Part shown: one piece after another, positions 1 through 64,000 of the stretch
Position numbering within the stretch: position 1 is the stretch's first letter
Layout of the letters: every line of letters begins with the position of its first letter
Source of the DNA: an uncultured bacterium
GTDB lineage: Bacteria; Patescibacteriota; Minisyncoccia; UBA6257; 2-01-FULL-56-20
DNA length: 64,000 nt
Assembly (NCBI GenBank): GCA_963707865.1
Contig: OY970175.1
Coordinates: 489,493 to 553,492 of the forward strand
Reading direction: 5' to 3'
Translations under genes and position numbers: made by a program
The notes under the pieces: model-generated
What the model was told of the DNA's origin: nothing
Databases searched by the model: none
What the model saw: only the letters and a program-made list of their open reading frames with translations

Positions 1-1785
1 GCAAGCACCAATTCTTTCGCATACGCCACGACGACCATAAGCGAATATCTCACCCGCAATGCCAATAATATTTATGACCAGAGCGATTGGTCGGGCGGAT
101 CCGGGCAAGACACCCCCGTCACTGTCGCGGGCAATACCTTCGCAACGTCCACTAAAATAGTCACAAATGCCGCGGGACAGCTCACGCTGTCAACAGCACC
201 TAGCGGCCTCGTCGGCTGGTGGACCTTTGACGAGGGGACGGGGACAACGGCGTATGATTCAAGCGGAAACGGGAACAACGGAACGTTTAGTTCACCCGCG
301 CCCACTTGGACGACCGGGGAAGTAGGGAGCGGCGCTTTGAGTTTCAATGGTACGAGTAGTTATGTAAGCGTACCTTCGGGTCCCACCCTTACATATAATC
401 CGATTACGTTCGCGGTATGGGTTAATGAACCAACAAGCACACTCGGAACTTTTATGATCGGGAAATCGACGTATGGAGGATTTTTGAGGGATTACGGGAA
501 CGGTCAATACGAATGGGATATATACTCAGGGGGCGAGCATAATATCTTTGCGACGATCCCGTCTTATAATCAATGGCATTTTATTGTCGGCACCTACGAC
601 GGGAGCGTCCAAAAATTGTATGTTGACGGCACCCTCGCGACATCGACAAATTTGTCCGTCACTCCTCAAACGACTTCTGATTTCGGTATAGGCGCGTGCA
701 TATTCTGCGGCCCTTCTCAATTCACAAAGGGGTTGCTCGACGACGCCCGCATCTATAACCGCGCCCTTTCGGCTACCGAGGTTCAGAGGCTCTACAACGC
801 GAGCGGAACGCTGGATTCGGCAACCTTTGGGGTGACCACGGGGAACCAATTGAACTCGGTTACGTGGCTCGGAAGTACGAGTATAAGCAACGGGACGGTA
901 AAATTTCAATTCGCGGTGAGCAATTCGAGCGCCTCAAGCACGCTCACGAGTTTTCTGGGGCCCGACGGGACCTCGCTCTCCTATTTCGGCGGGACGAGCG
1001 GAGCCACCGAGGGCGCCCCCGTTACCCTTGTTTCCAGTTCCACCTCCAATGGCTATTCCCTTTTCAGTGGCTACCTCTACTTCCGTTATCGCATCACCCT
1101 CCTTTCAAACGCGTCAACCCCCCCCATGAGCGGCCTGGTCGGCTGGTGGACATTTGACGAGGGCACGGGCACGACGGCGTATGATTCCAGCGGAAATGGG
1201 AACAACGGGAGCTGGCATGGGACGGCTGGGGGAACGAGTGGATACTACTCCGCGGGCAAGGTGGGACAGTGGGCGGGGTATTTCGACGGAACCGACAATT
1301 ATATACTCATGACTAGTAGCAGCATACTTTCGAGTTTTTCTGTTGCGGCATGGATAAATCCCACCTCTCTTGCTAGTCGGTCTGATATTCTTGGTTACGC
1401 CGACATCTTTTTTAATATACAAAATGGAAAAATTTGTCAGTATGTCGCGGGAGTAAACTCAAGCTATTTGTGTGGAAATACATCAGTTCCTACTAGTAGT
1501 TGGTCGTTTGCTGTTGCGACGTGGGACGGTAGCACCGAGAAAATATTTTATAATGGTTCACTGGATGGCTCAGTAGTTCTATCTGGGACTCCGGCCAGTT
1601 GGAATTCTCCCGATATCGGTGTTTGTGGCTCTGGATGTGGATTCCTAGGTTATTTCCCAGGCCTCATCGACGACGTCCGCATTTACAACCGCGCCCTCTC
1701 CCCTACCGAGGTTCAGGCACTCTATAGCAGTTATAGCAGTGGCAGTCCGACGGTAAATCAGGTTATCATAAACTGGAGTCCGTGA
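1..1785 (+). CDS. Laminin-G-3/concanavalin-A-like lectin domain repeat protein (5-prime partial, continues upstream of window)
   Basis: Frame 1 is open from position 1. Two LamG_3-like modules are present, each with LVGWWTFDEGTGTTAYDSSGNGNNG... and ...DD(A/V)RIYNRALS.TEVQ.LY. The ORF track shows only the internal Met at 337. Confidence 0.7.
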   Translation, partial: ASTNSFAYATTTISEYLTRNANNIYDQSDWSGGSGQDTPVTVAGNTFATSTKIVTNAAGQLTLSTAPSGLVGWWTFDEGTGTTAYDSSGNGNNGTFSSPAPTWTTGEVGSGALSFNGTSSYVSVPSGPTLTYNPITFAVWVNEPTSTLGTFMIGKSTYGGFLRDYGNGQYEWDIYSGGEHNIFATIPSYNQWHFIVGTYDGSVQKLYVDGTLATSTNLSVTPQTTSDFGIGACIFCGPSQFTKGLLDDARIYNRALSATEVQRLYNASGTLDSATFGVTTGNQLNSVTWLGSTSISNGTVKFQFAVSNSSASSTLTSFLGPDGTSLSYFGGTSGATEGAPVTLVSSSTSNGYSLFSGYLYFRYRITLLSNASTPPMSGLVGWWTFDEGTGTTAYDSSGNGNNGSWHGTAGGTSGYYSAGKVGQWAGYFDGTDNYILMTSSSILSSFSVAAWINPTSLASRSDILGYADIFFNIQNGKICQYVAGVNSSYLCGNTSVPTSSWSFAVATWDGSTEKIFYNGSLDGSVVLSGTPASWNSPDIGVCGSGCGFLGYFPGLIDDVRIYNRALSPTEVQALYSSYSSGSPTVNQVIINWSP

Positions 1786-1848
1786 CGGCAGTCATTTAAT
1801 AAATTTTTTAGAGGATTTTAATGCCTCGCGTGGTAGGGTGGAAGTGCA

Positions 1849-2580
1849 ATGAAAACTGCACTTCGTAAAAGAGCGCGAGAGCTAAGAAGAAAAGGATTAA
1901 GCTATAAGGAAATTAAGGAGGAAGTGGGAATCGCGAAAAGTACCTTGAGTTTGTGGCTTAAGGACATTTTGCTTGCTCCCGAACAGAGAGGGCGTTTGTA
2001 TACCAAGCGAATTGAGGTCCTGTGCCGCGGGCCGAAGAGCCAGAAAGAACGGCGGGCACGCGAAGTAGATTCGATTATTCAAGGGGCGCTGCGAGAAGTA
2101 AAACTTCCGCTTTCCGAAGAAGCCTACAAATTATTCGGCGCGGCGCTATACTGGGCGGAGGGCAACAAAGGAAAAAGTTTTGAGATCACAAATTCCGATC
2201 CATATATGATTGCCTTTATGGTGCAATGGTTGAAAAGGGTTTTCAACAAAAATCCATCCGATCTGAAGGCTCGTCTCAATGTTTATCCCCAGCAAGATGA
2301 GTTGGCTCTAAAAATTTTTTGGTCCGAACTCACTGGAATTCCATTGGCCAATTTTGGAAAAAGCTTCGTTAAACCGCCCAGTAAGAATTACAAGAAAAAT
2401 AATCTTTACTACGGAACGATGCGAATTTACGTATGCAGAGGAACCGACATGAAATACACTGTGTATGGTTGGCATAAGGCGGTTTTACAAGATCTAGAAA
2501 ATACGGTACGTTTGGTAGAGCGAAAGTGGATTTCGCTCAAAGAAACTCGTCGGCCTGTCAATCTCGCCCCCATAACTTAA
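1849..2580 (+). CDS. HTH-containing hypothetical protein, possibly LAGLIDADG-type homing-endonuclease-like
   Basis: N-terminal HTH (LSYKEIKEEVGIAKSTLSLWL). The internal segment FGAALYWAEGNKGKSFEITNSDPYMIAFMVQWLKR resembles a single LAGLIDADG motif with an acidic residue (AALYWAEG vs LAGLIDADG) followed by a beta-strand pattern. The 3-prime end overlaps tRNA-Lys. Confidence 0.35.
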   Translation: MKTALRKRARELRRKGLSYKEIKEEVGIAKSTLSLWLKDILLAPEQRGRLYTKRIEVLCRGPKSQKERRAREVDSIIQGALREVKLPLSEEAYKLFGAALYWAEGNKGKSFEITNSDPYMIAFMVQWLKRVFNKNPSDLKARLNVYPQQDELALKIFWSELTGIPLANFGKSFVKPPSKNYKKNNLYYGTMRIYVCRGTDMKYTVYGWHKAVLQDLENTVRLVERKWISLKETRRPVNLAPIT

Positions 2581-2637
2581 AGGCTAAAGTAGCTGCCTCT
2601 TAAGCAGTAAATCCAGGTTCGAGTCCTGGTGGGGGCA
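2566..2637 (+). tRNA. tRNA-Lys (anticodon CTT)
   Basis: Hand-folded cloverleaf. Acceptor GCCCCCA/TGGGGGC, D-stem ACTT/AAGT, anticodon stem GCTGC/GCAGT, loop CTCTTAA, T-arm CCAGG-TTCGAGT-CCTGG, discriminator A. CCA is not encoded. Confidence 0.7.
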
Positions 2638-2682
2638 CAAAACACCTATCCACAGTCCTACCGCTCTGCCCAGGCGGCTCTG

Positions 2683-2692
2683 CGTGGTATAA
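2683..2692 (+). promoter_or_regulatory. Extended -10 promoter element (TGgTATAAT) upstream of the 2748 gene
   Basis: The sequence gcgtggtataat lies ~55 nt upstream of the ATG at 2748. Confidence 0.35.
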
Positions 2693-2747
2693 TTTCTAAA
2701 AAGGAAGAGGCTAAACAAAGGCCGGAAGATAGCAGGAAATAAAAACA

Positions 2748-5192
2748 ATGGAAAAAAGGTTAAATAAAAACTTACTAATAAAAATTATGAAAAAAACAAT
2801 AGTTTTTGTGTCAGTGTTTGCCTTATTCGGAAGCAGCGTAGGTCTTGCGGTCGCCCAGACTACCGCCCTGAGCCAGACACTCATCGCTGACGGCGTTAAG
2901 ATTACTTTCCCGAGCGCCGGATATGAACAGTGGCTGACAAGCAGTTGGGAAGGAACTTCGGTACAGATGGCAGATGCCGTAACGGGGCAGCCCGTGTCGG
3001 CTGGGTATTGGAATATCACGCTTGCATCGCCGGGCCAGACCGAAATGGACCTTTTGGTAAACTCTAATGGTGGCGGATCTGGAATCGTTGGCGGTAGCAT
3101 TTTCATCCCCAGGGCTGGAACATGGATGGCAACCGGGATTGAGCCGGTATCGGAAGGCTCTAGTCCCCTCCCGACCGGCTACACCGCGGGAGAGCTGATC
3201 CCGGCAACTTCAAACGCTCTTACGGTCCTCAGTCCTCCCGCTCCCTATCACGTAACCGTCTCTCCTACGACCTTCGGTGAATATAATGCCGGGGGAGGCG
3301 GTCCCCATATTCCCTCCAGCGAGCTGACCGTCTCCATCACGGATCCATCCGGCAACAGGCCGCCCGATGGTGTATATGGGTTGTGGTTTGGAACGCCCGG
3401 GGGCTCGGATGAATGGCAAATAGCGGTATCGAACGGTGAAGTACCGATATGGAATTGCTGGAATGCTTCGGGAACGGCGTTTCTGGATTATCCGGCTGGG
3501 GAATGGGCAACAGGCGAAATAAACTGTTTCGACGGCAATCCCAATTATGGCTGGGGAGTACTGGGTAATGGCGATACCTACCAAGTTGTTGACGTAACGC
3601 TCCCGAGTAATTCTCCGACCTATGGAAACTACCCAGGTGGACAAACGGTGCCAGCAACCTCCAATAGTTTTCAGGTGGCCGCGACCGTAGCAGGCCAGAA
3701 TCCCAATTCACGGCCCGTTTCCTCGAGTGGCTCCGCTGGCGGCACTAGCAGCGGCGGAACCAGCAACACTGGCGCTGGCTCCTCGCAGACCTCGGGGGCG
3801 ACGACGCTTTCAGAGACTATGAATACGCTCTCGCAATTGCTCGCCAAGCTCTCGCAAACCAACGCGACACTCTACACGCAAGCCCTGGCAATCTTAAACC
3901 AGCTCATAAAACTCTTGGGAGGCACGGGCGGTTCCGTAATCACCACACCTATTACTCCATCGCCAACGCCATCTTCGCCCACGTCCCCTCCCGCGCAATC
4001 GTGTGCTACGACGTATTCCCTCGGCAACCTTGGAGCAAACGCCTACTCGAGCGGCATCGCCTTCGACGGGACCAATATGTGGACATCAAACATGAGCAGT
4101 GACGGTGGCAGCGTGACGAAGATCACGCCGTCGGGCGTCACGACGACGTACCCCATCGGAGCAGGCCTTGCCCCTGAAGGCATCGCCTTTGACGGCACCA
4201 ACATGTGGACGGCGAACTACAGCGGCAGCGTGACGAAGATCACGCCGTCAGGCGCCACGACGACGTATTCCGTCGGAGGAACTCTTTATCGCATTGCCTT
4301 TGACGGCACCAACATGTGGACGACAAACGTAGGCGGTATCGGTGGCAGCGTGACGAAGATCACGCCCACGGGTGCCGCGACGACGTATTCCGTCGGCGCA
4401 GCATTTACTTACCCTGAAGGCATCGCCTTTGACGGGACCAACATGTGGACGGCGAACTATGTAATCAGTGGCGGCGGTAATGTGACGAAGATCACGCCGT
4501 CAGGTGTTGCGACGACGTATCCCATCGGATTATCAGCAAGAGAAAGCAATATCCCTCTTCGCATCGCCTTCGACGGGACCAATATGTGGACGGCGAATGG
4601 GCTCAGCGCCTACGTAAGTAGTGGCAGCGGCAGCGTGACGAAGATCACGCCGTCGGGCGCCGCGACAACGTATTCCCTCGGAGCAGGCATTAACCCTGCA
4701 GGCATCGCCTTCGACGGGACCAATATGTGGACGATGGACGGTAATAGCGGCAGTGTGACGGAGATCACGCCGTCAGGCGCCATGACGACGTATTCCGTCG
4801 GCGCAGTAGGCCCTAGCATCGCCTTTGACGGGACCAACATGTGGACGGAGAGCAGCGACGGCGTGACGAAGATCGCGATCGGCGCTTGTTCACTTTCCTC
4901 GTCCGCCGCTTCAAGCGGTACCACGGCATCGACACCAAGCACTTCATTTAGCTACACCTGGAACACGGACTTGCAGTATGGCATGTACAACAACGCTGAC
5001 GTGAGCGCGCTTCAGCAAGCGCTCACGCTGCAAGGAGTATATAGCGGCCCCGTGACCGGAAACTTCTTGAGCGCGACAGAGGATGCCGTTGTGCTCCTCC
5101 AGCAAAAGTATGGCATCCCCGGGACGGGGTACGTCGGACCGCAAACGCGCGCTGAGTTGAACACGCTGTACGGGAGGGGGCAAGTTCCATAG
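2748..5192 (+). CDS. Secreted beta-propeller repeat protein (NHL/Vgb-lyase-like repeats) with C-terminal peptidoglycan-binding domain (PG_binding_1)
   Basis: Signal peptide MKKTIVFVSVFALFGSSVGLAVAQ (alternative start at 2787). About 8 repeats of ...GIAFDGTNMWT.N...GSVTKITPSG..TTY.... The C-terminus LQQALTLQGVYSGPVTGNFLSATEDAVVLLQQKYGIPGTGYVGPQTRAEL is PG_binding_1-like. Confidence 0.7.
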   Translation: MEKRLNKNLLIKIMKKTIVFVSVFALFGSSVGLAVAQTTALSQTLIADGVKITFPSAGYEQWLTSSWEGTSVQMADAVTGQPVSAGYWNITLASPGQTEMDLLVNSNGGGSGIVGGSIFIPRAGTWMATGIEPVSEGSSPLPTGYTAGELIPATSNALTVLSPPAPYHVTVSPTTFGEYNAGGGGPHIPSSELTVSITDPSGNRPPDGVYGLWFGTPGGSDEWQIAVSNGEVPIWNCWNASGTAFLDYPAGEWATGEINCFDGNPNYGWGVLGNGDTYQVVDVTLPSNSPTYGNYPGGQTVPATSNSFQVAATVAGQNPNSRPVSSSGSAGGTSSGGTSNTGAGSSQTSGATTLSETMNTLSQLLAKLSQTNATLYTQALAILNQLIKLLGGTGGSVITTPITPSPTPSSPTSPPAQSCATTYSLGNLGANAYSSGIAFDGTNMWTSNMSSDGGSVTKITPSGVTTTYPIGAGLAPEGIAFDGTNMWTANYSGSVTKITPSGATTTYSVGGTLYRIAFDGTNMWTTNVGGIGGSVTKITPTGAATTYSVGAAFTYPEGIAFDGTNMWTANYVISGGGNVTKITPSGVATTYPIGLSARESNIPLRIAFDGTNMWTANGLSAYVSSGSGSVTKITPSGAATTYSLGAGINPAGIAFDGTNMWTMDGNSGSVTEITPSGAMTTYSVGAVGPSIAFDGTNMWTESSDGVTKIAIGACSLSSSAASSGTTASTPSTSFSYTWNTDLQYGMYNNADVSALQQALTLQGVYSGPVTGNFLSATEDAVVLLQQKYGIPGTGYVGPQTRAELNTLYGRGQVP

Positions 5193-5231
5193 CCACACCG
5201 CTCTCTCACGTCCGCTGGCAGTGGCAATCTG

Positions 5232-5696
5232 CTAAAACTCTCCGGTGCGAGGAGGGATGTAGTATTGCGTGTTTTTATTTAAGAATTCCAGCAAGAAGTT
5301 GCAGTATTTGGCATATTGAGTGAGCGCCTTACCAACCGAAACGTAAATTTTTTTGAGATCAACGTCATCATATTCGTGTACGAGAACATTACGCAAGCCG
5401 GCCGACGGGGCAATCTCATCGGCGAAGTCGCTCGGATAGACGTTCAGTTCAGCCAGCGTCCGAAAGGTATCTTCGTAGGTTCTCACCTTTTCATTGCCCG
5501 CGCCGAGTTCCGCGATCAGGTGCCGATTAATGTCTATCGCACGCGTAACGATGCGCTCCAAAAGCCGCTCGGTCGCCGCATAGCTCACAGAATCCTTGTC
5601 CAGCGCTTCAAGTGAAAAATGCCCCAAAGGTTCCAACCGCGACAGATCTTCTTGAATGAGCTTGATTTTCCTTACTATAAAATCTTTATTAAGCAT
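5232..5696 (-). CDS. hepT: HepT-family toxin (DUF86, RNase of HepT/MntA type VII TA system)
   Basis: Rx4HxY motif (RNVLVHEY). About 150 aa. Overlaps the upstream mntA by 8 nt. Confidence 0.75.
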   Translation of the reverse strand: MLNKDFIVRKIKLIQEDLSRLEPLGHFSLEALDKDSVSYAATERLLERIVTRAIDINRHLIAELGAGNEKVRTYEDTFRTLAELNVYPSDFADEIAPSAGLRNVLVHEYDDVDLKKIYVSVGKALTQYAKYCNFLLEFLNKNTQYYIPPRTGEF

Positions 5697-6129
5697 GGCG
5701 TTGGTTCAAATACACCTGAAATTTGCGCGCCAGATGTTCCTCCAGCTCCAGCAAAGGCCTGGCATCTTCGTATGCTCTCGTCGCAAACGCTTTAAATTCT
5801 TCGTAATCGGCCGCGTTGCCATACAGCAGTTTCCCGGTGCGGACAACTTCGTACCGAAACAGCGGGTCCACCTTATCCAGGGTTTTCAAGTCCAGATCGC
5901 GTGAACACGCCACCGGGAGGGCATCGCGCAAGGCAACATCAAGATCTAACAACTGCTCAAAAGATATTTCCCTGTATCCCAAAACAGCGATATCAACATC
6001 GCTATCGCTGCGGGAAAACCCCGTGACGAAAGAGCCATGCAGAATGACGAACTTGAGCCTAAAATCCTTGACTACTTTCGCCAGCCGCGCGGTGTTAATT
6101 TTGATTTCCATGACCTTATGATACCGCAT
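5689..6129 (-). CDS. mntA: MntA-family nucleotidyltransferase antitoxin
   Basis: Minimal nucleotidyltransferase motif ILHGSFVTGFSRSDSDVDIAV (GSx10DxD). Immediately upstream of hepT. Confidence 0.75.
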   Translation of the reverse strand: MRYHKVMEIKINTARLAKVVKDFRLKFVILHGSFVTGFSRSDSDVDIAVLGYREISFEQLLDLDVALRDALPVACSRDLDLKTLDKVDPLFRYEVVRTGKLLYGNAADYEEFKAFATRAYEDARPLLELEEHLARKFQVYLNQRHA

Positions 6130-6191
6130 GTTCTATATTTTGCAATCACAAAATCCTCTAGGGGTGGGAATGTGCTATACTATGGGCACCA

Positions 6192-8402
6192 ATGACCCAG
6201 GTTACTCTTGAGGCTCCCCTCTTTGAAGTTATCGGCGCACGTGTCCCGCTCCTTCGGCAGTTGGAAAAGCTCGGCGTCACGACCGTCGGCGACCTTCTCT
6301 ATTATTTCCCGTTCCGCTACGAAGATTTTTCAAAGATCTACGCCATCGCGGACCTTGAACCGGGCCAGCAGGCAACCATCCAAGCGACCATTGAAGAAAT
6401 CTCCTTCCGGCATACCTGGAAGAAGCGGATGAGCATCGTGGAAGCAATACTCGCGGACGCCTCCGGTTCTCTCCGCGCCGTATGGTTCAACCAGCCCTAT
6501 GTGGCAAACGTCCTCAAAGTCGGCCGCCTCGCGAACTTCGCGGGAAAAATTTCGCTTTCCGAAGAGGGCGAAGTGTATTTGAGCCATCCGGCGTATGAAC
6601 TGATACGGCGTCTGCCCAGCACCACTTCTGCATCTGTTGCAGATGCAGAAGTGGTGCTGGGCGGGACCAAACACACCGCGCGGCTCGTACCCATTTACCC
6701 GGAAACGCGCGGCCTTACCTCCCGCGGCATCCGCTTCGTCATGCAATCGGTCCTCCGGCGGAAGCCGCTACTCACGGAGTGGATCCCACCCGCCATCCTC
6801 GCCGAATTCCTCCTTCCCGAGATACGCGAGGCAATCGCATCGGTCCATTTTCCAAAACATCTCGACGACGCCCTCACCGCAAAAAAACGGTTTGCTTTTG
6901 AAGACCTTTTTCTTCTCCAACTTTTCAATCTCCAGCAGAAACTCACACTTTCCCGGGAACAAGCGCCGGCCATCGCCGTCGATATTCCAAAAGTAAAGAG
7001 GGTGCTTTCCGCGCTGCCGTTCACGCTCACCGCGTCACAGAAGAAATCGCTCTGGGAAATTATGCAAGACATGGCGCGGCCACGGCCGATGAACCGCCTG
7101 CTCCAGGGAGACGTGGGCTCCGGAAAAACCGTCATCGCGGCCATCGCCGCGATGGGCGCAGCCGACCACGGATTCCAAACCGCCTTCATGGCACCCACGG
7201 AAATCCTTGCGCACCAGCATTTTGAAACCATGAAGAAACTTTTTCTGGATACCGCGGAGCACGGCATCGCGATCGGCCTTCTCACGGCGAGCGGCGGCAC
7301 CGCCTTCTATGAAAACGGCGTTGAGGCGAAGATGCCGAAGCGCGAGTTGCACGCGAAGGCCGCGCGCGGAGAAATCGCAATCGTGTTCGGCACGCATGCG
7401 CTCATCCAAAAATCAGTGCATTTCAAAAATCTCGGTTTTGTCATCGTGGACGAGCAACATCGCTTCGGCGTGCGCCAGCGCGCCGAACTCTCCGCGAAAA
7501 AGGGCGGGCTCACGCCGCATTTCTTAAGTATGTCGGCGACGCCGATCCCGCGGACGCTTATGCTCACGGTGTTCGGCGATCTGGACCTCTCACTCATCAC
7601 GGAACTCCCGGCGGGCAGGAAACCGATTGCGACAAAGCTCGTCCCGCCGCTTGGGCGGACCGCCGCCTACGCCTTTGTGCGCGGCGAGATCACGCAGGGC
7701 CGGCAGGCATTCGTCATCTGCCCGCGCATTGAACCGGCCGAAGGGCACGAAGGGCAAAAATCGGCCGAAGCGCGAACCGCGAGAAGCGGCGAGCTCAAGC
7801 AAATAAAAACGCTGGAACTAAAATCGGTGAAAGAAGAATATGAAAAATTGTCGGAAAACGTTTTCCCCAATCTCGCGATCGCAATGCTCCACGGCCAGAT
7901 GAAAGCGAAGGAAAAAAATGACGTCATGCGGCAATTCAAGGACAAACAATTTGATATTATCGTCACGACCTCCGTCGTGGAAGTCGGCGTGGACATCCCG
8001 AACGCGACAATCATGATGATAGAGGGCGCCGAACGGTTCGGCCTCGCCCAGCTCTATCAGTTCCGCGGCCGCGTGGGGCGGGGCGAGCACCAATCCCATT
8101 GCTTCCTCATGGCGGATACGAACGCAAAAACCGCGCACGCGCGGCTCAAAGCAATCCTTGAAGCGAAAAACGGGTTTGAACTCGCAGAGAAGGACCTCGC
8201 CCTGCGCGGTCCCGGCCAATTTTTCGGAGAAATCCAAACAGGACTCCCCGACATCGCCATGGAAGCGCTCCGCGATCCGGAACTTGTGAAAACCAGCCGC
8301 GACGCGGCGATCAAGACCATCCAAGCCGACCCTTCGTTAAAAACCCATCCCCTGCTCAAAGCCAAACTGGAACAATTCCGAGACAGGATCCATCAGGAGT
8401 AA
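6192..8402 (+). CDS. recG: ATP-dependent DNA helicase RecG
   Basis: N-terminal wedge region. Helicase motifs GDVGSGKT, DEQHRFGV, SATPIPRT, and FRGRVGRG with the Q motif region. Confidence 0.9.
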   Translation: MTQVTLEAPLFEVIGARVPLLRQLEKLGVTTVGDLLYYFPFRYEDFSKIYAIADLEPGQQATIQATIEEISFRHTWKKRMSIVEAILADASGSLRAVWFNQPYVANVLKVGRLANFAGKISLSEEGEVYLSHPAYELIRRLPSTTSASVADAEVVLGGTKHTARLVPIYPETRGLTSRGIRFVMQSVLRRKPLLTEWIPPAILAEFLLPEIREAIASVHFPKHLDDALTAKKRFAFEDLFLLQLFNLQQKLTLSREQAPAIAVDIPKVKRVLSALPFTLTASQKKSLWEIMQDMARPRPMNRLLQGDVGSGKTVIAAIAAMGAADHGFQTAFMAPTEILAHQHFETMKKLFLDTAEHGIAIGLLTASGGTAFYENGVEAKMPKRELHAKAARGEIAIVFGTHALIQKSVHFKNLGFVIVDEQHRFGVRQRAELSAKKGGLTPHFLSMSATPIPRTLMLTVFGDLDLSLITELPAGRKPIATKLVPPLGRTAAYAFVRGEITQGRQAFVICPRIEPAEGHEGQKSAEARTARSGELKQIKTLELKSVKEEYEKLSENVFPNLAIAMLHGQMKAKEKNDVMRQFKDKQFDIIVTTSVVEVGVDIPNATIMMIEGAERFGLAQLYQFRGRVGRGEHQSHCFLMADTNAKTAHARLKAILEAKNGFELAEKDLALRGPGQFFGEIQTGLPDIAMEALRDPELVKTSRDAAIKTIQADPSLKTHPLLKAKLEQFRDRIHQE

Positions 8403-8696
8403 CTGCTTACTGCCACCACTCAACGATCACTATGCCGTCGGCGCCGCCGTTCGCCGTTACCGTCTGGAAGCGAGGGACGCCCTACGTCAAATATTCCCCG
8501 AAAGCTTTACAATGATAACTGCCGGAACTGCGTTTCGCCAAAAACCGAACGCGGGCGCGCCTTGGTTTTCCTGGGTTCCAGTCCCTGATTGAAAAATCAG
8601 GATAGAGTTCAGCGGCGTTTCTCTTTAATGAAGAACCTCACGCTTACGGGCGAGAAGTTCACGCGCGAATTAGAAATAGCCTGCTTATAAGAACTG

Positions 8697-8851
8697 GAAT
8701 GTTCCCTTCCCATGTACAACGGCAACAACAACGTTGTAGCGACGATATTCGGCAATGGTGGCTGTAATTACGCCAACTACGGCAACGTCGGCAACAACAA
8801 CGGCAACGAGAATAGCTACAACTTCCGTTGCGCGCGCTAGCCCTTCAGCCA
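8697..8851 (+). repeat. DGR template repeat (TR)
   Basis: About 155 bp, ~88% identical to the VR at 10420-10575 when VR is taken on the minus strand. All 18 mismatches are A in TR (AAC codons) against non-A in VR. Includes the shared GC-rich 3-prime end ttgcgcgcgctagcccttcagccag. It lies inside a 42-codon + strand ORF from the ATG at 8712; the + strand stops upstream at TAA 8688 and at the shared TAG at 8839. Confidence 0.85.
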
Positions 8852-10024
8852 GGAAAACAACTCAAACACCCGCGGATAATATTCTTTAATCCAAGGGTGT
8901 TTTTGTTTTGTTTTTAAAATCAAATTATACGTATCGGCATGAACAAGGTGCCCAAAATAAGAAGCGATGGAATTTCTGACATCCGAATGCTCCATTACAT
9001 CGCGGTAATTTTCAAAAAGCCACATCTTATGTTTGAATTTTTTGACTATCCGCCGGCGCACATAAACGCGCCACGGCTTCACGAAATAACCGATAAAATC
9101 CATGCCGTAAGACAATGGTTGCATATGGCATTTTTTTAAATTCAATTCAAGAAAAAGACTTTCTTTTAAAAATACTTTAATCGCGCCGAAAAACTCTTTC
9201 AATTTTTCCTTGTCTTTGTGAATAATGTAAAAATCATCCACATATCTGCCGTAAAATTCGCATTTTAATTTTCTTTTTACGAACTGGTCCAGTTCGTTCA
9301 AATAAACATTGGCGAAAAATTGCGATGTTAAATTACCGATAGGCAAACCAACATCTTCGCGAATACCAAAAAGAGATTTTTGCCTCGGCACGATTTTTAA
9401 AAGGTCGCTATCACCTTTTATTATGTAATTTTTCGTCGGGTCGTAAAAAATTATCGTTTCTGCGAGCCACTGCAATTCATCTTTTATATTTTCGGAAAAC
9501 AAGGTTGATGCTATTTTCTTGAAAACCAATTCGCGCAAAATCCCTTTGTTGATATGCATAAAGAATCCCGAGATGTCGGCTTTCAGATAATACCAATTAT
9601 TGTAATGTTCCGGATCTGAATTTTGAATGCGCCTGATGAATTTTTGAAGCCGCTTCATCGCGAAAAGCGTTCCCTTGCCTTTTCGGCAAGCGTAACTGTC
9701 ATAAATAAAGGATTTTTCAAAATAAGATTCAACTGTTCTGACAAAAAGATGGTGGACAACGCGATCGCGGAAATCGGCGGCGAAAACTTCCCGTATCACC
9801 GGCTCTTTCACGGCAAAGCAAATAGATACGCCCGGAGAATAGGCACGTTCGCGCAAATCTTCCAATAGCCGCCACAGATTATCCTCCAGATTACACTCAA
9901 ACCGCAAGGCGTTGATGGTATTTCTTTTTCTTTTTCGGCAATCAAGATACGCGTAATACAGATTTTCAAACGTGAACAGCGACTCTTGGGGGTCAGGTTT
10001 CATTGTTTTACGCTTTTCAGCCAT
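8837..10024 (-). CDS. DGR reverse transcriptase
   Basis: RT domain with YVDD-type motif (GRYVDDFYII) and the DGR-typical IGNLTSQ ([ILV]GxxxSQ) motif. N-terminal LFTFENLYYAYLDCRKRKR. Adjacent to avd and TR. Confidence 0.9.
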   Translation of the reverse strand: MAEKRKTMKPDPQESLFTFENLYYAYLDCRKRKRNTINALRFECNLEDNLWRLLEDLRERAYSPGVSICFAVKEPVIREVFAADFRDRVVHHLFVRTVESYFEKSFIYDSYACRKGKGTLFAMKRLQKFIRRIQNSDPEHYNNWYYLKADISGFFMHINKGILRELVFKKIASTLFSENIKDELQWLAETIIFYDPTKNYIIKGDSDLLKIVPRQKSLFGIREDVGLPIGNLTSQFFANVYLNELDQFVKRKLKCEFYGRYVDDFYIIHKDKEKLKEFFGAIKVFLKESLFLELNLKKCHMQPLSYGMDFIGYFVKPWRVYVRRRIVKKFKHKMWLFENYRDVMEHSDVRNSIASYFGHLVHADTYNLILKTKQKHPWIKEYYPRVFELFSWLKG

Positions 10025-10347
10025 CCTTCGTTTTGCCTGCTTATCTCCACCAGGATTGCGCTTAGTCTTTCATAATGCTTTAGATCTTTTAGGCATTTCA
10101 GGTCAAAAGCCAAGCGGACCAGCAATTTTAATTTTTCCAGTTTTATCCACAATTCCTCCAGATACTTTCTCTTTTCGCAATGATTGTTCGCGATCATGAT
10201 GAGGGAAGGAATTTCATGGCTAATCTGGCGGATCTCCGTTCCGATCGTGTATCGGTAATCCCGGGAAAAACTTCTTGCCTGCAATTCAATTTCAAGGCAT
10301 AGATCGTATGCTTTCTTGAATATCGGCAAATGATCGTAGCGCGCCAT
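10000..10347 (-). CDS. avd: Avd (accessory variability determinant)-like four-helix-bundle protein
   Basis: A 115-aa basic helical protein (IFKKAYDLCLEIELQARSFSRDYRYTIGTEIRQIS...). It sits between the target gene and the RT and overlaps the RT start by 25 nt. Confidence 0.7.
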   Translation of the reverse strand: MARYDHLPIFKKAYDLCLEIELQARSFSRDYRYTIGTEIRQISHEIPSLIMIANNHCEKRKYLEELWIKLEKLKLLVRLAFDLKCLKDLKHYERLSAILVEISRQNEGWLKSVKQ

Positions 10348-10419
10348 CGTATGATTTTAAAAATTATCAAAGCCTCCGCCCAGCCCAAAAACGGCGGGAC
10401 GGAAATAATAAAATAATCA

Positions 10420-10575
10420 ATCTGGCTGAAGGGCTAGCGCGCGCAACGGAAGGAGTAGCTATACCCGGCGCCGTAGTTGGCGCCGACGGGGCCGTAGGTG
10501 GCGTAATTACAGCCACCACCGCCGAATATCGCCGCTACAACGGCGCTGTTGCCGTTGTACATGGGAAGGGCAGTA
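10420..10575 (-). repeat. DGR variable repeat (VR) at 3-prime end of target gene
   Basis: Reverse complement matches TR 8697-8851. VR carries G, C or T at every TR adenine that differs. Homology extends ~14 nt past the stop codon (cccttcagccag). Confidence 0.85.
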
Positions 10576-11174
10576 TTGCTCGCCCATTCGTTGTTCGTCG
10601 TCATCGTGGATAAACCCCACGTACTTGAGTTGTTGCAGGAAAGTTGCCACTCGAACGGTTCCGGCAGGCGCATATTGTTCTGAAGGCAAATCTGCTTTGC
10701 CTGCGTCCAATATTGGGCGGAACGCTCGCCCGCTTCAATAATGAAACCGACATTGCCGACCGAACAATTGCCGCTGCCGGTGGCCACGCCCGCGCTGCGT
10801 TTGTCGTAGTTCGTCATACCGCCATTGAAACAGACCTCGGTATACGCTGCGGGCGGATTCATCGCCACGATCGCGTTGTTATATATACCGTTGTTGGCGC
10901 TCATTGAATTCGTCGTTGTGCTGATACTGGACAACGCCGCGTTGAGGGTCGACGTGCTGATGCCGGCGTTGAGAACGGCGTTATCAACATACGCCTTCGT
11001 TGCCGCATCGCTCGCCGCCGTAGTCGTCGTGAGCCCCGTGATGCGGCCGGGAATCGTAATCACGCCGCTCACAGAAGCGTTCACCTCGTTCAGGCGGCTG
11101 TAAAGGTAAAGCGCTGCCACGAATGCGACCATCGCGAACGTTACCACGATAAAAACCTTGTACTTCGTTTCCAT
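10434..11174 (-). CDS. DGR target protein, membrane-anchored, C-type-lectin/DUF1566-like fold with C-terminal variable region
   Basis: N-terminal TM helix. The C-terminus ...QICLQNNMRLPEPFEWQLSCNNSSTWGLSTMTTNNEWASNTALPMYNGNSAVVAAIFGGGGCNYATYGPVGANYGAGYSYSFRCAR shows the typical FRCAR end of DGR VRs. Confidence 0.85.
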   Translation of the reverse strand: METKYKVFIVVTFAMVAFVAALYLYSRLNEVNASVSGVITIPGRITGLTTTTAASDAATKAYVDNAVLNAGISTSTLNAALSSISTTTNSMSANNGIYNNAIVAMNPPAAYTEVCFNGGMTNYDKRSAGVATGSGNCSVGNVGFIIEAGERSAQYWTQAKQICLQNNMRLPEPFEWQLSCNNSSTWGLSTMTTNNEWASNTALPMYNGNSAVVAAIFGGGGCNYATYGPVGANYGAGYSYSFRCAR

Positions 11175-11252
11175 TGTTGTGCAGTATTCGTTCTCCTTTA
11201 GTATAGCATCCCCGGAAAGGAGTCCCCTGTGGATATCCGCGGCGAGGTTAGG

Positions 11253-12557
11253 TCAGGCGCTTTCATCAAGAAGCCATTTCCATAACGGTTTGAACGTTAT
11301 GATCTTCCCGTCCTTTTTTACTTCCCGTTCGTCATCCCAAGTCAGCACCGTGAGTTTCCTTGCTTTTAATTCGTTGCTTGCCTCCGTGAGCGCCCGTACC
11401 TCTCGTTCTCCGGCATCTGTATCTTTGGCTTCAAAGCAAACCTGAATCAACTCCGCTATTTCCGTCCCTTTTTTTACGACAAAATCCACCTCGTGATCAT
11501 TGCGGCTTTTATAGTAGAAAAGCTCCTGATTCGGTTTCATCCCGCGCTTCGCGAGCTCCATGAAAACAAGATTTTCCATAAGCTTGCCTTTATCCGGCGA
11601 ATGTTGAATCGCTTTCGCGCTTACGAATCCGTTGTCAACGACATACGCTTTCTTGGGCGACTTTATGCGCTGAACCGACTTTGCGGAGTAGCGGAACAAG
11701 GAGAATATCAAATAGGCTTCTTCCAGATATTTCGTGTACTTTTCCGTCGTCGCTACACTTTTGAGGCCGAGAATCTCCTGCAATTTGCGGAGGCTGTACG
11801 GGTTAGCAAAATTATTCACCAAATGCGATCCCAGGCTGCTTATTTGTGCCGAAAACTTGACCCTGTGCCGCCTTACCACATCCTTGAAAAGCAACGAATC
11901 ATACAGGACTTCCAGATAATCTTTTGGGTCAAGTTTTTCCACTGTCACCTCAGGGAATCCGCCGTTCAGCAAGTACTCTTCTACCAGCCGCAAAAGCTCT
12001 CCGCGCTTTTGAGGCAAGGAGCCATATTCAGAATCAACGGCGAAATTTTTCGCGCGGAGGAATTCGCCAAAATCGAACGGCAATATTTCTATGGGAATAT
12101 GCCTGCCGGTAAGATGCGTGGCAAGTTCCCGCGAAAGCAGATGGGCATTGGATCCGGTAAGCATCAGGTTGTATCCCTCTCGGTGTAAGCGATTGGCGAA
12201 CAGTTCCCAGTTGGGCAGATTCTGAATTTCATCAAAGAGAATAGTTTTTATGTTGCCGTAGGCGGCGTGCAATTTTTTCATGAGATCGTCGGTCGCTATG
12301 CCGCCGGCGGCAGCCAAAACCTCATCGTCAAAATTGAAGTACATAAAAGGCCGCTCTTTCAAAAGCATGAGTGAAAAAACAGATTTGCCTGCACGCCTCG
12401 GCCCTAAAACGACTTTTATCAACCGCGAATCCAGCCACTTCTTGCCGAAACTTTCCTTTGTTCTTGCCACATACCGCAAGCGCAGAAGCTGCTCCTTTTC
12501 CAGCTTTTGCTTTAAAACTATGTCATCAAGCATAATTTTTGTAGTGGTCAAAAACAC
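11253..12557 (-). CDS. AAA-family ATPase with DUF4143 C-terminal domain
   Basis: Walker A VLGPRRAGKS and Walker B ILFDEIQ. Architecture matches the archaeal-ATPase/DUF4143 family. Confidence 0.7.
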   Translation of the reverse strand: MFLTTTKIMLDDIVLKQKLEKEQLLRLRYVARTKESFGKKWLDSRLIKVVLGPRRAGKSVFSLMLLKERPFMYFNFDDEVLAAAGGIATDDLMKKLHAAYGNIKTILFDEIQNLPNWELFANRLHREGYNLMLTGSNAHLLSRELATHLTGRHIPIEILPFDFGEFLRAKNFAVDSEYGSLPQKRGELLRLVEEYLLNGGFPEVTVEKLDPKDYLEVLYDSLLFKDVVRRHRVKFSAQISSLGSHLVNNFANPYSLRKLQEILGLKSVATTEKYTKYLEEAYLIFSLFRYSAKSVQRIKSPKKAYVVDNGFVSAKAIQHSPDKGKLMENLVFMELAKRGMKPNQELFYYKSRNDHEVDFVVKKGTEIAELIQVCFEAKDTDAGEREVRALTEASNELKARKLTVLTWDDEREVKKDGKIITFKPLWKWLLDESA

Positions 12558-12575
12558 GTTATTTTGACCACTACA
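12541..12575 (+). promoter_or_regulatory. Perfect 13-bp inverted repeat (gtagtggtcaaaa / ttttgaccactac) at the start of the ATPase gene, putative operator
   Basis: Read directly from the sequence. A further tggtcaaaa copy follows. Confidence 0.3.
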
Positions 12576-12637
12576 GTTAGTATACTGGTCAAAATACAGA
12601 ATGCAAGCTGGAACTTAAACCTACCCGACCCCCTCAA

Positions 12638-12916
12638 TTAGGACCCCTTGGCTTTCAGATAATTTTCCACCTCATAAATATCCCGAATCGGCGCATCAAT
12701 TTTTTTATGCGCCGCGATTGCTTCCACTTGGCGGATATTGAGTGCATTGCCCTCAATCTTCGTAGAGGCGTGCGTCATGCGGATTAAGGCCTGTGTGCGC
12801 AAACGAAGTTCCTGTTTCGGCAATAACCGGGCGCGTGCAATAACCGCTTTCGCCTCAGCGATTGCGGTGAGCATTGTGACGATTTTGTTGCTCAACTTGT
12901 ACCGCGGATGGAACAT
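12638..12916 (-). CDS. Fic N-terminal domain fragment (Fic_N only)
   Basis: MFHPRYKLSNKIVTMLTAIAEAKAVI...STKIEGNALNIRQVEAI... is Fic_N-like. It lacks the HPFx[DE]GNGR core. It lies divergent to an intact fic gene. Confidence 0.55.
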   Translation of the reverse strand: MFHPRYKLSNKIVTMLTAIAEAKAVIARARLLPKQELRLRTQALIRMTHASTKIEGNALNIRQVEAIAAHKKIDAPIRDIYEVENYLKAKGS

Positions 12917-12984
12917 ACGCTCATTATATCGCTCAGTGCATAATCGCGCAAGAATCGCGCAAACGTTCGAGGACGGTAACTTTA

Positions 12985-13023
12985 TAAAGTTCGCCCGCTT
13001 TGCACAACTTTATAAAGTTTGGT
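12985..13023 (+). promoter_or_regulatory. Two copies of the 14-bp palindrome aactttataaagtt separated by 12 bp, putative operator
   Basis: Self-complementary 14-mers at 12985-12998 and 13011-13024, in the divergent region between the Fic_N fragment and fic, overlapping the fic start. Confidence 0.35.
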
Positions 13024-13686
13024 AATATAAATTATGCTCATGAATATGCGTCAAAAACTGGAAATTATTCAAAAAATGCTGGCATTGAAGGCAGCACGCT
13101 CACCGAACCGGATACGGCAGCGATTCTTTTTGACAATGCCGCACTGCCCAACAAAAGCTTAACCGAGCAATTGGAGGCGAAAAATCATCAAACAGCCCTG
13201 AATTACCTCTTTGATCATATTGCAAAGAAAGAAAAGGTTGACGAGGGACTTGTGCGCAAGCTCCATAGCATTCTCATGAATGGCGTCCGGCCGGACGCCG
13301 GCAGGTACCGCACCCACGCCGTAAGAATTACCGGAGTTAATTTGCCGACCGCCAATTACGCGAGCGTCCCTAAATTAATGACAGAGGTAATGAGCAAGAT
13401 TACTGAAAAAGAAGATGTCATTGCATTGTCCGCCGACGTTCACGGCGAATTTGAGCAGATTCACCCATTTTCCGATGGCAACGGACGTATCGGCCGCCTC
13501 CTTATAAACGCAATGTTACTTCAAACGAATCTCGCCCCTGCAATAATCCGTGAGGGACAAAAACGGCTTTATTACGCATATCTTTATAAGGCACAGACCA
13601 AAAACGACTACAGCCAATTGGAAAACTTTCTCTGTGAGGCGATCGCGGATGGATTCAAAATTCTGGAGCGTGCGAATGTGACGTAA
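13000..13686 (+). CDS. Fic/Doc family protein (AMPylase-type)
   Basis: Fic core motif HPFSDGNGRIGRLL. An upstream IEG-containing N-terminal region is also present. Confidence 0.8.
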   Translation: MHNFIKFGNINYAHEYASKTGNYSKNAGIEGSTLTEPDTAAILFDNAALPNKSLTEQLEAKNHQTALNYLFDHIAKKEKVDEGLVRKLHSILMNGVRPDAGRYRTHAVRITGVNLPTANYASVPKLMTEVMSKITEKEDVIALSADVHGEFEQIHPFSDGNGRIGRLLINAMLLQTNLAPAIIREGQKRLYYAYLYKAQTKNDYSQLENFLCEAIADGFKILERANVT

Positions 13687-13711
13687 TGTAGCGGCCCTTA
13701 GCTCACGTTGG

Positions 13712-14377
13712 CTATGGTGCCGCGGGCTCCGTTGCGGACCCTGCTATGAGGTCCACCTTCCCCTTGAAATCGCCGGCGCTTGCAAGACCGAACCACGTGC
13801 TGTCAATACTCCCCGCCGGGTTATTCCCTAAAACAAGATAGGCGTCGGCCGGAATGACGCCGCCCTGATCACCCACGTAGAGCGCAAGCATCCGGCGCGC
13901 GGCATCCGACACGAGATAGGTTTCCCCTTGCGCGTTCGCAAGCGGCGCGCCGTTCACGAGGATGTGCCACCTTGAACCGCTCTTTTGGAACGCGAGCATA
14001 TCCCCCGGCACTCCCATCACACTTTTTACAAGATCCTCCGCCCCGCCGTAATCGTAATCAACGATGTCCCCGCGCGCCACCGCGTGGCAGGCGTAATAAT
14101 TCTCCAAAACCGTGATATGCTCCCCGTCAGAGAGAATCCCCTCCATGGAAGTCCCGCGCACCGTCATAGTTTCCTCCCGCACCGCGCAATCCGCGGTTTG
14201 CGGAATCATCGCGGCGGCCGATGCCGCACTCGCCGCCGCGGCCGAAAACAGCGCGTCTCTGCCGTTTTGAAGCACGAATGAATTTCTGAAAACAACCAAG
14301 GCAACGAGCGCGAACGCCGCGCCCACCGCGATGCCGAGCGCGCTGCATTTCGTTGCTGATTTAAAAAATCCGCGCAT
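13712..14377 (-). CDS. Signal peptidase I (S26 family)
   Basis: GTSMEGIL (GTSMxPTL box) and an N-terminal TM helix. Last gene of the pilin/GT2 cluster. Confidence 0.65.
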   Translation of the reverse strand: MRGFFKSATKCSALGIAVGAAFALVALVVFRNSFVLQNGRDALFSAAAASAASAAAMIPQTADCAVREETMTVRGTSMEGILSDGEHITVLENYYACHAVARGDIVDYDYGGAEDLVKSVMGVPGDMLAFQKSGSRWHILVNGAPLANAQGETYLVSDAARRMLALYVGDQGGVIPADAYLVLGNNPAGSIDSTWFGLASAGDFKGKVDLIAGSATEPAAP

Positions 14378-14403
14378 GAAAAATCTGCCGCATGAGCCGA
14401 GCG

Positions 14404-15861
14404 CTACGGCTTCACGGGAACCGAGATTCCCGGCGTAATCGCATCATCGGAAGTGTTGGGCCATTGCTGTGAATCAAACCGCGGCGCGGTCAGGCGGTAG
14501 CTCACTTCAAGCGAACCCGGAGCCGAAGCCAGCGACGAAGCCGACGAACCGGGAACGGCGTATACGGTCAGGCGGTCGTTCACGGCATCCTTCTCGTACC
14601 AAGCGTTGCCGTCAAACGCCGGCGTGAGGAGCACCGACAAATTGCTCAATCCTTGGCCGAAATCCGTCACCTGCGAGAAGAGCCAGAGGTCGGAGCCCTT
14701 TTTCAGGTTGCCGAAATCAATCACCGCCTTCCACGTGCCATTTGCCGCTGTACCATCTGCCGCTGTGCCGTTTGCCGCCGGTTGCAGCTGAAGCACACCC
14801 GTCGTTTCTTCTTTCTCCCCCGTCATCCCCGCGCCGTAGGTCGCATATTTCTCCCCGCTGATGCTGTAGATCGGATCGTAGGTGCCCGCGGTGATCTTGC
14901 CCGCGCCGCCGCCGACGACCACCGTGTCGGCCGCGGCGGTGCCGAAGCGCGCCGTTGTGGCGCCGGCGCTTGCAACGTCAAGCTTATACGACGGCGGAGT
15001 CGTCGTCCCTATGCCAATGCCGACATTGCCACCGCTTTGAATAAATAAATTGACAGTGCCTCCCTCGGTGAACTCAATGCCATTTCCTGCTGCAGTGCCA
15101 AGTCGTGTATTATCGTCAGTGAATTTTCCAAGCATATTGCGGATAGTTCCTTCAACGTCATACCCTTGAATATATTGGCCATTATCCAAAAGAATCCCGC
15201 CGCCACTTACTTGCAATTTCGCCGCAGGCGCCGTCGTCCCGATGCCGACGTTCGTGCTGCCGTTCACAAAATTAATGATGCCGTTCAGGGATGTCCACAT
15301 GTTGGTCTGGTTTCCCAGGGTGAAATTCTCCGCCGTGGAAGAAGGGTAAACGCTTGAGTCAAAGGTCGCCGCGGAAACCCTCGCCACGGATGTCTGGAAC
15401 AGCTCTGAAAACGCCTGGAGGGGATTTGACGGGTTATAGGTCATCGTGAACGCGACGCTCACCGTATCGTGCGCCGGAGGGTTTGACCGCTTCGTAAACG
15501 ATAGATTGGTGACTGCCACTTTTGGGGAAGTGAGCGCCTGCAGCGCGCCGCTCCCCTGTTGGAGGTACACCGTGCCGCTCGCGCTCACGGTAAAGTACGT
15601 GGGGTCGGACGAACTGGCCGCCATCCGCAATTCCAACGTCGTAGAGGACGTGTCCGGCGACATCTGAATCAAACTGGACTGCTGAACTTGAAACTGGATT
15701 TGCTGCAGGAGAAACTGGCTTTGCGCCTGCACTTCCGCGGCTGCGGTCTGGCTCGTCTGCACCCGCGTTATGGTAACGAATGTGCCCACGGCAACCACCA
15801 TGACCGCGGCAAAAATCGCCGCGTACAGCAAAAGCTCAACTATCGTAAAGGCCCTGTTCAT
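14404..15861 (-). CDS. Type IV pilin-like protein with large C-terminal domain
   Basis: Prepilin N-terminus MNRAFTIVELLLYAAIFAAVMVV (class III signal/N-methylation motif). 485 aa. Confidence 0.7.
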   Translation of the reverse strand: MNRAFTIVELLLYAAIFAAVMVVAVGTFVTITRVQTSQTAAAEVQAQSQFLLQQIQFQVQQSSLIQMSPDTSSTTLELRMAASSSDPTYFTVSASGTVYLQQGSGALQALTSPKVAVTNLSFTKRSNPPAHDTVSVAFTMTYNPSNPLQAFSELFQTSVARVSAATFDSSVYPSSTAENFTLGNQTNMWTSLNGIINFVNGSTNVGIGTTAPAAKLQVSGGGILLDNGQYIQGYDVEGTIRNMLGKFTDDNTRLGTAAGNGIEFTEGGTVNLFIQSGGNVGIGIGTTTPPSYKLDVASAGATTARFGTAAADTVVVGGGAGKITAGTYDPIYSISGEKYATYGAGMTGEKEETTGVLQLQPAANGTAADGTAANGTWKAVIDFGNLKKGSDLWLFSQVTDFGQGLSNLSVLLTPAFDGNAWYEKDAVNDRLTVYAVPGSSASSLASAPGSLEVSYRLTAPRFDSQQWPNTSDDAITPGISVPVKP

Positions 15862-15916
15862 CTCTTGCTCTTATTGTACCACCCGGCGCCCTTTTTGCCT
15901 GTGGACAAGCTTCTCC

Positions 15917-17416
15917 CTACCCTCGCCGTCCTTTGGGCGTTACCCAGAAGCCCAAACGCCACCGCCCGCCGAGCATGAGCCGCGTTTGCGCCTCCAGCCC
16001 GGGAAAGGCGCCGAAAATAATCAGCGTGAGCGGCATAAGCGCCCACTGGAGAAGATACACGAGGTAATCGTGCCATCGGAGGCCGCCGGACGACTTCGGC
16101 GGCAGAAGGAGAATGGCGAGGATCGCGGAACTCGCGATACCGATCATGGAAAGCGAGACGATGAACCGCGTGATCCGTGGCAGGTTATAGGAAAGCAGCG
16201 TGTAGTTGAAGTGAGCACCGCCGAGGAAAAGCGGCAGCCAGCCCAGAGCGAAAATCATAAGCGAGTTCGTGGCCCATGAATGAAACCCTTCAATCACATT
16301 GAACGTCCAGTAACGTTTTTTCGCGGGCGGAATCGCAGGATCGCGGCGGAATCCCGTGAGCATATAAGGAATGTTCTCGCAGCCCCATCCCCACCGCCGC
16401 TGCTGGCGGTAGAGATTTTTCATCGTGGCCCAAAGGGTCGGCGCCACGTTCGCGTCCATAGAAATCGGATACAAAAGCGGCTCCACGCGGAAATCGCCGT
16501 GATAGTGGAGGTAACCCTGCCAGAAAATCCGCGAATCCTCGGACACGATGTCTTTCTGCCAGAAACCGATGTCCAAAAGCACCCGGAACGGAATGGATTG
16601 CGAAGAAAATGACGTCAGGCGCTCCGGCCGTGATTGTTGCATCATCTGCCAGAAGGTCGTGGAGAACGCGACGACGCGGGCAAGTGCCGGCGCCTCGTGG
16701 ATATTGTTCGTGAAAAGCGGGATCGGCTGGTAAATGGCGCGCAGGCGATTTCCGGCGTTCAAAAACACATAGGTGAGCCGGCCGAAATATTCCGGGAAGA
16801 CCTGCGTGTCCACGTCAAATACCGACACGAGGACATTTTCATACCGCAATTTCAACGGATCAATGAGCGCTTCTTTTGCGCGGAGCGCCGCCCACGTTTC
16901 GTTGGAGCCCTTGCCGGGAATCTCGCCCGGAAGGTCCGCCGGATGCACCGTGAGAAGGAAGCGGAAGAACCGCGCGCCGAATTCTTCTTTGATCCGCTCC
17001 CCCACCGCCCGCGCCGCCTCTCCGCCGCGCGCCTCCACTGCGAGCACGACCAATAATTTTTCTTTCGGATAATGCGCTTCCGCGAGCCGCGCGAAGCTTT
17101 CGCGCACCACCTCATACGGCTCGTGGTACATCGGGAAGACGACTACATGATACACGTCTTCCCATGAAATATCCTTCGTAACATCCTTTCCCGCCTCGGA
17201 AAGCTTCTCGCGCCAATTGACATCCATATTACGCTTCATCGCGGAAAACGACGCGCGGAGATGGAGCGACAGATACACGGTCTTCAAAAGCCAATAGATA
17301 TCAAAGAGGATGATGAAAACGGAAACCCACACGGGCAGGAACCGCGAAAGCAAAACCATAAGGACGATCGTTGCCCACGCAAGACCGCCGGGAAGGATCT
17401 CAAAAAACCGTTTCAC
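15917..17416 (-). CDS. Processive family-2 glycosyltransferase (cellulose-synthase-like, multi-TM)
   Basis: GT2 core with a QRRRW (QxxRW) motif. N- and C-terminal TM helices. Confidence 0.7.
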   Translation of the reverse strand: MKRFFEILPGGLAWATIVLMVLLSRFLPVWVSVFIILFDIYWLLKTVYLSLHLRASFSAMKRNMDVNWREKLSEAGKDVTKDISWEDVYHVVVFPMYHEPYEVVRESFARLAEAHYPKEKLLVVLAVEARGGEAARAVGERIKEEFGARFFRFLLTVHPADLPGEIPGKGSNETWAALRAKEALIDPLKLRYENVLVSVFDVDTQVFPEYFGRLTYVFLNAGNRLRAIYQPIPLFTNNIHEAPALARVVAFSTTFWQMMQQSRPERLTSFSSQSIPFRVLLDIGFWQKDIVSEDSRIFWQGYLHYHGDFRVEPLLYPISMDANVAPTLWATMKNLYRQQRRWGWGCENIPYMLTGFRRDPAIPPAKKRYWTFNVIEGFHSWATNSLMIFALGWLPLFLGGAHFNYTLLSYNLPRITRFIVSLSMIGIASSAILAILLLPPKSSGGLRWHDYLVYLLQWALMPLTLIIFGAFPGLEAQTRLMLGGRWRLGFWVTPKGRRG

Positions 17417-17820
17417 AATCCAAAGAGGAATAACCGGTCCAACGAATAGGCCCCTGCGCCGTTCAGAGCAAGCATAAGAAGGGCAGCGAGGATGAGAAGG
17501 TCAAATTCCCATCCACCCACAAAGGGCTGCTTCTTCGCAAGCTTCCAAACGACGATCGTCACGAACTGAAGCGCAAGCAGGGCAGCGATAGTAGGGGTGA
17601 AAATCCCGAGGAGCAGTCCGATGCCGCCGCCCACAAATTCAAGGAGTGCGACGATCGTCCCCCAGAAAAATCCCGGTCTGAACCCCATCCCATCAAACGC
17701 CGTGGCCGTCTGTTTCAAATTTCTTATTTTTTGTGAACCGTGGACGAGGAAAATGAGCGCGAGCGCGATGCGCAGCGCAAGGATCCCCATGCCACCGTAA
17801 AAGAAATAAATGGAAAGCAT
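17413..17820 (-). CDS. DoxX family membrane protein
   Basis: DoxX-like 4-TM profile (LALIFLVHGSQKI...). Overlaps the GT2 start (ATGA). Confidence 0.6.
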   Translation of the reverse strand: MLSIYFFYGGMGILALRIALALIFLVHGSQKIRNLKQTATAFDGMGFRPGFFWGTIVALLEFVGGGIGLLLGIFTPTIAALLALQFVTIVVWKLAKKQPFVGGWEFDLLILAALLMLALNGAGAYSLDRLFLFGL

Positions 17821-17888
17821 AATAGCAGTACAAAAGCGAACCGACCTTTCAAAATGTGTAACTCTATTATATTATAGCAAGCGTAGTA

Positions 17889-18030
17889 GCAAACAGCCCA
17901 GCAATACTTTTGCACCTGCAACCGCTGCAAAAGTATTGCGGAGGGCGGCACCCCGTGTCGGAAGGAGGTCGCGAAGCGACCGAGTGGGGAAACCGAGGGT
18001 TTTCCCAGACCGGGGGTCGGGGTGCCGCGG
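17889..18030 (+). other. Cluster of GC-rich stem-loops upstream of tRNA-Glu
   Basis: A 14-bp perfect hairpin gcaatacttttgca/tgcaaaagtattgc, then ggtcgcgaagcgacc, then ggggaaaccgagggttttccc. Similar hairpins recur at 18190-18320. Confidence 0.4.
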
Positions 18031-18102
18031 GGCCTCATCGTCTAATGGCTAGGACGACGCCCTTTCACGGCGTAAATCCGGGTTCGATTCCCGGTGGGGC
18101 TA
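18031..18102 (+). tRNA. tRNA-Glu (anticodon TTC)
   Basis: Hand-folded. Acceptor GGCCTCA/TGGGGCT (two G-U pairs), D-stem GTCT/GGAC, anticodon stem ACGCC/GGCGT, loop CTTTCAC, T-arm CCGGG-TTCGATT-CCCGG, discriminator A. Confidence 0.65.
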
Positions 18103-18106
18103 CGGC

Positions 18107-18169
18107 AAAACAAAAAGGGTTTGGAAAGAGTACTCAGAAGGGCTCTTTCCAAACCCTTTTTGTTTTGCT
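18107..18169 (+). terminator. Long perfect hairpin (25-bp stem) directly after tRNA-Glu, bidirectional terminator-like
   Basis: The arm caaaacaaaaagggtttggaaagag has an exact reverse complement ctctttccaaaccctttttgttttg, with a ~12-nt loop. Confidence 0.5.
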
Positions 18170-18318
18170 TGTGATCTCATCTGGGAATCGAACGAGGAAA
18201 GGGGTCGGGGAAACCTTAGGTTTCCCCGTGGAGGAGGGTCGCGCGTTGCGCGCGACAGTTCGGCACCGTGGGTGCCGAAAGCGCAGGGCAGCGAAGCTGC
18301 CCGAGCAGCGAGATTCCC

Positions 18319-18342
18319 CGGTGGGGCTACGAAAGTTTTGCA
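18319..18342 (+). repeat. Direct-repeat copy of the tRNA-Glu 3-prime end (att-like duplication)
   Basis: gagattccccggtggggctacga versus the tRNA 3-prime end cgattcccggtggggctacgg at 18085-18106. Confidence 0.5.
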
Positions 18343-18754
18343 GCCGCCGGAGCAGATTTGGATGATGTGCTAAATCGAGTATGGTATCGAAGTGGCGCAA
18401 GAATTGCCAGGGAAAGTATTACGTTTATTGTACCCCGAATGCCCCCTGTAAATGCGAAATTGTGGATAAGTGTTCTCGGATGGCGAATGTCGCTGCGGAA
18501 CTGGGGCGAAATCGTGAGCCAGCTCGTGATCCTCTGAAGCGTGGGGGAGGGCAACGGAGCGGTATTGGAGATTTCTATCCCAGGCCCTGACGCCATCCAA
18601 CCTAACCGCCATATCTCCCTCCACTCCCCCATTTCCCTCATAATCTGGTTCCAACTATATACACAGGACGTGTATTTGACAGCGTTTTGATCTTGCCCTA
18701 GCATGTAAGTACTAACACCACCGCCACTGCCGCAAGGCAAGGGCGGTTTTCGTT

Positions 18755-19351
18755 TTGGGGCTATATGACAATTTCAAAATCACATTATATACTGTTCGCA
18801 TGATACAACCGAGTTCGCCAGAACGAGTGGTTGTTTACATTGATGGAGCAAATTTTTTTAGGAGGCTTAAGGATCCTCAAATCAATCTTCCCTCAGGAAA
18901 GATTTTTGATTATTCGAAATTCGCTAACTACTTAGCGAATGGAAGAAAATTGGTATCTAAAAGGTATTACGTCGGGGTCGTGAGAAACGTGGATGGTACA
19001 AAGAGGAGCGCCGATTTAGTAAGACACCAACAGAAATTTTTAACAGAAATTGAGAATGAGGGTTTTGCAGTAAAAAGAGGCAGAATTGTTTACGACAATA
19101 CAATTCGTGAAAAAGGCGTTGATGTTAAGCTTGCGACAGATTTGTTGATCGGCGCGATAGACAATCTCTACGATACAGCAATTATCGTGAGCTCGGACAC
19201 CGATTTAGTTCCTGCTATTGAATATATAAAATTTAAGAAGAAAAAGATTGAGTATGTAGGTTTTTCTCACAGACCGTCCCTAGGAATGCAAAAATATGCC
19301 GATATTAGTGTTTTATTACAGAAAAAAGATATTGACGCCTGCTTGCACTGA
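18755..19351 (+). CDS. NYN (LabA-like/PIN-like) domain protein
   Basis: VVVYIDGANFF...AIIVSSDTDLVPAIE is typical NYN/DUF88. Confidence 0.65.
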   Translation: MGLYDNFKITLYTVRMIQPSSPERVVVYIDGANFFRRLKDPQINLPSGKIFDYSKFANYLANGRKLVSKRYYVGVVRNVDGTKRSADLVRHQQKFLTEIENEGFAVKRGRIVYDNTIREKGVDVKLATDLLIGAIDNLYDTAIIVSSDTDLVPAIEYIKFKKKKIEYVGFSHRPSLGMQKYADISVLLQKKDIDACLH

Positions 19352-19412
19352 TACCTCGGATCCGGTCCAAGGAGTTAAATAGAAACGCCGATCACTCTAT
19401 CCCCACCACCCA

Positions 19413-19440
19413 GGTTCTCACGTCGTCCAGCCGCCGGAGC
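19413..19440 (+). repeat. 28-bp tRNA-3-prime-like repeat, copy R1 (outlier)
   Basis: ggttctcacgtcgtccagccgccggagc. Confidence 0.8.
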
Positions 19441-19478
19441 GAGAAAAGCAAGATTATCTTTTATATGAGAAAGGTCCC

Positions 19479-20387
19479 CTAATGTTGATTGAGTTTTATC
19501 TGAAGTTGCTGAATCTGTAGAAGTAGGGCAGCTATTTGGGACTGAAGTTGTGTTTTCAAAACGAGATCCTCCACAACACACGATGTCTTATTTTGATTCC
19601 ATTCGTAACCGCTCTGACACCCACAATTTAGCTGACCATCGCTAGTCTTTGTACCGTCCCAATTGCTGTTTGACCCATAGGTATCCTGGCACGCCTGATC
19701 ATTTGTTTTTGTTGGCACCGCCGTACAACCATCCTTTGCTAAATTGGCTTGAAAACCGCTGTCGCATTGGCATTTGGTTAGATCGGTGGGCGAAGCGTGA
19801 GAGTTAATGGGGCAATTGCTTGAGTTAGTCGAATATGCGGGAGGATAGTAGTAATTGGTTGTCTTGTAGGTGCAACTTGAGCCATCAAATTCATAGCCAA
19901 TCATGCATTCACACTGTTTAGACAGACTATTATATTGAGACATTAACCCCAACTTACTGGAACAATAACTATTGCCGCTTACACACTGCCCTGAAGCACC
20001 TATTACGTAACCGTAATTACACTTACAAGAAGAGATACCGTCATAATATGAATTTAGTGGACACGAAGGCGTGGTCGGATACGAATAGTCATAACTATTG
20101 TAGGTCGGAGAATAGCTACCACCCGATGACTGACCATAATAGTTATTTAGATACGTATCTGGATTCCCTCCGGTTATCTTCCCAGTGTTGGGATTATAAT
20201 TTCCGGGAAAGCTGTAATTGTTATACGGATTACTATCTGGAGCTGTACGTTCATAGCCATTAACGTAGGTACCGTTACTGCGAAAATAACCGTTTACATA
20301 GACGGCGCTGGCCTGAAAAGCTGTGAGGCCGACACTGATGATTGCAATAGCGCTTGCTAAGACAAGCAACCGCCTGCTAGAAGTCAT
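19479..20387 (-). CDS. Secreted Cys/Tyr/Asn-rich protein with C-terminal coiled coil
   Basis: Signal peptide MTSSRRLLVLASAIAIISVGLTAFQASA. More than 20 Cys. No recognisable family. Confidence 0.5.
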   Translation of the reverse strand: MTSSRRLLVLASAIAIISVGLTAFQASAVYVNGYFRSNGTYVNGYERTAPDSNPYNNYSFPGNYNPNTGKITGGNPDTYLNNYYGQSSGGSYSPTYNSYDYSYPTTPSCPLNSYYDGISSCKCNYGYVIGASGQCVSGNSYCSSKLGLMSQYNSLSKQCECMIGYEFDGSSCTYKTTNYYYPPAYSTNSSNCPINSHASPTDLTKCQCDSGFQANLAKDGCTAVPTKTNDQACQDTYGSNSNWDGTKTSDGQLNCGCQSGYEWNQNKTSCVVEDLVLKTQLQSQIAALLLQIQQLQIKLNQH

Positions 20388-20460
20388 ATTTAAAGTCTAC
20401 TCTCCCTATTTCCAGGCGTCCCTTTCCCGTACCCAAAAAAGGAAATAGAACTTTTGATCT

Positions 20461-21960
20461 TTACTCTATGACGGGAATATTCCGTCCCTGAAGTTTATAG
20501 CATAGCGCCATATACTTCCGGGCTGAATTCTTCCAGGAGAAATCTTGCGCCATGGCACGTTCCACCAATCTTGCCCATTCGCGCTTGTTTTGATAGCTTT
20601 CATGCGCGCGGACCATGGTGATCATAAGTGCCTGCGGATCAAACTTTTCAAATACAAATCCGGTTCCTTTACTGTGATGAGGATCAAAATCAATGACGGT
20701 ATCGGCGAGGCCGCCCGTTTTACGCACAATGGGGATCGCTCCGTACCGCATAGCCTCAAGCTGCACGAGGCCGGCGGGCTCAAAACGCGACGGCATAAGG
20801 ATCGCGTCGGCTCCAGCATAGATAGCCCGCGGCAATTTTTCGTCATATTCCAGATAAGTGCCAACGCGCCCAGGATAATCTTCTTCAAGTTTCTTGAAGA
20901 ATTTTTTGTATTCCGTAGCGCCGTCGCCCAGTAGCACGAATTGAAATACAAGATTATCGAGCAGCGGCCGCATGATGTCTTCGAGGAGCGATAATCCCTT
21001 TTGTTCGTCGAGCCGCCCATTGTATCCGATCACCATCGCATCCTTCTCCTCGCGGAGGCCGAAATGCTGCTGAAGGATTATTTTGTTCTTCGCGCGGGCG
21101 TCGACGTGATGTACGTTGTAATGAACGGCGATCAGAGGGTCGGTGGCGGGATCAAAGCGTTCGTCATCGATGCCGTTCAAGATACCCACAAGACTTCCCC
21201 GTCGTTCTTGAAGCACTCCCTCTAAATTTTCTCCGTATTCGGGAGAGAGAATCTCCCGCGCATAGGTCGGGGAGACAGTCACAATCTCGTCAGCATAGAG
21301 TATCCCCCGCCGCATTCCGTTCAGGTATTTCATATCCGAGAAGAACGGCGGAATCGGCTCGCGGCCGAAATCGGCGTCCATCTCCGACACGAATGCGGCA
21401 TCGAACGTTCCTTGATTGCGGAGATTATGGATGCAGAAAATGACGCCGATCCCTTTGAGCGCCGGATTGTCCTTATGTTCCGTCTTCATGAGATTCGGCA
21501 CGAATCCGGCCATCCAGTCGTTCGCAATGATAAAATCCGGCTTCCATTTAGACCGTTTTACGAACTCAAGCACGGCGCGGGAGAGGAGCACCCAGCGCAT
21601 CGTGTCATCTGTGTAGTCGTAGACGTTCGCGCGCTTTTCGAAGCACTCCATGTTTTCCAGAAAATAGGTCACGCTCTTATCCTTCCCGACATGTTCCAAG
21701 ACGTTTGAGACGAGGAGGCCATGTGGGTCTTCCTCCTTGGACGCGACACGCATATGCTCCACGACAAGCTTCATCGGGAATTCTTCCGCGTCGACGATGC
21801 CATATTTGGGAAGGAATACGCGTGCATCGCAGCCGAGCTTGCGCATGGCTCTCGGCAAAGCGCGGAGTACTTCGCCCAATCCCCCTACTTTCGCGAAGGG
21901 CGCCGCCTCAGTACTCACAAAAAGAACCCGCAAGGGCTTCTGCACAAAAGGGATCTTCAT
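20461..21960 (-). CDS. glgA: Glycogen/starch synthase (GT5, GlgA-like)
   Basis: N-terminal KVGGLGEV motif and GT-B fold. About 500 aa. Confidence 0.75.
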   Translation of the reverse strand: MKIPFVQKPLRVLFVSTEAAPFAKVGGLGEVLRALPRAMRKLGCDARVFLPKYGIVDAEEFPMKLVVEHMRVASKEEDPHGLLVSNVLEHVGKDKSVTYFLENMECFEKRANVYDYTDDTMRWVLLSRAVLEFVKRSKWKPDFIIANDWMAGFVPNLMKTEHKDNPALKGIGVIFCIHNLRNQGTFDAAFVSEMDADFGREPIPPFFSDMKYLNGMRRGILYADEIVTVSPTYAREILSPEYGENLEGVLQERRGSLVGILNGIDDERFDPATDPLIAVHYNVHHVDARAKNKIILQQHFGLREEKDAMVIGYNGRLDEQKGLSLLEDIMRPLLDNLVFQFVLLGDGATEYKKFFKKLEEDYPGRVGTYLEYDEKLPRAIYAGADAILMPSRFEPAGLVQLEAMRYGAIPIVRKTGGLADTVIDFDPHHSKGTGFVFEKFDPQALMITMVRAHESYQNKREWARLVERAMAQDFSWKNSARKYMALCYKLQGRNIPVIE

Positions 21961-22040
21961 ACTCTATAGTATAACCCTTCCGAGAATCGAACCGAAATTT
22001 GAAATAAAAATAGATTCTACGGGGATAAATCAAAGCGGCG
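21961..22040 (-). other. Conserved ~60-nt element with tRNA T-arm-like segment immediately upstream of glgA
   Basis: Minus-strand sequence ccgctttgatttatccccgtagaatctatttttatttcaaatttcggttcgattctcgg is ~80% identical to the element at 33861-33945 upstream of arsR. Confidence 0.4.
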
Positions 22041-22055
22041 ATATTCCCTGCGCAG

Positions 22056-22442
22056 CTATTGGATGGTCTGCCACGAAACGACGCTTGGCTGGTCTGTAGC
22101 GGTATTTATCGTAACGACGACGCTTATCTTCCTTGTATGCCCCGAAACCGTCGCCACGGATAGGATTGTTGCAGACCCGGCCGCCTGGGTAACACTAACC
22201 GTTGCCGCTGAGCTCCCCACTGCCACTTGATAACTGCTTGTGGCGAAAGCGGAATTACGGTCAAGCTGGAGCAGCGCGTCTTCCGCCCCTGATGTCGCTA
22301 CCGCCTCTGCCTGCGCCGACGCCTGATAGCCATAGCCGGTGTCAACGGACGAGTTGGCAAGAAACGCAAGGGTAAGACTGACGATAATAACTATCGCGCC
22401 GACCAAAAGCATGAATGTCAAAAGCATCTGGCCACGATTCAT
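22056..22442 (-). CDS. Pilin-like protein (minor/pseudo-pilin)
   Basis: Start chosen at MNRGQMLLTFMLLVGAIVIIVSL (hydrophobic prepilin-like N-terminus). The ORF-track start includes an unlikely N-terminal extension. Confidence 0.45.
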   Translation of the reverse strand: MNRGQMLLTFMLLVGAIVIIVSLTLAFLANSSVDTGYGYQASAQAEAVATSGAEDALLQLDRNSAFATSSYQVAVGSSAATVSVTQAAGSATILSVATVSGHTRKISVVVTINTATDQPSVVSWQTIQ

Positions 22443-22548
22443 CTCGTTGATTATACCATTCGGCCGGGCCAGGCCGCAGGACCCCGCGCCGAAGGTCCGG
22501 GCCCGCAGGGCTATAGCGCCGCAGGGCAGCGCCGAGACCGAACTCAAC

Positions 22549-23028
22549 TCAATAGCTCACGGCTCCGGACGAAGCAACGGAGATAGTGGAGGAAAGCGAC
22601 GCAGTGCCCCGCGAGTAAAGCCCAATGCTTGTTGAAACCGAAGCGGTGCCGGTGATCTGTGAAAACGTGATGTCGATCGCCGCGCCGGAAGCGAGCGTCG
22701 CGGTGGCATAGGCAACGGACGACGGCAGGGGGTAATATCCCATGATCGCGGACGTAGCATAGGTAGAGGAGGCAAAGAGGGCATAGAACGGCGTGGTCGC
22801 TGTCGCATTCTCAAGATGCACGCCCCACGAAACGCTTTGCTCCTGCGCCATTGAATCACTTTGTGCTTCGCGGAGCAGCGCCGCAATATTTTTCGTGGCG
22901 CTATTAAAATCCGCCTCGTTGCGGCCTCCAAACAAATTGGCGGTGTTGAGTAGGACAATGAGAGCGGCGAGGAGCGCAATTGTGATGACAATCTCTATGA
23001 GCGTAAATCCCGCGCGGAGAGTTTTCAT
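22549..23028 (-). CDS. Type IV pilin
   Basis: MKTLRAGFTLIEIVITIALLAALIVLL is a canonical GFTLIE prepilin motif. Confidence 0.75.
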   Translation of the reverse strand: MKTLRAGFTLIEIVITIALLAALIVLLNTANLFGGRNEADFNSATKNIAALLREAQSDSMAQEQSVSWGVHLENATATTPFYALFASSTYATSAIMGYYPLPSSVAYATATLASGAAIDITFSQITGTASVSTSIGLYSRGTASLSSTISVASSGAVSY

Positions 23029-23037
23029 TTCCTTTCG

Positions 23038-24039
23038 CTAAATGGATCTTGCCCGATACGCCTTCGGCGCCTTGCGCAAAAATTGCATGAGCTTCGCTTT
23101 TGTGAGCAATCCCGTCTGCGCCCCAAAAAACTGGACTACGTGCATGGATTCGATCGGCGCCCAGCACAACGCTTCATGCACCGGGAGACCGTAGATGAGC
23201 GCACAGAGAAAGCCGGTGGAGAATGCGTCACCCGCGCCCGTGCGCGAGATCGGCGGTTTGGGATCCGGATACGGCGGCATGAAATACCGCGAGGTCCCGT
23301 TGGAGGCATAAGCACCCTTGGGCCCATCCGTGATCGCGACGATCGTGGGACCTAGTTTGTGGAGCGCTTCAAAGAGCACGCGGATGTCGGTGCCTTCCTT
23401 TTTCTTTGCCACAAGCTCCGCTTCTTCACGATTCACAAAAAGAACGTAGGTATGCTTGTAAACGTCTTTCAGCTTGTCCGCCCCGAAGCGCAGCTGGAAC
23501 GTGCCCGGGTTGAACCCCATCCGCACCTCGGGATGCCGCTTCATATACGCCGCGAGCTTGTGATGGAGCGGCAGCGTATGCTCACCGATGGAAGAGAAAT
23601 AAAGCCAATCGGTCCGCCGGTCCAACGCGCGCGGATCCACGTACTCGTAATCCTGGTGCTTGATCAAAATCGTCCGTTCGGCCCGGAACGTGAGCACAAA
23701 ATGATAGTTCGTCGGCTTCCGCGGATTTATCTTCACGAACTCCGGCGATACGCCCTCTTTCCGATATACGTCAAGGATCTCCTCGCCGTAGTGATCCTTC
23801 CCGATGGCGGCGAGCATTGCCGTAGCAAGCCCGAGGCGGCTCGCGCCCACGGCAACGTTGGAAGCATTACCCACCGCCGGCGCAACAACGAGCGACTCGT
23901 ACGGGACCTTGTTCGCGAACGACATGCAAAGTTGGCAACGCTCGTGGTTCAGATCGCAATGCACCGACGCTTCGTGCAGCTGGATGAAAGCGTCAATCAC
24001 CACATCGCCCACGCACACCAGGTCATATTTTCGCTTCAT
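23038..24039 (-). CDS. PfkB-family carbohydrate kinase (ribokinase-like)
   Basis: GAGDAFSTGFL anion-hole/ATP motif. PfkB fold. Confidence 0.7.
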   Translation of the reverse strand: MKRKYDLVCVGDVVIDAFIQLHEASVHCDLNHERCQLCMSFANKVPYESLVVAPAVGNASNVAVGASRLGLATAMLAAIGKDHYGEEILDVYRKEGVSPEFVKINPRKPTNYHFVLTFRAERTILIKHQDYEYVDPRALDRRTDWLYFSSIGEHTLPLHHKLAAYMKRHPEVRMGFNPGTFQLRFGADKLKDVYKHTYVLFVNREEAELVAKKKEGTDIRVLFEALHKLGPTIVAITDGPKGAYASNGTSRYFMPPYPDPKPPISRTGAGDAFSTGFLCALIYGLPVHEALCWAPIESMHVVQFFGAQTGLLTKAKLMQFLRKAPKAYRARSI

Positions 24040-24052
24040 AAGTATCGTATGG

Positions 24053-25045
24053 CTATTTTTTTCTGCGCAACACTCTCTTTACTGCCGCTTTAATGTCTTT
24101 CACGCCCATTCCATATTTCTCAATCAGCGCATCCGGCGGGCCGGATTCCCCGAATACATCATGCAAACCGACAAACTCCATGGGCACGGGCGCGTGTTTC
24201 GCAAGCACCTCCGCGACCGCGCCGCCCAATCCTCCATTTATCTGATGCTCCTCCACAGTCACGACTGCGCCAATCTTTTTTGCAAGCTCCGCGATCTTCT
24301 TTTCGTCCAGCGGCTTTATCGTATGGCAGTTCAGAACGACCGTGCCGATTTTTTCCTTCTCCAATTCCCGCGCGGCAACGAGCGCATTATAGAGAAGCCC
24401 ACCGCAACCGACCACCAGCACCAAGGGTTTCTTTGATTCCCAAAAAATTTCCGCTTTGCCGGGCACGTAGGGCGTCTCCTCGGTCGTCACAATTGGCATC
24501 TTCTCGCGCCCAAAGCGCAGATATACCGGCCCCCAAATCCGCGCCGCCGCGAGCGTTGCCTTCTTCGCTTCCACCGCATCGCACGGCACGAACACTTTCA
24601 TATTCGGCATCGCCCGCATTATAGCGATATCCTCCGTCGCCTGATGCGTCGCCCCGTCGGGGCCCGTGGAAATCCCCGCATGGTGCCCCGCGATTTTCAC
24701 GTTTGCATCATTATAGGCGATCGTCGTCCTGATTTGCTCCCAATTCCTGCCCGGCGAAAAAGTAGCGAAAGACGCGATAAACGGAATTTTCCCCGAAACG
24801 CCGAGTCCCGCCGCGATCGCCGCCATATTCTGTTCCGCAACGCCCACTTCTATAAATCGCTCCGGGAACCTCTTTGCAAACGCCTCGGTGCGCGTGGATT
24901 CTGTAAGGTCGGCGCAAAGTGCGACGATATTCCAGTTACTCTCCCCTGCCGCGAGCAAGCCGTCGCCGTATCCGTCGCGCGTCGGTTTCCGTTCCACATC
25001 GGCATCAAACAATTTCGGATTCAGTTTTGCCTCCGGATTAAGCAT
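24053..25045 (-). CDS. Transketolase, C-terminal subunit (pyrimidine-binding + C-terminal domain)
   Basis: Split-transketolase C-terminal part (...AEQNMAAIAAGL...). Confidence 0.75.
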   Translation of the reverse strand: MLNPEAKLNPKLFDADVERKPTRDGYGDGLLAAGESNWNIVALCADLTESTRTEAFAKRFPERFIEVGVAEQNMAAIAAGLGVSGKIPFIASFATFSPGRNWEQIRTTIAYNDANVKIAGHHAGISTGPDGATHQATEDIAIMRAMPNMKVFVPCDAVEAKKATLAAARIWGPVYLRFGREKMPIVTTEETPYVPGKAEIFWESKKPLVLVVGCGGLLYNALVAARELEKEKIGTVVLNCHTIKPLDEKKIAELAKKIGAVVTVEEHQINGGLGGAVAEVLAKHAPVPMEFVGLHDVFGESGPPDALIEKYGMGVKDIKAAVKRVLRRKK

Positions 25046-25391
25046 TTTCTTTGTCTTTTCTAATCACACTCCAGTGGTAAAGGTAAAGCGGAACACCAAC
25101 AATGATCATTGCCAAAGCGGTGGCTGCGTCGCGTTCGCGCTGGCTTGTAATTTGGTTATTCTGGAAAACCTCCAGGTCGGCTTGGCTCGGCTGCTGCACC
25201 ACCGCCGCTTTTCCATCCGGCGACGAAACCGGCGCCGCCATCGGATATTGATAGACCTGATCTGCCTTTGTGAAAACGAACGCCCTGAGACCCAAATTGA
25301 CAAGCTGAACGCAGCCAATGACGACCAAAATCAAACCGATAAACGAGAACGTATAGAGATATATTTTCCTTATTAAAGGATACTTATTCAT
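25046..25391 (-). CDS. Small membrane protein
   Basis: Start taken at MNKYPLIRKIYLYTFSFIGLILVVIGCV. The ORF-track N-terminal extension overlaps the upstream gene. Confidence 0.4.
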
Positions 25392-26943
25392 GTTCGCTTT
25401 TGATCTTCCCCCGCAGCGTCCGGAGTTCGGCGAGCGCTTTTTGCGCTTCCCCGGGTTTGAATGGCTTTGCATGCCAACGGTAATCGTTCTCCATAAAATC
25501 AACGCCCTTGCCGGGAATTGTGTGCGCAATGATGCAGGTCGGCATCTCGTAAATGGCCTTCGCTTCATTAACCGCCGCGATGATTTCTTCAAAACTGTGG
25601 CCATCAATTTCCAAAACATGCCAGTTGAACGCTTCATACTTCGCGCGCAAGGGCTCTAAAGGCATCACGTCCTCGGTAAAGCCGTCTATTTGGATATTAT
25701 TGCGGTCCACGATGACGGTGAGGTTGTTCAAACGATGTTTCCCTGCGAGCATAATCGCCTCCCAGGTGTTGCCTTCCTCGTGCTCTCCGTCGGAGGTCAA
25801 ACAATATGTTCGCCATTTCTTGCCGTCCATACGCGCCGCGAGTGCGATACCCACGCTCTGCGAGATACCGGAACCAAGCGGACCGGAGGTCGTTTCAATG
25901 CCGGGGAGGGCGGTGCGATGCGGATGGCCCTGCAGCCGCGTACCAAGCTGCCGCAGCGTCTTCAATTCCTCCACCGAAAAATATCCCGCGTGGGCGAGCG
26001 CCGCATACTGAACCGGGCAAATATGGCCATTGGAAAGTACCACACGGTCACGCTCCGGCCAGCCGGGCCGCTTGGGATCGTATCGCAAAATATGGAAATA
26101 CAGCGCGGTAAAAATTTCGGCCATGCCGAGCGGCCCCGCAATATGGCCGGAACCCGCATGCGAGACCATTTCAATCACGTCCTCGCGCAGGCGGTTCGCC
26201 ATGCGCTCCATCTCCTGTAATTTTTTTTCGGTGAGCGACTCCATATGTTCATTGCGCGCATGCGCCTCAACCGTCGCACGGTACCACTCCGAACGCGGAA
26301 GGCGGAGATGGACGAGATTGCCGTACGCCGCGGCCGGATCATCATTCCCGAAAATGTAGTTTCCCGACACCACGACGTCCGCGCCAGCCGCCTTCGCGCG
26401 CCGCGCGGTCTGCGGCACGATCCCGCCATCCACCTCAATTATAGCGTGAGGCATCTTTCGCCTCAAAAACCTGACCTTCGCGAGCGTGAGAGGAAGAAAT
26501 TTCTGTCCCGCAGGACCGGGGTAGACCGCAAGCACCTGAAACCGCGCGATTTTCCCAAAATAGGGTTCCAATTTTTTCACGGAGGTCTCGGGATTGAGCG
26601 CCAGCATCACCTCCGCGCCGTGCGCCACGCATTTCTCGCGGATCGCGTTGAATGTTTTTTCCTTTATGGTCTCTACGTGCATGATGAAACGCCTGGCGCC
26701 TACCGCGAGCCACCGGTCAATGTATGTTTCCGGCCGTTCCACCATCAGGTGCACTTCCAGATTGAACGGCGCGCGGAGATTCGCCCATTCTGTGGGACTT
26801 GCCCATGTTTTGTGGCGCGTGAACGCCCCGTCGGCGACATCAAGATGAAAAAATGTGCCGTTTTCTAAAAATGCTTTCGCGGCGTCCACGCGCTCCCGCA
26901 CGCAGCGCAGATTGGGACAATTGATAACAGGAAGAACTTCCAT
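25384..26943 (-). CDS. Fusion protein: ribulose-phosphate 3-epimerase (N-terminal) + transketolase N-terminal (TPP-binding) subunit
   Basis: First ~215 aa are RPE TIM-barrel (HLDVADGAF..., ...IEVDGGI...). The rest is the transketolase N-terminal part (GSGHIAGPLGMAEIFTALYFHILRYDP...SNGH). Confidence 0.75.
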   Translation of the reverse strand: MEVLPVINCPNLRCVRERVDAAKAFLENGTFFHLDVADGAFTRHKTWASPTEWANLRAPFNLEVHLMVERPETYIDRWLAVGARRFIMHVETIKEKTFNAIREKCVAHGAEVMLALNPETSVKKLEPYFGKIARFQVLAVYPGPAGQKFLPLTLAKVRFLRRKMPHAIIEVDGGIVPQTARRAKAAGADVVVSGNYIFGNDDPAAAYGNLVHLRLPRSEWYRATVEAHARNEHMESLTEKKLQEMERMANRLREDVIEMVSHAGSGHIAGPLGMAEIFTALYFHILRYDPKRPGWPERDRVVLSNGHICPVQYAALAHAGYFSVEELKTLRQLGTRLQGHPHRTALPGIETTSGPLGSGISQSVGIALAARMDGKKWRTYCLTSDGEHEEGNTWEAIMLAGKHRLNNLTVIVDRNNIQIDGFTEDVMPLEPLRAKYEAFNWHVLEIDGHSFEEIIAAVNEAKAIYEMPTCIIAHTIPGKGVDFMENDYRWHAKPFKPGEAQKALAELRTLRGKIKSEHE

Positions 26944-26944
26944 G

Positions 26945-27397
26945 TCAGTGATTTGCTTCTATGGCCCTCACTTTTTCCAGTCGGCGCGCGTACTTTTCTT
27001 CCTTCGCGAACGGCGTCGTAAGAAACACCTTGACAATCTTCACGGCGGTTTCTTCGTCCACAAAGTCAGCTGCAAGCGCGAGCACATTCACATCGTCGTC
27101 ATGGCGACCTTGATACGCATGATCGGATGACATCGCAAGCCCCGCGCGGACGCCATCCACCTTGTTCGCCACAATATCCACCCCAAACCCAGAACCGCAG
27201 ATCACAATGCCGCGGCCCTGCATCGGATCCGCGCCCACTTTTTTCGCCACCGCAAGCGCGTAATCGGGATAATCGTCGTCCGGCGTGAGCGTCGCGGCGC
27301 CGAAATCCGTAACCACATACCCCTCGTCCACAAGCACCGCCTTCAGGCGCTCCTTTAAGTTGAACCCACGATGGTCTGCACCGATATAAATTGTCAT
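26945..27397 (-). CDS. rpiB: Ribose-5-phosphate isomerase B
   Basis: MTIYIGADHRGFNLKERL...IVICGSGFG is the RpiB/LacAB family. Confidence 0.8.
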   Translation of the reverse strand: MTIYIGADHRGFNLKERLKAVLVDEGYVVTDFGAATLTPDDDYPDYALAVAKKVGADPMQGRGIVICGSGFGVDIVANKVDGVRAGLAMSSDHAYQGRHDDDVNVLALAADFVDEETAVKIVKVFLTTPFAKEEKYARRLEKVRAIEANH

Positions 27398-27406
27398 GAA
27401 AGTTCC

Positions 27407-28438
27407 TTACAACAATGCCGCGATTTTCTCCACGTGTCTCACAAGTGTGGAAACATATCCGGCTTCGTTGTCGTACCAGCTCAACACCTTTACGAGATCG
27501 CCGTCAACCACTTTGGTGAAATTGAGGTCTACGATCGCGCCGTACGGATCGCCCACAATGTCCGAAGAAACCAGCTGGTCGTCGGTCACCTTCAATATTC
27601 CCTGCCAGCGGGGTGACGCAGCCGCGTCGGTGAGGATCTTATTGATCTCTTCCACGGAGGTTTTCCGTTTCGCTACGAATGTAATGTCCGAGACGGAACC
27701 CGCGACGGAGGGCACGCGGAACGCCATACCGTCAAACATCCCTTTGAGCGACGGAATCGCGCGCGTGACCGCGATCGCGGCGCCCGTCGTGGACGGAGAA
27801 ATGTTCTGCGCCGCCGCACGCCCACGCCGATAATCTTTACCTCCGCGAATCGGCCCGTCCACGATGCTCTGTGTCGCAGTATACGAATGCACGGTGGAAA
27901 GCATCGCCTTCGCGATACCCGGATTCTCTCCAAGCACCTGGATTACGGGCGATGCCGAGTTCGTGGTGCACGAACCGTTGGAAGTGATGGCGCAGGTCTT
28001 TATGTCATCCTCATTCACGCCCATCAATATCGTTTTCCCATCCGGTCCATCCTCGTCCTTCGCCGGCGCCGTAATCACGACGCGCTTCGCGCCTGCCGCG
28101 AGGTGTACTTTGTTTTTCTCGTACGATTCAAAAATTCCCGTGGACTCAACGACAATATCAACGCTCATCTCCTTCCATGGAAGCTGTGCTGCGTCTTTAA
28201 TCTGTAAAAACTTTATTTCCGTGCCGTTCACGGTAAGTTTTCCATTCGCAAGGTCCGCCTTCACTTCCTTATCGTAACGGCCGTAAACTGTATCGTATTT
28301 TAAAAGATATGCAAGATTCTCCACATCGCCCAGATCATTGATCGCAACGATCTCCAAATCCGGCGACCCGAATGCTGCTCTCATAAACAACCGACCAATC
28401 CGCCCAAACCCGTTTATCGCGACGCGTGCTTTTGCCAT
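27407..28438 (-). CDS. gap: Glyceraldehyde-3-phosphate dehydrogenase
   Basis: MAKARVAINGFGRIGR N-terminus and catalytic SNGSCTTN. Start chosen at MAKARV; the ORF track starts 7 codons earlier at 28459. Confidence 0.85.
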   Translation of the reverse strand: MAKARVAINGFGRIGRLFMRAAFGSPDLEIVAINDLGDVENLAYLLKYDTVYGRYDKEVKADLANGKLTVNGTEIKFLQIKDAAQLPWKEMSVDIVVESTGIFESYEKNKVHLAAGAKRVVITAPAKDEDGPDGKTILMGVNEDDIKTCAITSNGSCTTNSASPVIQVLGENPGIAKAMLSTVHSYTATQSIVDGPIRGGKDYRRGRAAAQNISPSTTGAAIAVTRAIPSLKGMFDGMAFRVPSVAGSVSDITFVAKRKTSVEEINKILTDAAASPRWQGILKVTDDQLVSSDIVGDPYGAIVDLNFTKVVDGDLVKVLSWYDNEAGYVSTLVRHVEKIAALL

Positions 28439-28480
28439 TTCTCTATTATATACCATCAATGGGCGAAGCGAGAGCCCGGT

Positions 28481-28984
28481 TCAGCTGCCGAGCGACCCAA
28501 TCTGCACTATATCGCCTACCTTTATGTTGTCTTTAGCAACCATCCCCGCGACCACTTCAAGCACTTTGTCCGTACCGCCAGGCGAATGATATATAGTAAG
28601 CCCCCACAAGGAAGTACCCGGTTGCGGCTCCGCATTTTGGGCGAAGCCGAGCACTTCGTCTCCGTTCTTGCCCGGACCGATCCAAATCATGTCCAGTGGA
28701 AAATTCATGTCCTTCATCCAAAAGCTTTGAATGGACGGCGTATCAAACAGGAATAGCATCCCCTTGCCCGCTCCCAAACCCGCGCGGAAGGAGAGACCGC
28801 GGGCTTTTTCCATTGTGGTAGAAGCGATTTCCACTTCAAAGGTCGCCCCATTGATGCGCACCTCATTTTTTGCAAGCGGCGAATTCGCTTTTCTGAAAAC
28901 AAAAAAATACGAAATGGTGGTCGCCGCTCCTACTACTGCAATGCCAAGCAAAACCCAGAGCATCATCGCCCACTTCAAATTCAT
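28481..28984 (-). CDS. DUF192 domain protein
   Basis: TM anchor plus a DUF192-like core (GLSFRAGLGAGKGMLFLFDTP...FWMKDMNFPLDMIWIG). Confidence 0.55.
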   Translation of the reverse strand: MNLKWAMMLWVLLGIAVVGAATTISYFFVFRKANSPLAKNEVRINGATFEVEIASTTMEKARGLSFRAGLGAGKGMLFLFDTPSIQSFWMKDMNFPLDMIWIGPGKNGDEVLGFAQNAEPQPGTSLWGLTIYHSPGGTDKVLEVVAGMVAKDNIKVGDIVQIGSLGS

Positions 28985-28989
28985 TTTCC

Positions 28990-30639
28990 TTATGGTACCA
29001 CAAAGAAGTCGTTCGCGTTGTCGTTGGTATCTATCGGCGCGCCGTCCGCCGCGGATTTTCTTTCAAGCACTTGGCTCGCCTCGGGATTTGCCGGATACGC
29101 TGCGCCTTCCACATACTGTCCAGTCCCCTCGCCCCAGGCGACGGCGTCAATTATCGTCCCGCTCGCATTAAGGAGCGCCGCGCTGTTATCCGCCGCGAGC
29201 GTCGCCGTACTTGTCGCGTTCGCGGCGATGGAATCGCCAAAGCCGTTTTCTGAATTCGCCCACATAAAATATCCGCCCGCCCCAACGGAACTGCCGCTCG
29301 GGAAAACGCGGAGCGAATAGTCGGCGCCGCTTTTTGATTTTTTACGGAGCTTCCAACCGCTCATGTCCACCGCACCCGCCGTCGGATTGAAAATCTTTAC
29401 GAAATCATTCGTGCTGGACGCGCCCGCGATCTGAACCGCCACGATCACGAGGTGGCTCGCGGCAGCCGTACTCACGTTCGTGTTTGTGCTCGCGTTTGTA
29501 CTCGTATCCGTAGATGACGCCGCGGTTGTGGTCACAGTTGTTGTTGTGCCGGCATTGGTGTCAGTACTAGTACTAGTACTCGTGCTAGTGCTGGTATTGA
29601 TGTTGGAATTTGTACCGGTATTAGTGGCAGTCGCAACATCAGCAATCGTGACGGCACTTCCTGATGTCCCCGCCGCCGCAATTGTTGTGGTCGTTGTAGT
29701 CGGGATCTTCGCCACCGGCACGGAATTTTCCGCCTTCGGCGTGCCGCCAGGCGCCACGCTCGTATGCCATCCTAAGCCGTCTGCGTCACGCTCACACGTC
29801 TGTTTCGTTTCATTGTTTCCCGCCGACCAGCCGAATGATGAATCCAGAATATCCGACGCGCCGCATGCGACATCAACAATCGCAAGCGCCGTGCCCGCAT
29901 TGGAAAGCGCGCCGGAATATGTCGCATCTACCTGTACCGAAGAAACCGCGTCACCGTGTTCAAGAAGCACCAATCCTCCTGCGGGCACGATCGTCCCTGT
30001 GTCAAAAATGATTTTTATGCTTCCCTTCGCATCAAGAACCTGCCAGCCAGAAATATCAAGCGCGGCACCCGAAATATTTTTGAGTTCCATCCATTCGCGA
30101 CCGCTTGCCGCGAGGGCGCTTTCCCCTATCCGTTGCGGCGATCCCATCCATGCAATCTCATTGAAAATAAGTTTTCGTGAGAGCGGTGCAGACACGGCTA
30201 CCGTGCACACCGCAGGCACGGGCGTATTGACAACGGCTGGCGTTCCAGTGGCGGCGGAACCAGAGTCGGTCGCCGTGTCGTTTTGCGTCATACTGTTTTG
30301 CGCGCCGCTCCCCGTCACAGAAATTCCCGTGTCAAATATGACCGTCGGACTCGCGGGAACTTCCGGCGTGGGAGCTTCCGGCATGCGAGCGGCCGAATCG
30401 GAATCGGAAGAAGACGTGCCGCCTGATCCAAGGTCAATCACCGAAACCTGCTCGTCGGGCGGACCGCCGAAGGTGTCATTCCATGATTGCGCGACGATCG
30501 CGGCGGTATTCGTAAGCATGCGCGCGGGCGCGGACGGGAAAAATATCCATGCGGCAGCTATCGCCACAATAGCCGTGCCCACCGCAACGCCGATGAAAAT
30601 CCTTTTTATGCTGATAGGGGTTCTTGTGCACATGCGCAC
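28990..30639 (-). CDS. Secreted protein with two lamin-tail domains (LTD) and Thr/Ser-rich linker
   Basis: LTD signatures LIFNEIAWMG...EWMELKNISGAALDISGWQVLD and VKIFNPTAGAVDMSGWKLRK. Low-complexity TS-rich spacer. Confidence 0.65.
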   Translation of the reverse strand: MRMCTRTPISIKRIFIGVAVGTAIVAIAAAWIFFPSAPARMLTNTAAIVAQSWNDTFGGPPDEQVSVIDLGSGGTSSSDSDSAARMPEAPTPEVPASPTVIFDTGISVTGSGAQNSMTQNDTATDSGSAATGTPAVVNTPVPAVCTVAVSAPLSRKLIFNEIAWMGSPQRIGESALAASGREWMELKNISGAALDISGWQVLDAKGSIKIIFDTGTIVPAGGLVLLEHGDAVSSVQVDATYSGALSNAGTALAIVDVACGASDILDSSFGWSAGNNETKQTCERDADGLGWHTSVAPGGTPKAENSVPVAKIPTTTTTTIAAAGTSGSAVTIADVATATNTGTNSNINTSTSTSTSTSTDTNAGTTTTVTTTAASSTDTSTNASTNTNVSTAAASHLVIVAVQIAGASSTNDFVKIFNPTAGAVDMSGWKLRKKSKSGADYSLRVFPSGSSVGAGGYFMWANSENGFGDSIAANATSTATLAADNSAALLNASGTIIDAVAWGEGTGQYVEGAAYPANPEASQVLERKSAADGAPIDTNDNANDFFVVP

Positions 30640-30713
30640 CGCATCCTACCACACTACCCATTAAAACCTTCTTAAAGGAAACTTGCGCGCGGGGATTTTG
30701 CTACAATGGACAT

Positions 30714-31349
30714 ATGAAAACCGACCGGTTGAAAATGACGCTTGTCGTCCTCTCTGCTGCGGCACTTGCCCTCGCCGTACTCGCAGGTTTTATTGTTTTC
30801 TATCCCACCGGTTCTTACCAGCCCGTCGTGGTACAAAACCACGGCGCCACTTCTTCTGCTGCGGTTCTCCTACCCTCCTCAACCGCCTTGTCAACAAGCA
30901 CGACTTCCCAAACACCAGTACTTCCCGCAACCGTCGGCGGTTTCTCAAGCGAATATTCGTCGCCCTACCCCGTCCAATGGTCCGAGGGCGGCGAATCGTT
31001 CTCCATCACCGGCGCCGCGCTCCAAAACAACCAGCTCGCGCTTTCACTCGCCATCAAAATGGGCATTGTTTCGGAATGCGTGCCGGTTAACCTCCGCCTC
31101 GTCGCGGACGAATTCGGAACGCTCCGACCACCGAGCGCGCCACCCGCGAGTACGTTCACGTTTCCCGATACCCAATCTTGTAACGGCACGCCCGGCGCGA
31201 CGTACAGTGAATCGGCTGTCTTCAGTATTGATCCCTCAATCTTCTCCCCGTTTCTCCTCACGACCGGCGGCGCATCAAATGTTTTCTTCAGTGTCGCAAC
31301 GGACACTGCGGGCGGCGTGGATGTCACGCTGCCGTCACATTCGGGATAA
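30714..31349 (+). CDS. Secreted/membrane-anchored hypothetical protein
   Basis: Start at MKTDRLKMTLVVLSAAALALAVLAG (signal anchor). TACAAT lies 6 nt upstream. Confidence 0.5.
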   Translation: MKTDRLKMTLVVLSAAALALAVLAGFIVFYPTGSYQPVVVQNHGATSSAAVLLPSSTALSTSTTSQTPVLPATVGGFSSEYSSPYPVQWSEGGESFSITGAALQNNQLALSLAIKMGIVSECVPVNLRLVADEFGTLRPPSAPPASTFTFPDTQSCNGTPGATYSESAVFSIDPSIFSPFLLTTGGASNVFFSVATDTAGGVDVTLPSHSG

Positions 31350-31431
31350 TCGTCCTAACGCAACCGTGCCGCGGCGGCGCCGAAACGTGGTGCTTGAAAC
31401 CCCGCATGTTTCTGCTACACTACTATCGTAT

Positions 31432-31713
31432 TCCGGCGTAGCTCAATGGTAGAGCGGCTCCCTGTCAAAGAAGGCAGCGCGCACTGGAAACGGTGCGATG
31501 AACATCTTGGGATAACGGTGAAGGCTAAACCGTATGGTATGCGAACACCGTGGGAACCCTGCGAAAGCGGGGGCTCCGTAGAGACTAGATACCGAGACGC
31601 CTAATGTTCGCTTTTGGTTTTCGCGGACGACGGCGATGATATAGTCCACGCCTTTTGGAAACATTGGGATTCGTGTAAGGAGATGGTTCCAGGTTCGAGT
31701 CCTGGCGCCGGAG
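31432..31713 (+). tRNA. Intron-containing tRNA (anticodon ambiguous: Asn-GTT or Thr-TGT depending on splice site)
   Basis: The 5-prime half TCCGGCG-TA-GCTC-AATGGTA-GAGC-G-GCTCC is interrupted in the anticodon loop. The 3-prime half GGAGA-TGGTT-CCAGG-TTCGAGT-CCTGG-CGCCGGA-G follows. Acceptor stem TCCGGCG/CGCCGGA is perfectly complementary. Confidence 0.7.
31464..31675 (+). ncRNA. Group-I-like intron (~215 nt) in tRNA anticodon loop
   Basis: The insert separates the anticodon stem halves. It contains a P7-like AGACTAGATACCGAGACGCC resembling the cyanobacterial tRNA-Leu group I intron core. Exact boundaries are uncertain by 2-3 nt. Confidence 0.5.
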
Positions 31714-31747
31714 CACCTAGTAAAAGTATCGGACAGACCGGGACGCG
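31686..31747 (+). other. Putative attachment-site core: tRNA 3-prime end plus ~30-bp downstream flank
   Basis: aggttcgagtcctggcgccggagcacctagtaaaagtatcggacagaccggg has near-copies after repeats R5 (37823-37878) and R9 (43286-43343), and a degenerate copy at 33925-33975. Confidence 0.55.
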
Positions 31748-31847
31748 TCGGTTTTACGCGCCTTCCAGAGCGTCGTTTCGAGTCCTTGACACGTCACCCC
31801 AGCAGGACTAGAACCGGAGTTCTATATGAAGTGGGTTTCTGTTTTTA

Positions 31848-32255
31848 TCAGTCGCAGGTGGATTGTGTTCCTGCACAAGTTTTTTTGCCTTGCGCCTGCA
31901 GACCGGCAAACCCACCGGCATTGCGGACATTCGTAAAACCGTTCTCTTGAAGTATTTTGAGCGCCTCTCCGGCACGGATTCCCGTGCGGCAATACAAGGC
32001 AATCGGCGCATCTTTTGACAGATCGGGCAGCTCGCCCCGTTGAAGCCATACCAAGTCGAAGTGCAACGCACCGTCAAGGTGGCCGGCATTCCACTCCCCG
32101 TCCGTCCTCACGTCAATAAATGTTTCCGGATTTATCACAATTCCTATGATAGCGCTTCCCCCGGTAATCATGCGGTACGCCCCGCCGTGCCAAAGGATGG
32201 CGCCCGCCGTTGCGACTCCGAGCACGATCACCAAAAAGGCGAGGCGTCTCTTCAT
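31848..32255 (-). CDS. Rhodanese-domain protein
   Basis: Active-site Cys loop ALYCRTGIRAG. N-terminal signal/TM. Start taken at MKRRLAFLVIVLG. Confidence 0.65.
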   Translation of the reverse strand: MKRRLAFLVIVLGVATAGAILWHGGAYRMITGGSAIIGIVINPETFIDVRTDGEWNAGHLDGALHFDLVWLQRGELPDLSKDAPIALYCRTGIRAGEALKILQENGFTNVRNAGGFAGLQAQGKKTCAGTQSTCD

Positions 32256-32301
32256 ATCTCTTGTTATATAACGGTGTTGTTTTGCGTGCAAGAACGGTTT
32301 T

Positions 32302-33261
32302 TTAAAGAATCGCGTTGAATAAATAGCCTGTGAAGATAATTCCGATCCCTACGATTCCGGCAAAAATCGCGATGAGCTTCGGCTTCATGACTTTTTTCAA
32401 AATCATGAATTCCGGCAGCGAGAGCGCTGTCACCGCCATCATGAACGCGAGCGTGGTTCCCATTGCCACGCCTTTTTCAGTGAGGACGCTGACAAGCGGA
32501 ATGACCCCCGCAGCGTTCGAGTAGAGCGGGATGCCGACGAGAACTGCAAGCGGCACGGCGTACCAGCGGTCCGGCCCGGCGTACCGCGCGAGGAACTCCA
32601 TCGGCACATAGCCGTGGATCCACGCGCCCACGCCGATGCCAATGACAATATACGGCCAGATTTTTTTGATGATGTCCAAAGTGTAATCTTTGGCGTAAGC
32701 GAGCCTTTCCCTCCAGGCCATCGCGGGCAGACCGATCTGTCCGTTGGCCGCTGCTTGGCCCGCGAAAGATTCAACGAGATTTTCCACTCTCATCTTGCCA
32801 ATCAATATCCCCGCAAGGATCGCGATCACAAGGCCGCTTACGATATATATCGTCGCGATCTTCCAGCCGAACAAACTGAAAAGAAGTCCCAGGGCAACCT
32901 CATTTATCATCGGTGACGCGACCAGAAACGAGAATGTTACGCCGAGCGGCACTCCGGCCTGCACGAATCCGAGAAAAAGCGCGATCGCCGAGCAGGAGCA
33001 GAACGGTGTCACAATGCCGAGAAGCGAAGCAAGGATATTCCCAGTGAATTCATGCTTATGGGACAGGATCGCGCGGACCTTCTCTGCTGGCAGGAACGAG
33101 CGGATGACCGATACGGTAAAAATGATCGCCGAAAGCAGAATGAATATCTTTATCGTGTCAAAGATGAAGAAATCCAATGCCTGGCCGAGCATCGATTCGG
33201 GAAGGACGCGCAGGACAGTATAGACAAGCCAGTCCGCGAAGATCTGTATCGGATAGAACAT
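32302..33261 (-). CDS. arsP: ArsP-like permease (COG0701, TPFCSC motif)
   Basis: VTPFCSCSAIALFLGF matches the conserved TPFcSC motif of organoarsenical efflux permeases. Multi-TM. Confidence 0.6.
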   Translation of the reverse strand: MFYPIQIFADWLVYTVLRVLPESMLGQALDFFIFDTIKIFILLSAIIFTVSVIRSFLPAEKVRAILSHKHEFTGNILASLLGIVTPFCSCSAIALFLGFVQAGVPLGVTFSFLVASPMINEVALGLLFSLFGWKIATIYIVSGLVIAILAGILIGKMRVENLVESFAGQAAANGQIGLPAMAWRERLAYAKDYTLDIIKKIWPYIVIGIGVGAWIHGYVPMEFLARYAGPDRWYAVPLAVLVGIPLYSNAAGVIPLVSVLTEKGVAMGTTLAFMMAVTALSLPEFMILKKVMKPKLIAIFAGIVGIGIIFTGYLFNAIL

Positions 33262-33516
33262 CTACGATGATTGCCCGATCGCTTGGGCGATAAGCTCTTT
33301 TATTTTCTCTACATCCGGCACGCGGCCCGCGAGGACGGGTTTGCCGTCCACCGCTAAGACTGGACTGGACATCAGGCCCATCGCCACGATCTTCTGGATA
33401 TCCGTTACATATTCAACCTCGGTTTTTATGGCTAATTCTTCGACCGCTTTTTGGGTCAGTTCAAACAGCTTTTTACAGGTCGCGCAGCCGGAACCCAATA
33501 CTTGTATTTGCATCAT
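33262..33516 (-). CDS. Thioredoxin-fold redox-active disulfide protein (small Trx-like)
   Basis: MMQIQVLGSGCATCKKL contains a CxxC. This family is commonly ars-operon associated. Confidence 0.6.
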   Translation of the reverse strand: MMQIQVLGSGCATCKKLFELTQKAVEELAIKTEVEYVTDIQKIVAMGLMSSPVLAVDGKPVLAGRVPDVEKIKELIAQAIGQSS

Positions 33517-33517
33517 G

Positions 33518-33847
33518 TTATGGATTGAGCGCGGCTATGGCTTTTACCAGCTTCCGGCCTTTTTCGGTCAGGGAATAATCCACGAATGCGCCGCTCTTCT
33601 CGCTCTGCACGAGTCCCGCCTCGTTAAGATTTGAGAGATGATGCGAGACAAGGGTTTGGGAGAGTTTTGTGTGTGCCATGAGATCGCAGACGCAATGAGG
33701 CGTTTTCATGAGGAGCATGAGTATTTTTGCCTTGCTGGACACGGAGGCGATTTTAAGCTGCTTGGCCGTGGCCGGGTGCAGATCGATAATCCGTTCTGCT
33801 TTATGGCCACCTTCGCAACTACACCTCTTATATGAACGCATATTCAT
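33518..33847 (-). CDS. arsR: ArsR/SmtB family metalloregulator
   Basis: HTH plus metal-binding Cys cluster HCVCDLMAHTKLSQTLVSHHLSNLNEAGLV. Confidence 0.75.
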   Translation of the reverse strand: MNMRSYKRCSCEGGHKAERIIDLHPATAKQLKIASVSSKAKILMLLMKTPHCVCDLMAHTKLSQTLVSHHLSNLNEAGLVQSEKSGAFVDYSLTEKGRKLVKAIAALNP

Positions 33848-33871
33848 ATGATATACCTATGCGGCCAGCTC
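33844..33871 (-). promoter_or_regulatory. Putative sigma70-type promoter of arsR operon (TTGACG-16-TATATC)
   Basis: Minus strand reads ttgacggagctggccgcataggtatatcat about 25 nt upstream of the arsR ATG. Confidence 0.3.
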
Positions 33872-33945
33872 CGTCAACCCGTCCAGGATTCGAACCGAAA
33901 TCGGAAACAAAAAAGCAGATTTTACGGGGCTAAACCGAAAGCGGT
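33861..33945 (-). other. Conserved ~60-nt element with T-arm-like GGTTCGAATCC (second copy), upstream of arsR
   Basis: ccgctttcggtttagccccgtaaaatctgcttttttgtttccgatttcggttcgaatcctgg is ~80% identical to the copy at 21961-22040. Confidence 0.4.
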
Positions 33946-33975
33946 GAGAACACTAGTGTCGGAGCACTCAATATT
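33925..33975 (+). repeat. Degenerate att-like remnant closing the ars island
   Basis: gagaacactagtgtcggagcactcaatatttagtatcagacagaccggagag resembles the tRNA-flank copy gccggagcacctagtaaaagtatcggacagaccgggacg. Confidence 0.4.
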
Positions 33976-34024
33976 TAGTATCAGACAGACCGGAGAGCGT
34001 AGTTAATTCGGTATACTTAAGATC

Positions 34025-34375
34025 ATGGATCAAAAACAATTTGTGCCTGTTATCGTCATTGTTGGTGCTATCGCCATGCTGGTCGGGGCACTTGATCCAT
34101 TGGAAGGGTCGGTCGTCATCCTTGTAGGCAGTGGCTTGGTGGCGCTCGGCACATTCCTGAGCAACGCCAGCCGACGCTTGCGTGTTTACTGGATATGGAC
34201 TTTCCTCTTGATAGCGTTCGGAGTTGGCGTGATGTTTGGAGCGAGCGCGATGGGAGGTTTTGGCGGCGCTACTGGACGTTCGATATGGTGGGCAGTTCTA
34301 GCCCTACCCTATCCCGTTGGTTGGGTAATGGGTGTCGTCAATCTGTTTTACAGACTTAGAAGAAAACGCGGTTGA
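34025..34375 (+). CDS. Small Gly-rich membrane protein (4 TM)
   Basis: A hydrophobic 116-aa ORF bounded by att-like repeats. Confidence 0.45.
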   Translation: MDQKQFVPVIVIVGAIAMLVGALDPLEGSVVILVGSGLVALGTFLSNASRRLRVYWIWTFLLIAFGVGVMFGASAMGGFGGATGRSIWWAVLALPYPVGWVMGVVNLFYRLRRKRG

Positions 34376-34403
34376 GATTATCAGCACATCTGACAATTTT
34401 AGG

Positions 34404-34431
34404 TGAGACAGGAGGTTCTAACGTCGTCCAG
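34404..34431 (+). repeat. 28-bp repeat, copy R2
   Basis: ggttctaacgtcgtccagccgccggagc. It shares an extra ~25-bp left flank (tgacaattttaggtgagacaggagg) with R3. Confidence 0.8.
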
Positions 34432-34489
34432 CCGCCGGAGCGGAGATGTTTTGCGGAAATAACTCGCTTATTACCAGGGTAATTTTCAT

Positions 34490-34522
34490 TGACAGTCATT
34501 TGGATAAGTGAAATAGTGCTAG
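34490..34522 (+). promoter_or_regulatory. Putative promoter (TTGACA-17-AATAGT) with strong RBS for GalT-like cassette gene
   Basis: ttgacagtcatttggataagtgaaatagtgct, then gaggaggcaaatcATG. Confidence 0.4.
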
Positions 34523-34555
34523 AGGTTATTTCGCAGATAAGCGAGGAGGCAAATC

Positions 34556-35575
34556 ATGGCATCGGAAATTCGACGGAACCCGATAACCAAGAAGTACGTT
34601 GTAATTGCAACAGACCGGGGTAATCGCCCGTTTGACTTTAAGGACGACTCAGTCGCAAACGACGACTCTCCCGAAGAGTGCCCGTTTTGCCCCGGACACG
34701 AAGGGAAAACTCCACCGACCATTTGGGCATATGGAACGCCTACTAACTGGACGGAAAGAGTGTTCGCCAATAAGTTCGGCGCTTTCAAGATCGAGGGCAA
34801 ACTTGAAAAACGGCGGCGCGGTCTTTTTCGGCTAATGAACGCCAGGGGCGCACACGAGGTCATTGTAGCCACGCCGCGACACGCAGGTCTGTATACCTTG
34901 ACCGACGAAGAAGCAACGAGGACCCTAATCGCATGCAGGGAAAGGATTAACGACCTGAAACTAGCGAGGGAAGAAAACAACGGGGACAAGCCGGGGGACC
35001 TGCTGCTCGCCTACATCATTGTTTTTGGAAACGAGGGGAGGGACGCGGCGGCTTCCAAAAAACACGGACATTTCCAGCTCATCGGCTTGCCGATCATCCC
35101 AGGAGACCTCTGGGAAGAATACCGGCGCGCAGAAGAGTATTGGGAAGATGAAAACACGTGCCTCTTCTGCGACCTCGTGAAGCAAGAAAGAGCGGAGGGA
35201 GAACGCGTTGTGACGGAAAACGACGTATTTCTTTCCGTCTGTGCGTACGCGCCACGGGTTCCTTTCGAAACATGGCTTCTGCCAAAGAGCCACCTCCCCA
35301 TCTTTGAAGATGGGAACGAAAGGACCATGACGGCACTCGCGGAGGTTCTCATGAATACCTTGCGTCGCATGGACAAAGCTCTCCATGGCGTCGCGTTCAA
35401 CCTCTACCTGAAAAACACGCCGTTGTTTGACCGAAATCACGATCGCAGAGTTGACTTTCGTATTGAGATCGTGCCTCGGTTAACAAAGCCCGCCGGATTC
35501 GAGTTCGGTACCGGGGTTTACATCAACCCGGTGCCCCCGGAAACTGCGGCCCAAACCTTGCGAGACGCTGGATGA
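34556..35575 (+). CDS. Galactose-1-phosphate uridylyltransferase-like (HIT superfamily branch III, GalT family)
   Basis: ECPFCPGHEG zinc motif and HGHFQLIG (HxHxQ) active site. Confidence 0.65.
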   Translation: MASEIRRNPITKKYVVIATDRGNRPFDFKDDSVANDDSPEECPFCPGHEGKTPPTIWAYGTPTNWTERVFANKFGAFKIEGKLEKRRRGLFRLMNARGAHEVIVATPRHAGLYTLTDEEATRTLIACRERINDLKLAREENNGDKPGDLLLAYIIVFGNEGRDAAASKKHGHFQLIGLPIIPGDLWEEYRRAEEYWEDENTCLFCDLVKQERAEGERVVTENDVFLSVCAYAPRVPFETWLLPKSHLPIFEDGNERTMTALAEVLMNTLRRMDKALHGVAFNLYLKNTPLFDRNHDRRVDFRIEIVPRLTKPAGFEFGTGVYINPVPPETAAQTLRDAG

Positions 35576-35689
35576 CGTCCAAAAACACGGAGGGATAGAT
35601 GAAGAGAGAATCAAGGGCGCTGACTGAAAGGAGGCAGCGCCCGCTCACCTAAGATTATCGCCAGACTGACAATTTTAGGTGAGACAGGA

Positions 35690-35717
35690 GGTTCTCACAT
35701 CGTCCAGCCGCCGGAGC
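35690..35717 (+). repeat. 28-bp repeat, copy R3
   Basis: ggttctcacatcgtccagccgccggagc, consensus copy. Confidence 0.85.
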
Positions 35718-35720
35718 CGA

Positions 35721-35759
35721 GAAAAAAAGTAGCTGCGAGAAACATCATTTCGCAGCTAC
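35721..35759 (-). terminator. Rho-independent terminator of metallopeptidase cassette gene
   Basis: Hairpin gtagctgcg...cgcagctac followed on the minus strand by T7. Overlaps the last codons. Confidence 0.5.
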
Positions 35760-36317
35760 TTGAGCTATACGCAGCCACTTTCTGATCAGTGCCTGCTGTT
35801 CATCGTCCGGCGGTGGTCCCAGGCGACTTCGAAACTTCTTACCGGGTCCTTGTAGGGTCCAACTCACTGACTCCGCAAAATCCCCGGCGCCGAAGAGATA
35901 GTCTGGACAAGTCCTGCTTAACGACGGCGGATACCAAGGCGTATTCGGTGGCAACTTGCGAAGTGCAAGCCACCCATGTCGCATCTCGGCAGTAAGGAAT
36001 CGCACATCGAAGCCGTGTGCAAGCTCGTGGACGATCGTCGTAGCCACGGCTTCCGGCGACTGTGAGGAACGAATCCAGATATCGATAGTATGTCGCTCGG
36101 GATCGCAAAGACCCAAGAGGTGGGGCCGCCCTTGATGGAACTTAATTTTCCACTCAGGAAATATGGGCCGCCAGTCCCAATTCACTTTCTTCAGAGCTTC
36201 TTGACCAACCTGTTTGTGACGAAGAACCGATAGGGTTTTCTGAGAATGGATTATTTGGGCAAACGACGATGTCGTCGCTATGCCCACAAGAAATACAAGC
36301 ACGACGGGACGCCTCAT
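35745..36317 (-). CDS. Secreted HExxH zinc-metallopeptidase-like protein
   Basis: Signal peptide MRRPVVLVFLVGIATTSSFAQ and IVHELAHGFD. About 80% identical paralog at 50910-51479. Confidence 0.6.
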   Translation of the reverse strand: MRRPVVLVFLVGIATTSSFAQIIHSQKTLSVLRHKQVGQEALKKVNWDWRPIFPEWKIKFHQGRPHLLGLCDPERHTIDIWIRSSQSPEAVATTIVHELAHGFDVRFLTAEMRHGWLALRKLPPNTPWYPPSLSRTCPDYLFGAGDFAESVSWTLQGPGKKFRSRLGPPPDDEQQALIRKWLRIAQVAAK

Positions 36318-36404
36318 CGTTAGCCTCCTCTAGTGAATTTGTTTCCAAGACCTATATTCCTTGTAGCTTGCTATTGATTAACCCGTCAAGGGACAAAGTA
36401 AATA

Positions 36405-36432
36405 GGTTCTAACATCGTCCAGCCGCCGGAGC
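36405..36432 (+). repeat. 28-bp repeat, copy R4
   Basis: ggttctaacatcgtccagccgccggagc. Confidence 0.8.
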
Positions 36433-36526
36433 GGTGATGAGATAATCAAGGATTTCAGCTTCTTGTGGTAGCCAGGCGTGGTAATTCGCCGTTTTCTTTT
36501 AACCGATTCCGAGATACTATGAGCGT

Positions 36527-37813
36527 ATGAAGCCGGTCTACATTATGGAGGATATTGTGCGTCCCAAGCCAGTTGCCAAATCCAACGGCGCGAAGTTTGT
36601 TAAAACGGTTTTGAAATTATCCGGCGTAAAGATCCCCTTTTTTATTTGGTTCGTCATCATCCTTGCCGAAACGGTTGGCATGGTGAGAATCGCGAAGGTA
36701 TCTCAACCGGACGTGGCGATGGATGTCCCCCAAGCGGCGATTATGGTGCAAAACGTCGCCGCGCCTCTCGCTTCTATTTCCACTTCTTCTACTTCTACCG
36801 TCATCTCTACTTCTACTACGGCCACCACAAGTTTTGGATCATTGCCGGTAGTCCAGGTGCCTCCCTTCAAGGCGACGAGTACGGCGACATCCAGCAGAAA
36901 AACCGCCACGCAACCAAGCCAGCCAAAGTCAGCACAAATTCCAACAGCAGTTACCGCGAGGTCGCTCTTGGACGCTACCACGCTTTCCGTGAGCGAGGAG
37001 CATGACGGTCCCTATAAAGTTACATTCGTAACGGACGCGGGCACATACGGCAAGATACCATGGAGTCTGGACGATGCTACGCTCACGGTGAGCGAATCCA
37101 TGCCGAGCTTCTCCGTTTCTTTCTCTTGCAATCCGTTACCAAACACGCCAAATCCCAGCGCACCTGACCAAAATCCGACGTTCGACGTAAGGGCTTCCTA
37201 TACCTGCACTATAGATTTCACTCCTACTTCTGGAAGCGATCATCGGACACAATCCAAGCAATTCTCTTTCGCGACCGGTGCCGGTCAACTCATTATTACA
37301 CCGCCGTCGTCCATGAATACCATGCTTAATAACAACGCAAACTTCGGAGGATTTATTTTCAGGAACGATGATACCCAACCAATCACTATTACCGGGTTGG
37401 ATATTGATGTTTCGTATAGGGGCTTAAATATTATAAATACCCCTTTGGTTTTGAGAGTTGAAAATCCCGCCACCGGAGTTTCACTTGTCGATTACCATTT
37501 AGAGAAACTGGCGGCAGATCCGTCCTCTTCTTATGCGTATGCCGGGACGGACATTCACATCCCGCTTTCCTTTACGCTCGGCGCCACGAGCCAGAAGATG
37601 CTCCCGGTTGATATTTTGGGTGTACAGAGATTGAGTATCTATGGGATTAATCCAACTATCGCTGTCACGCTGCGTGGGGTGACGACAAACCAAAATATGA
37701 ACAAGATAGTGCTCAGCTCCCCTAAAATTTCGTGGTCATGCATCGTTCCCCTTGGCGCATACGATCCCAATGCAACCAGCGGCCCATATGCAACTGGTCA
37801 AGCATGTCAGTAG
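36527..37813 (+). CDS. Secreted/membrane-anchored hypothetical protein with Ser/Thr-rich linker
   Basis: N-terminal TM IPFFIWFVIILAETVGMV. No recognisable domain. Confidence 0.5.
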   Translation: MKPVYIMEDIVRPKPVAKSNGAKFVKTVLKLSGVKIPFFIWFVIILAETVGMVRIAKVSQPDVAMDVPQAAIMVQNVAAPLASISTSSTSTVISTSTTATTSFGSLPVVQVPPFKATSTATSSRKTATQPSQPKSAQIPTAVTARSLLDATTLSVSEEHDGPYKVTFVTDAGTYGKIPWSLDDATLTVSESMPSFSVSFSCNPLPNTPNPSAPDQNPTFDVRASYTCTIDFTPTSGSDHRTQSKQFSFATGAGQLIITPPSSMNTMLNNNANFGGFIFRNDDTQPITITGLDIDVSYRGLNIINTPLVLRVENPATGVSLVDYHLEKLAADPSSSYAYAGTDIHIPLSFTLGATSQKMLPVDILGVQRLSIYGINPTIAVTLRGVTTNQNMNKIVLSSPKISWSCIVPLGAYDPNATSGPYATGQACQ

Positions 37814-37822
37814 CAAACCCGA

Positions 37823-37878
37823 GGTTCTCACGTCATCCAGCCGCCGGAGCACCTGGTAAAAGCATCGGACAGACCGAG
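37823..37878 (+). repeat. Repeat copy R5 with extended tRNA-flank homology
   Basis: ggttctcacgtcatccagccgccggagcacctggtaaaagcatcggacagaccgag parallels the tRNA 3-prime end plus flank at 31686-31747. Confidence 0.85.
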
Positions 37879-37951
37879 AGGGATAGCCCTCGGTATGGGT
37901 AAAAGAAAAAGTGCCTTTCTCAAGGCACTTTCTTCTTGGGGAACAAGACTG

Positions 37952-38182
37952 TTACATCTTCCCTTCATGCTGCGCACAACAACCGCAGGATCTCTTAGCC
38001 AACTTCACACATCCCGCGATGATAATAAGAATCGGCCAGATAATATTGACGAATCCCCACGTAATGACGCCGAGCGCCCCGAGCAGGAAATCAAACCCGA
38101 ACAGGATAACGAGAGCCGGTATGGCCTGGTGACATCCGCACCCACAGGTCTTTCCGCCCATTTTTACACCATCATTTTCCAT
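37952..38182 (-). CDS. Small Cys-rich membrane protein
   Basis: MENDGVKMGGKTCGCGCHQAIPALVILFGFDFLLGALGVITWGFVNIIWPILIIIAGCVKLAKRSCGCC. The longer ORF-track version runs through repeat R6 and is rejected. Confidence 0.35.
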   Translation of the reverse strand: MENDGVKMGGKTCGCGCHQAIPALVILFGFDFLLGALGVITWGFVNIIWPILIIIAGCVKLAKRSCGCCAQHEGKM

Positions 38183-38228
38183 GGTACGTAGTCTTGAGCA
38201 CACTCGACCTTTCTGTTCCATTATATCA

Positions 38229-38256
38229 GTTTTAACATCGTCCAGCCGCCGGAGTC
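38229..38256 (+). repeat. 28-bp repeat, copy R6 (degenerate)
   Basis: gttttaacatcgtccagccgccggagtc. Confidence 0.7.
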
Positions 38257-38261
38257 GAACA

Positions 38262-39584
38262 TCAAAGATTTTTCTTTCGTTTTTTTCTTCGCGAGCTCGA
38301 AGGAAAGTCCGTACCTGCGAACAATTTATTATTCGTAATCGCCTCATGGACGAGACGCGTTACCGCATCATATCCAAGTTTTGGAATAAGGAAAGTTGCG
38401 TACGCCGTTGAACGCTGAAGGAGTTCTCTGCAGCGATCGGGGTCGGCCGTGATGAGGGCAAAACATCGGCGCGAAGCCTGCGTAAGTACTTCATTAATAA
38501 GTTTCCCGGATGCAAGCAATCGATCGGCGATGAGTGGCGTCATTACGCTCAATTCAAGTTGGGCCGCTTGGGCTGCTTCGCGTATTGCAAGGTCGTTTCC
38601 CATCACGAAAAAATGCAACTGATTGAGCGCTTCAAGGAGCACCGGATTTACCTTCCCTGGCATGATCGAGGAACCCGCCTGGAGTGGAGCAATTTCAATC
38701 TCGTGAATGCCACCACGCGGACCGCTTGCAAGAATGCGGAGGTCGTTCGCAATCTTTGAAAGATCAATGGTGAGCATCACGAATGCTGAGGATAGCATAC
38801 AAAAATCAGTGGCACTCATCGTTTGCGCAGAGAGATTCTTGGCGGGACGAAGCGGCAAGTGAAGTGAACTTCGCAAGTCACGATAGAGAACTGCCCTAAA
38901 ACGGGGTGTCACATTTACGCCATTCCCCACCGCACTACCACCCAGATTAAGCTCATAGAGATATTGTATTGCACTCGCAATGCGCTGCCGGTCCCGTTCA
39001 ATAAGCGCCGCGTATGCCGCAAATTCCGCGCCAAGCGTGATAGGAACCGCGTCCTGGAGATGAGTACGTCCAAGCTTTTTTATTTTCCGAAATTCACTTG
39101 CTTTTCGCGTGAGCGTCAGTACGGCCATGTCAGCATTCCGCATCATTTCCTTGGCAATATTAAGACAAGCGATCTTGAGCGCCGAAGGAACCACGTCGTT
39201 CGTGGACTGACCGACATTGACATGATCGTTGGGATGAATAGGAACTTTCCGAGAATGCTTCCTGCGGGACAATAGTGCCATTCCTCTTGCGGCGAGCACT
39301 TCGTTTATATTCATATGGACGGAAGTCCCTGCCCCTCCTTGAAACGAAGGGGTTACAAATTGATCATCCAGTTTTCCGGCTAGGGCCTCTCTGCACGCAC
39401 GAATGATCGCCCGTGCCCGAGGTCGATCAAGAAGCCCTGCGGCAAGGGCTGCATGGGCTGCGGAACGCTTGATCCATATGATGCTTTGGATCAATTCTCG
39501 ACTAACCGGCGGCACCGAAAACGGAAAATTACGAAGTGCTGCTTCGGTTTGCTCACCATAATAATGACGATTTTTTGATGCCAT
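38262..39584 (-). CDS. Aspartate ammonia-lyase/class II fumarase family lyase
   Basis: Fumarate-lyase signature GSSIMPGKVNP, TNDVVPSA, and N-terminal ...ALRNFPFS. Confidence 0.75.
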   Translation of the reverse strand: MASKNRHYYGEQTEAALRNFPFSVPPVSRELIQSIIWIKRSAAHAALAAGLLDRPRARAIIRACREALAGKLDDQFVTPSFQGGAGTSVHMNINEVLAARGMALLSRRKHSRKVPIHPNDHVNVGQSTNDVVPSALKIACLNIAKEMMRNADMAVLTLTRKASEFRKIKKLGRTHLQDAVPITLGAEFAAYAALIERDRQRIASAIQYLYELNLGGSAVGNGVNVTPRFRAVLYRDLRSSLHLPLRPAKNLSAQTMSATDFCMLSSAFVMLTIDLSKIANDLRILASGPRGGIHEIEIAPLQAGSSIMPGKVNPVLLEALNQLHFFVMGNDLAIREAAQAAQLELSVMTPLIADRLLASGKLINEVLTQASRRCFALITADPDRCRELLQRSTAYATFLIPKLGYDAVTRLVHEAITNNKLFAGTDFPSSSRRKKRKKNL

Positions 39585-39639
39585 AAATGTCCGTATAAAT
39601 CCAGTATATCAAAGTTAGATTTTTTCCAGCTCCCACGCA

Positions 39640-39668
39640 GGTTCTCACGTCGTCCAACCGCCGGGAGC
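39640..39668 (+). repeat. 28-bp repeat, copy R7
   Basis: ggttctcacgtcgtccaaccgccgggagc. Confidence 0.75.
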
Positions 39669-39698
39669 GGCTATTTGATGCGGACAAGAGCTCCATTC

Positions 39699-42608
39699 TT
39701 AATGCATGTAGTTTGAAACCACGTCGTGCACGGTTTTCACGAGGATCTGGCCGGTTCCCGTTCCTTGTTTGCTTTGCAAGTATGCTACGGTGTCTTGCAG
39801 TACCGCTTTTGTCGTGCCTTCCGGCTCGCTTGCGAGCGCGCTGGTTGACGTTTCAATCTGGTGCAGCATCAGCGTGAGCCACACTTTGTTCTGTGCCGCA
39901 TAATCTATCCAGGAATGGATCGTGCTCGTCGTAACCGTGGCATCCACGCTCTGAATTTTGAGCTCAAGCCGATTCGTTACGGTAAAGTTATATCCCACAT
40001 TCACGCTACGAGCGGCGACGATGCCGTTCGCGGTCAAATCCGCTTCAACGATACTGTTACCCGAGCCGTCGCCGTACGGATATGCGAAAGTGTCTACGGG
40101 GGAAACACCGATCGCAAGGAGCGCGGTGCGAGCGTTCCCGATCTCTTGGTTTGCCGAAAGCGGGTCAGGTGAGTTCGGCGGATCGCCATCCGGGCAGAGT
40201 CCCGTCAAGAGATCACAGTGGAACACGGTGTGGTCACCGATCTCTTCGCCATAGGTTTTTTGGAGCGCAAGGACGGTGGATGCGTTCATGTAATCATTGC
40301 CCTCATTGCCAGCCATCGCATCCGAGATGATATAGAATGTAGCGTGCATGCCCGCGGCGTTCAAGATCGGCACGGCATTATTGAACTGCGACTGCCAGCC
40401 GTCGTCAAAAGTAAGGGAGACCAACCCTTGCGGGAAGAGATCTGCGGTTGAGGAGCCGAGTGGCGCGAGCGAGTAGTGTGCGGTACTGAGCGACCCAACG
40501 CCGGCAATCAAATGATAAATTGTAACTGAAGCGGCGTTTGCGGGCGCAACGACCTGCTGGGTCGTTGATGCCCATCCGGACGTGGGACCGAACCCCGAAA
40601 TATAGTTGGCCGCCGTCCCACCATTCGTGAGCGTCCATAAGGCATCGATTTCGGTGGTAGCGGTCGAGTTATACCAGTCGGAGAAAACGTAGGTCGCGTT
40701 CGGTGTCACGGGCACATTGTCAAAAACCCAGGTCGCATCACCGTTGGTATAACTCGATATGGCAACTTTCTCGGCTTTGTCGGTACCGTTCGGCCCCGCG
40801 ACGGGATACGTGTAGGTAGCAGTGTTCGTGCCATAACCCCCATGTGACCAATGATCGGGCACCGTACTTGAAACTGTTGCGTTAGCGAGGTCGGGATTTA
40901 AAATAAGATTCGTAGGCGGCGGGGGCGGTGGCACCGCGGCTGCGATATTCACCGTATAACTTTGCGTTGAAGAACTCGTGCCATTCGTCGCCTTAACCGA
41001 GAATGTTGAGGTGGCGTTCGTGGTCGGGGTCCCAGAGATCTTGTCGGTTGCACTGGTTGAGGTGCCAAGAGAAAGGCCGCTCGGCAGACTACCAGACGCG
41101 ATGCTCCACGTGAAAGGTCCCGCTGCCGTCGTCGAAGCCGTGAGGGTTTGCGAATATGCGACGCCCACGGTGCCGTTGGGCAGCGTGGATGGGTTGATCG
41201 TGAGCGCGGGGGAGGGGGCGGGCGCCGCACTCACCGTGAAGGTAATGTGATTGGAGGTGGTGGAAGAGAGATTGGAAAACACGTATTGTTCGTCATAGGT
41301 GCCGACATAACTTGAGAGGAGCTTTTGCTGCATGCTCCAGTTACCGTTTGCGTCCGTGCTGCTGTAATTGAGAAGTGGGGGCTGCGCCACGCCGTTCAGG
41401 GTATAGTCTATGCTGAAATTCGTACTGGGGATATTTGAAGTCACCGCGTAGGTCACGGTCTGGCCTACGGTGAAGCTGCCGCTCGTCGCATTATTGATCG
41501 TGAGGGCAGCCAAGGGGACCGGGACCGGCATGATAATTGTGGCCGTGGCAGAACCGCCCAGACCTGTAACGGTATAGTTTATAGTAGCGGCATAGCCAGC
41601 CTCACAAGTCGGTATAATGCCACTAGTACTCATACCCGCATTATTAGCGACCCACCCACCACTAGAACCCCAGAAACAGGACCAGGGCGGGGAAGCCGGA
41701 GCTATGGTGAAATTAGAAGAATAGCTGCTGCCATTGCTGGAGGACCAGGTATATTTTATAGTGTCGCCCACATTCACTGTTAGGGTAGGTTTGGTGGTAC
41801 CGTTGGTATCGCTGATGGTTTTGCCGGTTGTTATGTCAGTGGCCGAGAGGGTGGCGGTGGGCAGCGTCCCGCTCGCCGTGATCGCGATATTCACCGTATA
41901 GCTTTGCGTTGAAGAACTCGTGCCATTCGTCGCCTTAACCGAGAATGTTGAGGTGGCGTTCGTGGTCGGGGTCCCAGAGATCTTGTCGGTTGCACTGGTT
42001 GAGGTGCCAAGAGAAAGGCCGCTCGGCAGACTACCAGACGCGATGCTCCACGTGAAAGGTCCCGCTGCCGTCGTCGAAGCCGTGAGGGTTTGCGTGTACG
42101 CGACGCCCACGGTGCCGTTGGGCAGCGCGGATGGGTTGATCGTGAGCGCGGGGGGAGGCGGCGTTACCGTCCCGACGGTCACTGCGTTATTCAGCGTGAA
42201 GGTAGCACTCGGTCCGGCATTGGATACTGAAGTGCAGTTCATACCACTGTAAGCAACGAAATAGGCGTTGTACGTGCCTGTGCTTGTCGGAGCTTTTACG
42301 TTGAAACTTGCCGAATACGTCCCGGCAGAAAGTCGCAAACCAGTATTGACGCAGGCGAACGCTCCCGGACTCGCAGCTATTCTCCACCCGGTCGATATCC
42401 AATCGCCGGCCCATCCGAATCCCGTCGTTTGTACGGTCACCTTGGCCGAAACGGTCGCTCCCCCATTCACCGCAACTGAAGTTGCACCGTTTAATGTAGC
42501 AGAAAGAACTGTCCGCGCGGCATTGGCCGCAAGCGGCATACCCACGAGTATTACCGCTCCACTAAGGAAAAGCGATGAGATCAATAAAGAATACTTGCGC
42601 TTTAACAT
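39699..42608 (-). CDS. Large secreted protein with duplicated putative-Ig (He_PIG-like) domains and C-terminal polysaccharide deacetylase (NodB) domain
   Basis: Signal peptide. Two ~93-aa near-identical repeats (...GPFTWSIASGSLPSGLSLGTSTSATDKISGTPTTNATSTFSVKATNG...). NodB motif LTFDDGWQSQ. Confidence 0.65.
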   Translation of the reverse strand: MLKRKYSLLISSLFLSGAVILVGMPLAANAARTVLSATLNGATSVAVNGGATVSAKVTVQTTGFGWAGDWISTGWRIAASPGAFACVNTGLRLSAGTYSASFNVKAPTSTGTYNAYFVAYSGMNCTSVSNAGPSATFTLNNAVTVGTVTPPPPALTINPSALPNGTVGVAYTQTLTASTTAAGPFTWSIASGSLPSGLSLGTSTSATDKISGTPTTNATSTFSVKATNGTSSSTQSYTVNIAITASGTLPTATLSATDITTGKTISDTNGTTKPTLTVNVGDTIKYTWSSSNGSSYSSNFTIAPASPPWSCFWGSSGGWVANNAGMSTSGIIPTCEAGYAATINYTVTGLGGSATATIIMPVPVPLAALTINNATSGSFTVGQTVTYAVTSNIPSTNFSIDYTLNGVAQPPLLNYSSTDANGNWSMQQKLLSSYVGTYDEQYVFSNLSSTTSNHITFTVSAAPAPSPALTINPSTLPNGTVGVAYSQTLTASTTAAGPFTWSIASGSLPSGLSLGTSTSATDKISGTPTTNATSTFSVKATNGTSSSTQSYTVNIAAAVPPPPPPTNLILNPDLANATVSSTVPDHWSHGGYGTNTATYTYPVAGPNGTDKAEKVAISSYTNGDATWVFDNVPVTPNATYVFSDWYNSTATTEIDALWTLTNGGTAANYISGFGPTSGWASTTQQVVAPANAASVTIYHLIAGVGSLSTAHYSLAPLGSSTADLFPQGLVSLTFDDGWQSQFNNAVPILNAAGMHATFYIISDAMAGNEGNDYMNASTVLALQKTYGEEIGDHTVFHCDLLTGLCPDGDPPNSPDPLSANQEIGNARTALLAIGVSPVDTFAYPYGDGSGNSIVEADLTANGIVAARSVNVGYNFTVTNRLELKIQSVDATVTTSTIHSWIDYAAQNKVWLTLMLHQIETSTSALASEPEGTTKAVLQDTVAYLQSKQGTGTGQILVKTVHDVVSNYMH

Positions 42609-42689
42609 AAAGTATTTGCGGTCTTTGATTGACCGATGCGCACATGATAATTTAGTTTGGCAATTTTTGTCAAATCAAGGGCCTACAAA

Positions 42690-42717
42690 GGTTCTCACAT
42701 CCTCCAGCCGCCGGAGC
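42690..42717 (+). repeat. 28-bp repeat, copy R8
   Basis: ggttctcacatcctccagccgccggagc. Confidence 0.8.
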
Positions 42718-42786
42718 ACCTAAGTAGTAATCACTAAGTTATTGTGATAATATACACAAGTTCGTTTTATTTAGAAAAGAAAAGGC

Positions 42787-43236
42787 ATGAGCAAGAAAAG
42801 TTTTGAAAATAGGGTTGTGGACGCGCAGGGCATCGAAAAGGGAACTGACCCCGAAAACAGTTACCAACACTATCTGGAATTGGGAGGGATTATCAACGAA
42901 AAAGATTATCGGGGTGCTCTTGATAGGATTAATATAACACGCACACCCGACAGAGAGAATCAGCAAGTAAGAAATTCTATACAGCAGGCATTGGAAATGG
43001 CAGGACACGCAGGGATTAAATTAAATGATTCAGAAGACATCCTCGATCCAAAGATTGTATTGTATGTAACACTACGTAGCGACACCAAGCCCGAGGGTGT
43101 AAAATACCACCACAGTCAAATGAGCGACCAGCGCATATTTGGAGAAGCTCTGAGAATGTTGGGAGATGCTGATTCTCTTGATAAATTGATTAAAGCTTAT
43201 CCGAATATTTCCTTCAAATATAAAAGAGGAGAATAG
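42787..43236 (+). CDS. Hypothetical protein
   Basis: A 149-aa ORF with good RBS context, followed by a terminator. Confidence 0.45.
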   Translation: MSKKSFENRVVDAQGIEKGTDPENSYQHYLELGGIINEKDYRGALDRINITRTPDRENQQVRNSIQQALEMAGHAGIKLNDSEDILDPKIVLYVTLRSDTKPEGVKYHHSQMSDQRIFGEALRMLGDADSLDKLIKAYPNISFKYKRGE

Positions 43237-43250
43237 GTTTCTCGGAGTGT

Positions 43251-43276
43251 ATGCCGACTTAATGTCGGCTTTTTCG
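43251..43276 (+). terminator. Rho-independent terminator
   Basis: gccgacttaatgtcggc followed by ttttt. Confidence 0.6.
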
Positions 43277-43285
43277 TCCCAAACA

Positions 43286-43343
43286 GGTTCTCACATCGTC
43301 CAGCCGCCGGAGCACATAGTAAAAGCATTGGGCAGACCGGGAG
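43286..43343 (+). repeat. Repeat copy R9 with extended tRNA-flank homology
   Basis: ggttctcacatcgtccagccgccggagcacatagtaaaagcattgggcagaccgggagg. Confidence 0.85.
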
Positions 43344-43468
43344 GCCATAATAAAACCTGTGAATAAGAACTTACAGCCGGGATCACATCGAAAGCATCGC
43401 CTGCCCTTTTTGTTTTTCAAAAATAAGGGTGGTACGCCTTGGTCTACTAGGGCGAATTAGAGAATGAA

Positions 43469-43873
43469 ATTATTTTGCGCCGCCGTGAAGCTTTCGCCTT
43501 TTGGCTTCGGCTTGGCGTACGCGGGATTCGTCCATGCCAAAATGGTGGGCAATTTCATGCCAAACCGTATCTCTCACAATCCTTTTAATGTCTTCCTTAT
43601 TGGTAGCCTCGTCTTCAATTGACTTTTGAAAGATAGTATTTTATCGGGGAGCACGGCAGTATAGTTCGCCCCTCGCGATACCTGCGGCACTCCTTCGTAT
43701 AAGCCATAGAGTGTCCAGCTTGGATGGATGTTCAGCTTCTTTTTCTGGGCCGGTGTTGGCTCGTCGTCAATCACGATCGCTACATTGTCCAATTTCCGCA
43801 GGAACTTTTCCGGAACCGCGCGTATTCCTTCCTCTATAATTTTCTCAAATTCGTCACGATTTAATTTCAGCAT
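43469..43873 (-). pseudogene. COG3824/DUF1025-type minimal zinc-metallopeptidase-like gene, frameshifted
   Basis: The 43574-43873 ORF covers the N-terminal part (...LYGLYEGVPQVSRGANYTAVLPDKI...). The HExxH part VRDTVWHEIAHHFGMDESRV... continues in another frame at 43469-43573. Confidence 0.5.
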
Positions 43874-43999
43874 AAATTGATTTTGCCGATTCGTCGTTCA
43901 TTGATTTATATAGAACCCGTTTACAAGCTACCAAAAATAATACTATTAGTAAAGATTATCTATTTTCACGAAGTTCAGTGATGGGCTAGACACAAAGAA

Positions 44000-44938
44000 A
44001 TGCTCGGCAGCGTCAAATTTTGTTATTATAAATTAACTATGGGTGGAAATATTGAAGGATTTATTCCTCTTCGCGGAGGTAGGGTATGGTATAAGATTGT
44101 CGGAAAGTCCCACACCATTCCAATTATTGTGGTTCACGGAGGACCTGGGTATCCGCACGATTATCTTGAACCCTTAGAGGATCTAGGAGCGAAGCGACAG
44201 GTAATTTTTTATGACCAACTTGGCTGTGGCAATTCTCACAAAACAATCGATCCTGCGCAATGGACCATCGAGCAATTTGTTGTCGAGCTTCAAAAAATCA
44301 TTGAATTTCTTAACTTGGAGAAATATTATGTTCTTGGCCAATCATGGGGTTCGGCTCTGGCCGTCGCTTTTGCTCTCACGAAACCAAAAGGGCTTGAGAG
44401 TCTCATTTTCTCTGATCCTTATATGAGCACTCCGTATTGGGTCAAAGATGCCGAGCGACTCATCCAATCACTCCCAAGAGAGATGCAGGTTGCACTTAAA
44501 AATTTGCCGAGCGATTCCGAGGGGTACAAACAAGCATCAAAGGAATATGACGTACGATTTGTGCGCCATTTAGATCCATACCCGGAAGCCTGCAAAAGAT
44601 CAGACATAAAAATGAACCGAGCGATGTATCACTATATGTGGGGACCGGAAGAATTTCTGCTGAACGGAACCCTCATGAATTTCGACCCAACGCCGCAATT
44701 TTCAGAAATCAACATTCCAGTGTTGTTCTTATGTGGACGACATGATGAGGCAACCCCTGAAACAACAGAGTACTTCAAAAGCCTTTTTCCAAACGCTCAA
44801 ATCAAAGTTTTTGAAAACAGCGCCCACTTTCCTTTCTGGAACGAGCGAAAACATTATATGCAGACAATCAAAAATTTTCTTGAGACCATCGAGGGGCGCC
44901 CCAAATCTCTTACTTTCTGGCCATTAAGCAGGTTCTAA
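44000..44938 (+). CDS. Proline iminopeptidase (S33 alpha/beta hydrolase)
   Basis: IIVVHGGPGYPHDYL, catalytic GQSWGS, and a C-terminal His region. Confidence 0.75.
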   Translation: MLGSVKFCYYKLTMGGNIEGFIPLRGGRVWYKIVGKSHTIPIIVVHGGPGYPHDYLEPLEDLGAKRQVIFYDQLGCGNSHKTIDPAQWTIEQFVVELQKIIEFLNLEKYYVLGQSWGSALAVAFALTKPKGLESLIFSDPYMSTPYWVKDAERLIQSLPREMQVALKNLPSDSEGYKQASKEYDVRFVRHLDPYPEACKRSDIKMNRAMYHYMWGPEEFLLNGTLMNFDPTPQFSEINIPVLFLCGRHDEATPETTEYFKSLFPNAQIKVFENSAHFPFWNERKHYMQTIKNFLETIEGRPKSLTFWPLSRF

Positions 44939-44958
44939 TGTCGTTCAGCCGCCGGAGC
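44931..44958 (+). repeat. 28-bp repeat, copy R10 (overlaps stop codon of iminopeptidase)
   Basis: ggttctaatgtcgttcagccgccggagc. Confidence 0.75.
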
Positions 44959-45325
44959 GGATAGTTTTGAGAAATGGGCTTACATCGCAAACCCCCTGCC
45001 CAGGTCGAACATGGGGCAGAGGGTTTGGATATAAATATGATTAAGTTATAAGGTGTTGGTAAGATGGCGGGAAAGCGATAACGAAGCGCTAAGAACAACG
45101 AGGGGTTCTCCGAAGCCGTGGCGTTCATTTACCCGGCTTTGCTTAAGAACCTTGCTTGACCGAATCGGCCAGATTAGTTGTTCAGCGAGCTTTCCCACGA
45201 TCGCTCATAGCATGAAGTTGTTGTCTTTTGTTTTATTTTTAGGACCTTTGGTTGCTCCACCCGGCTCCATGGCGCCGGCATACCTATTACTACTTACTAC
45301 AACGGCCCGGCGCGTTTCTTTCACC

Positions 45326-46000
45326 CTATAGGCCGATCTTTTTAACCCCGAAGGGGTGGATGGTCCTGCTCGCATCCGAATTGCCGAAAACCACGACAGG
45401 ATCGCCTACCCCAAGCATCCCAAAGGAACTCGTAGGCACTAGTATGACCGTCGTAGTCTCTCCGTCAGAATCCCGCAATATGAACCCGTTCTCAAGAAAA
45501 GAAACGATCTGGCCCCGATGCACGGCGCTCGGAATTGATTCCTCGAGTTCGTAGAATCCATTGATAAAAGGAATGTGGTCCTCCGCGGCATAATTGATGA
45601 TCGCGTAGTGAAGAGACGCAGGGATGATAAGAAATCCAGCTACCGCAGGGAGACCGGCGATGATCACTAATAGGTAGAGCATTGGGCGGTGATAGATAAA
45701 GGCGTACCGCCACGCGAATATGGCGATCGCCAGGGCGAAGAGAAGGGATAAGAAGACGAGGATGAGCGGCAGGGATTGGAGAAAAAGATACCAACCGGAG
45801 AACCCGAAGTCGCGAGCAAACCACGCGCCGCTCTCGTGCAGGGCAAAGATGATAAAGCTCACGATAAAGATGAGGCACAAGAAGAGAACGACGCCGACCG
45901 CCGCCACAAGCACTGCTTGCAAAACAAAATACCACTTCGGCCGCATCTTTGCTTTGCCGCCTTTGATCGTTTCCAAAACTTTTTCTTCAACGTCGTTCAT
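45326..46000 (-). CDS. Multi-TM membrane protein, putative anti-sigma factor (by context)
   Basis: Downstream of the ECF sigma gene and overlapping it by 4 nt. Three to four TM helices. Function is inferred only from gene order. Confidence 0.4.
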   Translation of the reverse strand: MNDVEEKVLETIKGGKAKMRPKWYFVLQAVLVAAVGVVLFLCLIFIVSFIIFALHESGAWFARDFGFSGWYLFLQSLPLILVFLSLLFALAIAIFAWRYAFIYHRPMLYLLVIIAGLPAVAGFLIIPASLHYAIINYAAEDHIPFINGFYELEESIPSAVHRGQIVSFLENGFILRDSDGETTTVILVPTSSFGMLGVGDPVVVFGNSDASRTIHPFGVKKIGL

Positions 46001-46566
46001 ATATGGTGTTCTTGCTCGATGAGCTTCTTGAGCATAATTCTCCCCCGCTGCAGACGCACGCCCACCGTGGAGATTGGAATGTGTAAAATATCCGCGATCG
46101 CCTTATAATCCATCTCCTCAAAATAATACAAGACAAGTGGCTCTTTGTACTTTTGGCCGAGTTGGTCAAGCGACCGGTCAAGCATTTTTTTCGCTTCTTG
46201 GTGGTTGATATTCCCGTCGGCGGTTTCCTTGGCGACCAGGTGGGGGAAAAGGATGTCGAAATCAAAAAGGGAAGTATTCCTTTTTTCTTTTTGTTTCTTC
46301 TTGAGCGCGTTTATGAACTCATTATGGGCAATCCGATACAGCCACGGCGAAAACCGCTGGGTGCTGTCAAAGCTCTGTATATTCGCGTACGCCTTAATGA
46401 AAACCTCCTGCACAAGATCTTTCGTCTCTTCACCGTCGAAAAGAAAACGCTTTGCGTAGCGGGTCATCTTTGGCGCATATCGCTCCACAAGGACACGAAA
46501 CGATTCAACGTCGCCGGCTTGCACTTGCCTCGCGATATTCTCATCTTTTGGTTGGTGCATACCCAT
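45997..46566 (-). CDS. ECF-subfamily RNA polymerase sigma-70 factor
   Basis: Region 2 (DLVQEVFIKAY...WLYRIAHNEFIN) and region 4 HTH (MDYKAIADILHIPISTVGVRLQRGR). Confidence 0.8.
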   Translation of the reverse strand: MGMHQPKDENIARQVQAGDVESFRVLVERYAPKMTRYAKRFLFDGEETKDLVQEVFIKAYANIQSFDSTQRFSPWLYRIAHNEFINALKKKQKEKRNTSLFDFDILFPHLVAKETADGNINHQEAKKMLDRSLDQLGQKYKEPLVLYYFEEMDYKAIADILHIPISTVGVRLQRGRIMLKKLIEQEHHI

Positions 46567-46627
46567 TCATGCATAGACACCCGCTCTTAATACTACAACC
46601 AAACCCCTGTTTTGTTTCACCACGTGC

Positions 46628-46654
46628 GGTTCTCCCGTCGTCCAGCCGCCGAGC
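46628..46654 (+). repeat. 28-bp repeat, copy R11 (1-nt deletion)
   Basis: ggttctcccgtcgtccagccgccgagc. Confidence 0.7.
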
Positions 46655-46665
46655 CGTTAATTTCA

Positions 46666-47460
46666 CTACTGTTCCATAAACCCAACCGTAGCGGGAATAT
46701 CCCCCTTAAATGACACTTGGTCGCCGGCTCCGATGTGAGCCGACTCGCTTTTGATTCCTGCTTCATCCAAACGGTTCTGCGCAAAATCCAAAATCACTTT
46801 TTGATTATCGGTGAAAACGCTCACTGGCACCGGTAGCCGGCCTATTTCCAGCTTCTGCAGTCCACCACTTATTTCCCCGTTCGCCACATCCACACTCCCT
46901 TTAATATAAATAGGCGGGTTGGGGGCAAAGACGCTTACCTTATCCAGCCAAAATTTGACATCATTCATACTGATACCAGTTGCGGCGGCATAGCCGTAGA
47001 TCCTGTCGGTGCGCAATATTCCGGAAAGTTCCGCCGTTCCGTCAGAATTGAAACGAACTTGCGCATCGGAAATCGGATAGTATTTCCACATTTTTTCCTG
47101 CAGAGCCATCAATGCCGTCAACTCTTTATCGGTAAATGTTGCGTCTATCGCCTTGCTTCCCGTCAATGAATACGTTGCGATTGACCCGGTCGGCAATGAC
47201 ATGTAGCGAATGCCTGTTTTTGCCTGGATTGACCCGCTATCCCCGGAATCGGGCACAACACCCAAATCCCTGGGCTTATCGGACCCGAAAATTTTGGATA
47301 CTCCCGGCACGAATCCTAGATAACCTAGCACCAACACGAGAACCACCAAAACGGTGATTACTGCATAAAGTAATTTTTTTGCTATCCCTCCTCTCCGGGA
47401 TGTTACCGCCAATTGTTCATTCATGGTGCGAGAGTGAATACTATTTTTGCCCTTGCTCAT
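46666..47460 (-). CDS. Membrane-anchored hypothetical protein
   Basis: Start moved to MSKGKN. The ORF-track N-terminus MKHAPAAGRYES is simply the reverse translation of repeat R12. TM helix LLYAVITVLVVLVLVLGYLGF. Confidence 0.45.
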   Translation of the reverse strand: MSKGKNSIHSRTMNEQLAVTSRRGGIAKKLLYAVITVLVVLVLVLGYLGFVPGVSKIFGSDKPRDLGVVPDSGDSGSIQAKTGIRYMSLPTGSIATYSLTGSKAIDATFTDKELTALMALQEKMWKYYPISDAQVRFNSDGTAELSGILRTDRIYGYAAATGISMNDVKFWLDKVSVFAPNPPIYIKGSVDVANGEISGGLQKLEIGRLPVPVSVFTDNQKVILDFAQNRLDEAGIKSESAHIGAGDQVSFKGDIPATVGFMEQ

Positions 47461-47474
47461 AGTATACCACCTTG

Positions 47475-47502
47475 GGCTCTCATATCGTCCAGCCGCCGGA
47501 GC
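47475..47502 (+). repeat. 28-bp repeat, copy R12
   Basis: gggctctcatatcgtccagccgccggagc, directly abutting the IS481-family element. Confidence 0.75.
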
Positions 47503-48505
47503 ATGTTTCATGTCCGTACATTTGTCCCCTCGATAGATTGAAGATATTCGACCGGCGTCTTTCCGGCAAGGGCAAGGTGAGGACAGATGGTATTGTACCA
47601 GGCACAGTAAGCGGCCTGTTTTTGTTTTGCCTCGGCCACGGTGCGGAACGCCACCTTGTTCCAGAACCGTTCCCGGTCGTTGCGGTGGGAACGTTCCACC
47701 TTGCCGTTCTGCGCGGGATGCCCGGGAGCGATGAGATAGTGGACCATCTTCTGTTTTGCGCAGGCGAGGTCGAACGGATGCAACCGCGGCTTCATGGGGT
47801 CAGCTGATTTCGGATATCCTATGTAGCGATTCGTAAAGATGGATCCGTTGTCGGTCTTCACCGCACGGATGCGGAACGGTGCGGCCGCAATGACCCTTTC
47901 GAGAAACAGGATCGCGGTTCTCGTGGATTGTTCCTGGGTTACCCACAGATGCCGCCACCGGGTGCAGCAGTCGATCGCGGTGAACTGGTAGAGCCAGTTG
48001 CCCTTGAATTTCCTCACGTAGACGACGTCGATCTCCACCATCTCGCCGGGGAACGTGGCCGTCGGTTTCCACTTTTCCTTGGGCGTGAGACGCTTCTTCG
48101 TACGCGAGAGGCCTTCACGCTTCAATACTTTTGCAATGCCGCGTGCCGAGAGCCGCATGCCTTCGCGGGCGAGGAGGTGTACGAGCACGTCCGGACCGAG
48201 ATCGGTCTCCGTTCTCATAGTCCGGATCTTTTTCACGATATCTCGCGAAAACTGTTTTGGGTGTGCGTGCGGCCTGCGCGATCTGGGCACGAGGGCGCTC
48301 GCCCCGCCACTGCGATATGCCGCCACCCAACGCTTCAGCGTACGGTATGAAAATGGTGCGTGGGCAGCAATGGCCTTGATGCTCATCTCTTTTTCAAGAT
48401 GCGGCCTGATCCACCGCATTCGTTCCTCCGCTGCGTCTTTGGCAAGTGTTTGTGGCATATTCCCCAGCTTACGCTTCGAGGGGCCATATGTATGTGCAGA
48501 GTACC
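47495..48505 (-). mobile_element. IS481-family insertion sequence (distinct from the 57.4/63.1 kb copies)
   Basis: Carries the 316-aa DDE transposase. Imperfect terminal inverted repeats of the type TGTCCGTACAT / ATGTATGTGCA. Exact ends are uncertain. Confidence 0.5.
47508..48458 (-). CDS. IS481-family DDE transposase
   Basis: N-terminal HTH, integrase catalytic core with DNGSIFTN...NGKVERSH. Confidence 0.85.
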   Translation of the reverse strand: MPQTLAKDAAEERMRWIRPHLEKEMSIKAIAAHAPFSYRTLKRWVAAYRSGGASALVPRSRRPHAHPKQFSRDIVKKIRTMRTETDLGPDVLVHLLAREGMRLSARGIAKVLKREGLSRTKKRLTPKEKWKPTATFPGEMVEIDVVYVRKFKGNWLYQFTAIDCCTRWRHLWVTQEQSTRTAILFLERVIAAAPFRIRAVKTDNGSIFTNRYIGYPKSADPMKPRLHPFDLACAKQKMVHYLIAPGHPAQNGKVERSHRNDRERFWNKVAFRTVAEAKQKQAAYCAWYNTICPHLALAGKTPVEYLQSIEGTNVRT

Positions 48506-48616
48506 AGCACTAATTGACGGATTAACGGCCTTGTGCTACAACACTAAATCACGGGATCGTGGCGGCGAGGACGCCTGATTCATCAAAAAAGAGTCTTTCT
48601 ATAATACAATAACGAC

Positions 48617-50452
48617 ATGTGCGGAATCGTTGGCTATATCGGAGATAGAGATGCCCTGCCCATTCTTATGGATGGCATCAAAAAGTTGGAGTATCGAGGA
48701 TACGATTCCGCCGGGATCGCGATCCTTTCAGAGAGCGGTGTACGAACGGCCAAAGCAGTGGGCCGCGTGTCAAACCTTGAGGCAAAAATAAAAAACGGAG
48801 ATTTTTCTGGCAGATCCGGGATCGTCCATTCGCGCTGGGCGACGCACGGTGGAGCGACGGAAAAGAACGCGCATCCTCATGCGGACTGCAACGAACTATT
48901 ATGGATCGTCCACAACGGCATCATAGAAAACCACAAAGAGCTGAGGGCGCACCTTATAAAATCAGGACATGTCTTCCGCTCCGAGACGGACACGGAGGTG
49001 CTCGCGCACCTGATCGAAGAAAAGCGCAAAGGGAAAACAATCCCGCTTGAAGAGGCGGTGAGCGAGGCACTCAAGGAGATCCGTGGAACCTACGGCATCG
49101 TGGTCCTCGATGTCCAAGATAAGAACAAACTTGTCGCGGCGCGCAATTTTAGTCCCCTTCTTGTTGGTCTCGGCAAAAATGAATACTTCGTGGCTTCCGA
49201 CGCCTCGCCTATCATTCGGCATACAAGGGACGTGGTATATCTACAGAACGGGGAGATGGCGATCCTCGAGCGGAACGGCTATCGGATCGTAACGCTCGAC
49301 AATCAAAGCGTAAACCGCCCTGCTTCAGTCATAGAATGGAGCACGGAAGAGGCGGAAAAGGGCGGTTATCCTCATTTCATGCTGAAAGAGATCATGGAAC
49401 AGCCTGAGGCGATCCAAAACTCGCTTCGCGGCAGGCTGGTCGCGGATCAGGGCCTTGCGAAGCTCGGCGGGTTGGACAGTGTAGTCGAACGCGTTCGCGA
49501 GATCCGGCGGCTGTTCATCGTCGGATGCGGGACGGCCTATTTCGCGGGACGAGTGGGCGAATACATGCTTGAAGAATACGCGGGAGTCCCCGTCAAAACC
49601 GATATTGCTTCCGAATTCCGCTATCGCAAACCCGTTTTCCGCGAAGGAGACGCCTTGCTAGTCCTTTCCCAATCGGGAGAAACCGCCGACACGCTTGCGG
49701 CCCTCGGCGAAGCGAAACGAAAGGGCGTGCTCACGCTTGGGATCGTGAACGCCGTCGGTTCGACGATCACTCGGGAAACGGATGCGGGCATCTATCAGCA
49801 CATTGGCCCCGAGATCGGGGTTGCCTCCACCAAGGCATTCACTTCCCAAGTCTCCCTCCTTGCCCTGCTCACGGTCTTCATGGGACGCCAGCGGGAAATG
49901 TCCCTCGCAACGGGCAAGCGCATCGTTGAGGAACTTGCCCTGATCCCGGAAAAAATAGCGCGCATCCTCTCGCAGCGGGACCGCATCAAAGAGATCGCAA
50001 AACGACACGTGGGAGCGCGGAATTTTTTCTATCTGGGACGGAAATACAATCTTCCCGTCGCGCTCGAAGGCGCTCTGAAAATAAAGGAGATCTCGTACGT
50101 GCATGCGGAAGGCTGTGGCTCTGGCGAACTGAAGCACGGCCCCATTGCGCTCATCGAGCCGGGATTCCCTTCGGTATACATCGTGCCGCACGATTCCGTA
50201 CGTGATAAGAACCTTTCGAACCTGCAGGAGATCCGGGCCCGGGGCGGGACGATACTCGCCGTCGCGACGGAAGGAGACAAAGAAATTGAAGAGTTTGCGG
50301 AGGATGTTATCTATATACCGAAAACGCTTGAAATGCTCACTCCGATCCTCGCGGTAGTTCCTTTGCAACTACTCGCCTACGAGTCGGGAGTCGCTCGGGG
50401 ACACGACGTAGACAAGCCCCGGAATTTGGCGAAGAGTGTGACTGTCGAGTGA
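48617..50452 (+). CDS. glmS: Glutamine--fructose-6-phosphate aminotransferase
   Basis: N-terminal MCGIVGYIG (Ntn Cys). Two SIS domains. C-terminal ...KSVTVE. Confidence 0.9.
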   Translation: MCGIVGYIGDRDALPILMDGIKKLEYRGYDSAGIAILSESGVRTAKAVGRVSNLEAKIKNGDFSGRSGIVHSRWATHGGATEKNAHPHADCNELLWIVHNGIIENHKELRAHLIKSGHVFRSETDTEVLAHLIEEKRKGKTIPLEEAVSEALKEIRGTYGIVVLDVQDKNKLVAARNFSPLLVGLGKNEYFVASDASPIIRHTRDVVYLQNGEMAILERNGYRIVTLDNQSVNRPASVIEWSTEEAEKGGYPHFMLKEIMEQPEAIQNSLRGRLVADQGLAKLGGLDSVVERVREIRRLFIVGCGTAYFAGRVGEYMLEEYAGVPVKTDIASEFRYRKPVFREGDALLVLSQSGETADTLAALGEAKRKGVLTLGIVNAVGSTITRETDAGIYQHIGPEIGVASTKAFTSQVSLLALLTVFMGRQREMSLATGKRIVEELALIPEKIARILSQRDRIKEIAKRHVGARNFFYLGRKYNLPVALEGALKIKEISYVHAEGCGSGELKHGPIALIEPGFPSVYIVPHDSVRDKNLSNLQEIRARGGTILAVATEGDKEIEEFAEDVIYIPKTLEMLTPILAVVPLQLLAYESGVARGHDVDKPRNLAKSVTVE

Positions 50453-50457
50453 GTTAA

Positions 50458-50862
50458 TTGGAGCTTAGTTCGAGCATCGGCGCCGGAGCGGATATTGTAA
50501 TAGTTTGGAAAATAGCTCAGAATGAATTTATGAAAACCTCCCCTCGAACCGTCGGATTCGTTCAGGCTGCCGGTTTGACATTATACGTGAGTCTTTTCGC
50601 CGTGTTCATCCAGCAAGCGCAAAGTTGGTTCTTATTTCACGGCGTTCAAGCTAGTCCTGCTATGAGCATCGTCCTTTTCCTGCTCGCCTTTGTCATCTCG
50701 GCGCTCATCTGTGGCTCGCTGATCCTGGGCTACCCGCTTCTGCTTTTCTCTTCCGGCCAGCACAACGAGGCGATGAAAATCGTTCTCTGGAGTCTCCTTT
50801 GGCTCGTCGTCCTAGCCCTCTGCATCGCGCTTATTGGTTTCTCTTTCCTGTCGAGGTTCTAA
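50458..50862 (+). CDS. Small membrane protein (4 TM)
   Basis: A hydrophobic 134-aa ORF. Its stop codon lies within repeat R13. Confidence 0.45.
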   Translation: MELSSSIGAGADIVIVWKIAQNEFMKTSPRTVGFVQAAGLTLYVSLFAVFIQQAQSWFLFHGVQASPAMSIVLFLLAFVISALICGSLILGYPLLLFSSGQHNEAMKIVLWSLLWLVVLALCIALIGFSFLSRF

Positions 50863-50882
50863 CGTCCTCCAGCCGCCGGAGC
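50855..50882 (+). repeat. 28-bp repeat, copy R13
   Basis: ggttctaacgtcctccagccgccggagc. Confidence 0.8.
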
Positions 50883-50909
50883 GGAGAAAAAAAGTAGCCG
50901 CGGGAAACA

Positions 50910-51479
50910 TCATTTCGCAGCTACTCGAGCCATACGCAGCCACTTTCCGATCAGTGACTGCTGTTCATTGTCCGGTGGCGGTCCCAGGCGACTTCGAAAC
51001 TTCTTGCCAGGTCCTTGCAGAGTCCAACTCACCGACTCCGCAAAGTCCCCGGCGCCAAAGAGGTAATCCGGACAAGTCCTGCTCAACGACGGCGGATACC
51101 AAGGCGTATCCGGTGGCAACTTGCGAAGTGTAAGCCACTCGCGCCGCATCTCGGCAGTAAGGAATTGTATATCAAAGCTGTGTGCAAGCTCATGAACAAT
51201 CGTCGCAGCCACAACTTCCGGCGACTGTGAGGGACGAATCCAGATATCAATAGTACGTCGCTTGGGATCACAAAGACCAAGGAGATTGGGCCGCCCTTGG
51301 TAGAATTTAATTTTCCACTCAGGAAGTATGGGCCACCAATCCCAATTTACTTTCTTCAGGGCTTCCTGGCCCACGTGTTCATAACGAAGAGCTGATGGGG
51401 GTTTCTGAAAATTTGTTTGGGCAAACGACGATATCGTCGCTATACCCACAAGAAGCATAAGCAGGACTGGACGCTTCAT
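50910..51479 (-). CDS. Secreted HExxH zinc-metallopeptidase-like protein (paralog of 35745-36317)
   Basis: MKRPVLLMLLVGIATISSFAQ...IVHELAHSFD. The whole repeat-to-repeat cassette is duplicated. Confidence 0.6.
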   Translation of the reverse strand: MKRPVLLMLLVGIATISSFAQTNFQKPPSALRYEHVGQEALKKVNWDWWPILPEWKIKFYQGRPNLLGLCDPKRRTIDIWIRPSQSPEVVAATIVHELAHSFDIQFLTAEMRREWLTLRKLPPDTPWYPPSLSRTCPDYLFGAGDFAESVSWTLQGPGKKFRSRLGPPPDNEQQSLIGKWLRMARVAAK

Positions 51480-51566
51480 CGTTGGCCTCCTCTAGTGAAT
51501 TCGTTTCCAAGACCTATCTTCCTTGTAGCTCGCTATTGATTAACTCGTCAAGGGATAAAGTAAGCA

Positions 51567-51594
51567 GGTTCTCACATCGTCCAGCCGCCGGAGC
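51567..51594 (+). repeat. 28-bp repeat, copy R14
   Basis: ggttctcacatcgtccagccgccggagc, consensus copy. Confidence 0.85.
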
Positions 51595-51652
51595 ATATGT
51601 GCTATAATGAGCGTCAAGGTCGAAAAGATAATTTTCGAAAGTAAATACTATT

Positions 51653-51847
51653 ATGAAAGCACTTGCTTGCAGGGATATGGGTGTAGATTGCGATTTTGTT
51701 GCCAAAGCCGATACCGCAGAAGAGACAGTGAAAATGGCAACGGATCATGCACTGAAGGCTCATGCGGAAAAGATTGCCGAGATGTCAAAAACGATGTCTC
51801 AAGATGAAATGACAAAGGTAATGATGTCCAAGGTAAAGGATGTGTAA
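51653..51847 (+). CDS. DUF1059 small metal-binding protein
   Basis: MKALACRDMGVDCDFVAKADTAEETVKMATDHALKAH is the characteristic DUF1059 pattern. Confidence 0.6.
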   Translation: MKALACRDMGVDCDFVAKADTAEETVKMATDHALKAHAEKIAEMSKTMSQDEMTKVMMSKVKDV

Positions 51848-51851
51848 ATAA

Positions 51852-51883
51852 AAACCGCCGGAATCCCCCGGCGGTTTTTTTAA
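51852..51883 (+). terminator. Rho-independent terminator
   Basis: aaaccgccggaatcccccggcgg followed by ttttttt. Confidence 0.65.
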
Positions 51884-51916
51884 TTCTTTTAGATTGATGT
51901 TCGTCAACCTCGCCCA

Positions 51917-51944
51917 GGCTCCCACATCGTCCAGCCGCCGGAGC
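51917..51944 (+). repeat. 28-bp repeat, copy R15
   Basis: ggctcccacatcgtccagccgccggagc. Confidence 0.75.
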
Positions 51945-51970
51945 CACGATCGTGGTGGTACAATTAATCC

Positions 51971-52864
51971 GTGAACAAGTCACCACTTAATTGGAGGAGG
52001 GTGTCTTTGGCCTCGGTGGGAGGAACACTCGTGGTCATGGCAATACTCTTCGGAGCATACCGCTACTCAAAACTCGAGCAACAGAAAACTGCTCTTGAAC
52101 AAAGCGTCGCGGTGCTGCAAACAGAAGTTGCGGGACTTGAACAATCACTTACGACGAGCCGCACAACGCTCAATGAGACCATTCAAACATTGCAGGCGGA
52201 GCAAAATAGAAACAATGCCTTCTCATCCCAAATCAACCAACTTTCGGGAACGGTGACAACCCTGCAAAGATTGACCGCAACAGACCCACAGCTTCTTGAA
52301 AAATACTCCAAGGTCTACTTTTTGAATGATAACTACGTACCCGCTTCGCTCTCGGCCATTGACTCCCAATACCTCTTTGACAAGAACAGGCCGGAACTTG
52401 TCCTCGGGGGAGTGCTGCCGTATCTCCAAGGACTTCTTGCAGCGGCCGCGCGCGATGGCGTCACACTGCAGATCGTCTCGGCGTACCGCTCCTTCTATGA
52501 ACAAGCATCCTTGAAATTGGGCTACAAGATCGTATATGGAGCGGGAACGGCAAACCAGTTCTCGGCCGAACAAGGTTATTCCGAGCACCAGCTGGGCACG
52601 GCGGTGGACTTCTCCACTCCAGAGGTCAAAAACACCTTTTTGGACTTCGCGACGTCGACCGCATACCGATGGCTCACGGATAACGCGTATCGATATGGAT
52701 TCATCCTTTCCTATCCGCCGAACAATACCTATTATCAATTTGAACCATGGCACTGGCGCTTTGTGGGCGTTACGCTCGCGACCATGCTCCATGTGAACAA
52801 TGAATACTTCTACAACTTGAGCCAGCGCGACATCAATCAGTATCTCATTTCATTTTTTGACTAG
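51971..52864 (+). CDS. M15B-family D-Ala-D-Ala carboxypeptidase (VanY-like) with N-terminal TM and coiled coil
   Basis: LAS metallopeptidase motifs ...YSEHQLGTAVDF... and ...EPWHW.... Confidence 0.65.
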   Translation: MNKSPLNWRRVSLASVGGTLVVMAILFGAYRYSKLEQQKTALEQSVAVLQTEVAGLEQSLTTSRTTLNETIQTLQAEQNRNNAFSSQINQLSGTVTTLQRLTATDPQLLEKYSKVYFLNDNYVPASLSAIDSQYLFDKNRPELVLGGVLPYLQGLLAAAARDGVTLQIVSAYRSFYEQASLKLGYKIVYGAGTANQFSAEQGYSEHQLGTAVDFSTPEVKNTFLDFATSTAYRWLTDNAYRYGFILSYPPNNTYYQFEPWHWRFVGVTLATMLHVNNEYFYNLSQRDINQYLISFFD

Positions 52865-52968
52865 AACCCATCTCAAAAATAGACACATGAGGATTATGAA
52901 CTATTTTCCAGCGAGAAACGTGAATCCCGACGAAGGAATACCTTCTCACGGGAATACAATATGAGGAT

Positions 52969-53493
52969 ATGAATAGAAAAATTATCTTGTTGATCGCTCT
53001 CGCTGTCGTCGTCATCTCAGGAGGGGCGTATTGGTATCTTACCCAAACCGAACCGGTGCGTACGGCATGCACCCAGGAAGCAAAACTGTGTCCTGATGGG
53101 AGTTACGTAGCGCGACAGGGTCCGAATTGCGAGTTCGCCGCATGCCCCGGCGTATCATCCACCGCAACGTCCGCGAAACCCATGGGAAGCGGCATCCACG
53201 GCACGGTAATGCTTGGGCCAACCTGCCCGGTGGAACGCATCCCTCCGGATCCGAACTGCGCCGATAAACCTTACCAAACGCTCGTTGCGATTTTCCGCGC
53301 GAGCGATCCAGTGCATGCCGTCGTAATCACGGAGAGCGATGCGAGTGGAACTTTCTCGGCATCTCTACCGCCAGGCGAATACCTAATAGGCGCGGGTGAA
53401 AGTAATTTACCGCGCTGCAACCAGGTCCAGATTGCGGTTCCAGAGAACAGTTACACCTCAACGACCATATCGTGCGACACGGGTATACGATAG
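52969..53493 (+). CDS. Secreted hypothetical protein
   Basis: Signal/TM MNRKIILLIALAVVVISGGAYWYL. Cys-containing. No family recognised. Confidence 0.45.
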   Translation: MNRKIILLIALAVVVISGGAYWYLTQTEPVRTACTQEAKLCPDGSYVARQGPNCEFAACPGVSSTATSAKPMGSGIHGTVMLGPTCPVERIPPDPNCADKPYQTLVAIFRASDPVHAVVITESDASGTFSASLPPGEYLIGAGESNLPRCNQVQIAVPENSYTSTTISCDTGIR

Positions 53494-53505
53494 GGCCTGC
53501 ACGCA

Positions 53506-54771
53506 CTATCTCCTCCACCTGGCATTACCAAATTGGCGCGAGCCGGAAGGTGATCGCCGTGGAGGGCCGGAGCGCGGGCTTGAGCGCGAACCCGAGTGCG
53601 GACGGCCGAAACGAGAATGAAATGGTTGGCGGTCCGAAGGCGCAATTGCGCGCACAGGGGGAAGCTCGGGAAGTTTTGAAAGGGGCAGCGTGGAACGGAT
53701 AAGGTGTTCAATGGCGCGCACGTCGCCTTTTTGGTCCGGAGTGGCGAAGGAAATTGCATGCCCCGCGCCGCCTGCGCGCGCCGTGCGGCCGATGCGGTGA
53801 ACGTAATCTTCCGAACTCTGCGGAAGGTCGTAATTCAAAACAAGCTCTATCCCCTGCACGTCAATGCCGCGCGCCGCGATATCGGTTGCGACAAGCACGC
53901 GATACTTGCCGTTTCGAAATCCCTCAAGCGCTTCTTTGCGCTGACCGAGCGAGCGGTTGGCATGCAGTTCCGCAGACGCATAACCCAAGCTGCGTATTCC
54001 CGCCGCGATCTTTTTCGCTCCGTGCTTCGTACGGGAAAATACGAGGACTGAACCGCGATATTCCCCCAGTATTTTTTCCAAGAGTCGCGGCTTGTTGTGC
54101 TTCTCTACAAAGAAAAGCTCTTGGGTAACTTTCTCCACGGTCGTGCCGGACGGCGCGATCTCAACGCGCGTGGGAAGCTTCAAATACACTTGCGCTATCT
54201 TAAGAATGTCGGATGGCATGGTGGCCGAGAAAAGCATCGTCTGCCGCTCGCGGGGAAGAACGGCGAGAATGCGCTTCAATTGCGGCATAAACCCCATGTC
54301 AAGCATCCGATCCGCTTCATCAAGAACAAGAATGCCGACCGATTTCAAGGAGATCGTCTTCTGCTCCAAGTGATCAATGAGCCGCCCCGGCGTGCCGATC
54401 ACGATCTGCGGGTTCCTGCGAAGCGCCTGGATCTGGCGGCCGATGGATTCACCGCCGATCAAAACCGCGGTCCGGATGCCGAGGGGGGTGCCCACCCGGC
54501 GGAACACGTCGTCCACCTGCAACGCGAGCTCACGCGTGGGCACGATGACAAGCTCCTGTTTTCCGCCGAGCGCCGCTTGTATCATGGGCACGCCGAAGGC
54601 AAGCGTTTTCCCCGTTCCCGTCTGTGCGATGCCAATAAGGTCCTTTCCTTCGATAGCCGAAGGGATGCATTTTTCCTGAATGGGCGTGGGAACCGCAAAA
54701 CGAAACTTATCCAACACCTCCAATATGTTCGGAGCGATCCCGAGATTATAAAAGCCAGACGGAGAACCCAT
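53506..54771 (-). CDS. DEAD-box ATP-dependent RNA helicase
   Basis: Q motif, AQTGTGKT, DEAD, SAT, and HRIGRTARAG, with an Arg/Ser-rich C-terminal tail. Confidence 0.85.
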   Translation of the reverse strand: MGSPSGFYNLGIAPNILEVLDKFRFAVPTPIQEKCIPSAIEGKDLIGIAQTGTGKTLAFGVPMIQAALGGKQELVIVPTRELALQVDDVFRRVGTPLGIRTAVLIGGESIGRQIQALRRNPQIVIGTPGRLIDHLEQKTISLKSVGILVLDEADRMLDMGFMPQLKRILAVLPRERQTMLFSATMPSDILKIAQVYLKLPTRVEIAPSGTTVEKVTQELFFVEKHNKPRLLEKILGEYRGSVLVFSRTKHGAKKIAAGIRSLGYASAELHANRSLGQRKEALEGFRNGKYRVLVATDIAARGIDVQGIELVLNYDLPQSSEDYVHRIGRTARAGGAGHAISFATPDQKGDVRAIEHLIRSTLPLSKLPELPPVRAIAPSDRQPFHSRFGRPHSGSRSSPRSGPPRRSPSGSRQFGNARWRR

Positions 54772-54774
54772 TAG

Positions 54775-55170
54775 TTAGTCCACGTTCAACCTCTCGTATA
54801 TTTCACCGGCCAATTTTCTGAACAGTGCCCGTTTTCTCCAGAAAAAGTTGTTCTCGGAAAACTCTTGATTCCGGATCCGACTTAGGTCCCGGACGTTCAT
54901 GTAGCGCGCATGTCCAAGATCCTTATTGGTTTTTATATCAGTATCCTCCAGCCCTTGATAAATTTGCCGCAGATAACCATATTTGGTCGGGATATTGAGC
55001 TCGCGGCTGATCTTCGTGCGGTACGTGAGGCCGTCTGAAAAGGCCGGATTCAGCTCAATATATTCAATAAAACCGTGGATAGCCTCAAAGAGGCCGAATC
55101 CCTCGGGCGCTTGTAAAACCTTTTGAAATTTCTTATCCAGATCAAGTTTTGTCTTTTTAAGGAGTTTCAT
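54775..55170 (-). CDS. Hypothetical protein
   Basis: A 131-aa ORF with no recognisable motif. Confidence 0.4.
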   Translation of the reverse strand: MKLLKKTKLDLDKKFQKVLQAPEGFGLFEAIHGFIEYIELNPAFSDGLTYRTKISRELNIPTKYGYLRQIYQGLEDTDIKTNKDLGHARYMNVRDLSRIRNQEFSENNFFWRKRALFRKLAGEIYERLNVD

Positions 55171-55285
55171 GCTGGTATATGAATACTAACACGTTCCGGA
55201 TCAAAAAGCCACCGGGGTCTCCTCCGCGGCAGATCGCTCTGCTGCGGAGCTTCTTTCCACCTTCTAAGATTGATACAATCAAACC

Positions 55286-55843
55286 ATGGTTGACGAAAGG
55301 GTTCTAGTCATTCCGGGGGCGTTCCAGCTTGTGAAGAACTATGGCGGCTTTGATGGTATTGATATTTGGGTTGCGGACAACGTTCGGAAGAAAATGAAGT
55401 GCCCGACCTTTGTGGTAGCGCACAGTGCCGGGGCAAATTTTGCCCTCACCGCACAGGATTTTTCCAACTGTAAATTCATACTGATAAATCCACTCATAAA
55501 GAAGAGAGGCTTCGCCAACCTCGTGATACGAGACATCCGATACCTGCTCTCCAAAGAGATTGCAATGGAAAAGATCGTACCACCTCATAATTGGTGGTAT
55601 GCACTCAAGAAGGCATATCGATTATCAAAGATAGACGTGCTCGCATGCATCAAGAAAATACCGCGAGAAAATATCGTAATAATAAGAGGAGCAAGGGATA
55701 TTTTTTTCTGCGAAGAGGAATCGGCTGAAATTATCAAAAACGAGAACCTACGGCTCCTCACGGCGGATGCTGGTCATGACTGGAATGAAAATATCGCGAA
55801 TTTGGTCAAAGAAATCGTGAACGCCGGAGAAGATAAAAAGTAA
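55286..55843 (+). CDS. Small alpha/beta-hydrolase-fold serine hydrolase
   Basis: Nucleophile elbow VVAHSAGAN (GxSxG-like) and a C-terminal GHDWN. About 185 aa. Confidence 0.45.
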   Translation: MVDERVLVIPGAFQLVKNYGGFDGIDIWVADNVRKKMKCPTFVVAHSAGANFALTAQDFSNCKFILINPLIKKRGFANLVIRDIRYLLSKEIAMEKIVPPHNWWYALKKAYRLSKIDVLACIKKIPRENIVIIRGARDIFFCEEESAEIIKNENLRLLTADAGHDWNENIANLVKEIVNAGEDKK

Positions 55844-55868
55844 GGATAGCGTGATAAACTAATCTCAA

Positions 55869-56576
55869 TCAAGCCGCCTTGTTCTGCGGATAAATCTTTT
55901 GTCTCACGAGATCGATAAGCTCCTTGGACGGCTGACCGGTCGTAAAATCAATCTTATCGGAAGGAATAACGATAAAATATCCTTTGACGTCGGCGCCAAA
56001 GCTTCTCAGCTTCGTTTTGAACGAGCGGAGGTCGCTGTCAAAAAGCTTTCTGGTTTTCCCGTCCTGAGAGATTTCCACGGGGGCTGGCCCAACCTCGTCC
56101 GTTTCAAAAATGCCGAATGATTCATGAGCGGATCCTTTCACCTGCACTGCATGCTTGGCATCACTCCATAGATCTATTTTTTTGAACGCGTCATCTCTTG
56201 GATGGGAAAATCGTGGCTGAAACCCAAGTTCCTTGAATATCTTATGGGTAGCAACCTGTGTGACGATCCCCCTTTGGAACATATTGAAGTTCTGTTCTTC
56301 TTTCTGGAGCCTCGCCTTCTCCCGCAACCGGCTCCATAGCTCTTTCAATGCAGGAGCGTTCTCCATTTGTGAGGCGACATAGTGCGTTACAAGAAATTGA
56401 TATTCGGTAACATCCTTATATGCCGCGAGAAGCTCTTCTTCGTCTTCTATCTCTTCCATTTTCAATTTTCGCTTGGTCTCTAAGAACGCCGGAAACGAAG
56501 ATATAACCGCAGTCCTTTCTGTAGCTTCTGGAGAGGTTTCCGTTGGTGCGGCAGAAACGGACTTCTCACTAATCAT
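55869..56576 (-). CDS. Hypothetical protein
   Basis: A 235-aa ORF with an acidic N-terminal region. No motif recognised. Confidence 0.4.
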   Translation of the reverse strand: MISEKSVSAAPTETSPEATERTAVISSFPAFLETKRKLKMEEIEDEEELLAAYKDVTEYQFLVTHYVASQMENAPALKELWSRLREKARLQKEEQNFNMFQRGIVTQVATHKIFKELGFQPRFSHPRDDAFKKIDLWSDAKHAVQVKGSAHESFGIFETDEVGPAPVEISQDGKTRKLFDSDLRSFKTKLRSFGADVKGYFIVIPSDKIDFTTGQPSKELIDLVRQKIYPQNKAA

Positions 56577-56601
56577 GTTTATAAGTATACCCCATCAAAC
56601 A

Positions 56602-56629
56602 GGTCCCCACGTCCTCCAGCCGCCAGAGC
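56602..56629 (+). repeat. 28-bp repeat, copy R16 (degenerate)
   Basis: ggtccccacgtcctccagccgccagagc. Confidence 0.65.
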
Positions 56630-56742
56630 CCTGAATTTTAGGTTTGAGTCCGCTCTATTCTATAACCCACGCAAAACCTTACTTAGAATCGAAGAGTGCC
56701 TTGGGGTTGCACACATGAATTCAAATTTGATAGAATGAAGGC

Positions 56743-57108
56743 GTGGTAAACTCACATCATCACGACGGAGTAGAGCATGGCGCGCAGGCCGAACATAAAG
56801 GAAAGAATTCGATAGCGATATTCGCTTATCTCTGGATTCTCATTATTATCCCCTTCCTTACGGGCGTAAAAAATGATCCGTTCGTTAAATATCACCTGAA
56901 ACAAGGCCTTGCGCTGATCGTTTTTGACGTCATTGGCTGGCTGGTCGTTGTGCTGATCGGTTGGTTTCCGATTATCGGATGGCTGATTGTGTGGCTGTTC
57001 TGGATCACTTCTCTCGTCCTCACCATAATCGGCATCATGAACGTCCTGAACGGTGAGGAGAAAGAATTGCCATTGATCGGCCACTACGCAAAAAATTTCA
57101 ATTTCTAA
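56743..57108 (+). CDS. DUF4870-family membrane protein
   Basis: DPFVKYHLKQGLALIVF... with TM helices. Confidence 0.5.
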   Translation: MVNSHHHDGVEHGAQAEHKGKNSIAIFAYLWILIIIPFLTGVKNDPFVKYHLKQGLALIVFDVIGWLVVVLIGWFPIIGWLIVWLFWITSLVLTIIGIMNVLNGEEKELPLIGHYAKNFNF

Positions 57109-57392
57109 GAAACGATAAAAACCGAAGTCTTAAGTTGTTCTGCTCCAGGCTCTGAGGATAATGATATGAAAAGCAACCACAATCCCAATCGGGTGAGGAA
57201 CCGCACCCGTAGAAAGCGTCGGCTGAAGAGGATAGACCGGCGGTGGAAGAACAGGAAAAGGAGGAAGAAATAGAATAACCGCACTCTCACGCGTTACCCA
57301 TCATCCCTGCTGTCCCGCCATCGACATAAGCTGCCACACCAGATCTTCTTTGGAAAATCGCTCGTAATTTATGGCAATGCTGCCGGGTAATG

Positions 57393-58391
57393 TGCACACA
57401 CATATGGCGGACTCCCGTACAATCGGGGAATGTCGATCCATATGGCTGAGAATATCAAACAAGAGCGGGTGCGGTGGGTGGAACCCATTGTAAAAGGTCG
57501 CACAAGCACCACCGAAGTGATGAAGGTGTTTCCGTATGGGAAGCGGACCTTGGAGCGGTGGCTGCAGGCATACCGGCGTGGCGGTGAATCAGCGCTTGAA
57601 CCGCGTTCCACCCGGCCGAAGACCTCGCCCAAGGAAACACCGATCAGCATCAAGGAAGCAATCATCGCGTTGCGCAAGAAGAGAAAGGTCTGCGCGCTCA
57701 AACTGCATTGGAAGCTCGAAAAGGTGGGCATCCATATCCATGAGCGCACCATCGGAAAAATCTTGAAGACAGAAAGGCTCGTGCGGAAGTATCGTACCAA
57801 AAAGATCACGTACAAATATATCAAAGCCACCTGGAAGCCTGGCGACCTCATGGAGATCGACGTGAAGCATGTGCCGGGAACCGTTGCGGGACGTGCATAT
57901 TTTCAATATACGGCGATCGATTGTGCCTCCCGCTGGCGCTACCTCCGGATTTTCGAGGAAGAGTCCACGCAGAACACCCTCCTCTTTCTTGCGGATGTCA
58001 TCCGGCGATTTGAATATCGGATCACCGGCGTGAAGACGGACAACCATGCGACCTTCACCAACCGGTACACGGGCACGTACAAGCGGGCGGATCTTTCGCC
58101 TGCCCATCAACACGCTTTGGACCGCTTCTGCGCCGAACGCGGCATCGTGCACTACCTCATCGATCCGGGGAAGCCCGCGCAGAACGGCAAGGTCGAACGC
58201 TCGCATGGGTCGGACCAGAGAACGCTCTACCACGAAACAACATTTGCTTCGGCAAAGGATTTGCGCCAAAGGGTACGATGGTGGAATACTGAGTACAACA
58301 ACCTTGAACACTGTGGCCTGAATGGCAAGACGCCGAACGAAGCGCTTGCCGAGTTCAAAACCTAGTCCGCCATATGTGTGTGCCTAAAACA
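57393..58391 (+). mobile_element. IS481-family insertion sequence, copy A
   Basis: Terminal inverted repeats GTGCACACACATATGGCGGACT (left) and AGTCCGCCATATGTGTGTGCC (right). Identical inverted copy at 63100 onward. Confidence 0.75.
57430..58365 (+). CDS. IS481-family DDE transposase
   Basis: 311 aa with HTH and a DDE core (DNHATFTN...NGKVERSH). Identical to the ORF at 63126-63974. Confidence 0.85.
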   Translation: MSIHMAENIKQERVRWVEPIVKGRTSTTEVMKVFPYGKRTLERWLQAYRRGGESALEPRSTRPKTSPKETPISIKEAIIALRKKRKVCALKLHWKLEKVGIHIHERTIGKILKTERLVRKYRTKKITYKYIKATWKPGDLMEIDVKHVPGTVAGRAYFQYTAIDCASRWRYLRIFEEESTQNTLLFLADVIRRFEYRITGVKTDNHATFTNRYTGTYKRADLSPAHQHALDRFCAERGIVHYLIDPGKPAQNGKVERSHGSDQRTLYHETTFASAKDLRQRVRWWNTEYNNLEHCGLNGKTPNEALAEFKT

Positions 58392-58769
58392 GCCGTCACT
58401 CACGTAGGTGATTCTATTTCCGAAAACGATCAAGGTAATCCGTAACTTCTCGAAATTGCTGCGTCCAATCCGCTTGGCCGTTTCCTCAAATGCATCAATA
58501 AGTTTCTGCAACTGACGCTGCTCCTTATCGTTGTCTCGAGAGATGAACCCCGCGAAGTCCACGTTCGGATAGCGGATCACTAACTGCTCAAGGCTTGAGA
58601 TGGTCGGGACTGCACCGTGAGGATTTTGCCCTGTTGCCGACGCGTCGCGAGTCAACATCTTCTTAAGATACTCCATGACAAGCTCTTTCTGGGCGCTGGG
58701 GAGGGAAGAGAGTTTCGCTATAAGTTCCTCAAAATCAATTCCCCCATCTTCATGGTGTGGAGAGTTCAC
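58362..58769 (-). CDS. Hypothetical protein (C-terminal 6 codons and stop supplied by IS terminal repeat)
   Basis: A 135-aa ORF. The last residues HTHMAD plus the stop are encoded within the IS right inverted repeat. Confidence 0.4.
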   Translation of the reverse strand: MNSPHHEDGGIDFEELIAKLSSLPSAQKELVMEYLKKMLTRDASATGQNPHGAVPTISSLEQLVIRYPNVDFAGFISRDNDKEQRQLQKLIDAFEETAKRIGRSNFEKLRITLIVFGNRITYVSDGCFRHTHMAD

Positions 58770-58784
58770 CTTTGTAGTATACTC

Positions 58785-60506
58785 CTATTCCCCGGCGTTC
58801 AGCGCCGCGCGCGTGCTTGGGCCGACATAACCAGCCGGATCAATGCCGTGCGCGGTCTGATACTGTCCAACGGCGGTTTCGGTGAGCGCCCCATAAAACC
58901 CCGTGACCGGGCCGGTATAGAATCCTTTTTGCGTGAGATACTTTTGAAGCGCCGTGACCTCCGCGCCTTGCGATCCTGCACTCAAAAATTTGGTGAAGGT
59001 GTACGCATTTGCGGTGGTAGTGGTGGTGGCAACGGATGTGCCGCTTGTTGTTGTTCCGCTGCTCACGTTTCCGGCGAGCTGGGTGAGCGTCGTTGCCATG
59101 GATTGAATCTGCGTCACAATCTGTGCAAGCTCACTTTGCATGGACTGAATTGCGGCGAGAAGCGCGCTCGCCGACGTATTTTGCGTTGCTGTTGTCGTTT
59201 GGCCCGTCACCATAACGTAGAGCGTGTTACAACTGCCGCCCGAGGCGCATACCACAATTGAGTCCGAACCGACGTTCACACCGTAGAGCGTAATCGTGCT
59301 GCCGTTCACGCTCGCCTGTGCGATATTGGAATTCGCATTTGACGAAACATAATAGCTCGCGCTCCCCGAGAGGGAAACATTCATACTCCCCCCGACGGCG
59401 AGGGTCGGGTTTGTAACGCCAAACGATACCTGACTGGTGTTCGTGGTACCGACGGTAATAGGGAGCGAGCCGCAACCGTTGGAAGCGGAACACACCGTGA
59501 TCGTCGTCGCACCGTTTGTGAGCCCGGAGATCGTGAGGATGCTGCCATTCAGGGACTCCGACGCCACGCTGGGACTTGAATTTCCGGTCATATAGTAGCC
59601 GGACCCGCCGGAAATGGTAATAGGAACGATCTGGCCGACTACAATAGATGGATTGGAACTACTGAAATATAGAGAGCCGTTCGTGGCGGTGCTACCGACA
59701 GTAATGTACAGCGTGCCGCAGTTGCCGGATGTGTCGCATACCGTAACGTTCACGCTGCCGAGAGCCGAAGCGGTTACTGTTATGGTATTCCCGCTTAAGA
59801 CGGCAGAAGCAATGCTCGGGTTGGAATTGCTCGTGACGGAATAGCTGCCGCTCCCTCCGGTCACGACGACCGTCGTGCCCTGCCCAATGGCGAGTGTGAA
59901 ATTATTCTGGCTGAAGGAAAGCACGCTTCCGGTCTGGACGACAACATATAAATTCGCGCAGTTGGAAGCCGTGCCGGTGTAACAGATTGTGGCGTTCGTC
60001 CCGCCGGTTTGGTTCGCAGTAATGGTAATCTGCGTTCCGTTCGTCTGGATAGAGGCAACGGATGGATTAGAATTCGTCGCCATGTATACCGACGCGGAAC
60101 TGCCCTTTGAATACACGGAGGCCGACTGCCCGAGGCCGAGCGTGACGCTCGTTTGATTGAGCGACGGCGTTCCCGTAGGGGCGGGCCATGTCTGCATCGC
60201 GGACTGTTGGCCATTCACGATGACGTACACGGACTGGCCCGCATTGATGCCATAGGAAGACACACTAATGGTCGTTGAAAGATACCCGCTTGCATTCGTC
60301 GTACCGAGCGCCATCGTCTGCATCCCCGAGGCACTTGCAATGTTGTAGTAGAACATTACGCTCGCGTTCGGATCTCCCGAAACGCTCACCTGAACGGAAT
60401 TGCCCCCCGTACTGGAAAGCGAAAGCGTCGGCGTCGCCGCATACGCGCTCGTCGCCGCAAGGAGTGAGAGAACCATCCCGACAATCGCTATTTTGATAAA
60501 TTTCAT
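58785..60506 (-). CDS. Secreted protein with repeated Ig-like (Big) domains and C-terminal peptidoglycan-binding domain (PG_binding_1)
   Basis: Signal peptide MKFIKIAIVGMVLSLLAATSAYA. Several ~90-aa beta-rich repeats. The C-terminus VTALQKYLTQKGFYTGPVTGFYGALTETAVGQYQTAHGIDPAGYVGPSTRAAL is homologous to the C-terminus of the 2748-5192 protein. Confidence 0.65.
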   Translation of the reverse strand: MKFIKIAIVGMVLSLLAATSAYAATPTLSLSSTGGNSVQVSVSGDPNASVMFYYNIASASGMQTMALGTTNASGYLSTTISVSSYGINAGQSVYVIVNGQQSAMQTWPAPTGTPSLNQTSVTLGLGQSASVYSKGSSASVYMATNSNPSVASIQTNGTQITITANQTGGTNATICYTGTASNCANLYVVVQTGSVLSFSQNNFTLAIGQGTTVVVTGGSGSYSVTSNSNPSIASAVLSGNTITVTASALGSVNVTVCDTSGNCGTLYITVGSTATNGSLYFSSSNPSIVVGQIVPITISGGSGYYMTGNSSPSVASESLNGSILTISGLTNGATTITVCSASNGCGSLPITVGTTNTSQVSFGVTNPTLAVGGSMNVSLSGSASYYVSSNANSNIAQASVNGSTITLYGVNVGSDSIVVCASGGSCNTLYVMVTGQTTTATQNTSASALLAAIQSMQSELAQIVTQIQSMATTLTQLAGNVSSGTTTSGTSVATTTTTANAYTFTKFLSAGSQGAEVTALQKYLTQKGFYTGPVTGFYGALTETAVGQYQTAHGIDPAGYVGPSTRAALNAGE

Positions 60507-60790
60507 GGTTATCTATTCATGATACCTCGGGCGCGGACAGTCTGCCAATCGCGGAGTCCCGCCTCGCGATTTCTTCATTGGTCGGTTCCAATATCCTATT
60601 TACGATCCAGAAAGCAATAAGGTTGCGCGCCTGCCATGCCCGCCGCATCGCAGCAAAGCCGGGCGCGGAACCTCGCTTGGCAAAAAGGGTTCTGATATAA
60701 TGATGGAATGAAAAAACGTAGGTGCACTCTCAGGCGGCGCGCAGGAAGGCGTCAGACACAGGGAGTAAATTTTCACAAATAAATTCGCCC

Positions 60791-61180
60791 ATGACCGAAC
60801 AAACCAATCCCAAGTACAACCAATCGGAAGAACCATGGGACCGCACAGAAAAATATCGCAAAGCGGCGGAAAAATTTAAAACCAGTGGTCCGTTCGGGGT
60901 AACCGCCGAAGACCACAAAATCGTCGGCAGCACCCCGCCGCCGGAACTCGTGGAAAACCCCGGAAAGACCTTAGCGGATATCATGAGCGACGCGGAAATT
61001 ATTGAATTTCTCAAAAGAGGACAAGAAGCTCTGAAAGAGATTCGCCGCCATCAAGAAGACAACGCCATCCCGCCGGGAAGTTCTCAAATTGCGGAGAAGA
61101 TGCTAGAACGGACTGTCCATTACCTTGCGGCTATAGGACGCCTGCCGAAAGAATTCGCCAGCCCGGAAAACACGCCCTAG
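60791..61180 (+). CDS. Hypothetical protein
   Basis: Start taken at MTEQTNPKYNQ. About 129 aa. Confidence 0.4.
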   Translation: MTEQTNPKYNQSEEPWDRTEKYRKAAEKFKTSGPFGVTAEDHKIVGSTPPPELVENPGKTLADIMSDAEIIEFLKRGQEALKEIRRHQEDNAIPPGSSQIAEKMLERTVHYLAAIGRLPKEFASPENTP

Positions 61181-61494
61181 TGCAGTTTAATGGCATGACC
61201 CTCCGCGTCAATAATCTCCAATACAATTTGACCGACCTCGCCCGTACGTTGGGTTACCGACCTCTCGGCTATACCGAGAAAGGCGAACTGAACTGTGTCC
61301 GGCCGCTGGGCGCTACCTATCCCCGCTTCCACATCTACCTCACGACCACTCCCGAGATTGTTACCATGAACGTCCATCTTGACCAGAAAAAGGTTTCATA
61401 TGAAGGCACCACGGCGCACAGCGGCGACTATGACAGCGATACGGTGAAAGAAGAAGTGACGCGGATCAAGGAAATCATCTTCCGGATGCACTAG
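61180..61494 (+). CDS. Hypothetical protein (GTG start or ATG at 61195)
   Basis: A 104-aa ORF abutting the previous stop. Confidence 0.35.
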   Translation: MQFNGMTLRVNNLQYNLTDLARTLGYRPLGYTEKGELNCVRPLGATYPRFHIYLTTTPEIVTMNVHLDQKKVSYEGTTAHSGDYDSDTVKEEVTRIKEIIFRMH

Positions 61495-62602
61495 GAGCTG
61501 GCTCGATGCCTTCAAGTATCCTGACGAGCGTTTCTGCGATGGCCGGCGCCACATTGACCTCTTCCACGCGTCCACCCGTGGAACCCTCATATTCGGTTTC
61601 GTTAAACCCCCGCGGCCTCGTGTTGCCAAGCCAAATAGCGTCAAAGGGCTGCGGCTCGTTATGGGGGAACAGTTTCATTTTCCAGCCCGGAGAGCAAACG
61701 GGGTGGGTTGCCGCGAGCCGGACGCTTTTTGCTCCTATTTCGCGTAGTTTGTACGCCGTCATAACAGCGGTTCCGCCGGTATCCACCTCGTCCTCCCGCA
61801 TTATGACGTTCATGCCGCGGAGGTCGTTCATGTCGCAGGTCACGGGGGCATCGGCGCCATATCTCTTGCGAATGGCATCCAAAAAATCCTTACTTTCCAT
61901 CGGTGTAATGCGTCCATTGATTCGCTTCTTCGGCGTCGCGACCACCGCGATACCGAGCTCCTTTGCGAGCGCGATCGCCCGGCCCACCGAACCAAAATCC
62001 GGCGAATAGATCCTCACCTCGTCGGCTCCTCCCAACGTTTCTACGACGCCGCGCAATTTCTCCACAAAAAGTTTTGTAGGATCGCTTATGTAAAGCTCTA
62101 ATCCGAACTCTTTGCAGTATTCTTCGGTGCGAACCACCGAGTGCGGCTCGCAGACGATGAGCTTCGTCGCACCCCAGTGTTTGAGATTGCTTATGAACCA
62201 ACGGAGCCGCGTTATCTCGTGGCCATTCTCCGACCGATCCTGTCGCCGGTAGCGGAGGAATGGCAACACCACCATAACGGAACGTGCTCCATATTGTTTC
62301 TTCGCGCCCGTCACAAGGTCCATAAGCTCGCTCTCAAGCTTAACCGTGACAGGAGAAGAAAAAATGATCACGTGCCGGTCTTTTATCCGTTCAGGATTTT
62401 CGGGGCGGAACCCCGGCTCCCCATCCGGCCAGACATGGTACCACAGATGACCGAACCGGATGCCAAGGCCGGTTGTGGCATTCACGAGCTTCAATATTTC
62501 GTCGTCAAGCTTATGGTGACCCGTGCCTCCGTACACGATGAATTTTTCTCTCGGCGGCATAGAACATATGATAGCAAAAAGCGAGGGTTGTTGCATCGTC
62601 AT
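61475..62602 (-). CDS. Ribose-phosphate pyrophosphokinase (PRPP synthetase)-like protein, divergent
   Basis: PRPP-binding loop IMREDEVDTGGT and a Prs-like N-terminal domain (KFIVYGGTGHHKLDDEI...). Start uncertain (62602 or 62653). Confidence 0.55.
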   Translation of the reverse strand: MTMQQPSLFAIICSMPPREKFIVYGGTGHHKLDDEILKLVNATTGLGIRFGHLWYHVWPDGEPGFRPENPERIKDRHVIIFSSPVTVKLESELMDLVTGAKKQYGARSVMVVLPFLRYRRQDRSENGHEITRLRWFISNLKHWGATKLIVCEPHSVVRTEEYCKEFGLELYISDPTKLFVEKLRGVVETLGGADEVRIYSPDFGSVGRAIALAKELGIAVVATPKKRINGRITPMESKDFLDAIRKRYGADAPVTCDMNDLRGMNVIMREDEVDTGGTAVMTAYKLREIGAKSVRLAATHPVCSPGWKMKLFPHNEPQPFDAIWLGNTRPRGFNETEYEGSTGGRVEEVNVAPAIAETLVRILEGIEPAPSASGR

Positions 62603-63057
62603 GCTAACAACCCTCCACAAAAGCAATCTTCGATAGTGAGCCAGAATGCCCACCTTGATGTCACCTCAACATTCAAGGTAGGCTGTCCCCGGCGGACTTT
62701 TCCCAAACCCACGGAAACAACATACGCATTCATGAGCTCCCCTTTGGCACTGTCCTCATTAAAGAGGACAACGAGTTCCCCAATGGAGAGCTGGCGGCTC
62801 AGCGGAATGTCGGGGAGCCGCACTGCTCCATCTTTTCCCAGGATCCGCCAATGCTTCTGGCGGACCCAAATTTCCTGAGACGCCGACTGCAGCTCTACTG
62901 GTTGTCCGTCAACGGCGCAGAGAGCTCTCTCTTCTTCTGCTGCCGCCTCTTCCCTTTCCCCTTTTTCCGACTCGCTCGGAGAAAGGTCTAAGTCCAGTTC
63001 CTCCAAAAGAAACGTTGGCAAGTCTCTCTCTAAGTCTTCTCTTCTTCTGTTATGCAT
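62599..63057 (-). CDS. Acidic hypothetical protein
   Basis: The ORF-track start at 63117 lies inside the IS terminal repeat. A more likely start is MHNRRREDL at 63057. Confidence 0.35.
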   Translation of the reverse strand: MHNRRREDLERDLPTFLLEELDLDLSPSESEKGEREEAAAEEERALCAVDGQPVELQSASQEIWVRQKHWRILGKDGAVRLPDIPLSRQLSIGELVVLFNEDSAKGELMNAYVVSVGLGKVRRGQPTLNVEVTSRWAFWLTIEDCFCGGLLA

Positions 63058-63099
63058 ATGATATCCTCCTCTCTCCATATGATAGCACGCAAAAGCGGG

Positions 63100-64000
63100 T
63101 GTTTTAGGCACACACATATGGCGGACTAGGTTTTGAACTCGGCAAGCGCTTCGTTCGGCGTCTTGCCATTCAGGCCACAGTGTTCAAGGTTGTTGTACTC
63201 AGTATTCCACCATCGTACCCTTTGGCGCAAATCCTTTGCCGAAGCAAATGTTGTTTCGTGGTAGAGCGTTCTCTGGTCCGACCCATGCGAGCGTTCGACC
63301 TTGCCGTTCTGCGCGGGCTTCCCCGGATCGATGAGGTAGTGCACGATGCCGCGTTCGGCGCAGAAGCGGTCCAAAGCGTGTTGATGGGCAGGCGAAAGAT
63401 CCGCCCGCTTGTACGTGCCCGTGTACCGGTTGGTGAAGGTCGCATGGTTGTCCGTCTTCACGCCGGTGATCCGATATTCAAATCGCCGGATGACATCCGC
63501 AAGAAAGAGGAGGGTGTTCTGCGTGGACTCTTCCTCGAAAATCCGGAGGTAGCGCCAGCGGGAGGCACAATCGATCGCCGTATATTGAAAATATGCACGT
63601 CCCGCAACGGTTCCCGGCACATGCTTCACGTCGATCTCCATGAGGTCGCCAGGCTTCCAGGTGGCTTTGATATATTTGTACGTGATCTTTTTGGTACGAT
63701 ACTTCCGCACGAGCCTTTCTGTCTTCAAGATTTTTCCGATGGTGCGCTCATGGATATGGATGCCCACCTTTTCGAGCTTCCAATGCAGTTTGAGCGCGCA
63801 GACCTTTCTCTTCTTGCGCAACGCGATGATTGCTTCCTTGATGCTGATCGGTGTTTCCTTGGGCGAGGTCTTCGGCCGGGTGGAACGCGGTTCAAGCGCT
63901 GATTCACCGCCACGCCGGTATGCCTGCAGCCACCGCTCCAAGGTCCGCTTCCCATACGGAAACACCTTCATCACTTCGGTGGTGCTTGTGCGACCTTTTA
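63100..64000 (-). mobile_element. IS481-family insertion sequence, copy B (inverted, truncated by window end)
   Basis: Sequence identical to copy A in reverse orientation, including GGCACACACATATGGCGGACT at 63107-63127. Confidence 0.75.
63126..64000 (-). CDS. IS481-family DDE transposase (3-prime complete, N-terminus beyond window)
   Basis: Protein identical to the 57430-58365 transposase. The ORF continues to the window edge. Confidence 0.85.
   Translation of the reverse strand, partial: KGRTSTTEVMKVFPYGKRTLERWLQAYRRGGESALEPRSTRPKTSPKETPISIKEAIIALRKKRKVCALKLHWKLEKVGIHIHERTIGKILKTERLVRKYRTKKITYKYIKATWKPGDLMEIDVKHVPGTVAGRAYFQYTAIDCASRWRYLRIFEEESTQNTLLFLADVIRRFEYRITGVKTDNHATFTNRYTGTYKRADLSPAHQHALDRFCAERGIVHYLIDPGKPAQNGKVERSHGSDQRTLYHETTFASAKDLRQRVRWWNTEYNNLEHCGLNGKTPNEALAEFKT

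Follow-up and report, generated by a model that had tools for sequence, protein, structure and literature searches.

In the 64,000-nucleotide stretch of DNA that was analysed (hereafter the window), the approximately 25 kb downstream of a tRNA-Asn gene are split by a 29-bp direct repeat into modules of mostly one or two genes. Our main reading, to which we assign a probability of roughly 0.7, is that the repeat represents the P arm and core of the attP site of a large serine recombinase (LSR), that the 3' end of the tRNA-Asn represents the B arm, and that the region from 31.7 to 56.6 kb is an accretion island. At the level of sequence, the repeat is identical to an arm found next to an LSR gene, arrays of the repeat are anchored at tRNA-Asn in several genomes, and module boundaries fall at repeat edges.

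The anchor of the array (31432-31714, plus strand) is a tRNA-Asn(GUU) interrupted by a 210-nt group I intron, consistent with the original prediction of an intron-containing tRNA. The unspliced gene gave no tRNA call by ARAGORN or by a Rfam gathering scan; removal of 31466-31675 yielded a 73-nt tRNA-Asn(GTT) that was called by ARAGORN, and sibling locus L013 has an uninterrupted version of this tRNA, preceded by the same flank. The window insert matched the Rfam group I intron at 22.6 bits (E=0.0011) and its homologue in L069 at 35.4 bits (E=1.7e-7), both under the gathering score of 50. The letters quoted beforehand for the tRNA 3' end and its flank read exactly so. The tRNA-Asn is now followed by a flank motif, not an integrase, and positions 31699-31746 are 83% identical over 48 nt to 37835-37882 and 85% identical over 48 nt to 43298-43345. 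The repeat copies designated R5 and R9 in the original prediction therefore reproduce the tRNA-Asn flank, approximately 30 bp of it as had been claimed, and the similarity reaches beyond the acceptor segment. The flank motif is the right-hand crossover partner at the tRNA site, for which a B'-type and a P'-type half-site are both possible.

The repeat, AGGTTCTCACRTCGTCCAGCCGCCGGAGC, is present in 16 good copies in the window, all on the plus strand (Table 1); 15 of these lie within 34.4-56.6 kb (approximately 22 kb), separated from one another by one to a few genes, and a partial copy is found at 18340-18353. AGGTTC and TCCnGnCGCCGGAGC are common to the repeat and the tRNA-Asn 3' end, and the proposed relationship of the family to that end holds, with a unit of 29 bp rather than 28 bp. 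Allowing at most one mismatch, CGCCGGAGCAC occurred nine times in comparison to 1.64 expected, and nine occurrences were reached in 0 of 100 shuffles. Across 54 unique junctions, information content was approximately 0.7-2.0 bits per position over exactly 29 bp (at least 1.2 at most positions), whereas it was approximately zero on the left side and weak on the right; this pattern would fit a protein footprint that ends at the crossover. Imperfect dyad symmetry about a non-palindromic central dinucleotide, a property of LSR att sites, was assessed as well, and at the best-scoring centres 8-11 of 25 positions match between the arms versus approximately 6 by chance (one in four), with a centre that is not placeable within CGGAGC.

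It is highly improbable that the repeat is a regulatory or structural intergenic element unrelated to recombination, such as a REP-like sequence, a terminator, a promoter or an attC-like hairpin. The copies are intergenic, and TATAAT is located approximately 12-20 bp past the repeat for many downstream plus-strand genes; however, the copies all point the same way although genes are encoded on either strand, they cluster beside tRNAs and are not spread over the window, and the repeat is directly embedded in the LSR att junctions described below. Furthermore, no common hairpin was detected when 10 sites with their flanks were folded as DNA (z-scores of -1.8 to +1.5). The layout does not match a CRISPR array with its short, regular spacers: repeat-to-repeat intervals are 350-4700 bp and hold genes, and no Cas domain was detected in the ORFs scanned.

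Table 1. Positions of the tRNA-Asn, the first module and the repeat-related sites in the window
Feature	Position	Strand	Remarks
Hybrid site	18312-18353	+	duplicated tRNA-Glu 3' end GATTCCCCGGTGGGGCTACG, 8 nt, GCAGCCGCCGGAGC (3' part of repeat)
Outlying perfect repeat	19412-19440	+	closes NYN-domain module downstream of tRNA-Glu
tRNA-Asn(GUU) exons	31432-31465 and 31676-31714	+	group I intron 31466-31675, placed after U35
Flank motif ACCTAGTAAAAGTATCGGACAGACCGGG	31715-31746	+	directly 3' of tRNA-Asn
First module after tRNA	31848-33847	-	arsR, ArsE-like thioredoxin, ArsP_1 permease, rhodanese
Rhodanese	31848-32291	-	
ArsP_1 permease	32302-33261	-	
MTH895/ArsE thioredoxin-like protein	33262-33516	-	
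ArsR	33518-33847	-	
Degenerate site closing ars module	33960-33997	+	CGGAGCAC and flank-motif variant TCAATATTTAGTATCAGACAGACCGGAG
Repeat copy 1 of main array	34413-34441	+	proposed P arm and core
Repeat	35689-35717	+	left boundary of duplicated module
Repeat	36404-36432	+	right boundary of duplicated module
Repeat with flank motif (R5)	37822-37882	+	repeat 37822-37850, flank motif 37851-37882
Repeat	38227-38255	+	degenerate 5' part
Repeat	39639-39668	+	one extra G; right flank TTGATGCGGACAAGAG resembles LSR gene 3' end
29-bp repeat	42689-42717	+	
Repeat with flank motif (R9)	43285-43345	+	repeat 43285-43313, flank motif 43314-43345; module start shared with L013
29-bp repeat	44930-44958	+	
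Repeat	46627-46655	+	3' end degenerate
Repeat	47474-47502	+	IS481-like element inserted 8 bp to the right
Repeat	50854-50882	+	left boundary of second copy of duplicated module
Repeat	51566-51594	+	right boundary of second copy of duplicated module
29-bp repeat	51916-51944	+	
Last array repeat	56601-56629	+	10 nt on, T-loop-like fragment AGGTTTGAGTCC

The modules themselves were then compared within the window and with related loci. The segment 35689-36432 is approximately 90% identical to 50854-51594, and this homology extends from the first base of one repeat to the last base of the next. Module 37861-38252, to the left of the repeat at 38227, has a counterpart of 80% identity in L028, flanked there by other modules. 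Five or six genes are found in some inter-repeat units, and housekeeping-like genes (GlmS, DEAD-box helicase) in some. Directly after the tRNA, the anticipated minus-strand operon of arsR, Trx, ArsP-like permease and rhodanese was confirmed by identification of all four products, and it is plausible that this ars unit was the first to integrate, with a distal site that is too degenerate to type. A degenerate site does close the unit, but it lies approximately 25 bp further right than the predicted 33925-33975: CGGAGCAC is found at 33960-33967, a flank-like motif runs to approximately 33997, and the variant TCAATATTTAGTATCAGACAGACCGGAG within it resembles the tRNA flank of sibling L013. The left arm of this site is unlike both the repeat and the tRNA, and no recognisable P arm is present. 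In the window and in L013, L055, L067, L062 and L069 (L055 and L067 being the same sequence), tRNA-Asn is followed by repeat arrays of like orientation, and the first module after the tRNA differs between the window and the related loci. The data support a tRNA-anchored, recombinase-built variable island at 31.7-56.6 kb.

An integrase with a tRNA-end attP, for which the original prediction had pointed to related contigs, was found in L056 and L072. In L056, the repeat occurs once, within the 3' end of an ORF of 562 aa that carries Resolvase, Recombinase and Zn_ribbon_recom domains (PF00239, PF07508 and PF13408); the reverse complement of the repeat encodes ...MLRRLDDVRT..., and the protein has sequence matches in PDB to the serine integrases of SPbeta and A118. 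The LSR of L072 is 94% identical to that of L056, and its ORF overlaps with a complete tRNA-Asn(GTT) that is encoded on the other strand. The junctions read TGGTTCTAACGTCGTCCAG-CCGCCGGAGC-ATTGATTGAGATCGGG in L056 and GGTTCGAATCCAA-CCGCCGGAGC-ATTGATTGAGATCGAG in L072; they are identical to the right of the 10-bp core and different to the left, with the homology breaking within CCGCCGGAGC. This comparison shows the same LSR in a P-P' state (L056) and in a B-P' state (L072, tRNA-P'). With one copy inside the LSR 3' end and a tRNA junction in L072, the repeat therefore looks like the P arm of an attP and the tRNA end like the B arm of an attB; the putative B arm is assigned to AGGTTCGAGTCCTGGCGCCGGAGC, the tRNA-Asn 3' end, because an LSR gene abuts the tRNA-Asn 3' end in L072. 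A P-type arm was also found in the 3' end of the LSR gene in four further loci with three further LSRs (L074, L080/L081, L082/L083, L084). The LSR clade comprises 6,671 proteins at E<=1e-10, and when the tails of the 120 best homologues were sorted by regular expression, 57 were tRNA-antisense (..DSN..) and 10 were of the P-arm type (LRxLDDVRT). Inspection by eye of the 'other' tail class among these 120 revealed a few more that are P-arm-like and many that stop right after ML(R/P).

The spacing of the two arms bears on the type of recombinase. Relative to the tRNA end, the repeat has a systematic 5-bp insertion between GGTTC and TCC, and every P arm has a GGTTC-to-GGAGC span of 28 nt, against 23 nt for every tRNA arm. 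In serine integrases, the zinc-ribbon motif in attB is shifted 5 bp toward the centre relative to attP (Rutherford et al. 2013, PMC3783163), and the outer GGTTC, which the repeat places 5 bp further from the centre than the tRNA does, follows this rule at the sequence level. It had been predicted that each integration event leaves a tRNA-end remnant; the five extra bases and the position of the repeat within a recombinase reading frame contradict this. A classical tRNA island, built by tyrosine integrases that duplicate the tRNA 3' end and leave a remnant at each event, is accordingly very unlikely to explain the array. Such an island would account for an array at a tRNA 3' end, for the flank duplicated at R5 and R9 and for the true duplicate of the tRNA-Glu 3' end at 18312-18331, and the pattern is known for Prochlorococcus islands and tycheposons; however, no tyrosine recombinase (Phage_integrase) domain was detected in any ORF scanned in the window or the related loci. 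Of the predicted assembly by repeated integration at the tRNA, the variable tRNA-anchored island is retained, and the repeats are to be regarded not as tRNA-end remnants but as matches to the attP arm, true duplication being confined to the downstream flank at R5 and R9.

We propose that the 29-bp repeat would be the element-side left arm (P arm) and shared crossover core of an attP belonging to an LSR family that is common in Patescibacteria, and that the matching chromosomal B arm of attB would be the T-arm/acceptor 3' end of tRNA-Asn. With attP inside the 3' end of the LSR gene, integration would cause that gene to read antisense into the tRNA (attL) and would leave the P arm at the far end of the insert (attR). 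Successive insertions at tRNA-Asn would stack modules that each end in a P arm, the recombinase-bearing parts being now gone. For the integrase-less modules we favour cis-mobilisation, in which an integrated LSR element would excise via alternative downstream P sites, so that modules may be captured and later left behind; alternatively, modules may be moved in trans. We infer that the sites in the source genome may still be active. Canonical serine integrases are described as recombining only attP with attB, or attL with attR together with a directionality factor (PMC3783163). Because only these pairings are canonical, a stack of 16 integrase-less modules needs extra assumptions. Moreover, a simple integration model does not predict the arrangement in L074, L084 and L082/L083, where an LSR with an intact P-P' site lies a short way downstream of the tRNA without abutting it; in L082/L083, a damaged tRNA-like sequence stands in place of the tRNA upstream of the LSR. 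The poorly conserved right flanks, the missing P arm at the ars-closing site and the lack of a recombinase domain in the window ORFs scanned were also counted against the LSR-array model.

The recombinase searches bear on whether the repeats are merely dead scars, with each repeat the functionless last piece of a decayed LSR element and the array altered only by ordinary deletion and homologous recombination. A tblastn search with the LSR revealed no LSR body in the whole 64-kb window, and no site-specific recombinase domain was detected in the window ORFs scanned by Pfam, which lie outside 337-5192. Some repeat right flanks keep the last approximately 10-35 LSR codons, as weak matches (tblastn E of 0.5-6.5). 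This explanation agrees with the absence of a recombinase, with the short LSR 3'-end remnants in a few right flanks and with the degenerate copies at 38227, 46627, 56601 and 33960. We nevertheless consider it unlikely: integrase pseudogene fragments of every size would be expected from neutral decay and none are present, the 29 bp are near-identical across species with both flanks unconserved, and nine window copies fit the 28-nt degenerate pattern GGTTCTNACRTCNTCCAGCCGCCGGAGC exactly in a by-eye reading of the copies.

It is possible, though we hold the idea only tentatively, that the array is an active integron-like platform on which modules are individually mobile cassettes, excised as circles between 29-bp sites and returned to the tRNA or to an integrase-proximal site by an LSR encoded elsewhere and acting in trans. 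Neighbouring sites are separated by one or a few genes, a protein-sized footprint is exactly conserved at 54 junctions that come from several populations, one single module has been duplicated with its ends at repeat edges, and modules are common to different genomes, once with different neighbours. In addition, two integrase-less genes lie in L074 between the tRNA and the LSR gene with its intact P-P' site. However, no circles were seen, and no empty site, which the original prediction had looked to sibling genomes to provide, was found in the sibling loci. The pairings needed (P-x with P-x, or attP with attL) are disallowed for the serine integrases studied, the right half-sites are unconserved, and the five- or six-gene and housekeeping-like units fit poorly. 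The wider proposition that Minisyncoccia carry a serine-recombinase counterpart of the integron, with tRNA-Asn as the fixed dock, the P arm in the role of attC, and single-gene cassettes moved individually by a trans-acting LSR that has the matching site at the end of its own gene, is speculative to a similar degree, and it too requires pairings outside the canonical ones.

The accretion model suggests a cassette-style route of gene gain in Minisyncoccia/CPR, and no description of such gene gain in these bacteria was found in the literature. CPR/Patescibacteria genomes are approximately 1 Mb in size, and to our knowledge the ways in which they acquire genes have been little characterised. An approximately 25-kb tRNA-Asn-anchored array that differs between relatives, in a contig of approximately 0.9 Mb (898,885 bp), would represent a concrete and testable route of gene flux. 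Furthermore, matched attP and attB sequences were obtained for a very large LSR clade, and an attP inside the LSR gene makes the integration state readable from the protein C-terminus. The in-gene attP and the dense accumulation of sites also bear on the control of serine-integrase directionality and on the mining of integrases for genome engineering.

The att sites described for other LSRs (A118/LI, Bxb1, phiC31, SPbeta) resemble those found here in the recombinase domain set, the short shared core, the outer motif that lies 5 bp further from the centre in the element arm than in the host arm, and the hybrid sites B-P' and P-x after integration. Unlike those sites, the attP here lies within the 3' coding end of the recombinase's own gene, such that the protein tail varies with integration state, the target is a tRNA 3' end, and the P arms form a dense array, which is outside the prediction of canonical attP x attB logic. 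SCC/SCCmec elements, which are inserted at rlmH in staphylococci by Ccr LSRs, share insertion at the 3' end of a conserved gene and tandem units bounded by att repeats, some without recombinase genes. SCC units are typically much larger (an extraction tool admits elements of 1-200 kb), and a genome holds few of them, whereas 16 sites are present here, 15 of them in approximately 22 kb, often with a single gene between sites, a tRNA anchor, a CPR host and a different LSR clade.

Units without an integrase are also known from CIMEs and the site-specific accretion of ICEs (e.g., ICESt3), in which att-flanked units are captured and moved by an incoming element via alternative att sites; the described cases involve ICEs that have a tyrosine integrase and two or three units, and none is known for serine recombinases or dense arrays. 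In the tycheposon islands of Prochlorococcus, integration recurs at one tRNA, by which older elements are displaced inward and partial tRNA repeats and integrase-less cargo stay behind, and 910 of 937 elements of this type use tyrosine recombinases (Hackl et al., bioRxiv 10.1101/2020.12.28.424599). The tycheposon islands and the array described here are both tRNA-anchored in streamlined genomes; however, tycheposon repeats are true partial tRNAs, whereas the repeat here would be the tRNA-mimic arm of an element, with cassette-sized spacing of sites. Integrons (IntI, attI, attC) likewise consist of short modules arrayed in one direction beside a fixed anchor, with a conserved recombination site at the end of each and with duplicated and shared cassettes, a resemblance of layout only. 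In contrast to integrons, the ORFs scanned in the window and related loci contain no IntI-type tyrosine recombinase, the 29-bp sites are linear arms that lack attC-like hairpins, and the genes lie on both strands, often with their own promoter-like TATAAT. We rate the array as the product of tRNA-targeted integrative elements with SCC-like accretion, a known kind of system, but at an integron-like density.

The gene at 31432-31714, which the original prediction had read as an intron-containing tRNA and whose sequence (31432-31746) it had quoted correctly, was called as a tRNA neither by ARAGORN nor by an Rfam scan at gathering scores. A permissive Rfam scan returned a group I intron match at 31451-31668 (22.6 bits, E=0.0011; sub-threshold, as the gathering score is 50), and when 210 nt (31466-31675) were taken out, the remaining 73 nt were accepted by ARAGORN as tRNA-Asn(GTT). 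The sibling locus L013 (Minisyncoccia MAG SPRUCE 393) carries an identical tRNA without the insert, next to a homologous upstream flank, and the insert of an intron-containing tRNA-Asn at a further related locus, L069, scored 35.4 bits (E=1.7e-7, below the gathering score of 50) against the same Rfam model. From the ARAGORN call after intron removal, the intron-less tRNA of L013 and the L069 counterpart, the gene is tRNA-Asn(GUU), interrupted after U35 by a group I intron; the intron call is based on sub-threshold Rfam scores together with a precise, conserved insertion point. The window and L069 (10534-10828) share ~75% nucleotide identity over the tRNA region, and the intron is missing from L013 (7437-7509), which is otherwise syntenic with the window, so that related Minisyncoccia are polymorphic for the intron.

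Sixteen copies of a 29-bp unit, AGGTTCTCACRTCGTCCAGCCGCCGGAGC, were found in the window, every one on the same strand, with none in the other ~38 kb of the window. The shorter motif CGCCGGAGCAC, at no more than one mismatch, occurs 9 times compared with 1.64 expected from shuffling. Each interval between neighbouring repeats holds one to a few genes on either strand; these are referred to as modules, and the first module after tRNA-Asn in the window is an ars operon (arsR, ArsE-like thioredoxin, ArsP permease and rhodanese). The tRNA end, AGGTTCGAGTCCTGGCGCCGGAGC, and the repeat have AGGTTC and TCCnGnCGCCGGAGC in common, and the ~30 bp that follow the copies at 37822 and 43285 reproduce the downstream flank of the tRNA (83-85% match over 48 nt). 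The predicted repeat family, its similarity to the tRNA and flank, and the ars operon with its degenerate closing site were thus confirmed, with coordinates slightly corrected.

Coordinates of repeats and other elements in the window
Feature	Position	Strand	Remarks
Repeat copies (15)	within 34413-56629	+	
Outlying repeat copy	19412	+	
Partial repeat copy	18340-18353		
Degenerate site and flank-like motif	33960-33997		closes ars operon
Probable diversity-generating retroelement (DGR)	8837-11174	minus	reverse transcriptase, bAvd-like protein and adjacent ORF
Reverse transcriptase (RVT_1)	8837-10024	minus	
bAvd-like accessory protein	10000-10347	minus	
IS481-type DDE transposase elements	47511-48580; 57300-58480; 63000-64000		
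HepT-like ribonuclease	5232-5696	minus	adjacent 146-aa ORF, region 5232-6129

Several other readings of the repeat were rejected. IS481 is not its cause, as the IS at 47.5-48.6 kb merely lies 8 bp past one repeat and the other two copies are outside the array; a promoter or terminator role was set aside because all copies share a single orientation while the genes are on both strands. An attC-like hairpin was rejected by folding, a dif/Xer-like palindromic site by inspection, neither arm being an inverted copy of the other, and CRISPR by the repeat spacing.

The mobility genes found in the window are only the three IS481-type transposases and the DGR reverse transcriptase. No site-specific recombinase domain was detected by Pfam in the ORFs scanned (most large ORFs outside 337-5192), and tblastn with the large serine recombinase (LSR) described below found no LSR gene body anywhere in the window. 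At the related locus L056, the 3' end of a 562-aa ORF contains a single repeat copy, the opposite strand of which encodes ...M-LRRLDDVRT...; the product of this ORF has Resolvase, Recombinase and Zn_ribbon_recom domains and matches two serine integrases whose structures are known, those of SPbeta and A118. Another locus, L072, encodes an LSR 94% identical to that of L056, with an ORF that overlaps, in antisense, a complete tRNA-Asn(GTT). Rightward of a 10-bp core, CCGCCGGAGC, the two junctions are the same; on the left is the repeat in L056 and the tRNA T-arm in L072. This is the pattern expected of an element site (P-P') and an integrated hybrid (B-P'). Therefore, judged from this sequence comparison, the repeat looks like the P arm (the element-side arm) of attP; the B arm (the chromosomal arm) of attB would correspond to the 3' end of the tRNA. 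An integrase of the kind to be looked for in related contigs was found as a serine recombinase in L056 and L072, abutting the tRNA in the latter, and none was detected in the window itself.

The spacing of the two arms bears on whether the repeats are tRNA remnants, as originally proposed. The gap from GGTTC to TCC is 8 nt in all LSR-linked P arms (L056, L074, L080, L082 and L084) and in the window repeats, and 3 nt in every tRNA-Asn; likewise, GGTTC to GGAGC spans 28 nt in P arms versus 23 nt in tRNA arms. In the A118-family LI integrase, the zinc-ribbon binding motif occupies positions 16-24 of the attP half-site and lies 5 bp nearer the centre in attB (Rutherford et al. 2013, PMC3783163). 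The 5-bp offset between repeat and tRNA arm matches this shift rule and explains why the repeat is a tRNA look-alike rather than a tRNA copy. Arm comparison did not demonstrate dyad symmetry, nor could the central dinucleotide be placed within CGGAGC. A reading of the ~30-bp flank motif as a clear P'-type (right) half-site was withdrawn.

The L056 LSR has 6,671 homologues at E<=1e-10, and the few with source names are labelled Patescibacteria, Minisyncoccia or Candidatus Jorgensenbacteria. When the 120 best of the homologues were sorted by C-terminal tail with a regular expression, 57 had tails such as ..MLRGQDSNLQP.., the tRNA T-arm read antisense, and 10 had P-arm tails (LRxLDDVRT); by eye, a small number of the 'other' class also look P-arm-like, and many of the 120 stop directly after ML(R/P). 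With attP situated within the gene, the C-terminal ~10-30 residues vary by state, and the LSR protein sequence alone reveals the state of integration. Many P-arm-state proteins share the tail pattern ...LRALDDVRTALQxITGxSPFAxVRxW, and the tails of integrated ones contain a tRNA-derived ..DSN... A single-sequence query found no close LSR relative in viral contigs; an alignment query found three distant ones, with a tRNA beyond the LSR match in two and a tRNA-like fragment at the 3' end of the gene in the third.

When one genome per species was scanned, the repeat formed arrays in only two Minisyncoccia MAGs, the other ~50 matches being single chance occurrences in high-GC genomes. A metagenome scan added 17 stretches, many of them from the same populations (L055 and L067 are the same sequence); most carry several copies in the same orientation and some carry one. 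Arrays lie downstream of tRNA-Asn, in its orientation, in the window, L013, L055, L067, L062 and L069. The first module varies by locus, and relatives hold an OMP decarboxylase, a helicase, a GIY-YIG and HATPase protein, or proteins without a Pfam match at this position, where an integrase beside tRNA-Asn had been sought. The empty site anticipated in siblings was not found among the related loci. Over 54 unique junctions, information content is ~0.7-2.0 bits per position (at least 1.2 at most positions) over exactly the 29 bp, ~0 on the left, and weak on the right, with signal only at +1 to +5 (often GGAGA).

Other traces of tRNA sequence were noted. T-loop-like fragments lie ~10 nt past the last window repeat (AGGTTTGAGTCC, 56640-56655) and likewise past a 29-bp repeat in L055 (AGATTCGAGTCC, ~2780-2795, minus strand), and may be what is left of tRNA 3' ends that were displaced. 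The flank motif occurs in two variants, whose positions are exchanged between the window and L013 (about 7410-7436 and 6570-6592): the variant adjoining the tRNA in the window (31715-31746) is found in L013 at the distal site, behind a foreign tRNA-like 3' end (TTCAAGTCCGACTTGGGGAGCACC), and the variant adjoining the tRNA in L013 is at the distal site in the window (33968-33997). In region 18031-18353, the 3' end of tRNA-Glu(TTC), GATTCCCGGTGGGGCTACG, is duplicated ~210 bp downstream (18312-18331) and, after 8 nt, fused to the 3' part of an Asn-type repeat; an NYN-domain module follows and ends in the perfect outlying repeat. This region resembles an additional small accretion site, here at a different tRNA. 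At L083, a tRNA-Asn-like gene (11776-11848, minus strand, anticodon GCT) lies ~150 bp from an LSR P arm, and its 3' acceptor strand no longer pairs with the 5' end; the gene appears to be a damaged copy of a tRNA at a hotspot of integration.

Elsewhere in the window, GC falls to 0.39 in the DGR region, where a 246-aa ORF beside the bAvd-like gene may be the DGR target. The IS481-type copies at ~57.4-58.4 kb and 63.1-64.0 kb are nearly identical when aligned, and the third is diverged. Tandem repeats of ~120-150 bp (families D4, D8, D9 and D12; 4000-4880) lie in an 814-aa ORF (2748-5192), and the HepT-like ribonuclease and its neighbouring ORF may form a toxin-antitoxin pair of the HepT/MNT type.

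Modules act as units: the one at 35689-36432 recurs at 50854-51594 with ~90% identity, and homology runs from the first base of the left repeat to the last base of the right, the sequences beyond being unrelated on both sides. The module at 37861-38252 has an 80% identical counterpart in L028 that is flanked there by different modules, and another small module is common to L013 and L028. By tblastn over the window, some repeat right flanks hold the last ~10-35 codons of an LSR gene (weak E-values), and no larger LSR fragments were found there. The modules could instead be individually mobile cassettes moved in trans, which, if true, would constitute an integron analogue run by a serine recombinase; we regard this as rather unlikely.

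Our preferred reading is that an LSR-bearing element would integrate at tRNA-Asn by attP x attB, leaving the LSR beside the tRNA and a P arm at the far end. Because each earlier event would have left a P arm downstream, excision could pair the tRNA-side site with any of these, and the element could then carry off integrase-less modules or drop them later. We infer that such capture and release at alternative P arms built the array; of the integration-built tRNA island originally envisaged, recombinase-mediated, tRNA-anchored accretion is retained, and the repeats become element arms. The LSR-bearing elements of L072 and L074 carry replication-type genes, that of L074 also a small terminase, and those of L080 and L082 carry conjugation genes (TrwB-like, Replic_Relax, DUF87). 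L080 also encodes a small HTH_17 protein, a candidate directionality factor. Serine integrases studied so far permit only attP x attB and attL x attR (PMC3783163). In L074, L084 and L082/L083, a tRNA or a damaged tRNA-like sequence is followed shortly downstream by an LSR with an intact P-P' site, an arrangement that is unpredicted by the simplest integration model.

Literature searches of incomplete coverage returned nothing relevant on integrons in Patescibacteria, cassette arrays of LSRs or serine-recombinase systems resembling integrons; neither arrays of this kind nor the sites of this LSR clade were found described. Cis-mobilisation combined with accretion is a known route in ICEs. The proposed accretion of modules resembles that of the staphylococcal SCC islands at rlmH, which consist of tandem units, some of them recombinase-less, and its placement at tRNA-Asn resembles the tRNA-linked tycheposon islands.

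Follow-up and report, generated by a model that had tools for sequence, protein, structure and literature searches.

A survey by Williams in 2020 extended the known types of bacterial tRNA intron from 4 to 21 cases, including Asn.4Ug (bioRxiv 10.1101/2020.01.27.920355). Nakagawa et al. (2026, mSystems, PMC13011429) reported that such introns are enriched in Patescibacteria and self-splice in vitro, and that some harbor HNH endonuclease genes; self-splicing in vitro was shown for two introns located between tRNA positions 35 and 36 (35/36), and 25 of the 28 introns at this site were classed in subgroup IA (PMC13011429). The locus described here, in a stretch of DNA of 64 kb that was analyzed as a whole ("the window"), compares closely with these systems. 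Positions 31432 to 31713 of the plus strand very probably represent a functional tRNA-Asn(GUU) gene, in which a self-splicing group I intron of 210 nt splits the anticodon loop between U35 and U36. This assignment is backed here by the sequence, the fold, covariation, the match of the junction to an ortholog that lacks the intron, and homology to catalogued introns; catalysis itself, tetraloop-receptor docking, and a role of the product as the working tRNA-Asn of the cell are predicted from these features. By current knowledge, the intron is ordinary, its class having been published between 2020 and 2026.

The host is a member of the Patescibacteria with a genome of ∼0.9 Mb. A glyceraldehyde-3-phosphate dehydrogenase (GAPDH) gene lies 3 kb from the tRNA, on a contig of 898,885 bp, and its named homologs (78 to 80% identity) come from Patescibacteria and Minisyncoccia. 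The window intron is like the Asn.4Ug class of Williams and Nakagawa et al. in host tRNA, insertion site, boundaries (CUGU↓...GUG↓UAA, arrows marking splice sites), phylum, and even the erroneous Thr(UGU) call by ARAGORN. Membership in Asn.4Ug is further indicated by the GUU product of an Asn host tRNA, by homology to catalogued members, and by the patescibacterial host, the last of which reflects an enrichment of 35/36 Asn introns, not a strict requirement. In the compared part of the supplement of Nakagawa et al. (Table S3, PMC13011429), a Paceibacteria tRNA-Asn intron (GCA_030583765.1) has the same boundaries, and its pre-tRNA is ∼80% identical to that of the window over the aligned positions, with the blocks GGGATAACGGTGAAG, ACCGTGGGAACCC, GCCGTAGAGACTAGATACC, and GATATAGTCCACGCC in common; the exact window sequence was not found in this part of the supplement. 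Two differences from published members should be mentioned. Four published Asn introns contain an HNH endonuclease open reading frame (ORF), whereas the 210 nt of the window intron hold no ORF and no homing-endonuclease gene, with stop codons in all three forward frames. Furthermore, the tRNA-Asn intron that was spliced in vitro (GCA_016700035.1, Saccharimonadia type) has a core that differs from that of the window intron, which counts against the assignment.

The first-pass annotation of this DNA had described two tRNA halves folding into a cloverleaf around an insert of ∼215 nt in the anticodon loop. The gene consists of a 34-nt 5' exon, the insert, and a 38-nt 3' exon in which CCA is not encoded; the location of the insert thus stands, and its length is corrected to 210 nt. 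As had been claimed, the acceptor stem (TCCGGCG/CGCCGGA) is perfectly complementary, and the D arm (GCTC-AATGGTA-GAGC) and T arm (CCAGG-TTCGAGT-CCTGG) are both present; pair 27-43 is G·A, a point against a functional gene. Default ARAGORN and Rfam at gathering thresholds reported nothing at the locus and, in the window, only tRNA-Lys (2566) and tRNA-Glu (18031). An intron-aware search with ARAGORN yielded one split tRNA with a 210-nt intron. Once these 210 nt are removed, the halves form a single cloverleaf that matches the intron-less ortholog, and they are not separate tRNA pseudogenes. The window holds a single copy of the 29-nt tRNA 3' end (0 expected by chance), and therefore the halves constitute one gene, not scattered fragments. 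The 5' exon is identical in two related contigs, L110 and L124. A consensus scan placed a promoter-like site, TTGAAA-16 nt-TACACT, just upstream of the gene (Table 1); by this pattern match, it is a putative promoter.

The intron displays the features by which group I introns are recognized, namely, a P1 helix with a U·G pair at the splice site (U35 at 31465 with G31474), a core of P3-P8 and P4-P6 domains with the P3/P7 pseudoknot, and the terminal omega-G. The stretch AGACTAGATACCGAGACGCC, previously singled out as a P7/P3 core resembling that of cyanobacterial tRNA-Leu introns, is present at 31582-31601 and does belong to the core, its exact cover being P7(5')-J7/3-P3(3')-start of P8; the cyanobacterial introns are not the nearest relatives. 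The minimum free energy (MFE) fold of the intron alone gives P2, P3, P4, P5/P5a, P6/P6a, and P8/P8a. Two observations weigh against the assignment: the MFE z-score of the intron is only −1.81, and the window copy of P9 contains two U·U mismatches. The GCUAAA...UAUGC internal loop of P5 may be read as a receptor. In the proposed group I model search, the Rfam model Intron_gpI (RF00028), run in E-value mode, matched 31451-31668 across its whole length with 22.6 bits and a local E of 0.0014; the gathering score is 50. The Rfam group I seed includes no bacterial members, and cut-offs of 18 to 20 bits were used by Williams (bioRxiv 10.1101/2020.01.27.920355); because of this composition of the seed, the sub-threshold score is attributed to limited sensitivity of the model.

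Table 1. Positions of the tRNA-Asn gene, its intron, the downstream repeats, and the tRNA-Asn genes of relatives (window coordinates unless a contig is named)
Feature	Position	Strand	Remarks
Promoter-like site TTGAAA-16 nt-TACACT (with TG)	31394..31421	+	Consensus scan; ends 11 nt 5' of tRNA
tRNA-Asn 5' exon	31432..31465	+	Acceptor 5' strand, D arm, anticodon stem 5' strand, C32 U33 G34 U35
Group I intron, 210 nt	31466..31675	+	Complete compact P1-P9; helices drawn by hand
P1	31462..31477	+	CUGU↓C (31462-31466) with GGCAG (31473-31477); holds internal guide sequence
P2 hairpin CGCACUG-GAAA-CGGUGCG	31480..31497	+	L2 is a GNRA tetraloop; in MFE fold
P3 5' strand UCUUGG	31505..31510	+	Partner 31592-31597
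P4-P5-P6 domain	31515..31577	+	Alignment pairing and MFE fold
P4 ACGGUG/CACCGU	31515-20/31546-51	+	
P5	31524-25/31541-42	+	GCUAAA...UAUGC internal loop, 11-nt-receptor-like
P5a	31529-31/31536-38	+	
P6	31552-53/31576-77	+	
P6a	31557-62/31567-72	+	GAAA loop
P7 5' strand GACUA	31583..31587	+	Inside conserved GUAGAGACUAGA; partner 31642-31646; expected guanosine-binding helix
P3 3' strand CCGAGA	31592..31597	+	Partner 31505..31510
P8 (CGCC/GGCG) and P8a (GUUCGC/GCGGAC)	31598..31635	+	CCUAA...GACGG receptor-like internal loop
P7 3' strand UAGUC	31642..31646	+	J8/7 GAUGAUA directly 5'
P9 hairpin CCUUUUG-GAAA-CAUUGGG	31651..31668	+	L9 is a GNRA tetraloop
Omega-G, final intron nucleotide	31675	+	G in 14/14 homologs; boundary as in the compared part of Nakagawa Table S3
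tRNA-Asn 3' exon	31676..31713	+	U36 A37 A38, anticodon stem 3' strand, variable loop, T arm, acceptor 3' strand, G73
tRNA 3' end GTCCTGGCGCCGGAGC	31699..31714	+	Resembled by downstream repeats; L110 synteny ends here
Array of at least 12 copies of AGGTTCT[AC]AC[GA]TCGTCCAGCCGCCGGAGC (29 nt)	34413..51944	+	Separates mostly single genes
Exact or near motif copies	34413, 35689, 36404, 37822, 42689, 43285, 44930, 47474, 50854, 51566, 51916	+	
Degenerate motif copies	38227, 39639	+	
Outlying motif copy	19412-19440	+	
Partial motif copy	18340-18353	+	
Motif remnant	about 33958-34000		
tRNA-Asn of relative L122	2501-2773	-	Intron of window type
tRNA-Asn of relative L123	2093-2165	-	Intron-less
tRNA-Asn of relative L124	7275-7595	-	Different 248-nt group I intron, same 35/36 site, exons identical to those of the window

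To search for homologs, 185,579 species genomes were scanned with the pattern GTAGAGACTAGA-N30-60-ATAGTCC, which retrieved at least 120 loci. Most of the loci among the matches listed were placed by ARAGORN in interrupted tRNAs, namely, Leu(UAA) (44), CAU (12, for example, in Polynucleobacter), and Asp(GUC) (7), and interrupted Arg, Ser, Phe, and Thr tRNAs were also among them. Five listed loci were called "Thr(tgt), intron at 33" and show the exon pattern UCC...CUGU↓...GUG↓UAA...GGAG, which corresponds to Asn. Many contigs, the majority assigned to Patescibacteria, show the same boundaries of the insert in the anticodon loop. Fourteen introns (6 Asn and 8 Asp) were aligned with MAFFT, and the hand-drawn P1-P9 structure was counted on this alignment. 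In the 14 homologs, 94.7% of the cells pair, compared with 37 to 48% when the 3' partners are slid by 1 to 3 columns. Compensatory changes on both sides occur in 24 of the 47 pairs, and the observed values were reached in none of 500 shuffles. Most of these changes sit in P2 (7/7 pairs), P3 (5/6, with 100% of the cells paired), P8 (3/4), and P9 (5/7); furthermore, the first pair of P4 switches from A-U to U-A in 6 of the 14, and the U·G wobble of P1 is kept in 14/14 next to a pair that covaries (AU in 7, GC in 4, CG in 2, and UG in 1). The invariance of P7 and J8/7 is uninformative because both motifs formed the search pattern. Because P1-P9 fold into a group I core with covariation support in the 14 homologs, the objection raised in the first-pass annotation, that no such core might be foldable, fails.

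It is improbable that the intron is a decayed, non-splicing relic and the tRNA gene a pseudogene. The sub-threshold Rfam score, the mismatches in P9, and the absence of a homing endonuclease would all fit decay. However, endonuclease genes are missing from most published tRNA introns too (PMC13011429), and all core helices, the U·G wobble, and omega-G are intact in the window. Moreover, the same intron is found in the relatives L110 and L122, with 94% and 93% identity to the window, respectively; the pairs of P1, P2, P4, and P7 are unchanged, and the differences lie at the tips of P5a, P6a, and P8a, where pairing is mostly kept, including the P8a changes of L110. Divergence has thus spared the core and left the peripheral stems paired, the exons do not differ from those of L110 and L124, and the promoter-like site precedes the gene, all of which speak against a relic.

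The identity of the tRNA depends on the splice junction, as the first-pass annotation had pointed out in leaving the anticodon as either GTT (Asn) or TGT (Thr). Two junctions are formally possible: CU↓...G↓UGUAA, giving Thr(UGU), and CUGU↓...GUG↓UAA, giving Asn(GUU). The former, with the intron between positions 33 and 34, is the output of ARAGORN -i [Thr(tgt) i(33,210)], and a U precedes this junction, as a G ends this version of the intron; it is nonetheless highly improbable. In the 14 aligned introns, U35 pairs with G in 14/14 and U33 with A in 14/14, which places the P1 wobble at U35. No intron-less tRNA-Asn for isotype comparison was present among the loci fetched by the P7 and J8/7 motif, and relatives for this comparison were fetched via the GAPDH gene. 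When joined at 35/36, the exons of L122 reproduce the intron-less tRNA-Asn(GTT) of L123 in 73 of 73 positions, whereas the 33/34 product does not match; the window exons are identical to the L123 gene at 67 of 72 positions. U1-A72 and G73 are features of tRNA-Asn. The window tRNA carries both; G1 is instead the first base of the Thr tRNAs in the fetched loci. Finally, the same Thr(UGU) miscall by ARAGORN has been documented in homologs, where it was disproved by sequenced spliced products (PMC13011429). The ambiguity is thus resolved in favor of a predicted tRNA-Asn(GUU) with the intron between positions 35 and 36, and the Thr alternative falls.

The notion that the insert is an unrelated insertion (an IS, a MITE, or an island fragment), or that the halves are separate tRNA pseudogene fragments, draws on the location at an integration hot spot with many repeats resembling the tRNA 3' end, but has a negligible probability given the covarying group I fold, the position in the anticodon loop with equal boundaries over many, mostly patescibacterial contigs, the absence of a transposase and of terminal repeats, and the perfect pairing of the halves in the acceptor stem.

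For the self-splicing group I intron in tRNA-Asn(GUU), the following pathway is proposed. A single precursor of ∼282 nt would be transcribed from the gene and would fold into a ribozyme with GAAA-capped P2 and P9, receptor-like motifs in P8 and P5, P3-P8 and P4-P6 domains, and the P3/P7 pseudoknot. The last exon bases, CUGU, would form P1 with the internal guide GCAG, with U35·G as the splice-site wobble. An exogenous guanosine bound in P7 would cleave after U35; the terminal G31675 would then occupy the same guanosine site, and the free 3'-OH of U35 would attack after G31675, joining ...CUGU to UAA... to give the loop CUGUUAA.

Close relatives allow comparison of the gene across a narrow lineage. 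The closest, L110 (OY970382.1), is represented by an 888-kb chromosome, and the GAPDH genes of L122, L123, and L124 are 82 to 84% identical. The intron of L124 and the in-vitro-spliced Saccharimonadia intron share blocks, including GGTGAATTGC.GGAAGCC and GGTTCAGAGACTA; in 8-mers, the L124 intron has 29 in common with the Saccharimonadia intron and 13 with the window intron. One tRNA gene therefore exists in three states within this lineage, that is, without an intron, with the window intron, and with an unrelated intron at the same site. As a lesser novelty, these three states would imply that group I introns are still being gained or replaced here, with no homing endonuclease resident in the intron. 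Elsewhere, two patescibacterial tRNA-Asn introns of this family, in L105 (about 7300-7646) and L031 (at a contig end), have a P1 loop with an ORF whose last residues, ...CANCHREIEAG, form an HNH-like motif; these ORFs fit the published HNH endonucleases of Asn 35/36 introns.

The first-pass annotation had also taken the tRNA to be the integration anchor of the downstream repeats, and this proposal is supported by a break of synteny at 31714, by the likeness of the repeats to the tRNA 3' end, and by eight other contigs in which tRNA-Asn is followed by the repeat motif. Positions 2-6160 of L110 align with window positions 25679-31714 at 83.6% identity, and nothing is aligned beyond the tRNA 3' end. 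There, the gene for a large serine recombinase abuts the tRNA in L110, and an operon encoding ArsR, thioredoxin, a permease, and rhodanese takes its place in the window. The open frame of L110 (6200-7648, minus strand) continues into the strand antisense to the tRNA. Of two hallmarks of a tRNA-targeted element, the locus shows gene order conserved as far as the tRNA 3' end with divergence past it; the other, an integrase adjoining the tRNA, is missing, and a Pfam scan of the ∼50 ORFs of the window found no serine or tyrosine recombinase or integrase. A link between the array and a serine recombinase of the L110 type was rejected, as a tblastn search of the window with the L110 protein gave no significant hit and homologs occur in only 2 of ∼124 motif-bearing loci. 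About 100 nt on the 3' side of tRNA-Asn (31714-31810) have a partly conserved counterpart in L123 (TAGTATCGG[AG]CAGACCG[AG]GA), without a match in Rfam; this segment contains a hairpin, the stem of which differs (AGTCCT...AGGACT in the window and GTCCTA...TAGGAC in L123).

Between 34.4 and 52 kb, the 29-nt motif stands between almost every pair of genes; with the outlying copy, the window holds 13 or more copies, all of them in plus orientation. Its 3' part equals the tRNA 3' end (GTCCTGGCGCCGGAGC) at 14 of 16 positions, and the tRNA's own downstream flank follows three of the copies. The module at 35689-36432, which carries a minus-strand ORF of 189/190 amino acids, is duplicated at 50854-51594 with ∼88% identity from motif to motif and unrelated flanks, as expected of a discrete mobile module. 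The exact 21-mer of the motif occurs in at least 120 metagenome contigs, where the 5' part is conserved and the 3' part varies like the acceptor ends of tRNA-Asn (xxxGGAG-CCA). Among the matches listed, each of the 72 loci with multiple copies has all of them on the same strand, with a median spacing of 787 bp, and 9 of the 20 tRNAs in motif loci are tRNA-Asn, 8 of these 9 being located upstream of the motif on the same strand. The repeats are dispersed, and TRF found no tandem array near the tRNA. No recurrent recombinase was detected among 543 clustered ORFs from motif loci.

Several other origins of the repeat were considered and rejected. A phage attP origin found no support in IMG/VR, with 0 exact hits of the 21-mer and 23 hits of a 17-mer, which is about the number estimated by chance; the latter lie in unrelated coding sequence, except for the prophage-edge contig L247. 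A tRNA-like fold of the repeat was dropped because the strands of its putative T stem fail to pair. Site anatomy speaks against an integron attC: by inspection, the motif is without a GTTRRRY partner. Searches of the literature found no published description of such tRNA-Asn-linked arrays.

Additional features of the window were noted. The last ∼19 nt of tRNA-Glu(UUC) at 18031 are repeated ∼210 nt downstream (18311-18332), followed immediately by the partial motif GCAGCCGCCGGAGC and then by an NYN-domain gene (18755-19351) that ends in the full motif copy at 19412; the region 18031-18353 looks like a second, small insertion site. At 33860-34000, the minus strand contains a T-arm-like GGTTCGAATCCTGGAC, and the plus strand contains a stretch similar to P5 of the intron (GGCTAAACCG..GAACAC), followed by a diverged tRNA 3' end and flank (GTCGGAGCAC...AGTATCAGACAGACCGGAGAGCG); these tRNA- and intron-like pieces are probably recombination scars. 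A 395-aa ORF with a reverse-transcriptase domain (RVT_1) at 8837-10024 on the minus strand may be part of a group II intron, a retron, or a diversity-generating element. Finally, three IS481-like DDE transposase genes (rve/rve_3 and HTH) are located at 47508-48458 (minus strand), 57430-58365 (plus strand), and 63126-63974 (minus strand), the first of them inside the cassette array and adjoining the motif copy at 47474-47502.

These observations have practical and evolutionary implications. Standard annotation misses the gene or calls it tRNA-Thr, so that a 0.9-Mb genome would seem to be devoid of tRNA-Asn, which distorts estimates of its completeness and views of its decoding capacity. The intron-less allele, the window intron, and the second intron type in identical exons form a natural series that could serve in studies of how patescibacterial introns are gained and replaced. 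The array is the more interesting lead and merits a study of its own: the tRNA 3' end is the apparent attachment point of a widespread, one-strand cassette array with tRNA-like boundary sites, and, if this is true, the array would be a new means by which bacteria with very small genomes acquire genes. We tentatively suggest, as a possibility somewhat short of an even chance, that the intron-bearing tRNA-Asn heads a hitherto undescribed cassette system of Patescibacteria resembling integrons, in which single-gene modules with a 29- to 33-nt site (AAAC-AGGTTCTAACATCGTCC-AGCC-NNNGGAGC), the 3' half of which mimics the T-stem and acceptor end of tRNA-Asn, would be inserted serially behind the tRNA 3' end by a recombinase whose gene lies elsewhere.

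In the Azoarcus intron, P2 and P9 are capped by GAAA loops, P8 and P5 contain receptor motifs, and the core includes the motifs GUAGAGACUAGA and AUAGUCC. The window intron has, by inspection, the same compact layout, in which no additional helices separate P3' from P8; both introns are located in the anticodon loop of a bacterial tRNA, and their sizes are similar (205 nt in a precursor of 284 nt in Azoarcus; 210 nt in 282 nt in the window). However, the Azoarcus intron interrupts a different tRNA after the third anticodon base, not at 35/36, and sequence likeness is confined to the core. For the window intron, IA, the subgroup of most published 35/36 introns, and IC3, named in the first-pass annotation, are both candidate subgroups. 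The tRNA-Leu(UAA) intron of cyanobacteria and plastids is likewise a self-splicing group I intron in an anticodon loop, but Leu(UAA) introns are inserted at 34/35, whereas the window intron is at 35/36 of tRNA-Asn and is thus not of the Leu type. The P7 and J8/7 motifs are common to many tRNA-Leu(UAA), tRNA(CAU), and tRNA-Arg introns, and the 44 Leu(UAA) loci among the matches listed come mostly from Proteobacteria and Acidobacteriota, not cyanobacteria. The nearest relatives of the window intron are, instead of the cyanobacterial tRNA-Leu introns proposed initially, the tRNA-Asn and tRNA-Asp 35/36 introns of Patescibacteria.

The array combines features of two known systems and differs from both in that there is no integrase near the tRNA or anywhere in the 64-kb window and no integrase gene in the cassettes. 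An IntI gene at the head is likewise absent, and the sites, about 29 to 33 nt long, are without the inverted R''/R' boxes of integron attC. Like tandem islands at tRNA sites, the locus shows a break of synteny at the tRNA 3' end and direct repeats that resemble this end. Like integron arrays, it consists mostly of single-gene cassettes separated by sites in one orientation, in varied contexts, and includes one module that is present twice with different neighbors.

Follow-up and report, generated by a model that had tools for sequence, protein, structure and literature searches.

The question raised by this locus is what was copied when a gene for a candidate HExxH metallopeptidase came to be present twice in the 64-kb stretch of patescibacterial DNA that we analyzed (the window), each time between two copies of the same short repeat, and what kind of system these repeats belong to. 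A preliminary description had held that the whole repeat-to-repeat segment at 35690 to 36432 was duplicated at 50855 to 51594, and pairwise alignment of positions 35500 to 36600 with positions 50665 to 51765 bore this out. Similarity starts at GGTTCT (35690/50855), the first base of the left 28-bp repeat, and stops at GGAGC (36432/51594), the last base of the right repeat; the 60 nt beyond either end are only 39 to 42% identical, no more than unrelated DNA would be. When the alignment was partitioned, identity was 25/28 for the left repeats, 24/27 (88.9%) between repeat and stop codon, 497/573 (86.7%) in the coding sequence, 79/87 (90.8%) in the 5' leader, and 27/28 for the right repeats. Identity is therefore not confined to the coding region, and, since the edges of homology are the edges of the repeats, what was copied is the whole repeat-to-repeat module rather than the gene alone. 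The paralogue had also been described as about 80% identical, a figure that holds for the protein (81% amino acid identity) but not for the nucleotide sequence (about 87%).

Cassette A begins with a plus-strand site at 35690 to 35717 (GGTTCTCACATCGTCCAGCCGCCGGAGC; 50.3 bits in the PWM scan described below), on the side that faces a tRNA-Asn gene, and continues with a minus-strand terminator (35720 to 35759), the minus-strand gene for a 190-amino-acid protein (35745 to 36317), a minus-strand 5' leader and promoter region with the ribosome-binding site GGAGG (36318 to 36404), and, at the tRNA-distal end, a second plus-strand site (36405 to 36432), which in the model proposed below would be the copy that belongs to cassette A. 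Cassette B is preceded by a plus-strand site at 50855 to 50882 that overlaps the stop codon of the open reading frame (ORF) at 50458 to 50862; its minus-strand gene (50910 to 51479) encodes a 189-amino-acid paralogue, and its leader (51480 to 51566) is followed by the tRNA-distal plus-strand site at 51567 to 51594. The terminator hairpin GTAGCYGCG...CGCAGCTAC and the upstream leader cctctagtgaat..gtttccaagacctat, to which the preliminary description drew attention, are both conserved between the copies. The hairpin, in which 35729 to 35738 pair with 35750 to 35759 and whose counterpart in cassette B lies at 50885 to 50924, overlaps the stop codon; because it folds stably on the minus strand (-22.1 and -19.7 kcal/mol in A and B, with z scores of -3.1 and -2.2) and is directly followed by a U7 run, it was interpreted as an intrinsic terminator. 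The peptidase module would be a self-contained cassette, with its own promoter and leader, coding sequence, and terminator. The duplication is old and shows no sign of recent movement, since dS between the copies is 0.355 and their nucleotide sequences differ by 12 to 13%; a dN/dS ratio of 0.26 indicates that both genes are maintained under purifying selection.

Both ORFs encode a HELAH motif and a signal-peptide-like N terminus, the HExxH and GxGDFAE motifs are invariant, and the two proteins are members of a small uncharacterized family of 45 proteins. The sole Pfam match was a subthreshold one to DUF6782, "putative metallopeptidase." The best PDB folds for the AlphaFold model (pLDDT 90.5) were all zincin metallopeptidases, namely, selecase, anthrax lethal factor, and IrrE, with E values of about 0.02 to 0.05, and a profile search of PDB sequences gave a weak zinc metalloproteinase match at the HExxH region. 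On this evidence, a secreted zincin-like peptidase is a reasonable but unproven candidate identity for the two genes. More distant homologues at six other loci (L028 to L033; 53 to 56% amino acid identity) have no 28-mers nearby; the peptidase family is therefore cargo and not a component of the system.

The repeat, (A)GGTTCTMACRTCSTCCAGCCGCCGGAGC, is present in 16 copies in the window, all on the plus strand. Searches with GGTTCTCACATCGTCCAGCCGCCGGAGC detected 11 copies at up to 3 mismatches, where none is expected, and 16 at up to 5 mismatches; a PWM scan found exactly 16 copies at 32 bits or more (32 to 50 bits) and none between 8 and 32 bits, with a maximum of 15.7 bits in shuffled sequence. 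Fifteen of these copies lie in intergenic gaps and form a co-oriented array from 34414 to 56629, with sites starting at 34414, 35690, 36405, 37823, 38228, 39640, 42690, 43286, 44931, 46628, 47475, 50855, 51567, 51917, and 56602; the solitary 16th copy (19413 to 19440) lies between convergent genes, 12 kb upstream of the tRNA-Asn gene. The sites divide the array into modules of 0.35 to 4.7 kb, mostly with a single gene in either orientation, and they occupy the gaps regardless of which way the genes on either side are read. A conservation profile built from about 60 distinct copies in the window and in 40 fetched loci (designated by L numbers) is sharply bounded: there is an A at position -1, high information at positions 1 to 28 except 7, 10, and 13, and almost none outside. 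Housekeeping-type genes also lie between sites, among them glmS, genes for a Lyase_1-family lyase, a DEAD-box helicase, and TsaD, and pyrF. A DGR reverse transcriptase was recorded among the window ORFs in the Pfam and PHROGs scan. An IS481-family insertion sequence on the minus strand (47510 to 48498; transposase at 47508 to 48458, terminal inverted repeats at 47517 to 47533 and 48476 to 48492) has inserted within about 10 nt of the site at 47475 to 47502; it is a later intruder that does not belong to the cassette system.

The head of the array is a plus-strand tRNA-Asn(GUU) gene at 31432 to 31714, and the 15 array sites lie downstream of it in the same orientation. ARAGORN missed this gene because a 210-nt group I intron (31466 to 31675) splits it into exons at 31432 to 31465 and 31676 to 31714 (73 nt in total); it was located through a BLAST match of a metagenome contig, L027, to window positions 31699 to 31743, the 3' flank of the tRNA, and its joined exons are 100% identical to the intact 73-nt tRNA-Asn of locus L001. 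The tRNA 3' end, GTCCTGGCGCCGGAGC (...GGTTCGAGTCCTGGCGCCGGAGC), resembles the GTCCAGCCGCCGGAGC of the site, and the 3' 16 nt of the site match the tRNA at 14 of 16 positions in the window and at 15 of 16 in L023, whose tRNA-Asn is likewise split by an intron. This part of the site corresponds to the 3' strand of the T stem, the 3' strand of the acceptor stem, and the discriminator. Judged by this match, the 3' 16 nt of the 28-mer derive from the 3' end of tRNA-Asn; the 5' 12 nt are element specific and are not tRNA sequence. About 30 nt of the DNA that directly follows the tRNA recur behind some sites, giving a long form of the site in which the 28-mer is followed by ACCTRGTAAAAGYATCGGACAGACCGRGA (tRNA copy at 31715 to 31745; plus-strand copies at 37851 to 37882 and 43314 to 43345, behind the sites at 37823 and 43286); the same sequence stands behind the third repeat of L027 (L027:83). 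A tRNA-Asn gene followed by co-oriented 28-mers is also present in at least four other lineages (L001/L018, L005/L015, L006/L021, and L023). Wherever a fetched locus contains both a tRNA and 28-mers, the tRNA is tRNA-Asn(GUU) and the 28-mers are downstream on the same strand, the sole further tRNA in those loci being a tRNA-Arg beside the tRNA-Asn of L005/L015.

Comparison with these relatives supports the view, already put forward in the preliminary description, that the repeats delimit mobile cassettes. L027 carries a peptidase homologue (75% amino acid identity) with a repeat on both sides, in a cassette that is 80% identical at the nucleotide level to both A and B; dS to this homologue is 0.72 to 0.82, compared with 0.355 between A and B. 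L027 and copy A share 24 nt to the left of the left repeat. On L027, a module of about 290 bp takes the place of the 428-amino-acid gene of the window, and the module after it begins like window position 37851; this difference was interpreted as cassette replacement because a different middle module stands between matching neighbors. The small membrane-protein module at 37851 to 38227 is 80% identical to L004:5777-6172, where its neighbors are unrelated, and L001 and L004 have in common a 166-bp segment that begins right after a site in both. Dense co-oriented arrays are found in these relatives: in L004, 8 sites follow one another at intervals of 559 to 733 bp over 4.9 kb, with about one gene per cassette (0.56 to 0.73 kb), such as those for a HAD hydrolase, an S51 peptidase, and a sortase, and the array genes of L023 encode an alpha/beta-hydrolase, an aldo-keto reductase, and a SET-domain protein. 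As far as such alignments can tell, it is modules, and not genes, that are exchanged.

A candidate for the enzyme came from the related loci. One of 58 ORFs from 28-mer loci encodes a large serine recombinase (LSR) with Resolvase, Recombinase, and Zn_ribbon_recom domains (L009:1267-2952); its 3' end crosses, in antisense, a 28-mer identical to the window copy at 34414, and its homologues are abundant in the Patescibacteria. We surveyed the context of seven such genes, counting L009 itself. In four of the seven (L034, L036, L038, and L041), the 3' end of the gene overlaps an intact tRNA-Asn(GTT) in antisense; in the other three (L009, L040, and L042, the last two with variants), it abuts a 28-mer-type site. 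Identity to the L009 LSR is 94% for L034, which lies on a 162-kb contig (ena:ERZ27248180:k141_499222), 88% for L042, 83% for L040, 72% for L038, and 60% for L036 and L041. At the junction, GGAGC is followed by ATTGAT, and the GGAGC-ATTGATTGAG of the 28-mer loci is identical to the tRNA-Asn junction of L034. Behind GGAGC comes the end of the recombinase gene, ATTGATTGAGATCG..., which L009, L034, L040, and L042 share unchanged; it is related in L036 and L038 and different in L041. Since this sequence matches across LSR loci, the crossover is placed where the 28-mer ceases to be conserved. In L040, a tRNA-like 3' end is followed by 91 bp, a site, and the LSR gene, an order from which it follows that this LSR element is itself one array module. 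The LSR is the sole recombinase that we have seen physically joined to a site. The window itself, 64 kb of an 898,885-bp contig, contains no LSR gene or remnant, as the 28-mers, translated in antisense, were all that tblastn with the L009 LSR detected, and Pfam and PHROGs scans of its approximately 70 ORFs gave no Phage_integrase and no recombinase other than rve (IS481) transposases.

Our preferred reading, to which we assign a probability of roughly 60%, is that this region is a cassette array anchored at tRNA-Asn, in which modules are separated by a 28- or 29-bp site-specific recombination site that is probably used by the patescibacterial LSR family. In this model, each 28-mer would consist of one recombinase arm (about 25 bp) and the crossover core, with the crossover dinucleotide placed within GGAGC, and insertion would leave it at the end of its module that faces away from the tRNA. 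The layout would be tRNA(B-O)-[module-P-O]-[module-P-O]-..., that is, tRNA(B-O)-[P'x cargo P-O]n built from inserted circles, and for cassette A the excised circle would carry the junction ...GGGACAAAGTAAATA-28mer-CGAGAAAAAAAGTAGC. An LSR acting in trans on recombinase-less cassettes, as Ccr does on pseudo-SCC elements, may have built the array in the window, and its cassettes may still be mobile. The second peptidase copy would have arisen by recombination at the sites, either through intragenomic excision and reinsertion or through capture of a sister cassette from a shared pool. Canonical LSRs recombine only attP with attB, and serial insertion at an already occupied tRNA is not expected of them; the model therefore requires relaxed pairing of the kind attributed to Ccr, or recognition dominated by one arm. 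Also counting against the model are the absence of an LSR gene or remnant from the window, the housekeeping-type genes that lie between sites, and the age of the duplication. We go further only tentatively, in suggesting that some Patescibacteria (CPR) possess an integron-like form of gene capture in which an LSR takes the place of IntI, an arm of about 25 bp plus a core common to the tRNA-Asn 3' end serves as the site, and small, self-expressed, recombinase-less single-gene cassettes are inserted serially at tRNA-Asn or at an earlier site, so that nearly every gene comes to be followed by a 28-mer.

The assignment of the 28-mer to the element side of the reaction turns on the GGTTC motif, whose distance from GGAGC in the 28-mer exceeds that of the T-loop GGTTC in the tRNA by 5 bp; a second, variable-loop GGTTC gives another offset. 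In serine integrases, an attP half-site extends about 24 to 25 bp from the central dinucleotide, and its zinc-ribbon (ZD) motif is displaced outward by 5 bp relative to that of attB (PMC3783163). The 5-bp offset matches this geometry and is suggestive, although not proof, of the 28-mer being an attP-type half-site; we stop short of proof because of the second GGTTC, the lack of a dyad axis, the weak right arms, and a distal end that was not captured. No consistent dyad axis was found at the sites (best scores, 10 to 12 of 24), and their right flank shows little conservation or information, for which reasons a complete two-arm LSR site is not demonstrated. No distal end (attR) of the LSR elements integrated at tRNA-Asn was found within the 10-kb flanks, and the 28-mer could accordingly be a secondary target instead of the P arm.

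That last possibility is one of several that were weighed against an LSR-built array. If the 28-mers were secondary (pseudo-attB) mimics of tRNA-Asn on which the LSRs of L009, L040, and L042 merely landed, another recombinase, for example a tyrosine integrase that targets tRNA-Asn, would have built the arrays. Tandem accretion is usual for tyrosine integrases, canonical integration of an LSR element into a chromosomal target would give just the observed type of junction, a 28-mer joined to P'-LSR, and no 28-mer was found toward the far ends of the tRNA-integrated LSR elements within the 10-kb flanks; moreover, known tyrosine recombinase elements, the tycheposons, form tRNA-seeded islands through which partial tRNAs are scattered (bioRxiv 10.1101/2020.12.28.424599). 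However, one repeat family bounds every module, with no separate element-side arm visible, and no tyrosine recombinase was found among the window ORFs, the ORFs of L004 and L023, which were scanned singly, or the 25 most-matched of the 58 families listed for the 58 ORFs of the other 28-mer loci; with the LSR being the only recombinase joined to a site, we regard this explanation as rather improbable. Somewhat more weight, although it is still unlikely, is given to the view that the 28-mers are inert scars or dispersed repeats and that the duplication arose without a dedicated recombinase, by RecA-type host recombination or unequal crossing-over (block duplication followed by repeat-to-repeat deletion). 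Near-identical 28-bp direct repeats every 0.35 to 4.7 kb do offer homology, there is no recombinase in the window, and the duplication is old (dS, 0.355). Yet repeats of 28 bp are barely long enough for efficient homologous recombination, and neither the sharp-edged, almost base-for-base conservation of the site across lineages in which the DNA flanking the tRNA is only about 72% identical nor the end of that conservation exactly at the LSR crossover junction would be explained.

Very improbable, in our judgment, is a functional but nonrecombinational element (a promoter or operator, a terminator or insulator, a REP- or MITE-like element, or a DNA uptake sequence) whose match to the duplication edges is incidental. 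All copies are intergenic, and many lie 5 to 20 nt upstream of the extended -10 boxes (TGnTAnAAT) of plus-strand genes; however, this distance varies, and several copies sit between convergent gene ends (19413, 35690, and 50855), which also led us to reject a -35 element or operator, while ECF and sigma-54 promoters gave no match by inspection. The 28-mer folds poorly (-1.5 and -4.7 kcal/mol), no Rfam match was obtained around the sites at gathering or E-value thresholds, and this explanation does not account for the co-orientation, the clustering downstream of tRNA-Asn, or the LSR junctions. Other repeat classes were likewise set aside: a REP-RAYT origin, as the 28-mer has no palindrome; a DUS/USS uptake sequence, as copies share one orientation per contig and cluster downstream of tRNA-Asn; a Xer/dif-like site or pdif module, for which the 28-bp length fits but inverted arms are absent; and CRISPR-like orphan repeats, as the genome and metagenome matches show no spacer-scale (25- to 40-bp) spacing and the copies in the window are 350 to 15,000 bp apart. 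A search of IMG/VR for a viral origin gave no matches. A classical integron or CALIN, with attC sites and the tyrosine recombinase IntI, has the least to recommend it and is close to negligible in our estimate, even though mostly single-gene cassettes with co-oriented repeats between them would suit it. A typical attC is an imperfect palindrome of 57 to 141 bp (RYYYAAC...GTTRRRY), whereas the unit seen here is a sharp-edged 28 to 29 bp without the R''/L''-L'/R' architecture, and its GGTTCTM misfits GTTRRRY by inspection; promoters and terminators belong to the cassettes themselves, which lie in both orientations, and the 3' end of a tRNA is the source of the sites. No intI was found by Pfam and PHROGs among the window ORFs, which is not decisive alone, as a CALIN would lack intI.

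The CPR/Patescibacteria have tiny genomes, and to our knowledge little is known of how they exchange genes. If our preferred reading is correct, their flexible gene content, with cargo that includes secreted peptidases, hydrolases, a sortase, and cell wall enzymes, would have a concrete mechanism in a tRNA-anchored array of single genes with a fixed 28-bp site. Such an array would also represent a second way, mechanistically independent of the integron, in which single genes can be stored and shuffled. Genome engineers could take an interest in a serine recombinase that accepts a site with one degenerate arm, and the 28-mer provides a simple search key for such arrays in metagenomes. We found no description of such arrays in Patescibacteria in the literature, although the coverage of that search was incomplete and it is weak evidence of novelty.

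The arrangement is reminiscent of SCC and SCCmec elements with their Ccr recombinases, in which an LSR likewise acts at the 3' end of a conserved gene, short direct repeats that carry the crossover bound the elements, and tandem modules include recombinase-less (pseudo-SCC) ones that need the recombinase in trans. The tandem layout of these elements is found here as well, in the 15 co-oriented sites past tRNA-Asn, the 8 sites in 4.9 kb of L004, and the LSR element that forms one module of L040. Unlike SCC elements, which are multikilobase and target rlmH/orfX, the modules described here are mostly single genes of 0.35 to 1.7 kb at tRNA-Asn in Patescibacteria, the conserved site is a single arm plus core of 28 to 29 bp, and the window has no recombinase. 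With integrons, the arrays have in common mostly single-gene cassettes, co-oriented sites, content that differs among relatives, and cassette duplication; they differ in having no IntI, attC hairpin, or attI/Pc, in carrying self-expressed cassettes in either orientation, and in their tRNA anchor. Canonical serine integrases make a single insertion, with no further insertion of attP into attL or attR, whereas the arrays contain many serial junctions, and no conservation of a second arm can be recognized in them. Nevertheless, the LSR gene directly beside the att site at the related loci is like that of serine integrase prophages of the A118, phiC31, and Bxb1 type, and a conserved arm of this length (about 25 bp, plus core) and the 5-bp outward shift of the motif would fit the difference between attP and attB (PMC3783163).

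Tycheposons of Prochlorococcus provide a further parallel: a full-length tRNA is proximal, co-oriented partial-tRNA att repeats are scattered through the flexible-gene island, and the cargo is a "plug-in cassette" that can duplicate (bioRxiv 10.1101/2020.12.28.424599). A full-length proximal tRNA with co-oriented partial-tRNA repeats is likewise present in the window and in L001, L005/L015, L006/L021, and L023. Tycheposons differ in mostly having a tyrosine recombinase, together with replication modules, kilobase-scale cargo, and few partial tRNAs per island; here, by contrast, there is a site after almost every gene, the 5' part of the site is not tRNA sequence, and the hallmark tyrosine recombinase and replication module were not found in the window or the scanned loci. 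Taken by analogy with these systems, the architecture resembles a combination of a tRNA-seeded island, an SCC-type composite island, and the single-gene granularity of integrons.

The tRNA-Asn(GUU) gene that anchors the array, a row of co-oriented 28-bp repeats (28-mers) bounding gene cassettes, occupies window 31432-31714 (+ strand) and is itself split by a group I intron. The intron is 210 nt long and is inserted in the anticodon loop, and the joined exons are 100% identical to the intact tRNA-Asn of the related locus L001. A second intron-containing tRNA-Asn(GUU) lies in another related locus, L023, at about 10540-10830 (- strand). The Rfam RF00028 bit scores, 22.6 in the window and 35.4 in L023, both lie below the Rfam gathering score of 50, and the split tRNA-Asn gene was not detected by ARAGORN or by Rfam at the gathering threshold. 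To our knowledge, no group I intron has been described in a tRNA-Asn gene. About 200 bp downstream of the split gene, L023 carries a second, genuine partial tRNA 3' end, GTTCGATTCCCAGGCGCCGGAGC, with an intact T-loop (10311-10333, - strand), which forms an att-type direct repeat of the classical kind, separate from the 28-mer family.

In the array model, repeat-to-repeat modules form a row anchored at tRNA-Asn. A solitary, perfectly conserved 28-mer at window 19413-19440, beyond the array, 12 kb upstream of tRNA-Asn and about 1.3 kb downstream of tRNA-Glu, is unaccounted for by this model; its neighbours are an NYN-domain gene and a 302-aa ORF without an assigned function. Within the repeat-bounded modules, the housekeeping-type genes for glmS (48617-50452), a Lyase_1-family lyase (38262-39584) and a DEAD-box helicase (53506-54771) are either extra captured copies or a sign that the sites invade core DNA as well. 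Adjoining glmS, an IS481-family element (47510-48498, including a transposase gene) with 17-bp terminal inverted repeats that are 88% complementary is inserted no more than about 10 nt from the 28-mer at 47475. The two other IS481-family transposase genes, at 57430-58365 (+) and 63126-63974 (-), are closer to one another than to this copy.

Elsewhere in the window, 8704-11174 holds a diversity-generating retroelement, comprising a template repeat (8704-8852), a reverse transcriptase gene (8837-10024, -), a variable repeat (10422-10570) and a target gene (10434-11174, -). The two repeats are 88% identical over 149 bp, and their 18 mismatches are confined to positions where the template has an adenine. 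The template repeat lies in the opposite orientation to both the reverse transcriptase gene and the variable repeat. At 25384-26943 (-), a single ORF encodes a ribulose-phosphate 3-epimerase fused to a transketolase N-terminal domain; it is surrounded by a sugar-metabolism cluster (starch synthase, PfkB kinase and GAPDH) of a kind typical of CPR genomes.

In five large serine recombinase loci, the recombinase gene ends across the attachment site (L009, 2871-2952; L034, 11605-11644; likewise L036, L038 and L041), which encodes the final ~4 to 27 codons antisense to tRNA-Asn or the 28-mer; therefore, the C-terminal tail of the recombinase varies with the integration state.

Conservation also extends beyond the 28-mers. 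An upstream stretch, gattatc...ctgacaattttaggtgagacagga, whose GTGAGA is complementary to TCTCAC within the 28-mer, is conserved at window 34374-34413 and 35650-35689, L027 1103-1126 (reverse complement) and L004 3487-3510, and may represent a longer module end common to these four sites. A second class of extra conserved upstream stretch links L009 and L011. On the other side, the motif (TTTAGTATC/AAAGTATC)GGACAGACCGAGAGG is conserved directly after tRNA-Asn (window 31715-31745, and just downstream of tRNA-Asn in L001) and after several sites (window 37851-37882 and 43314-43345; L004, about 5770), at the distance expected of a right half-site. In the Listeria A118-family integrase, the reported zinc-ribbon-domain motif is likewise TTTAGTATC (PMC3783163), an identity that is probably coincidental.
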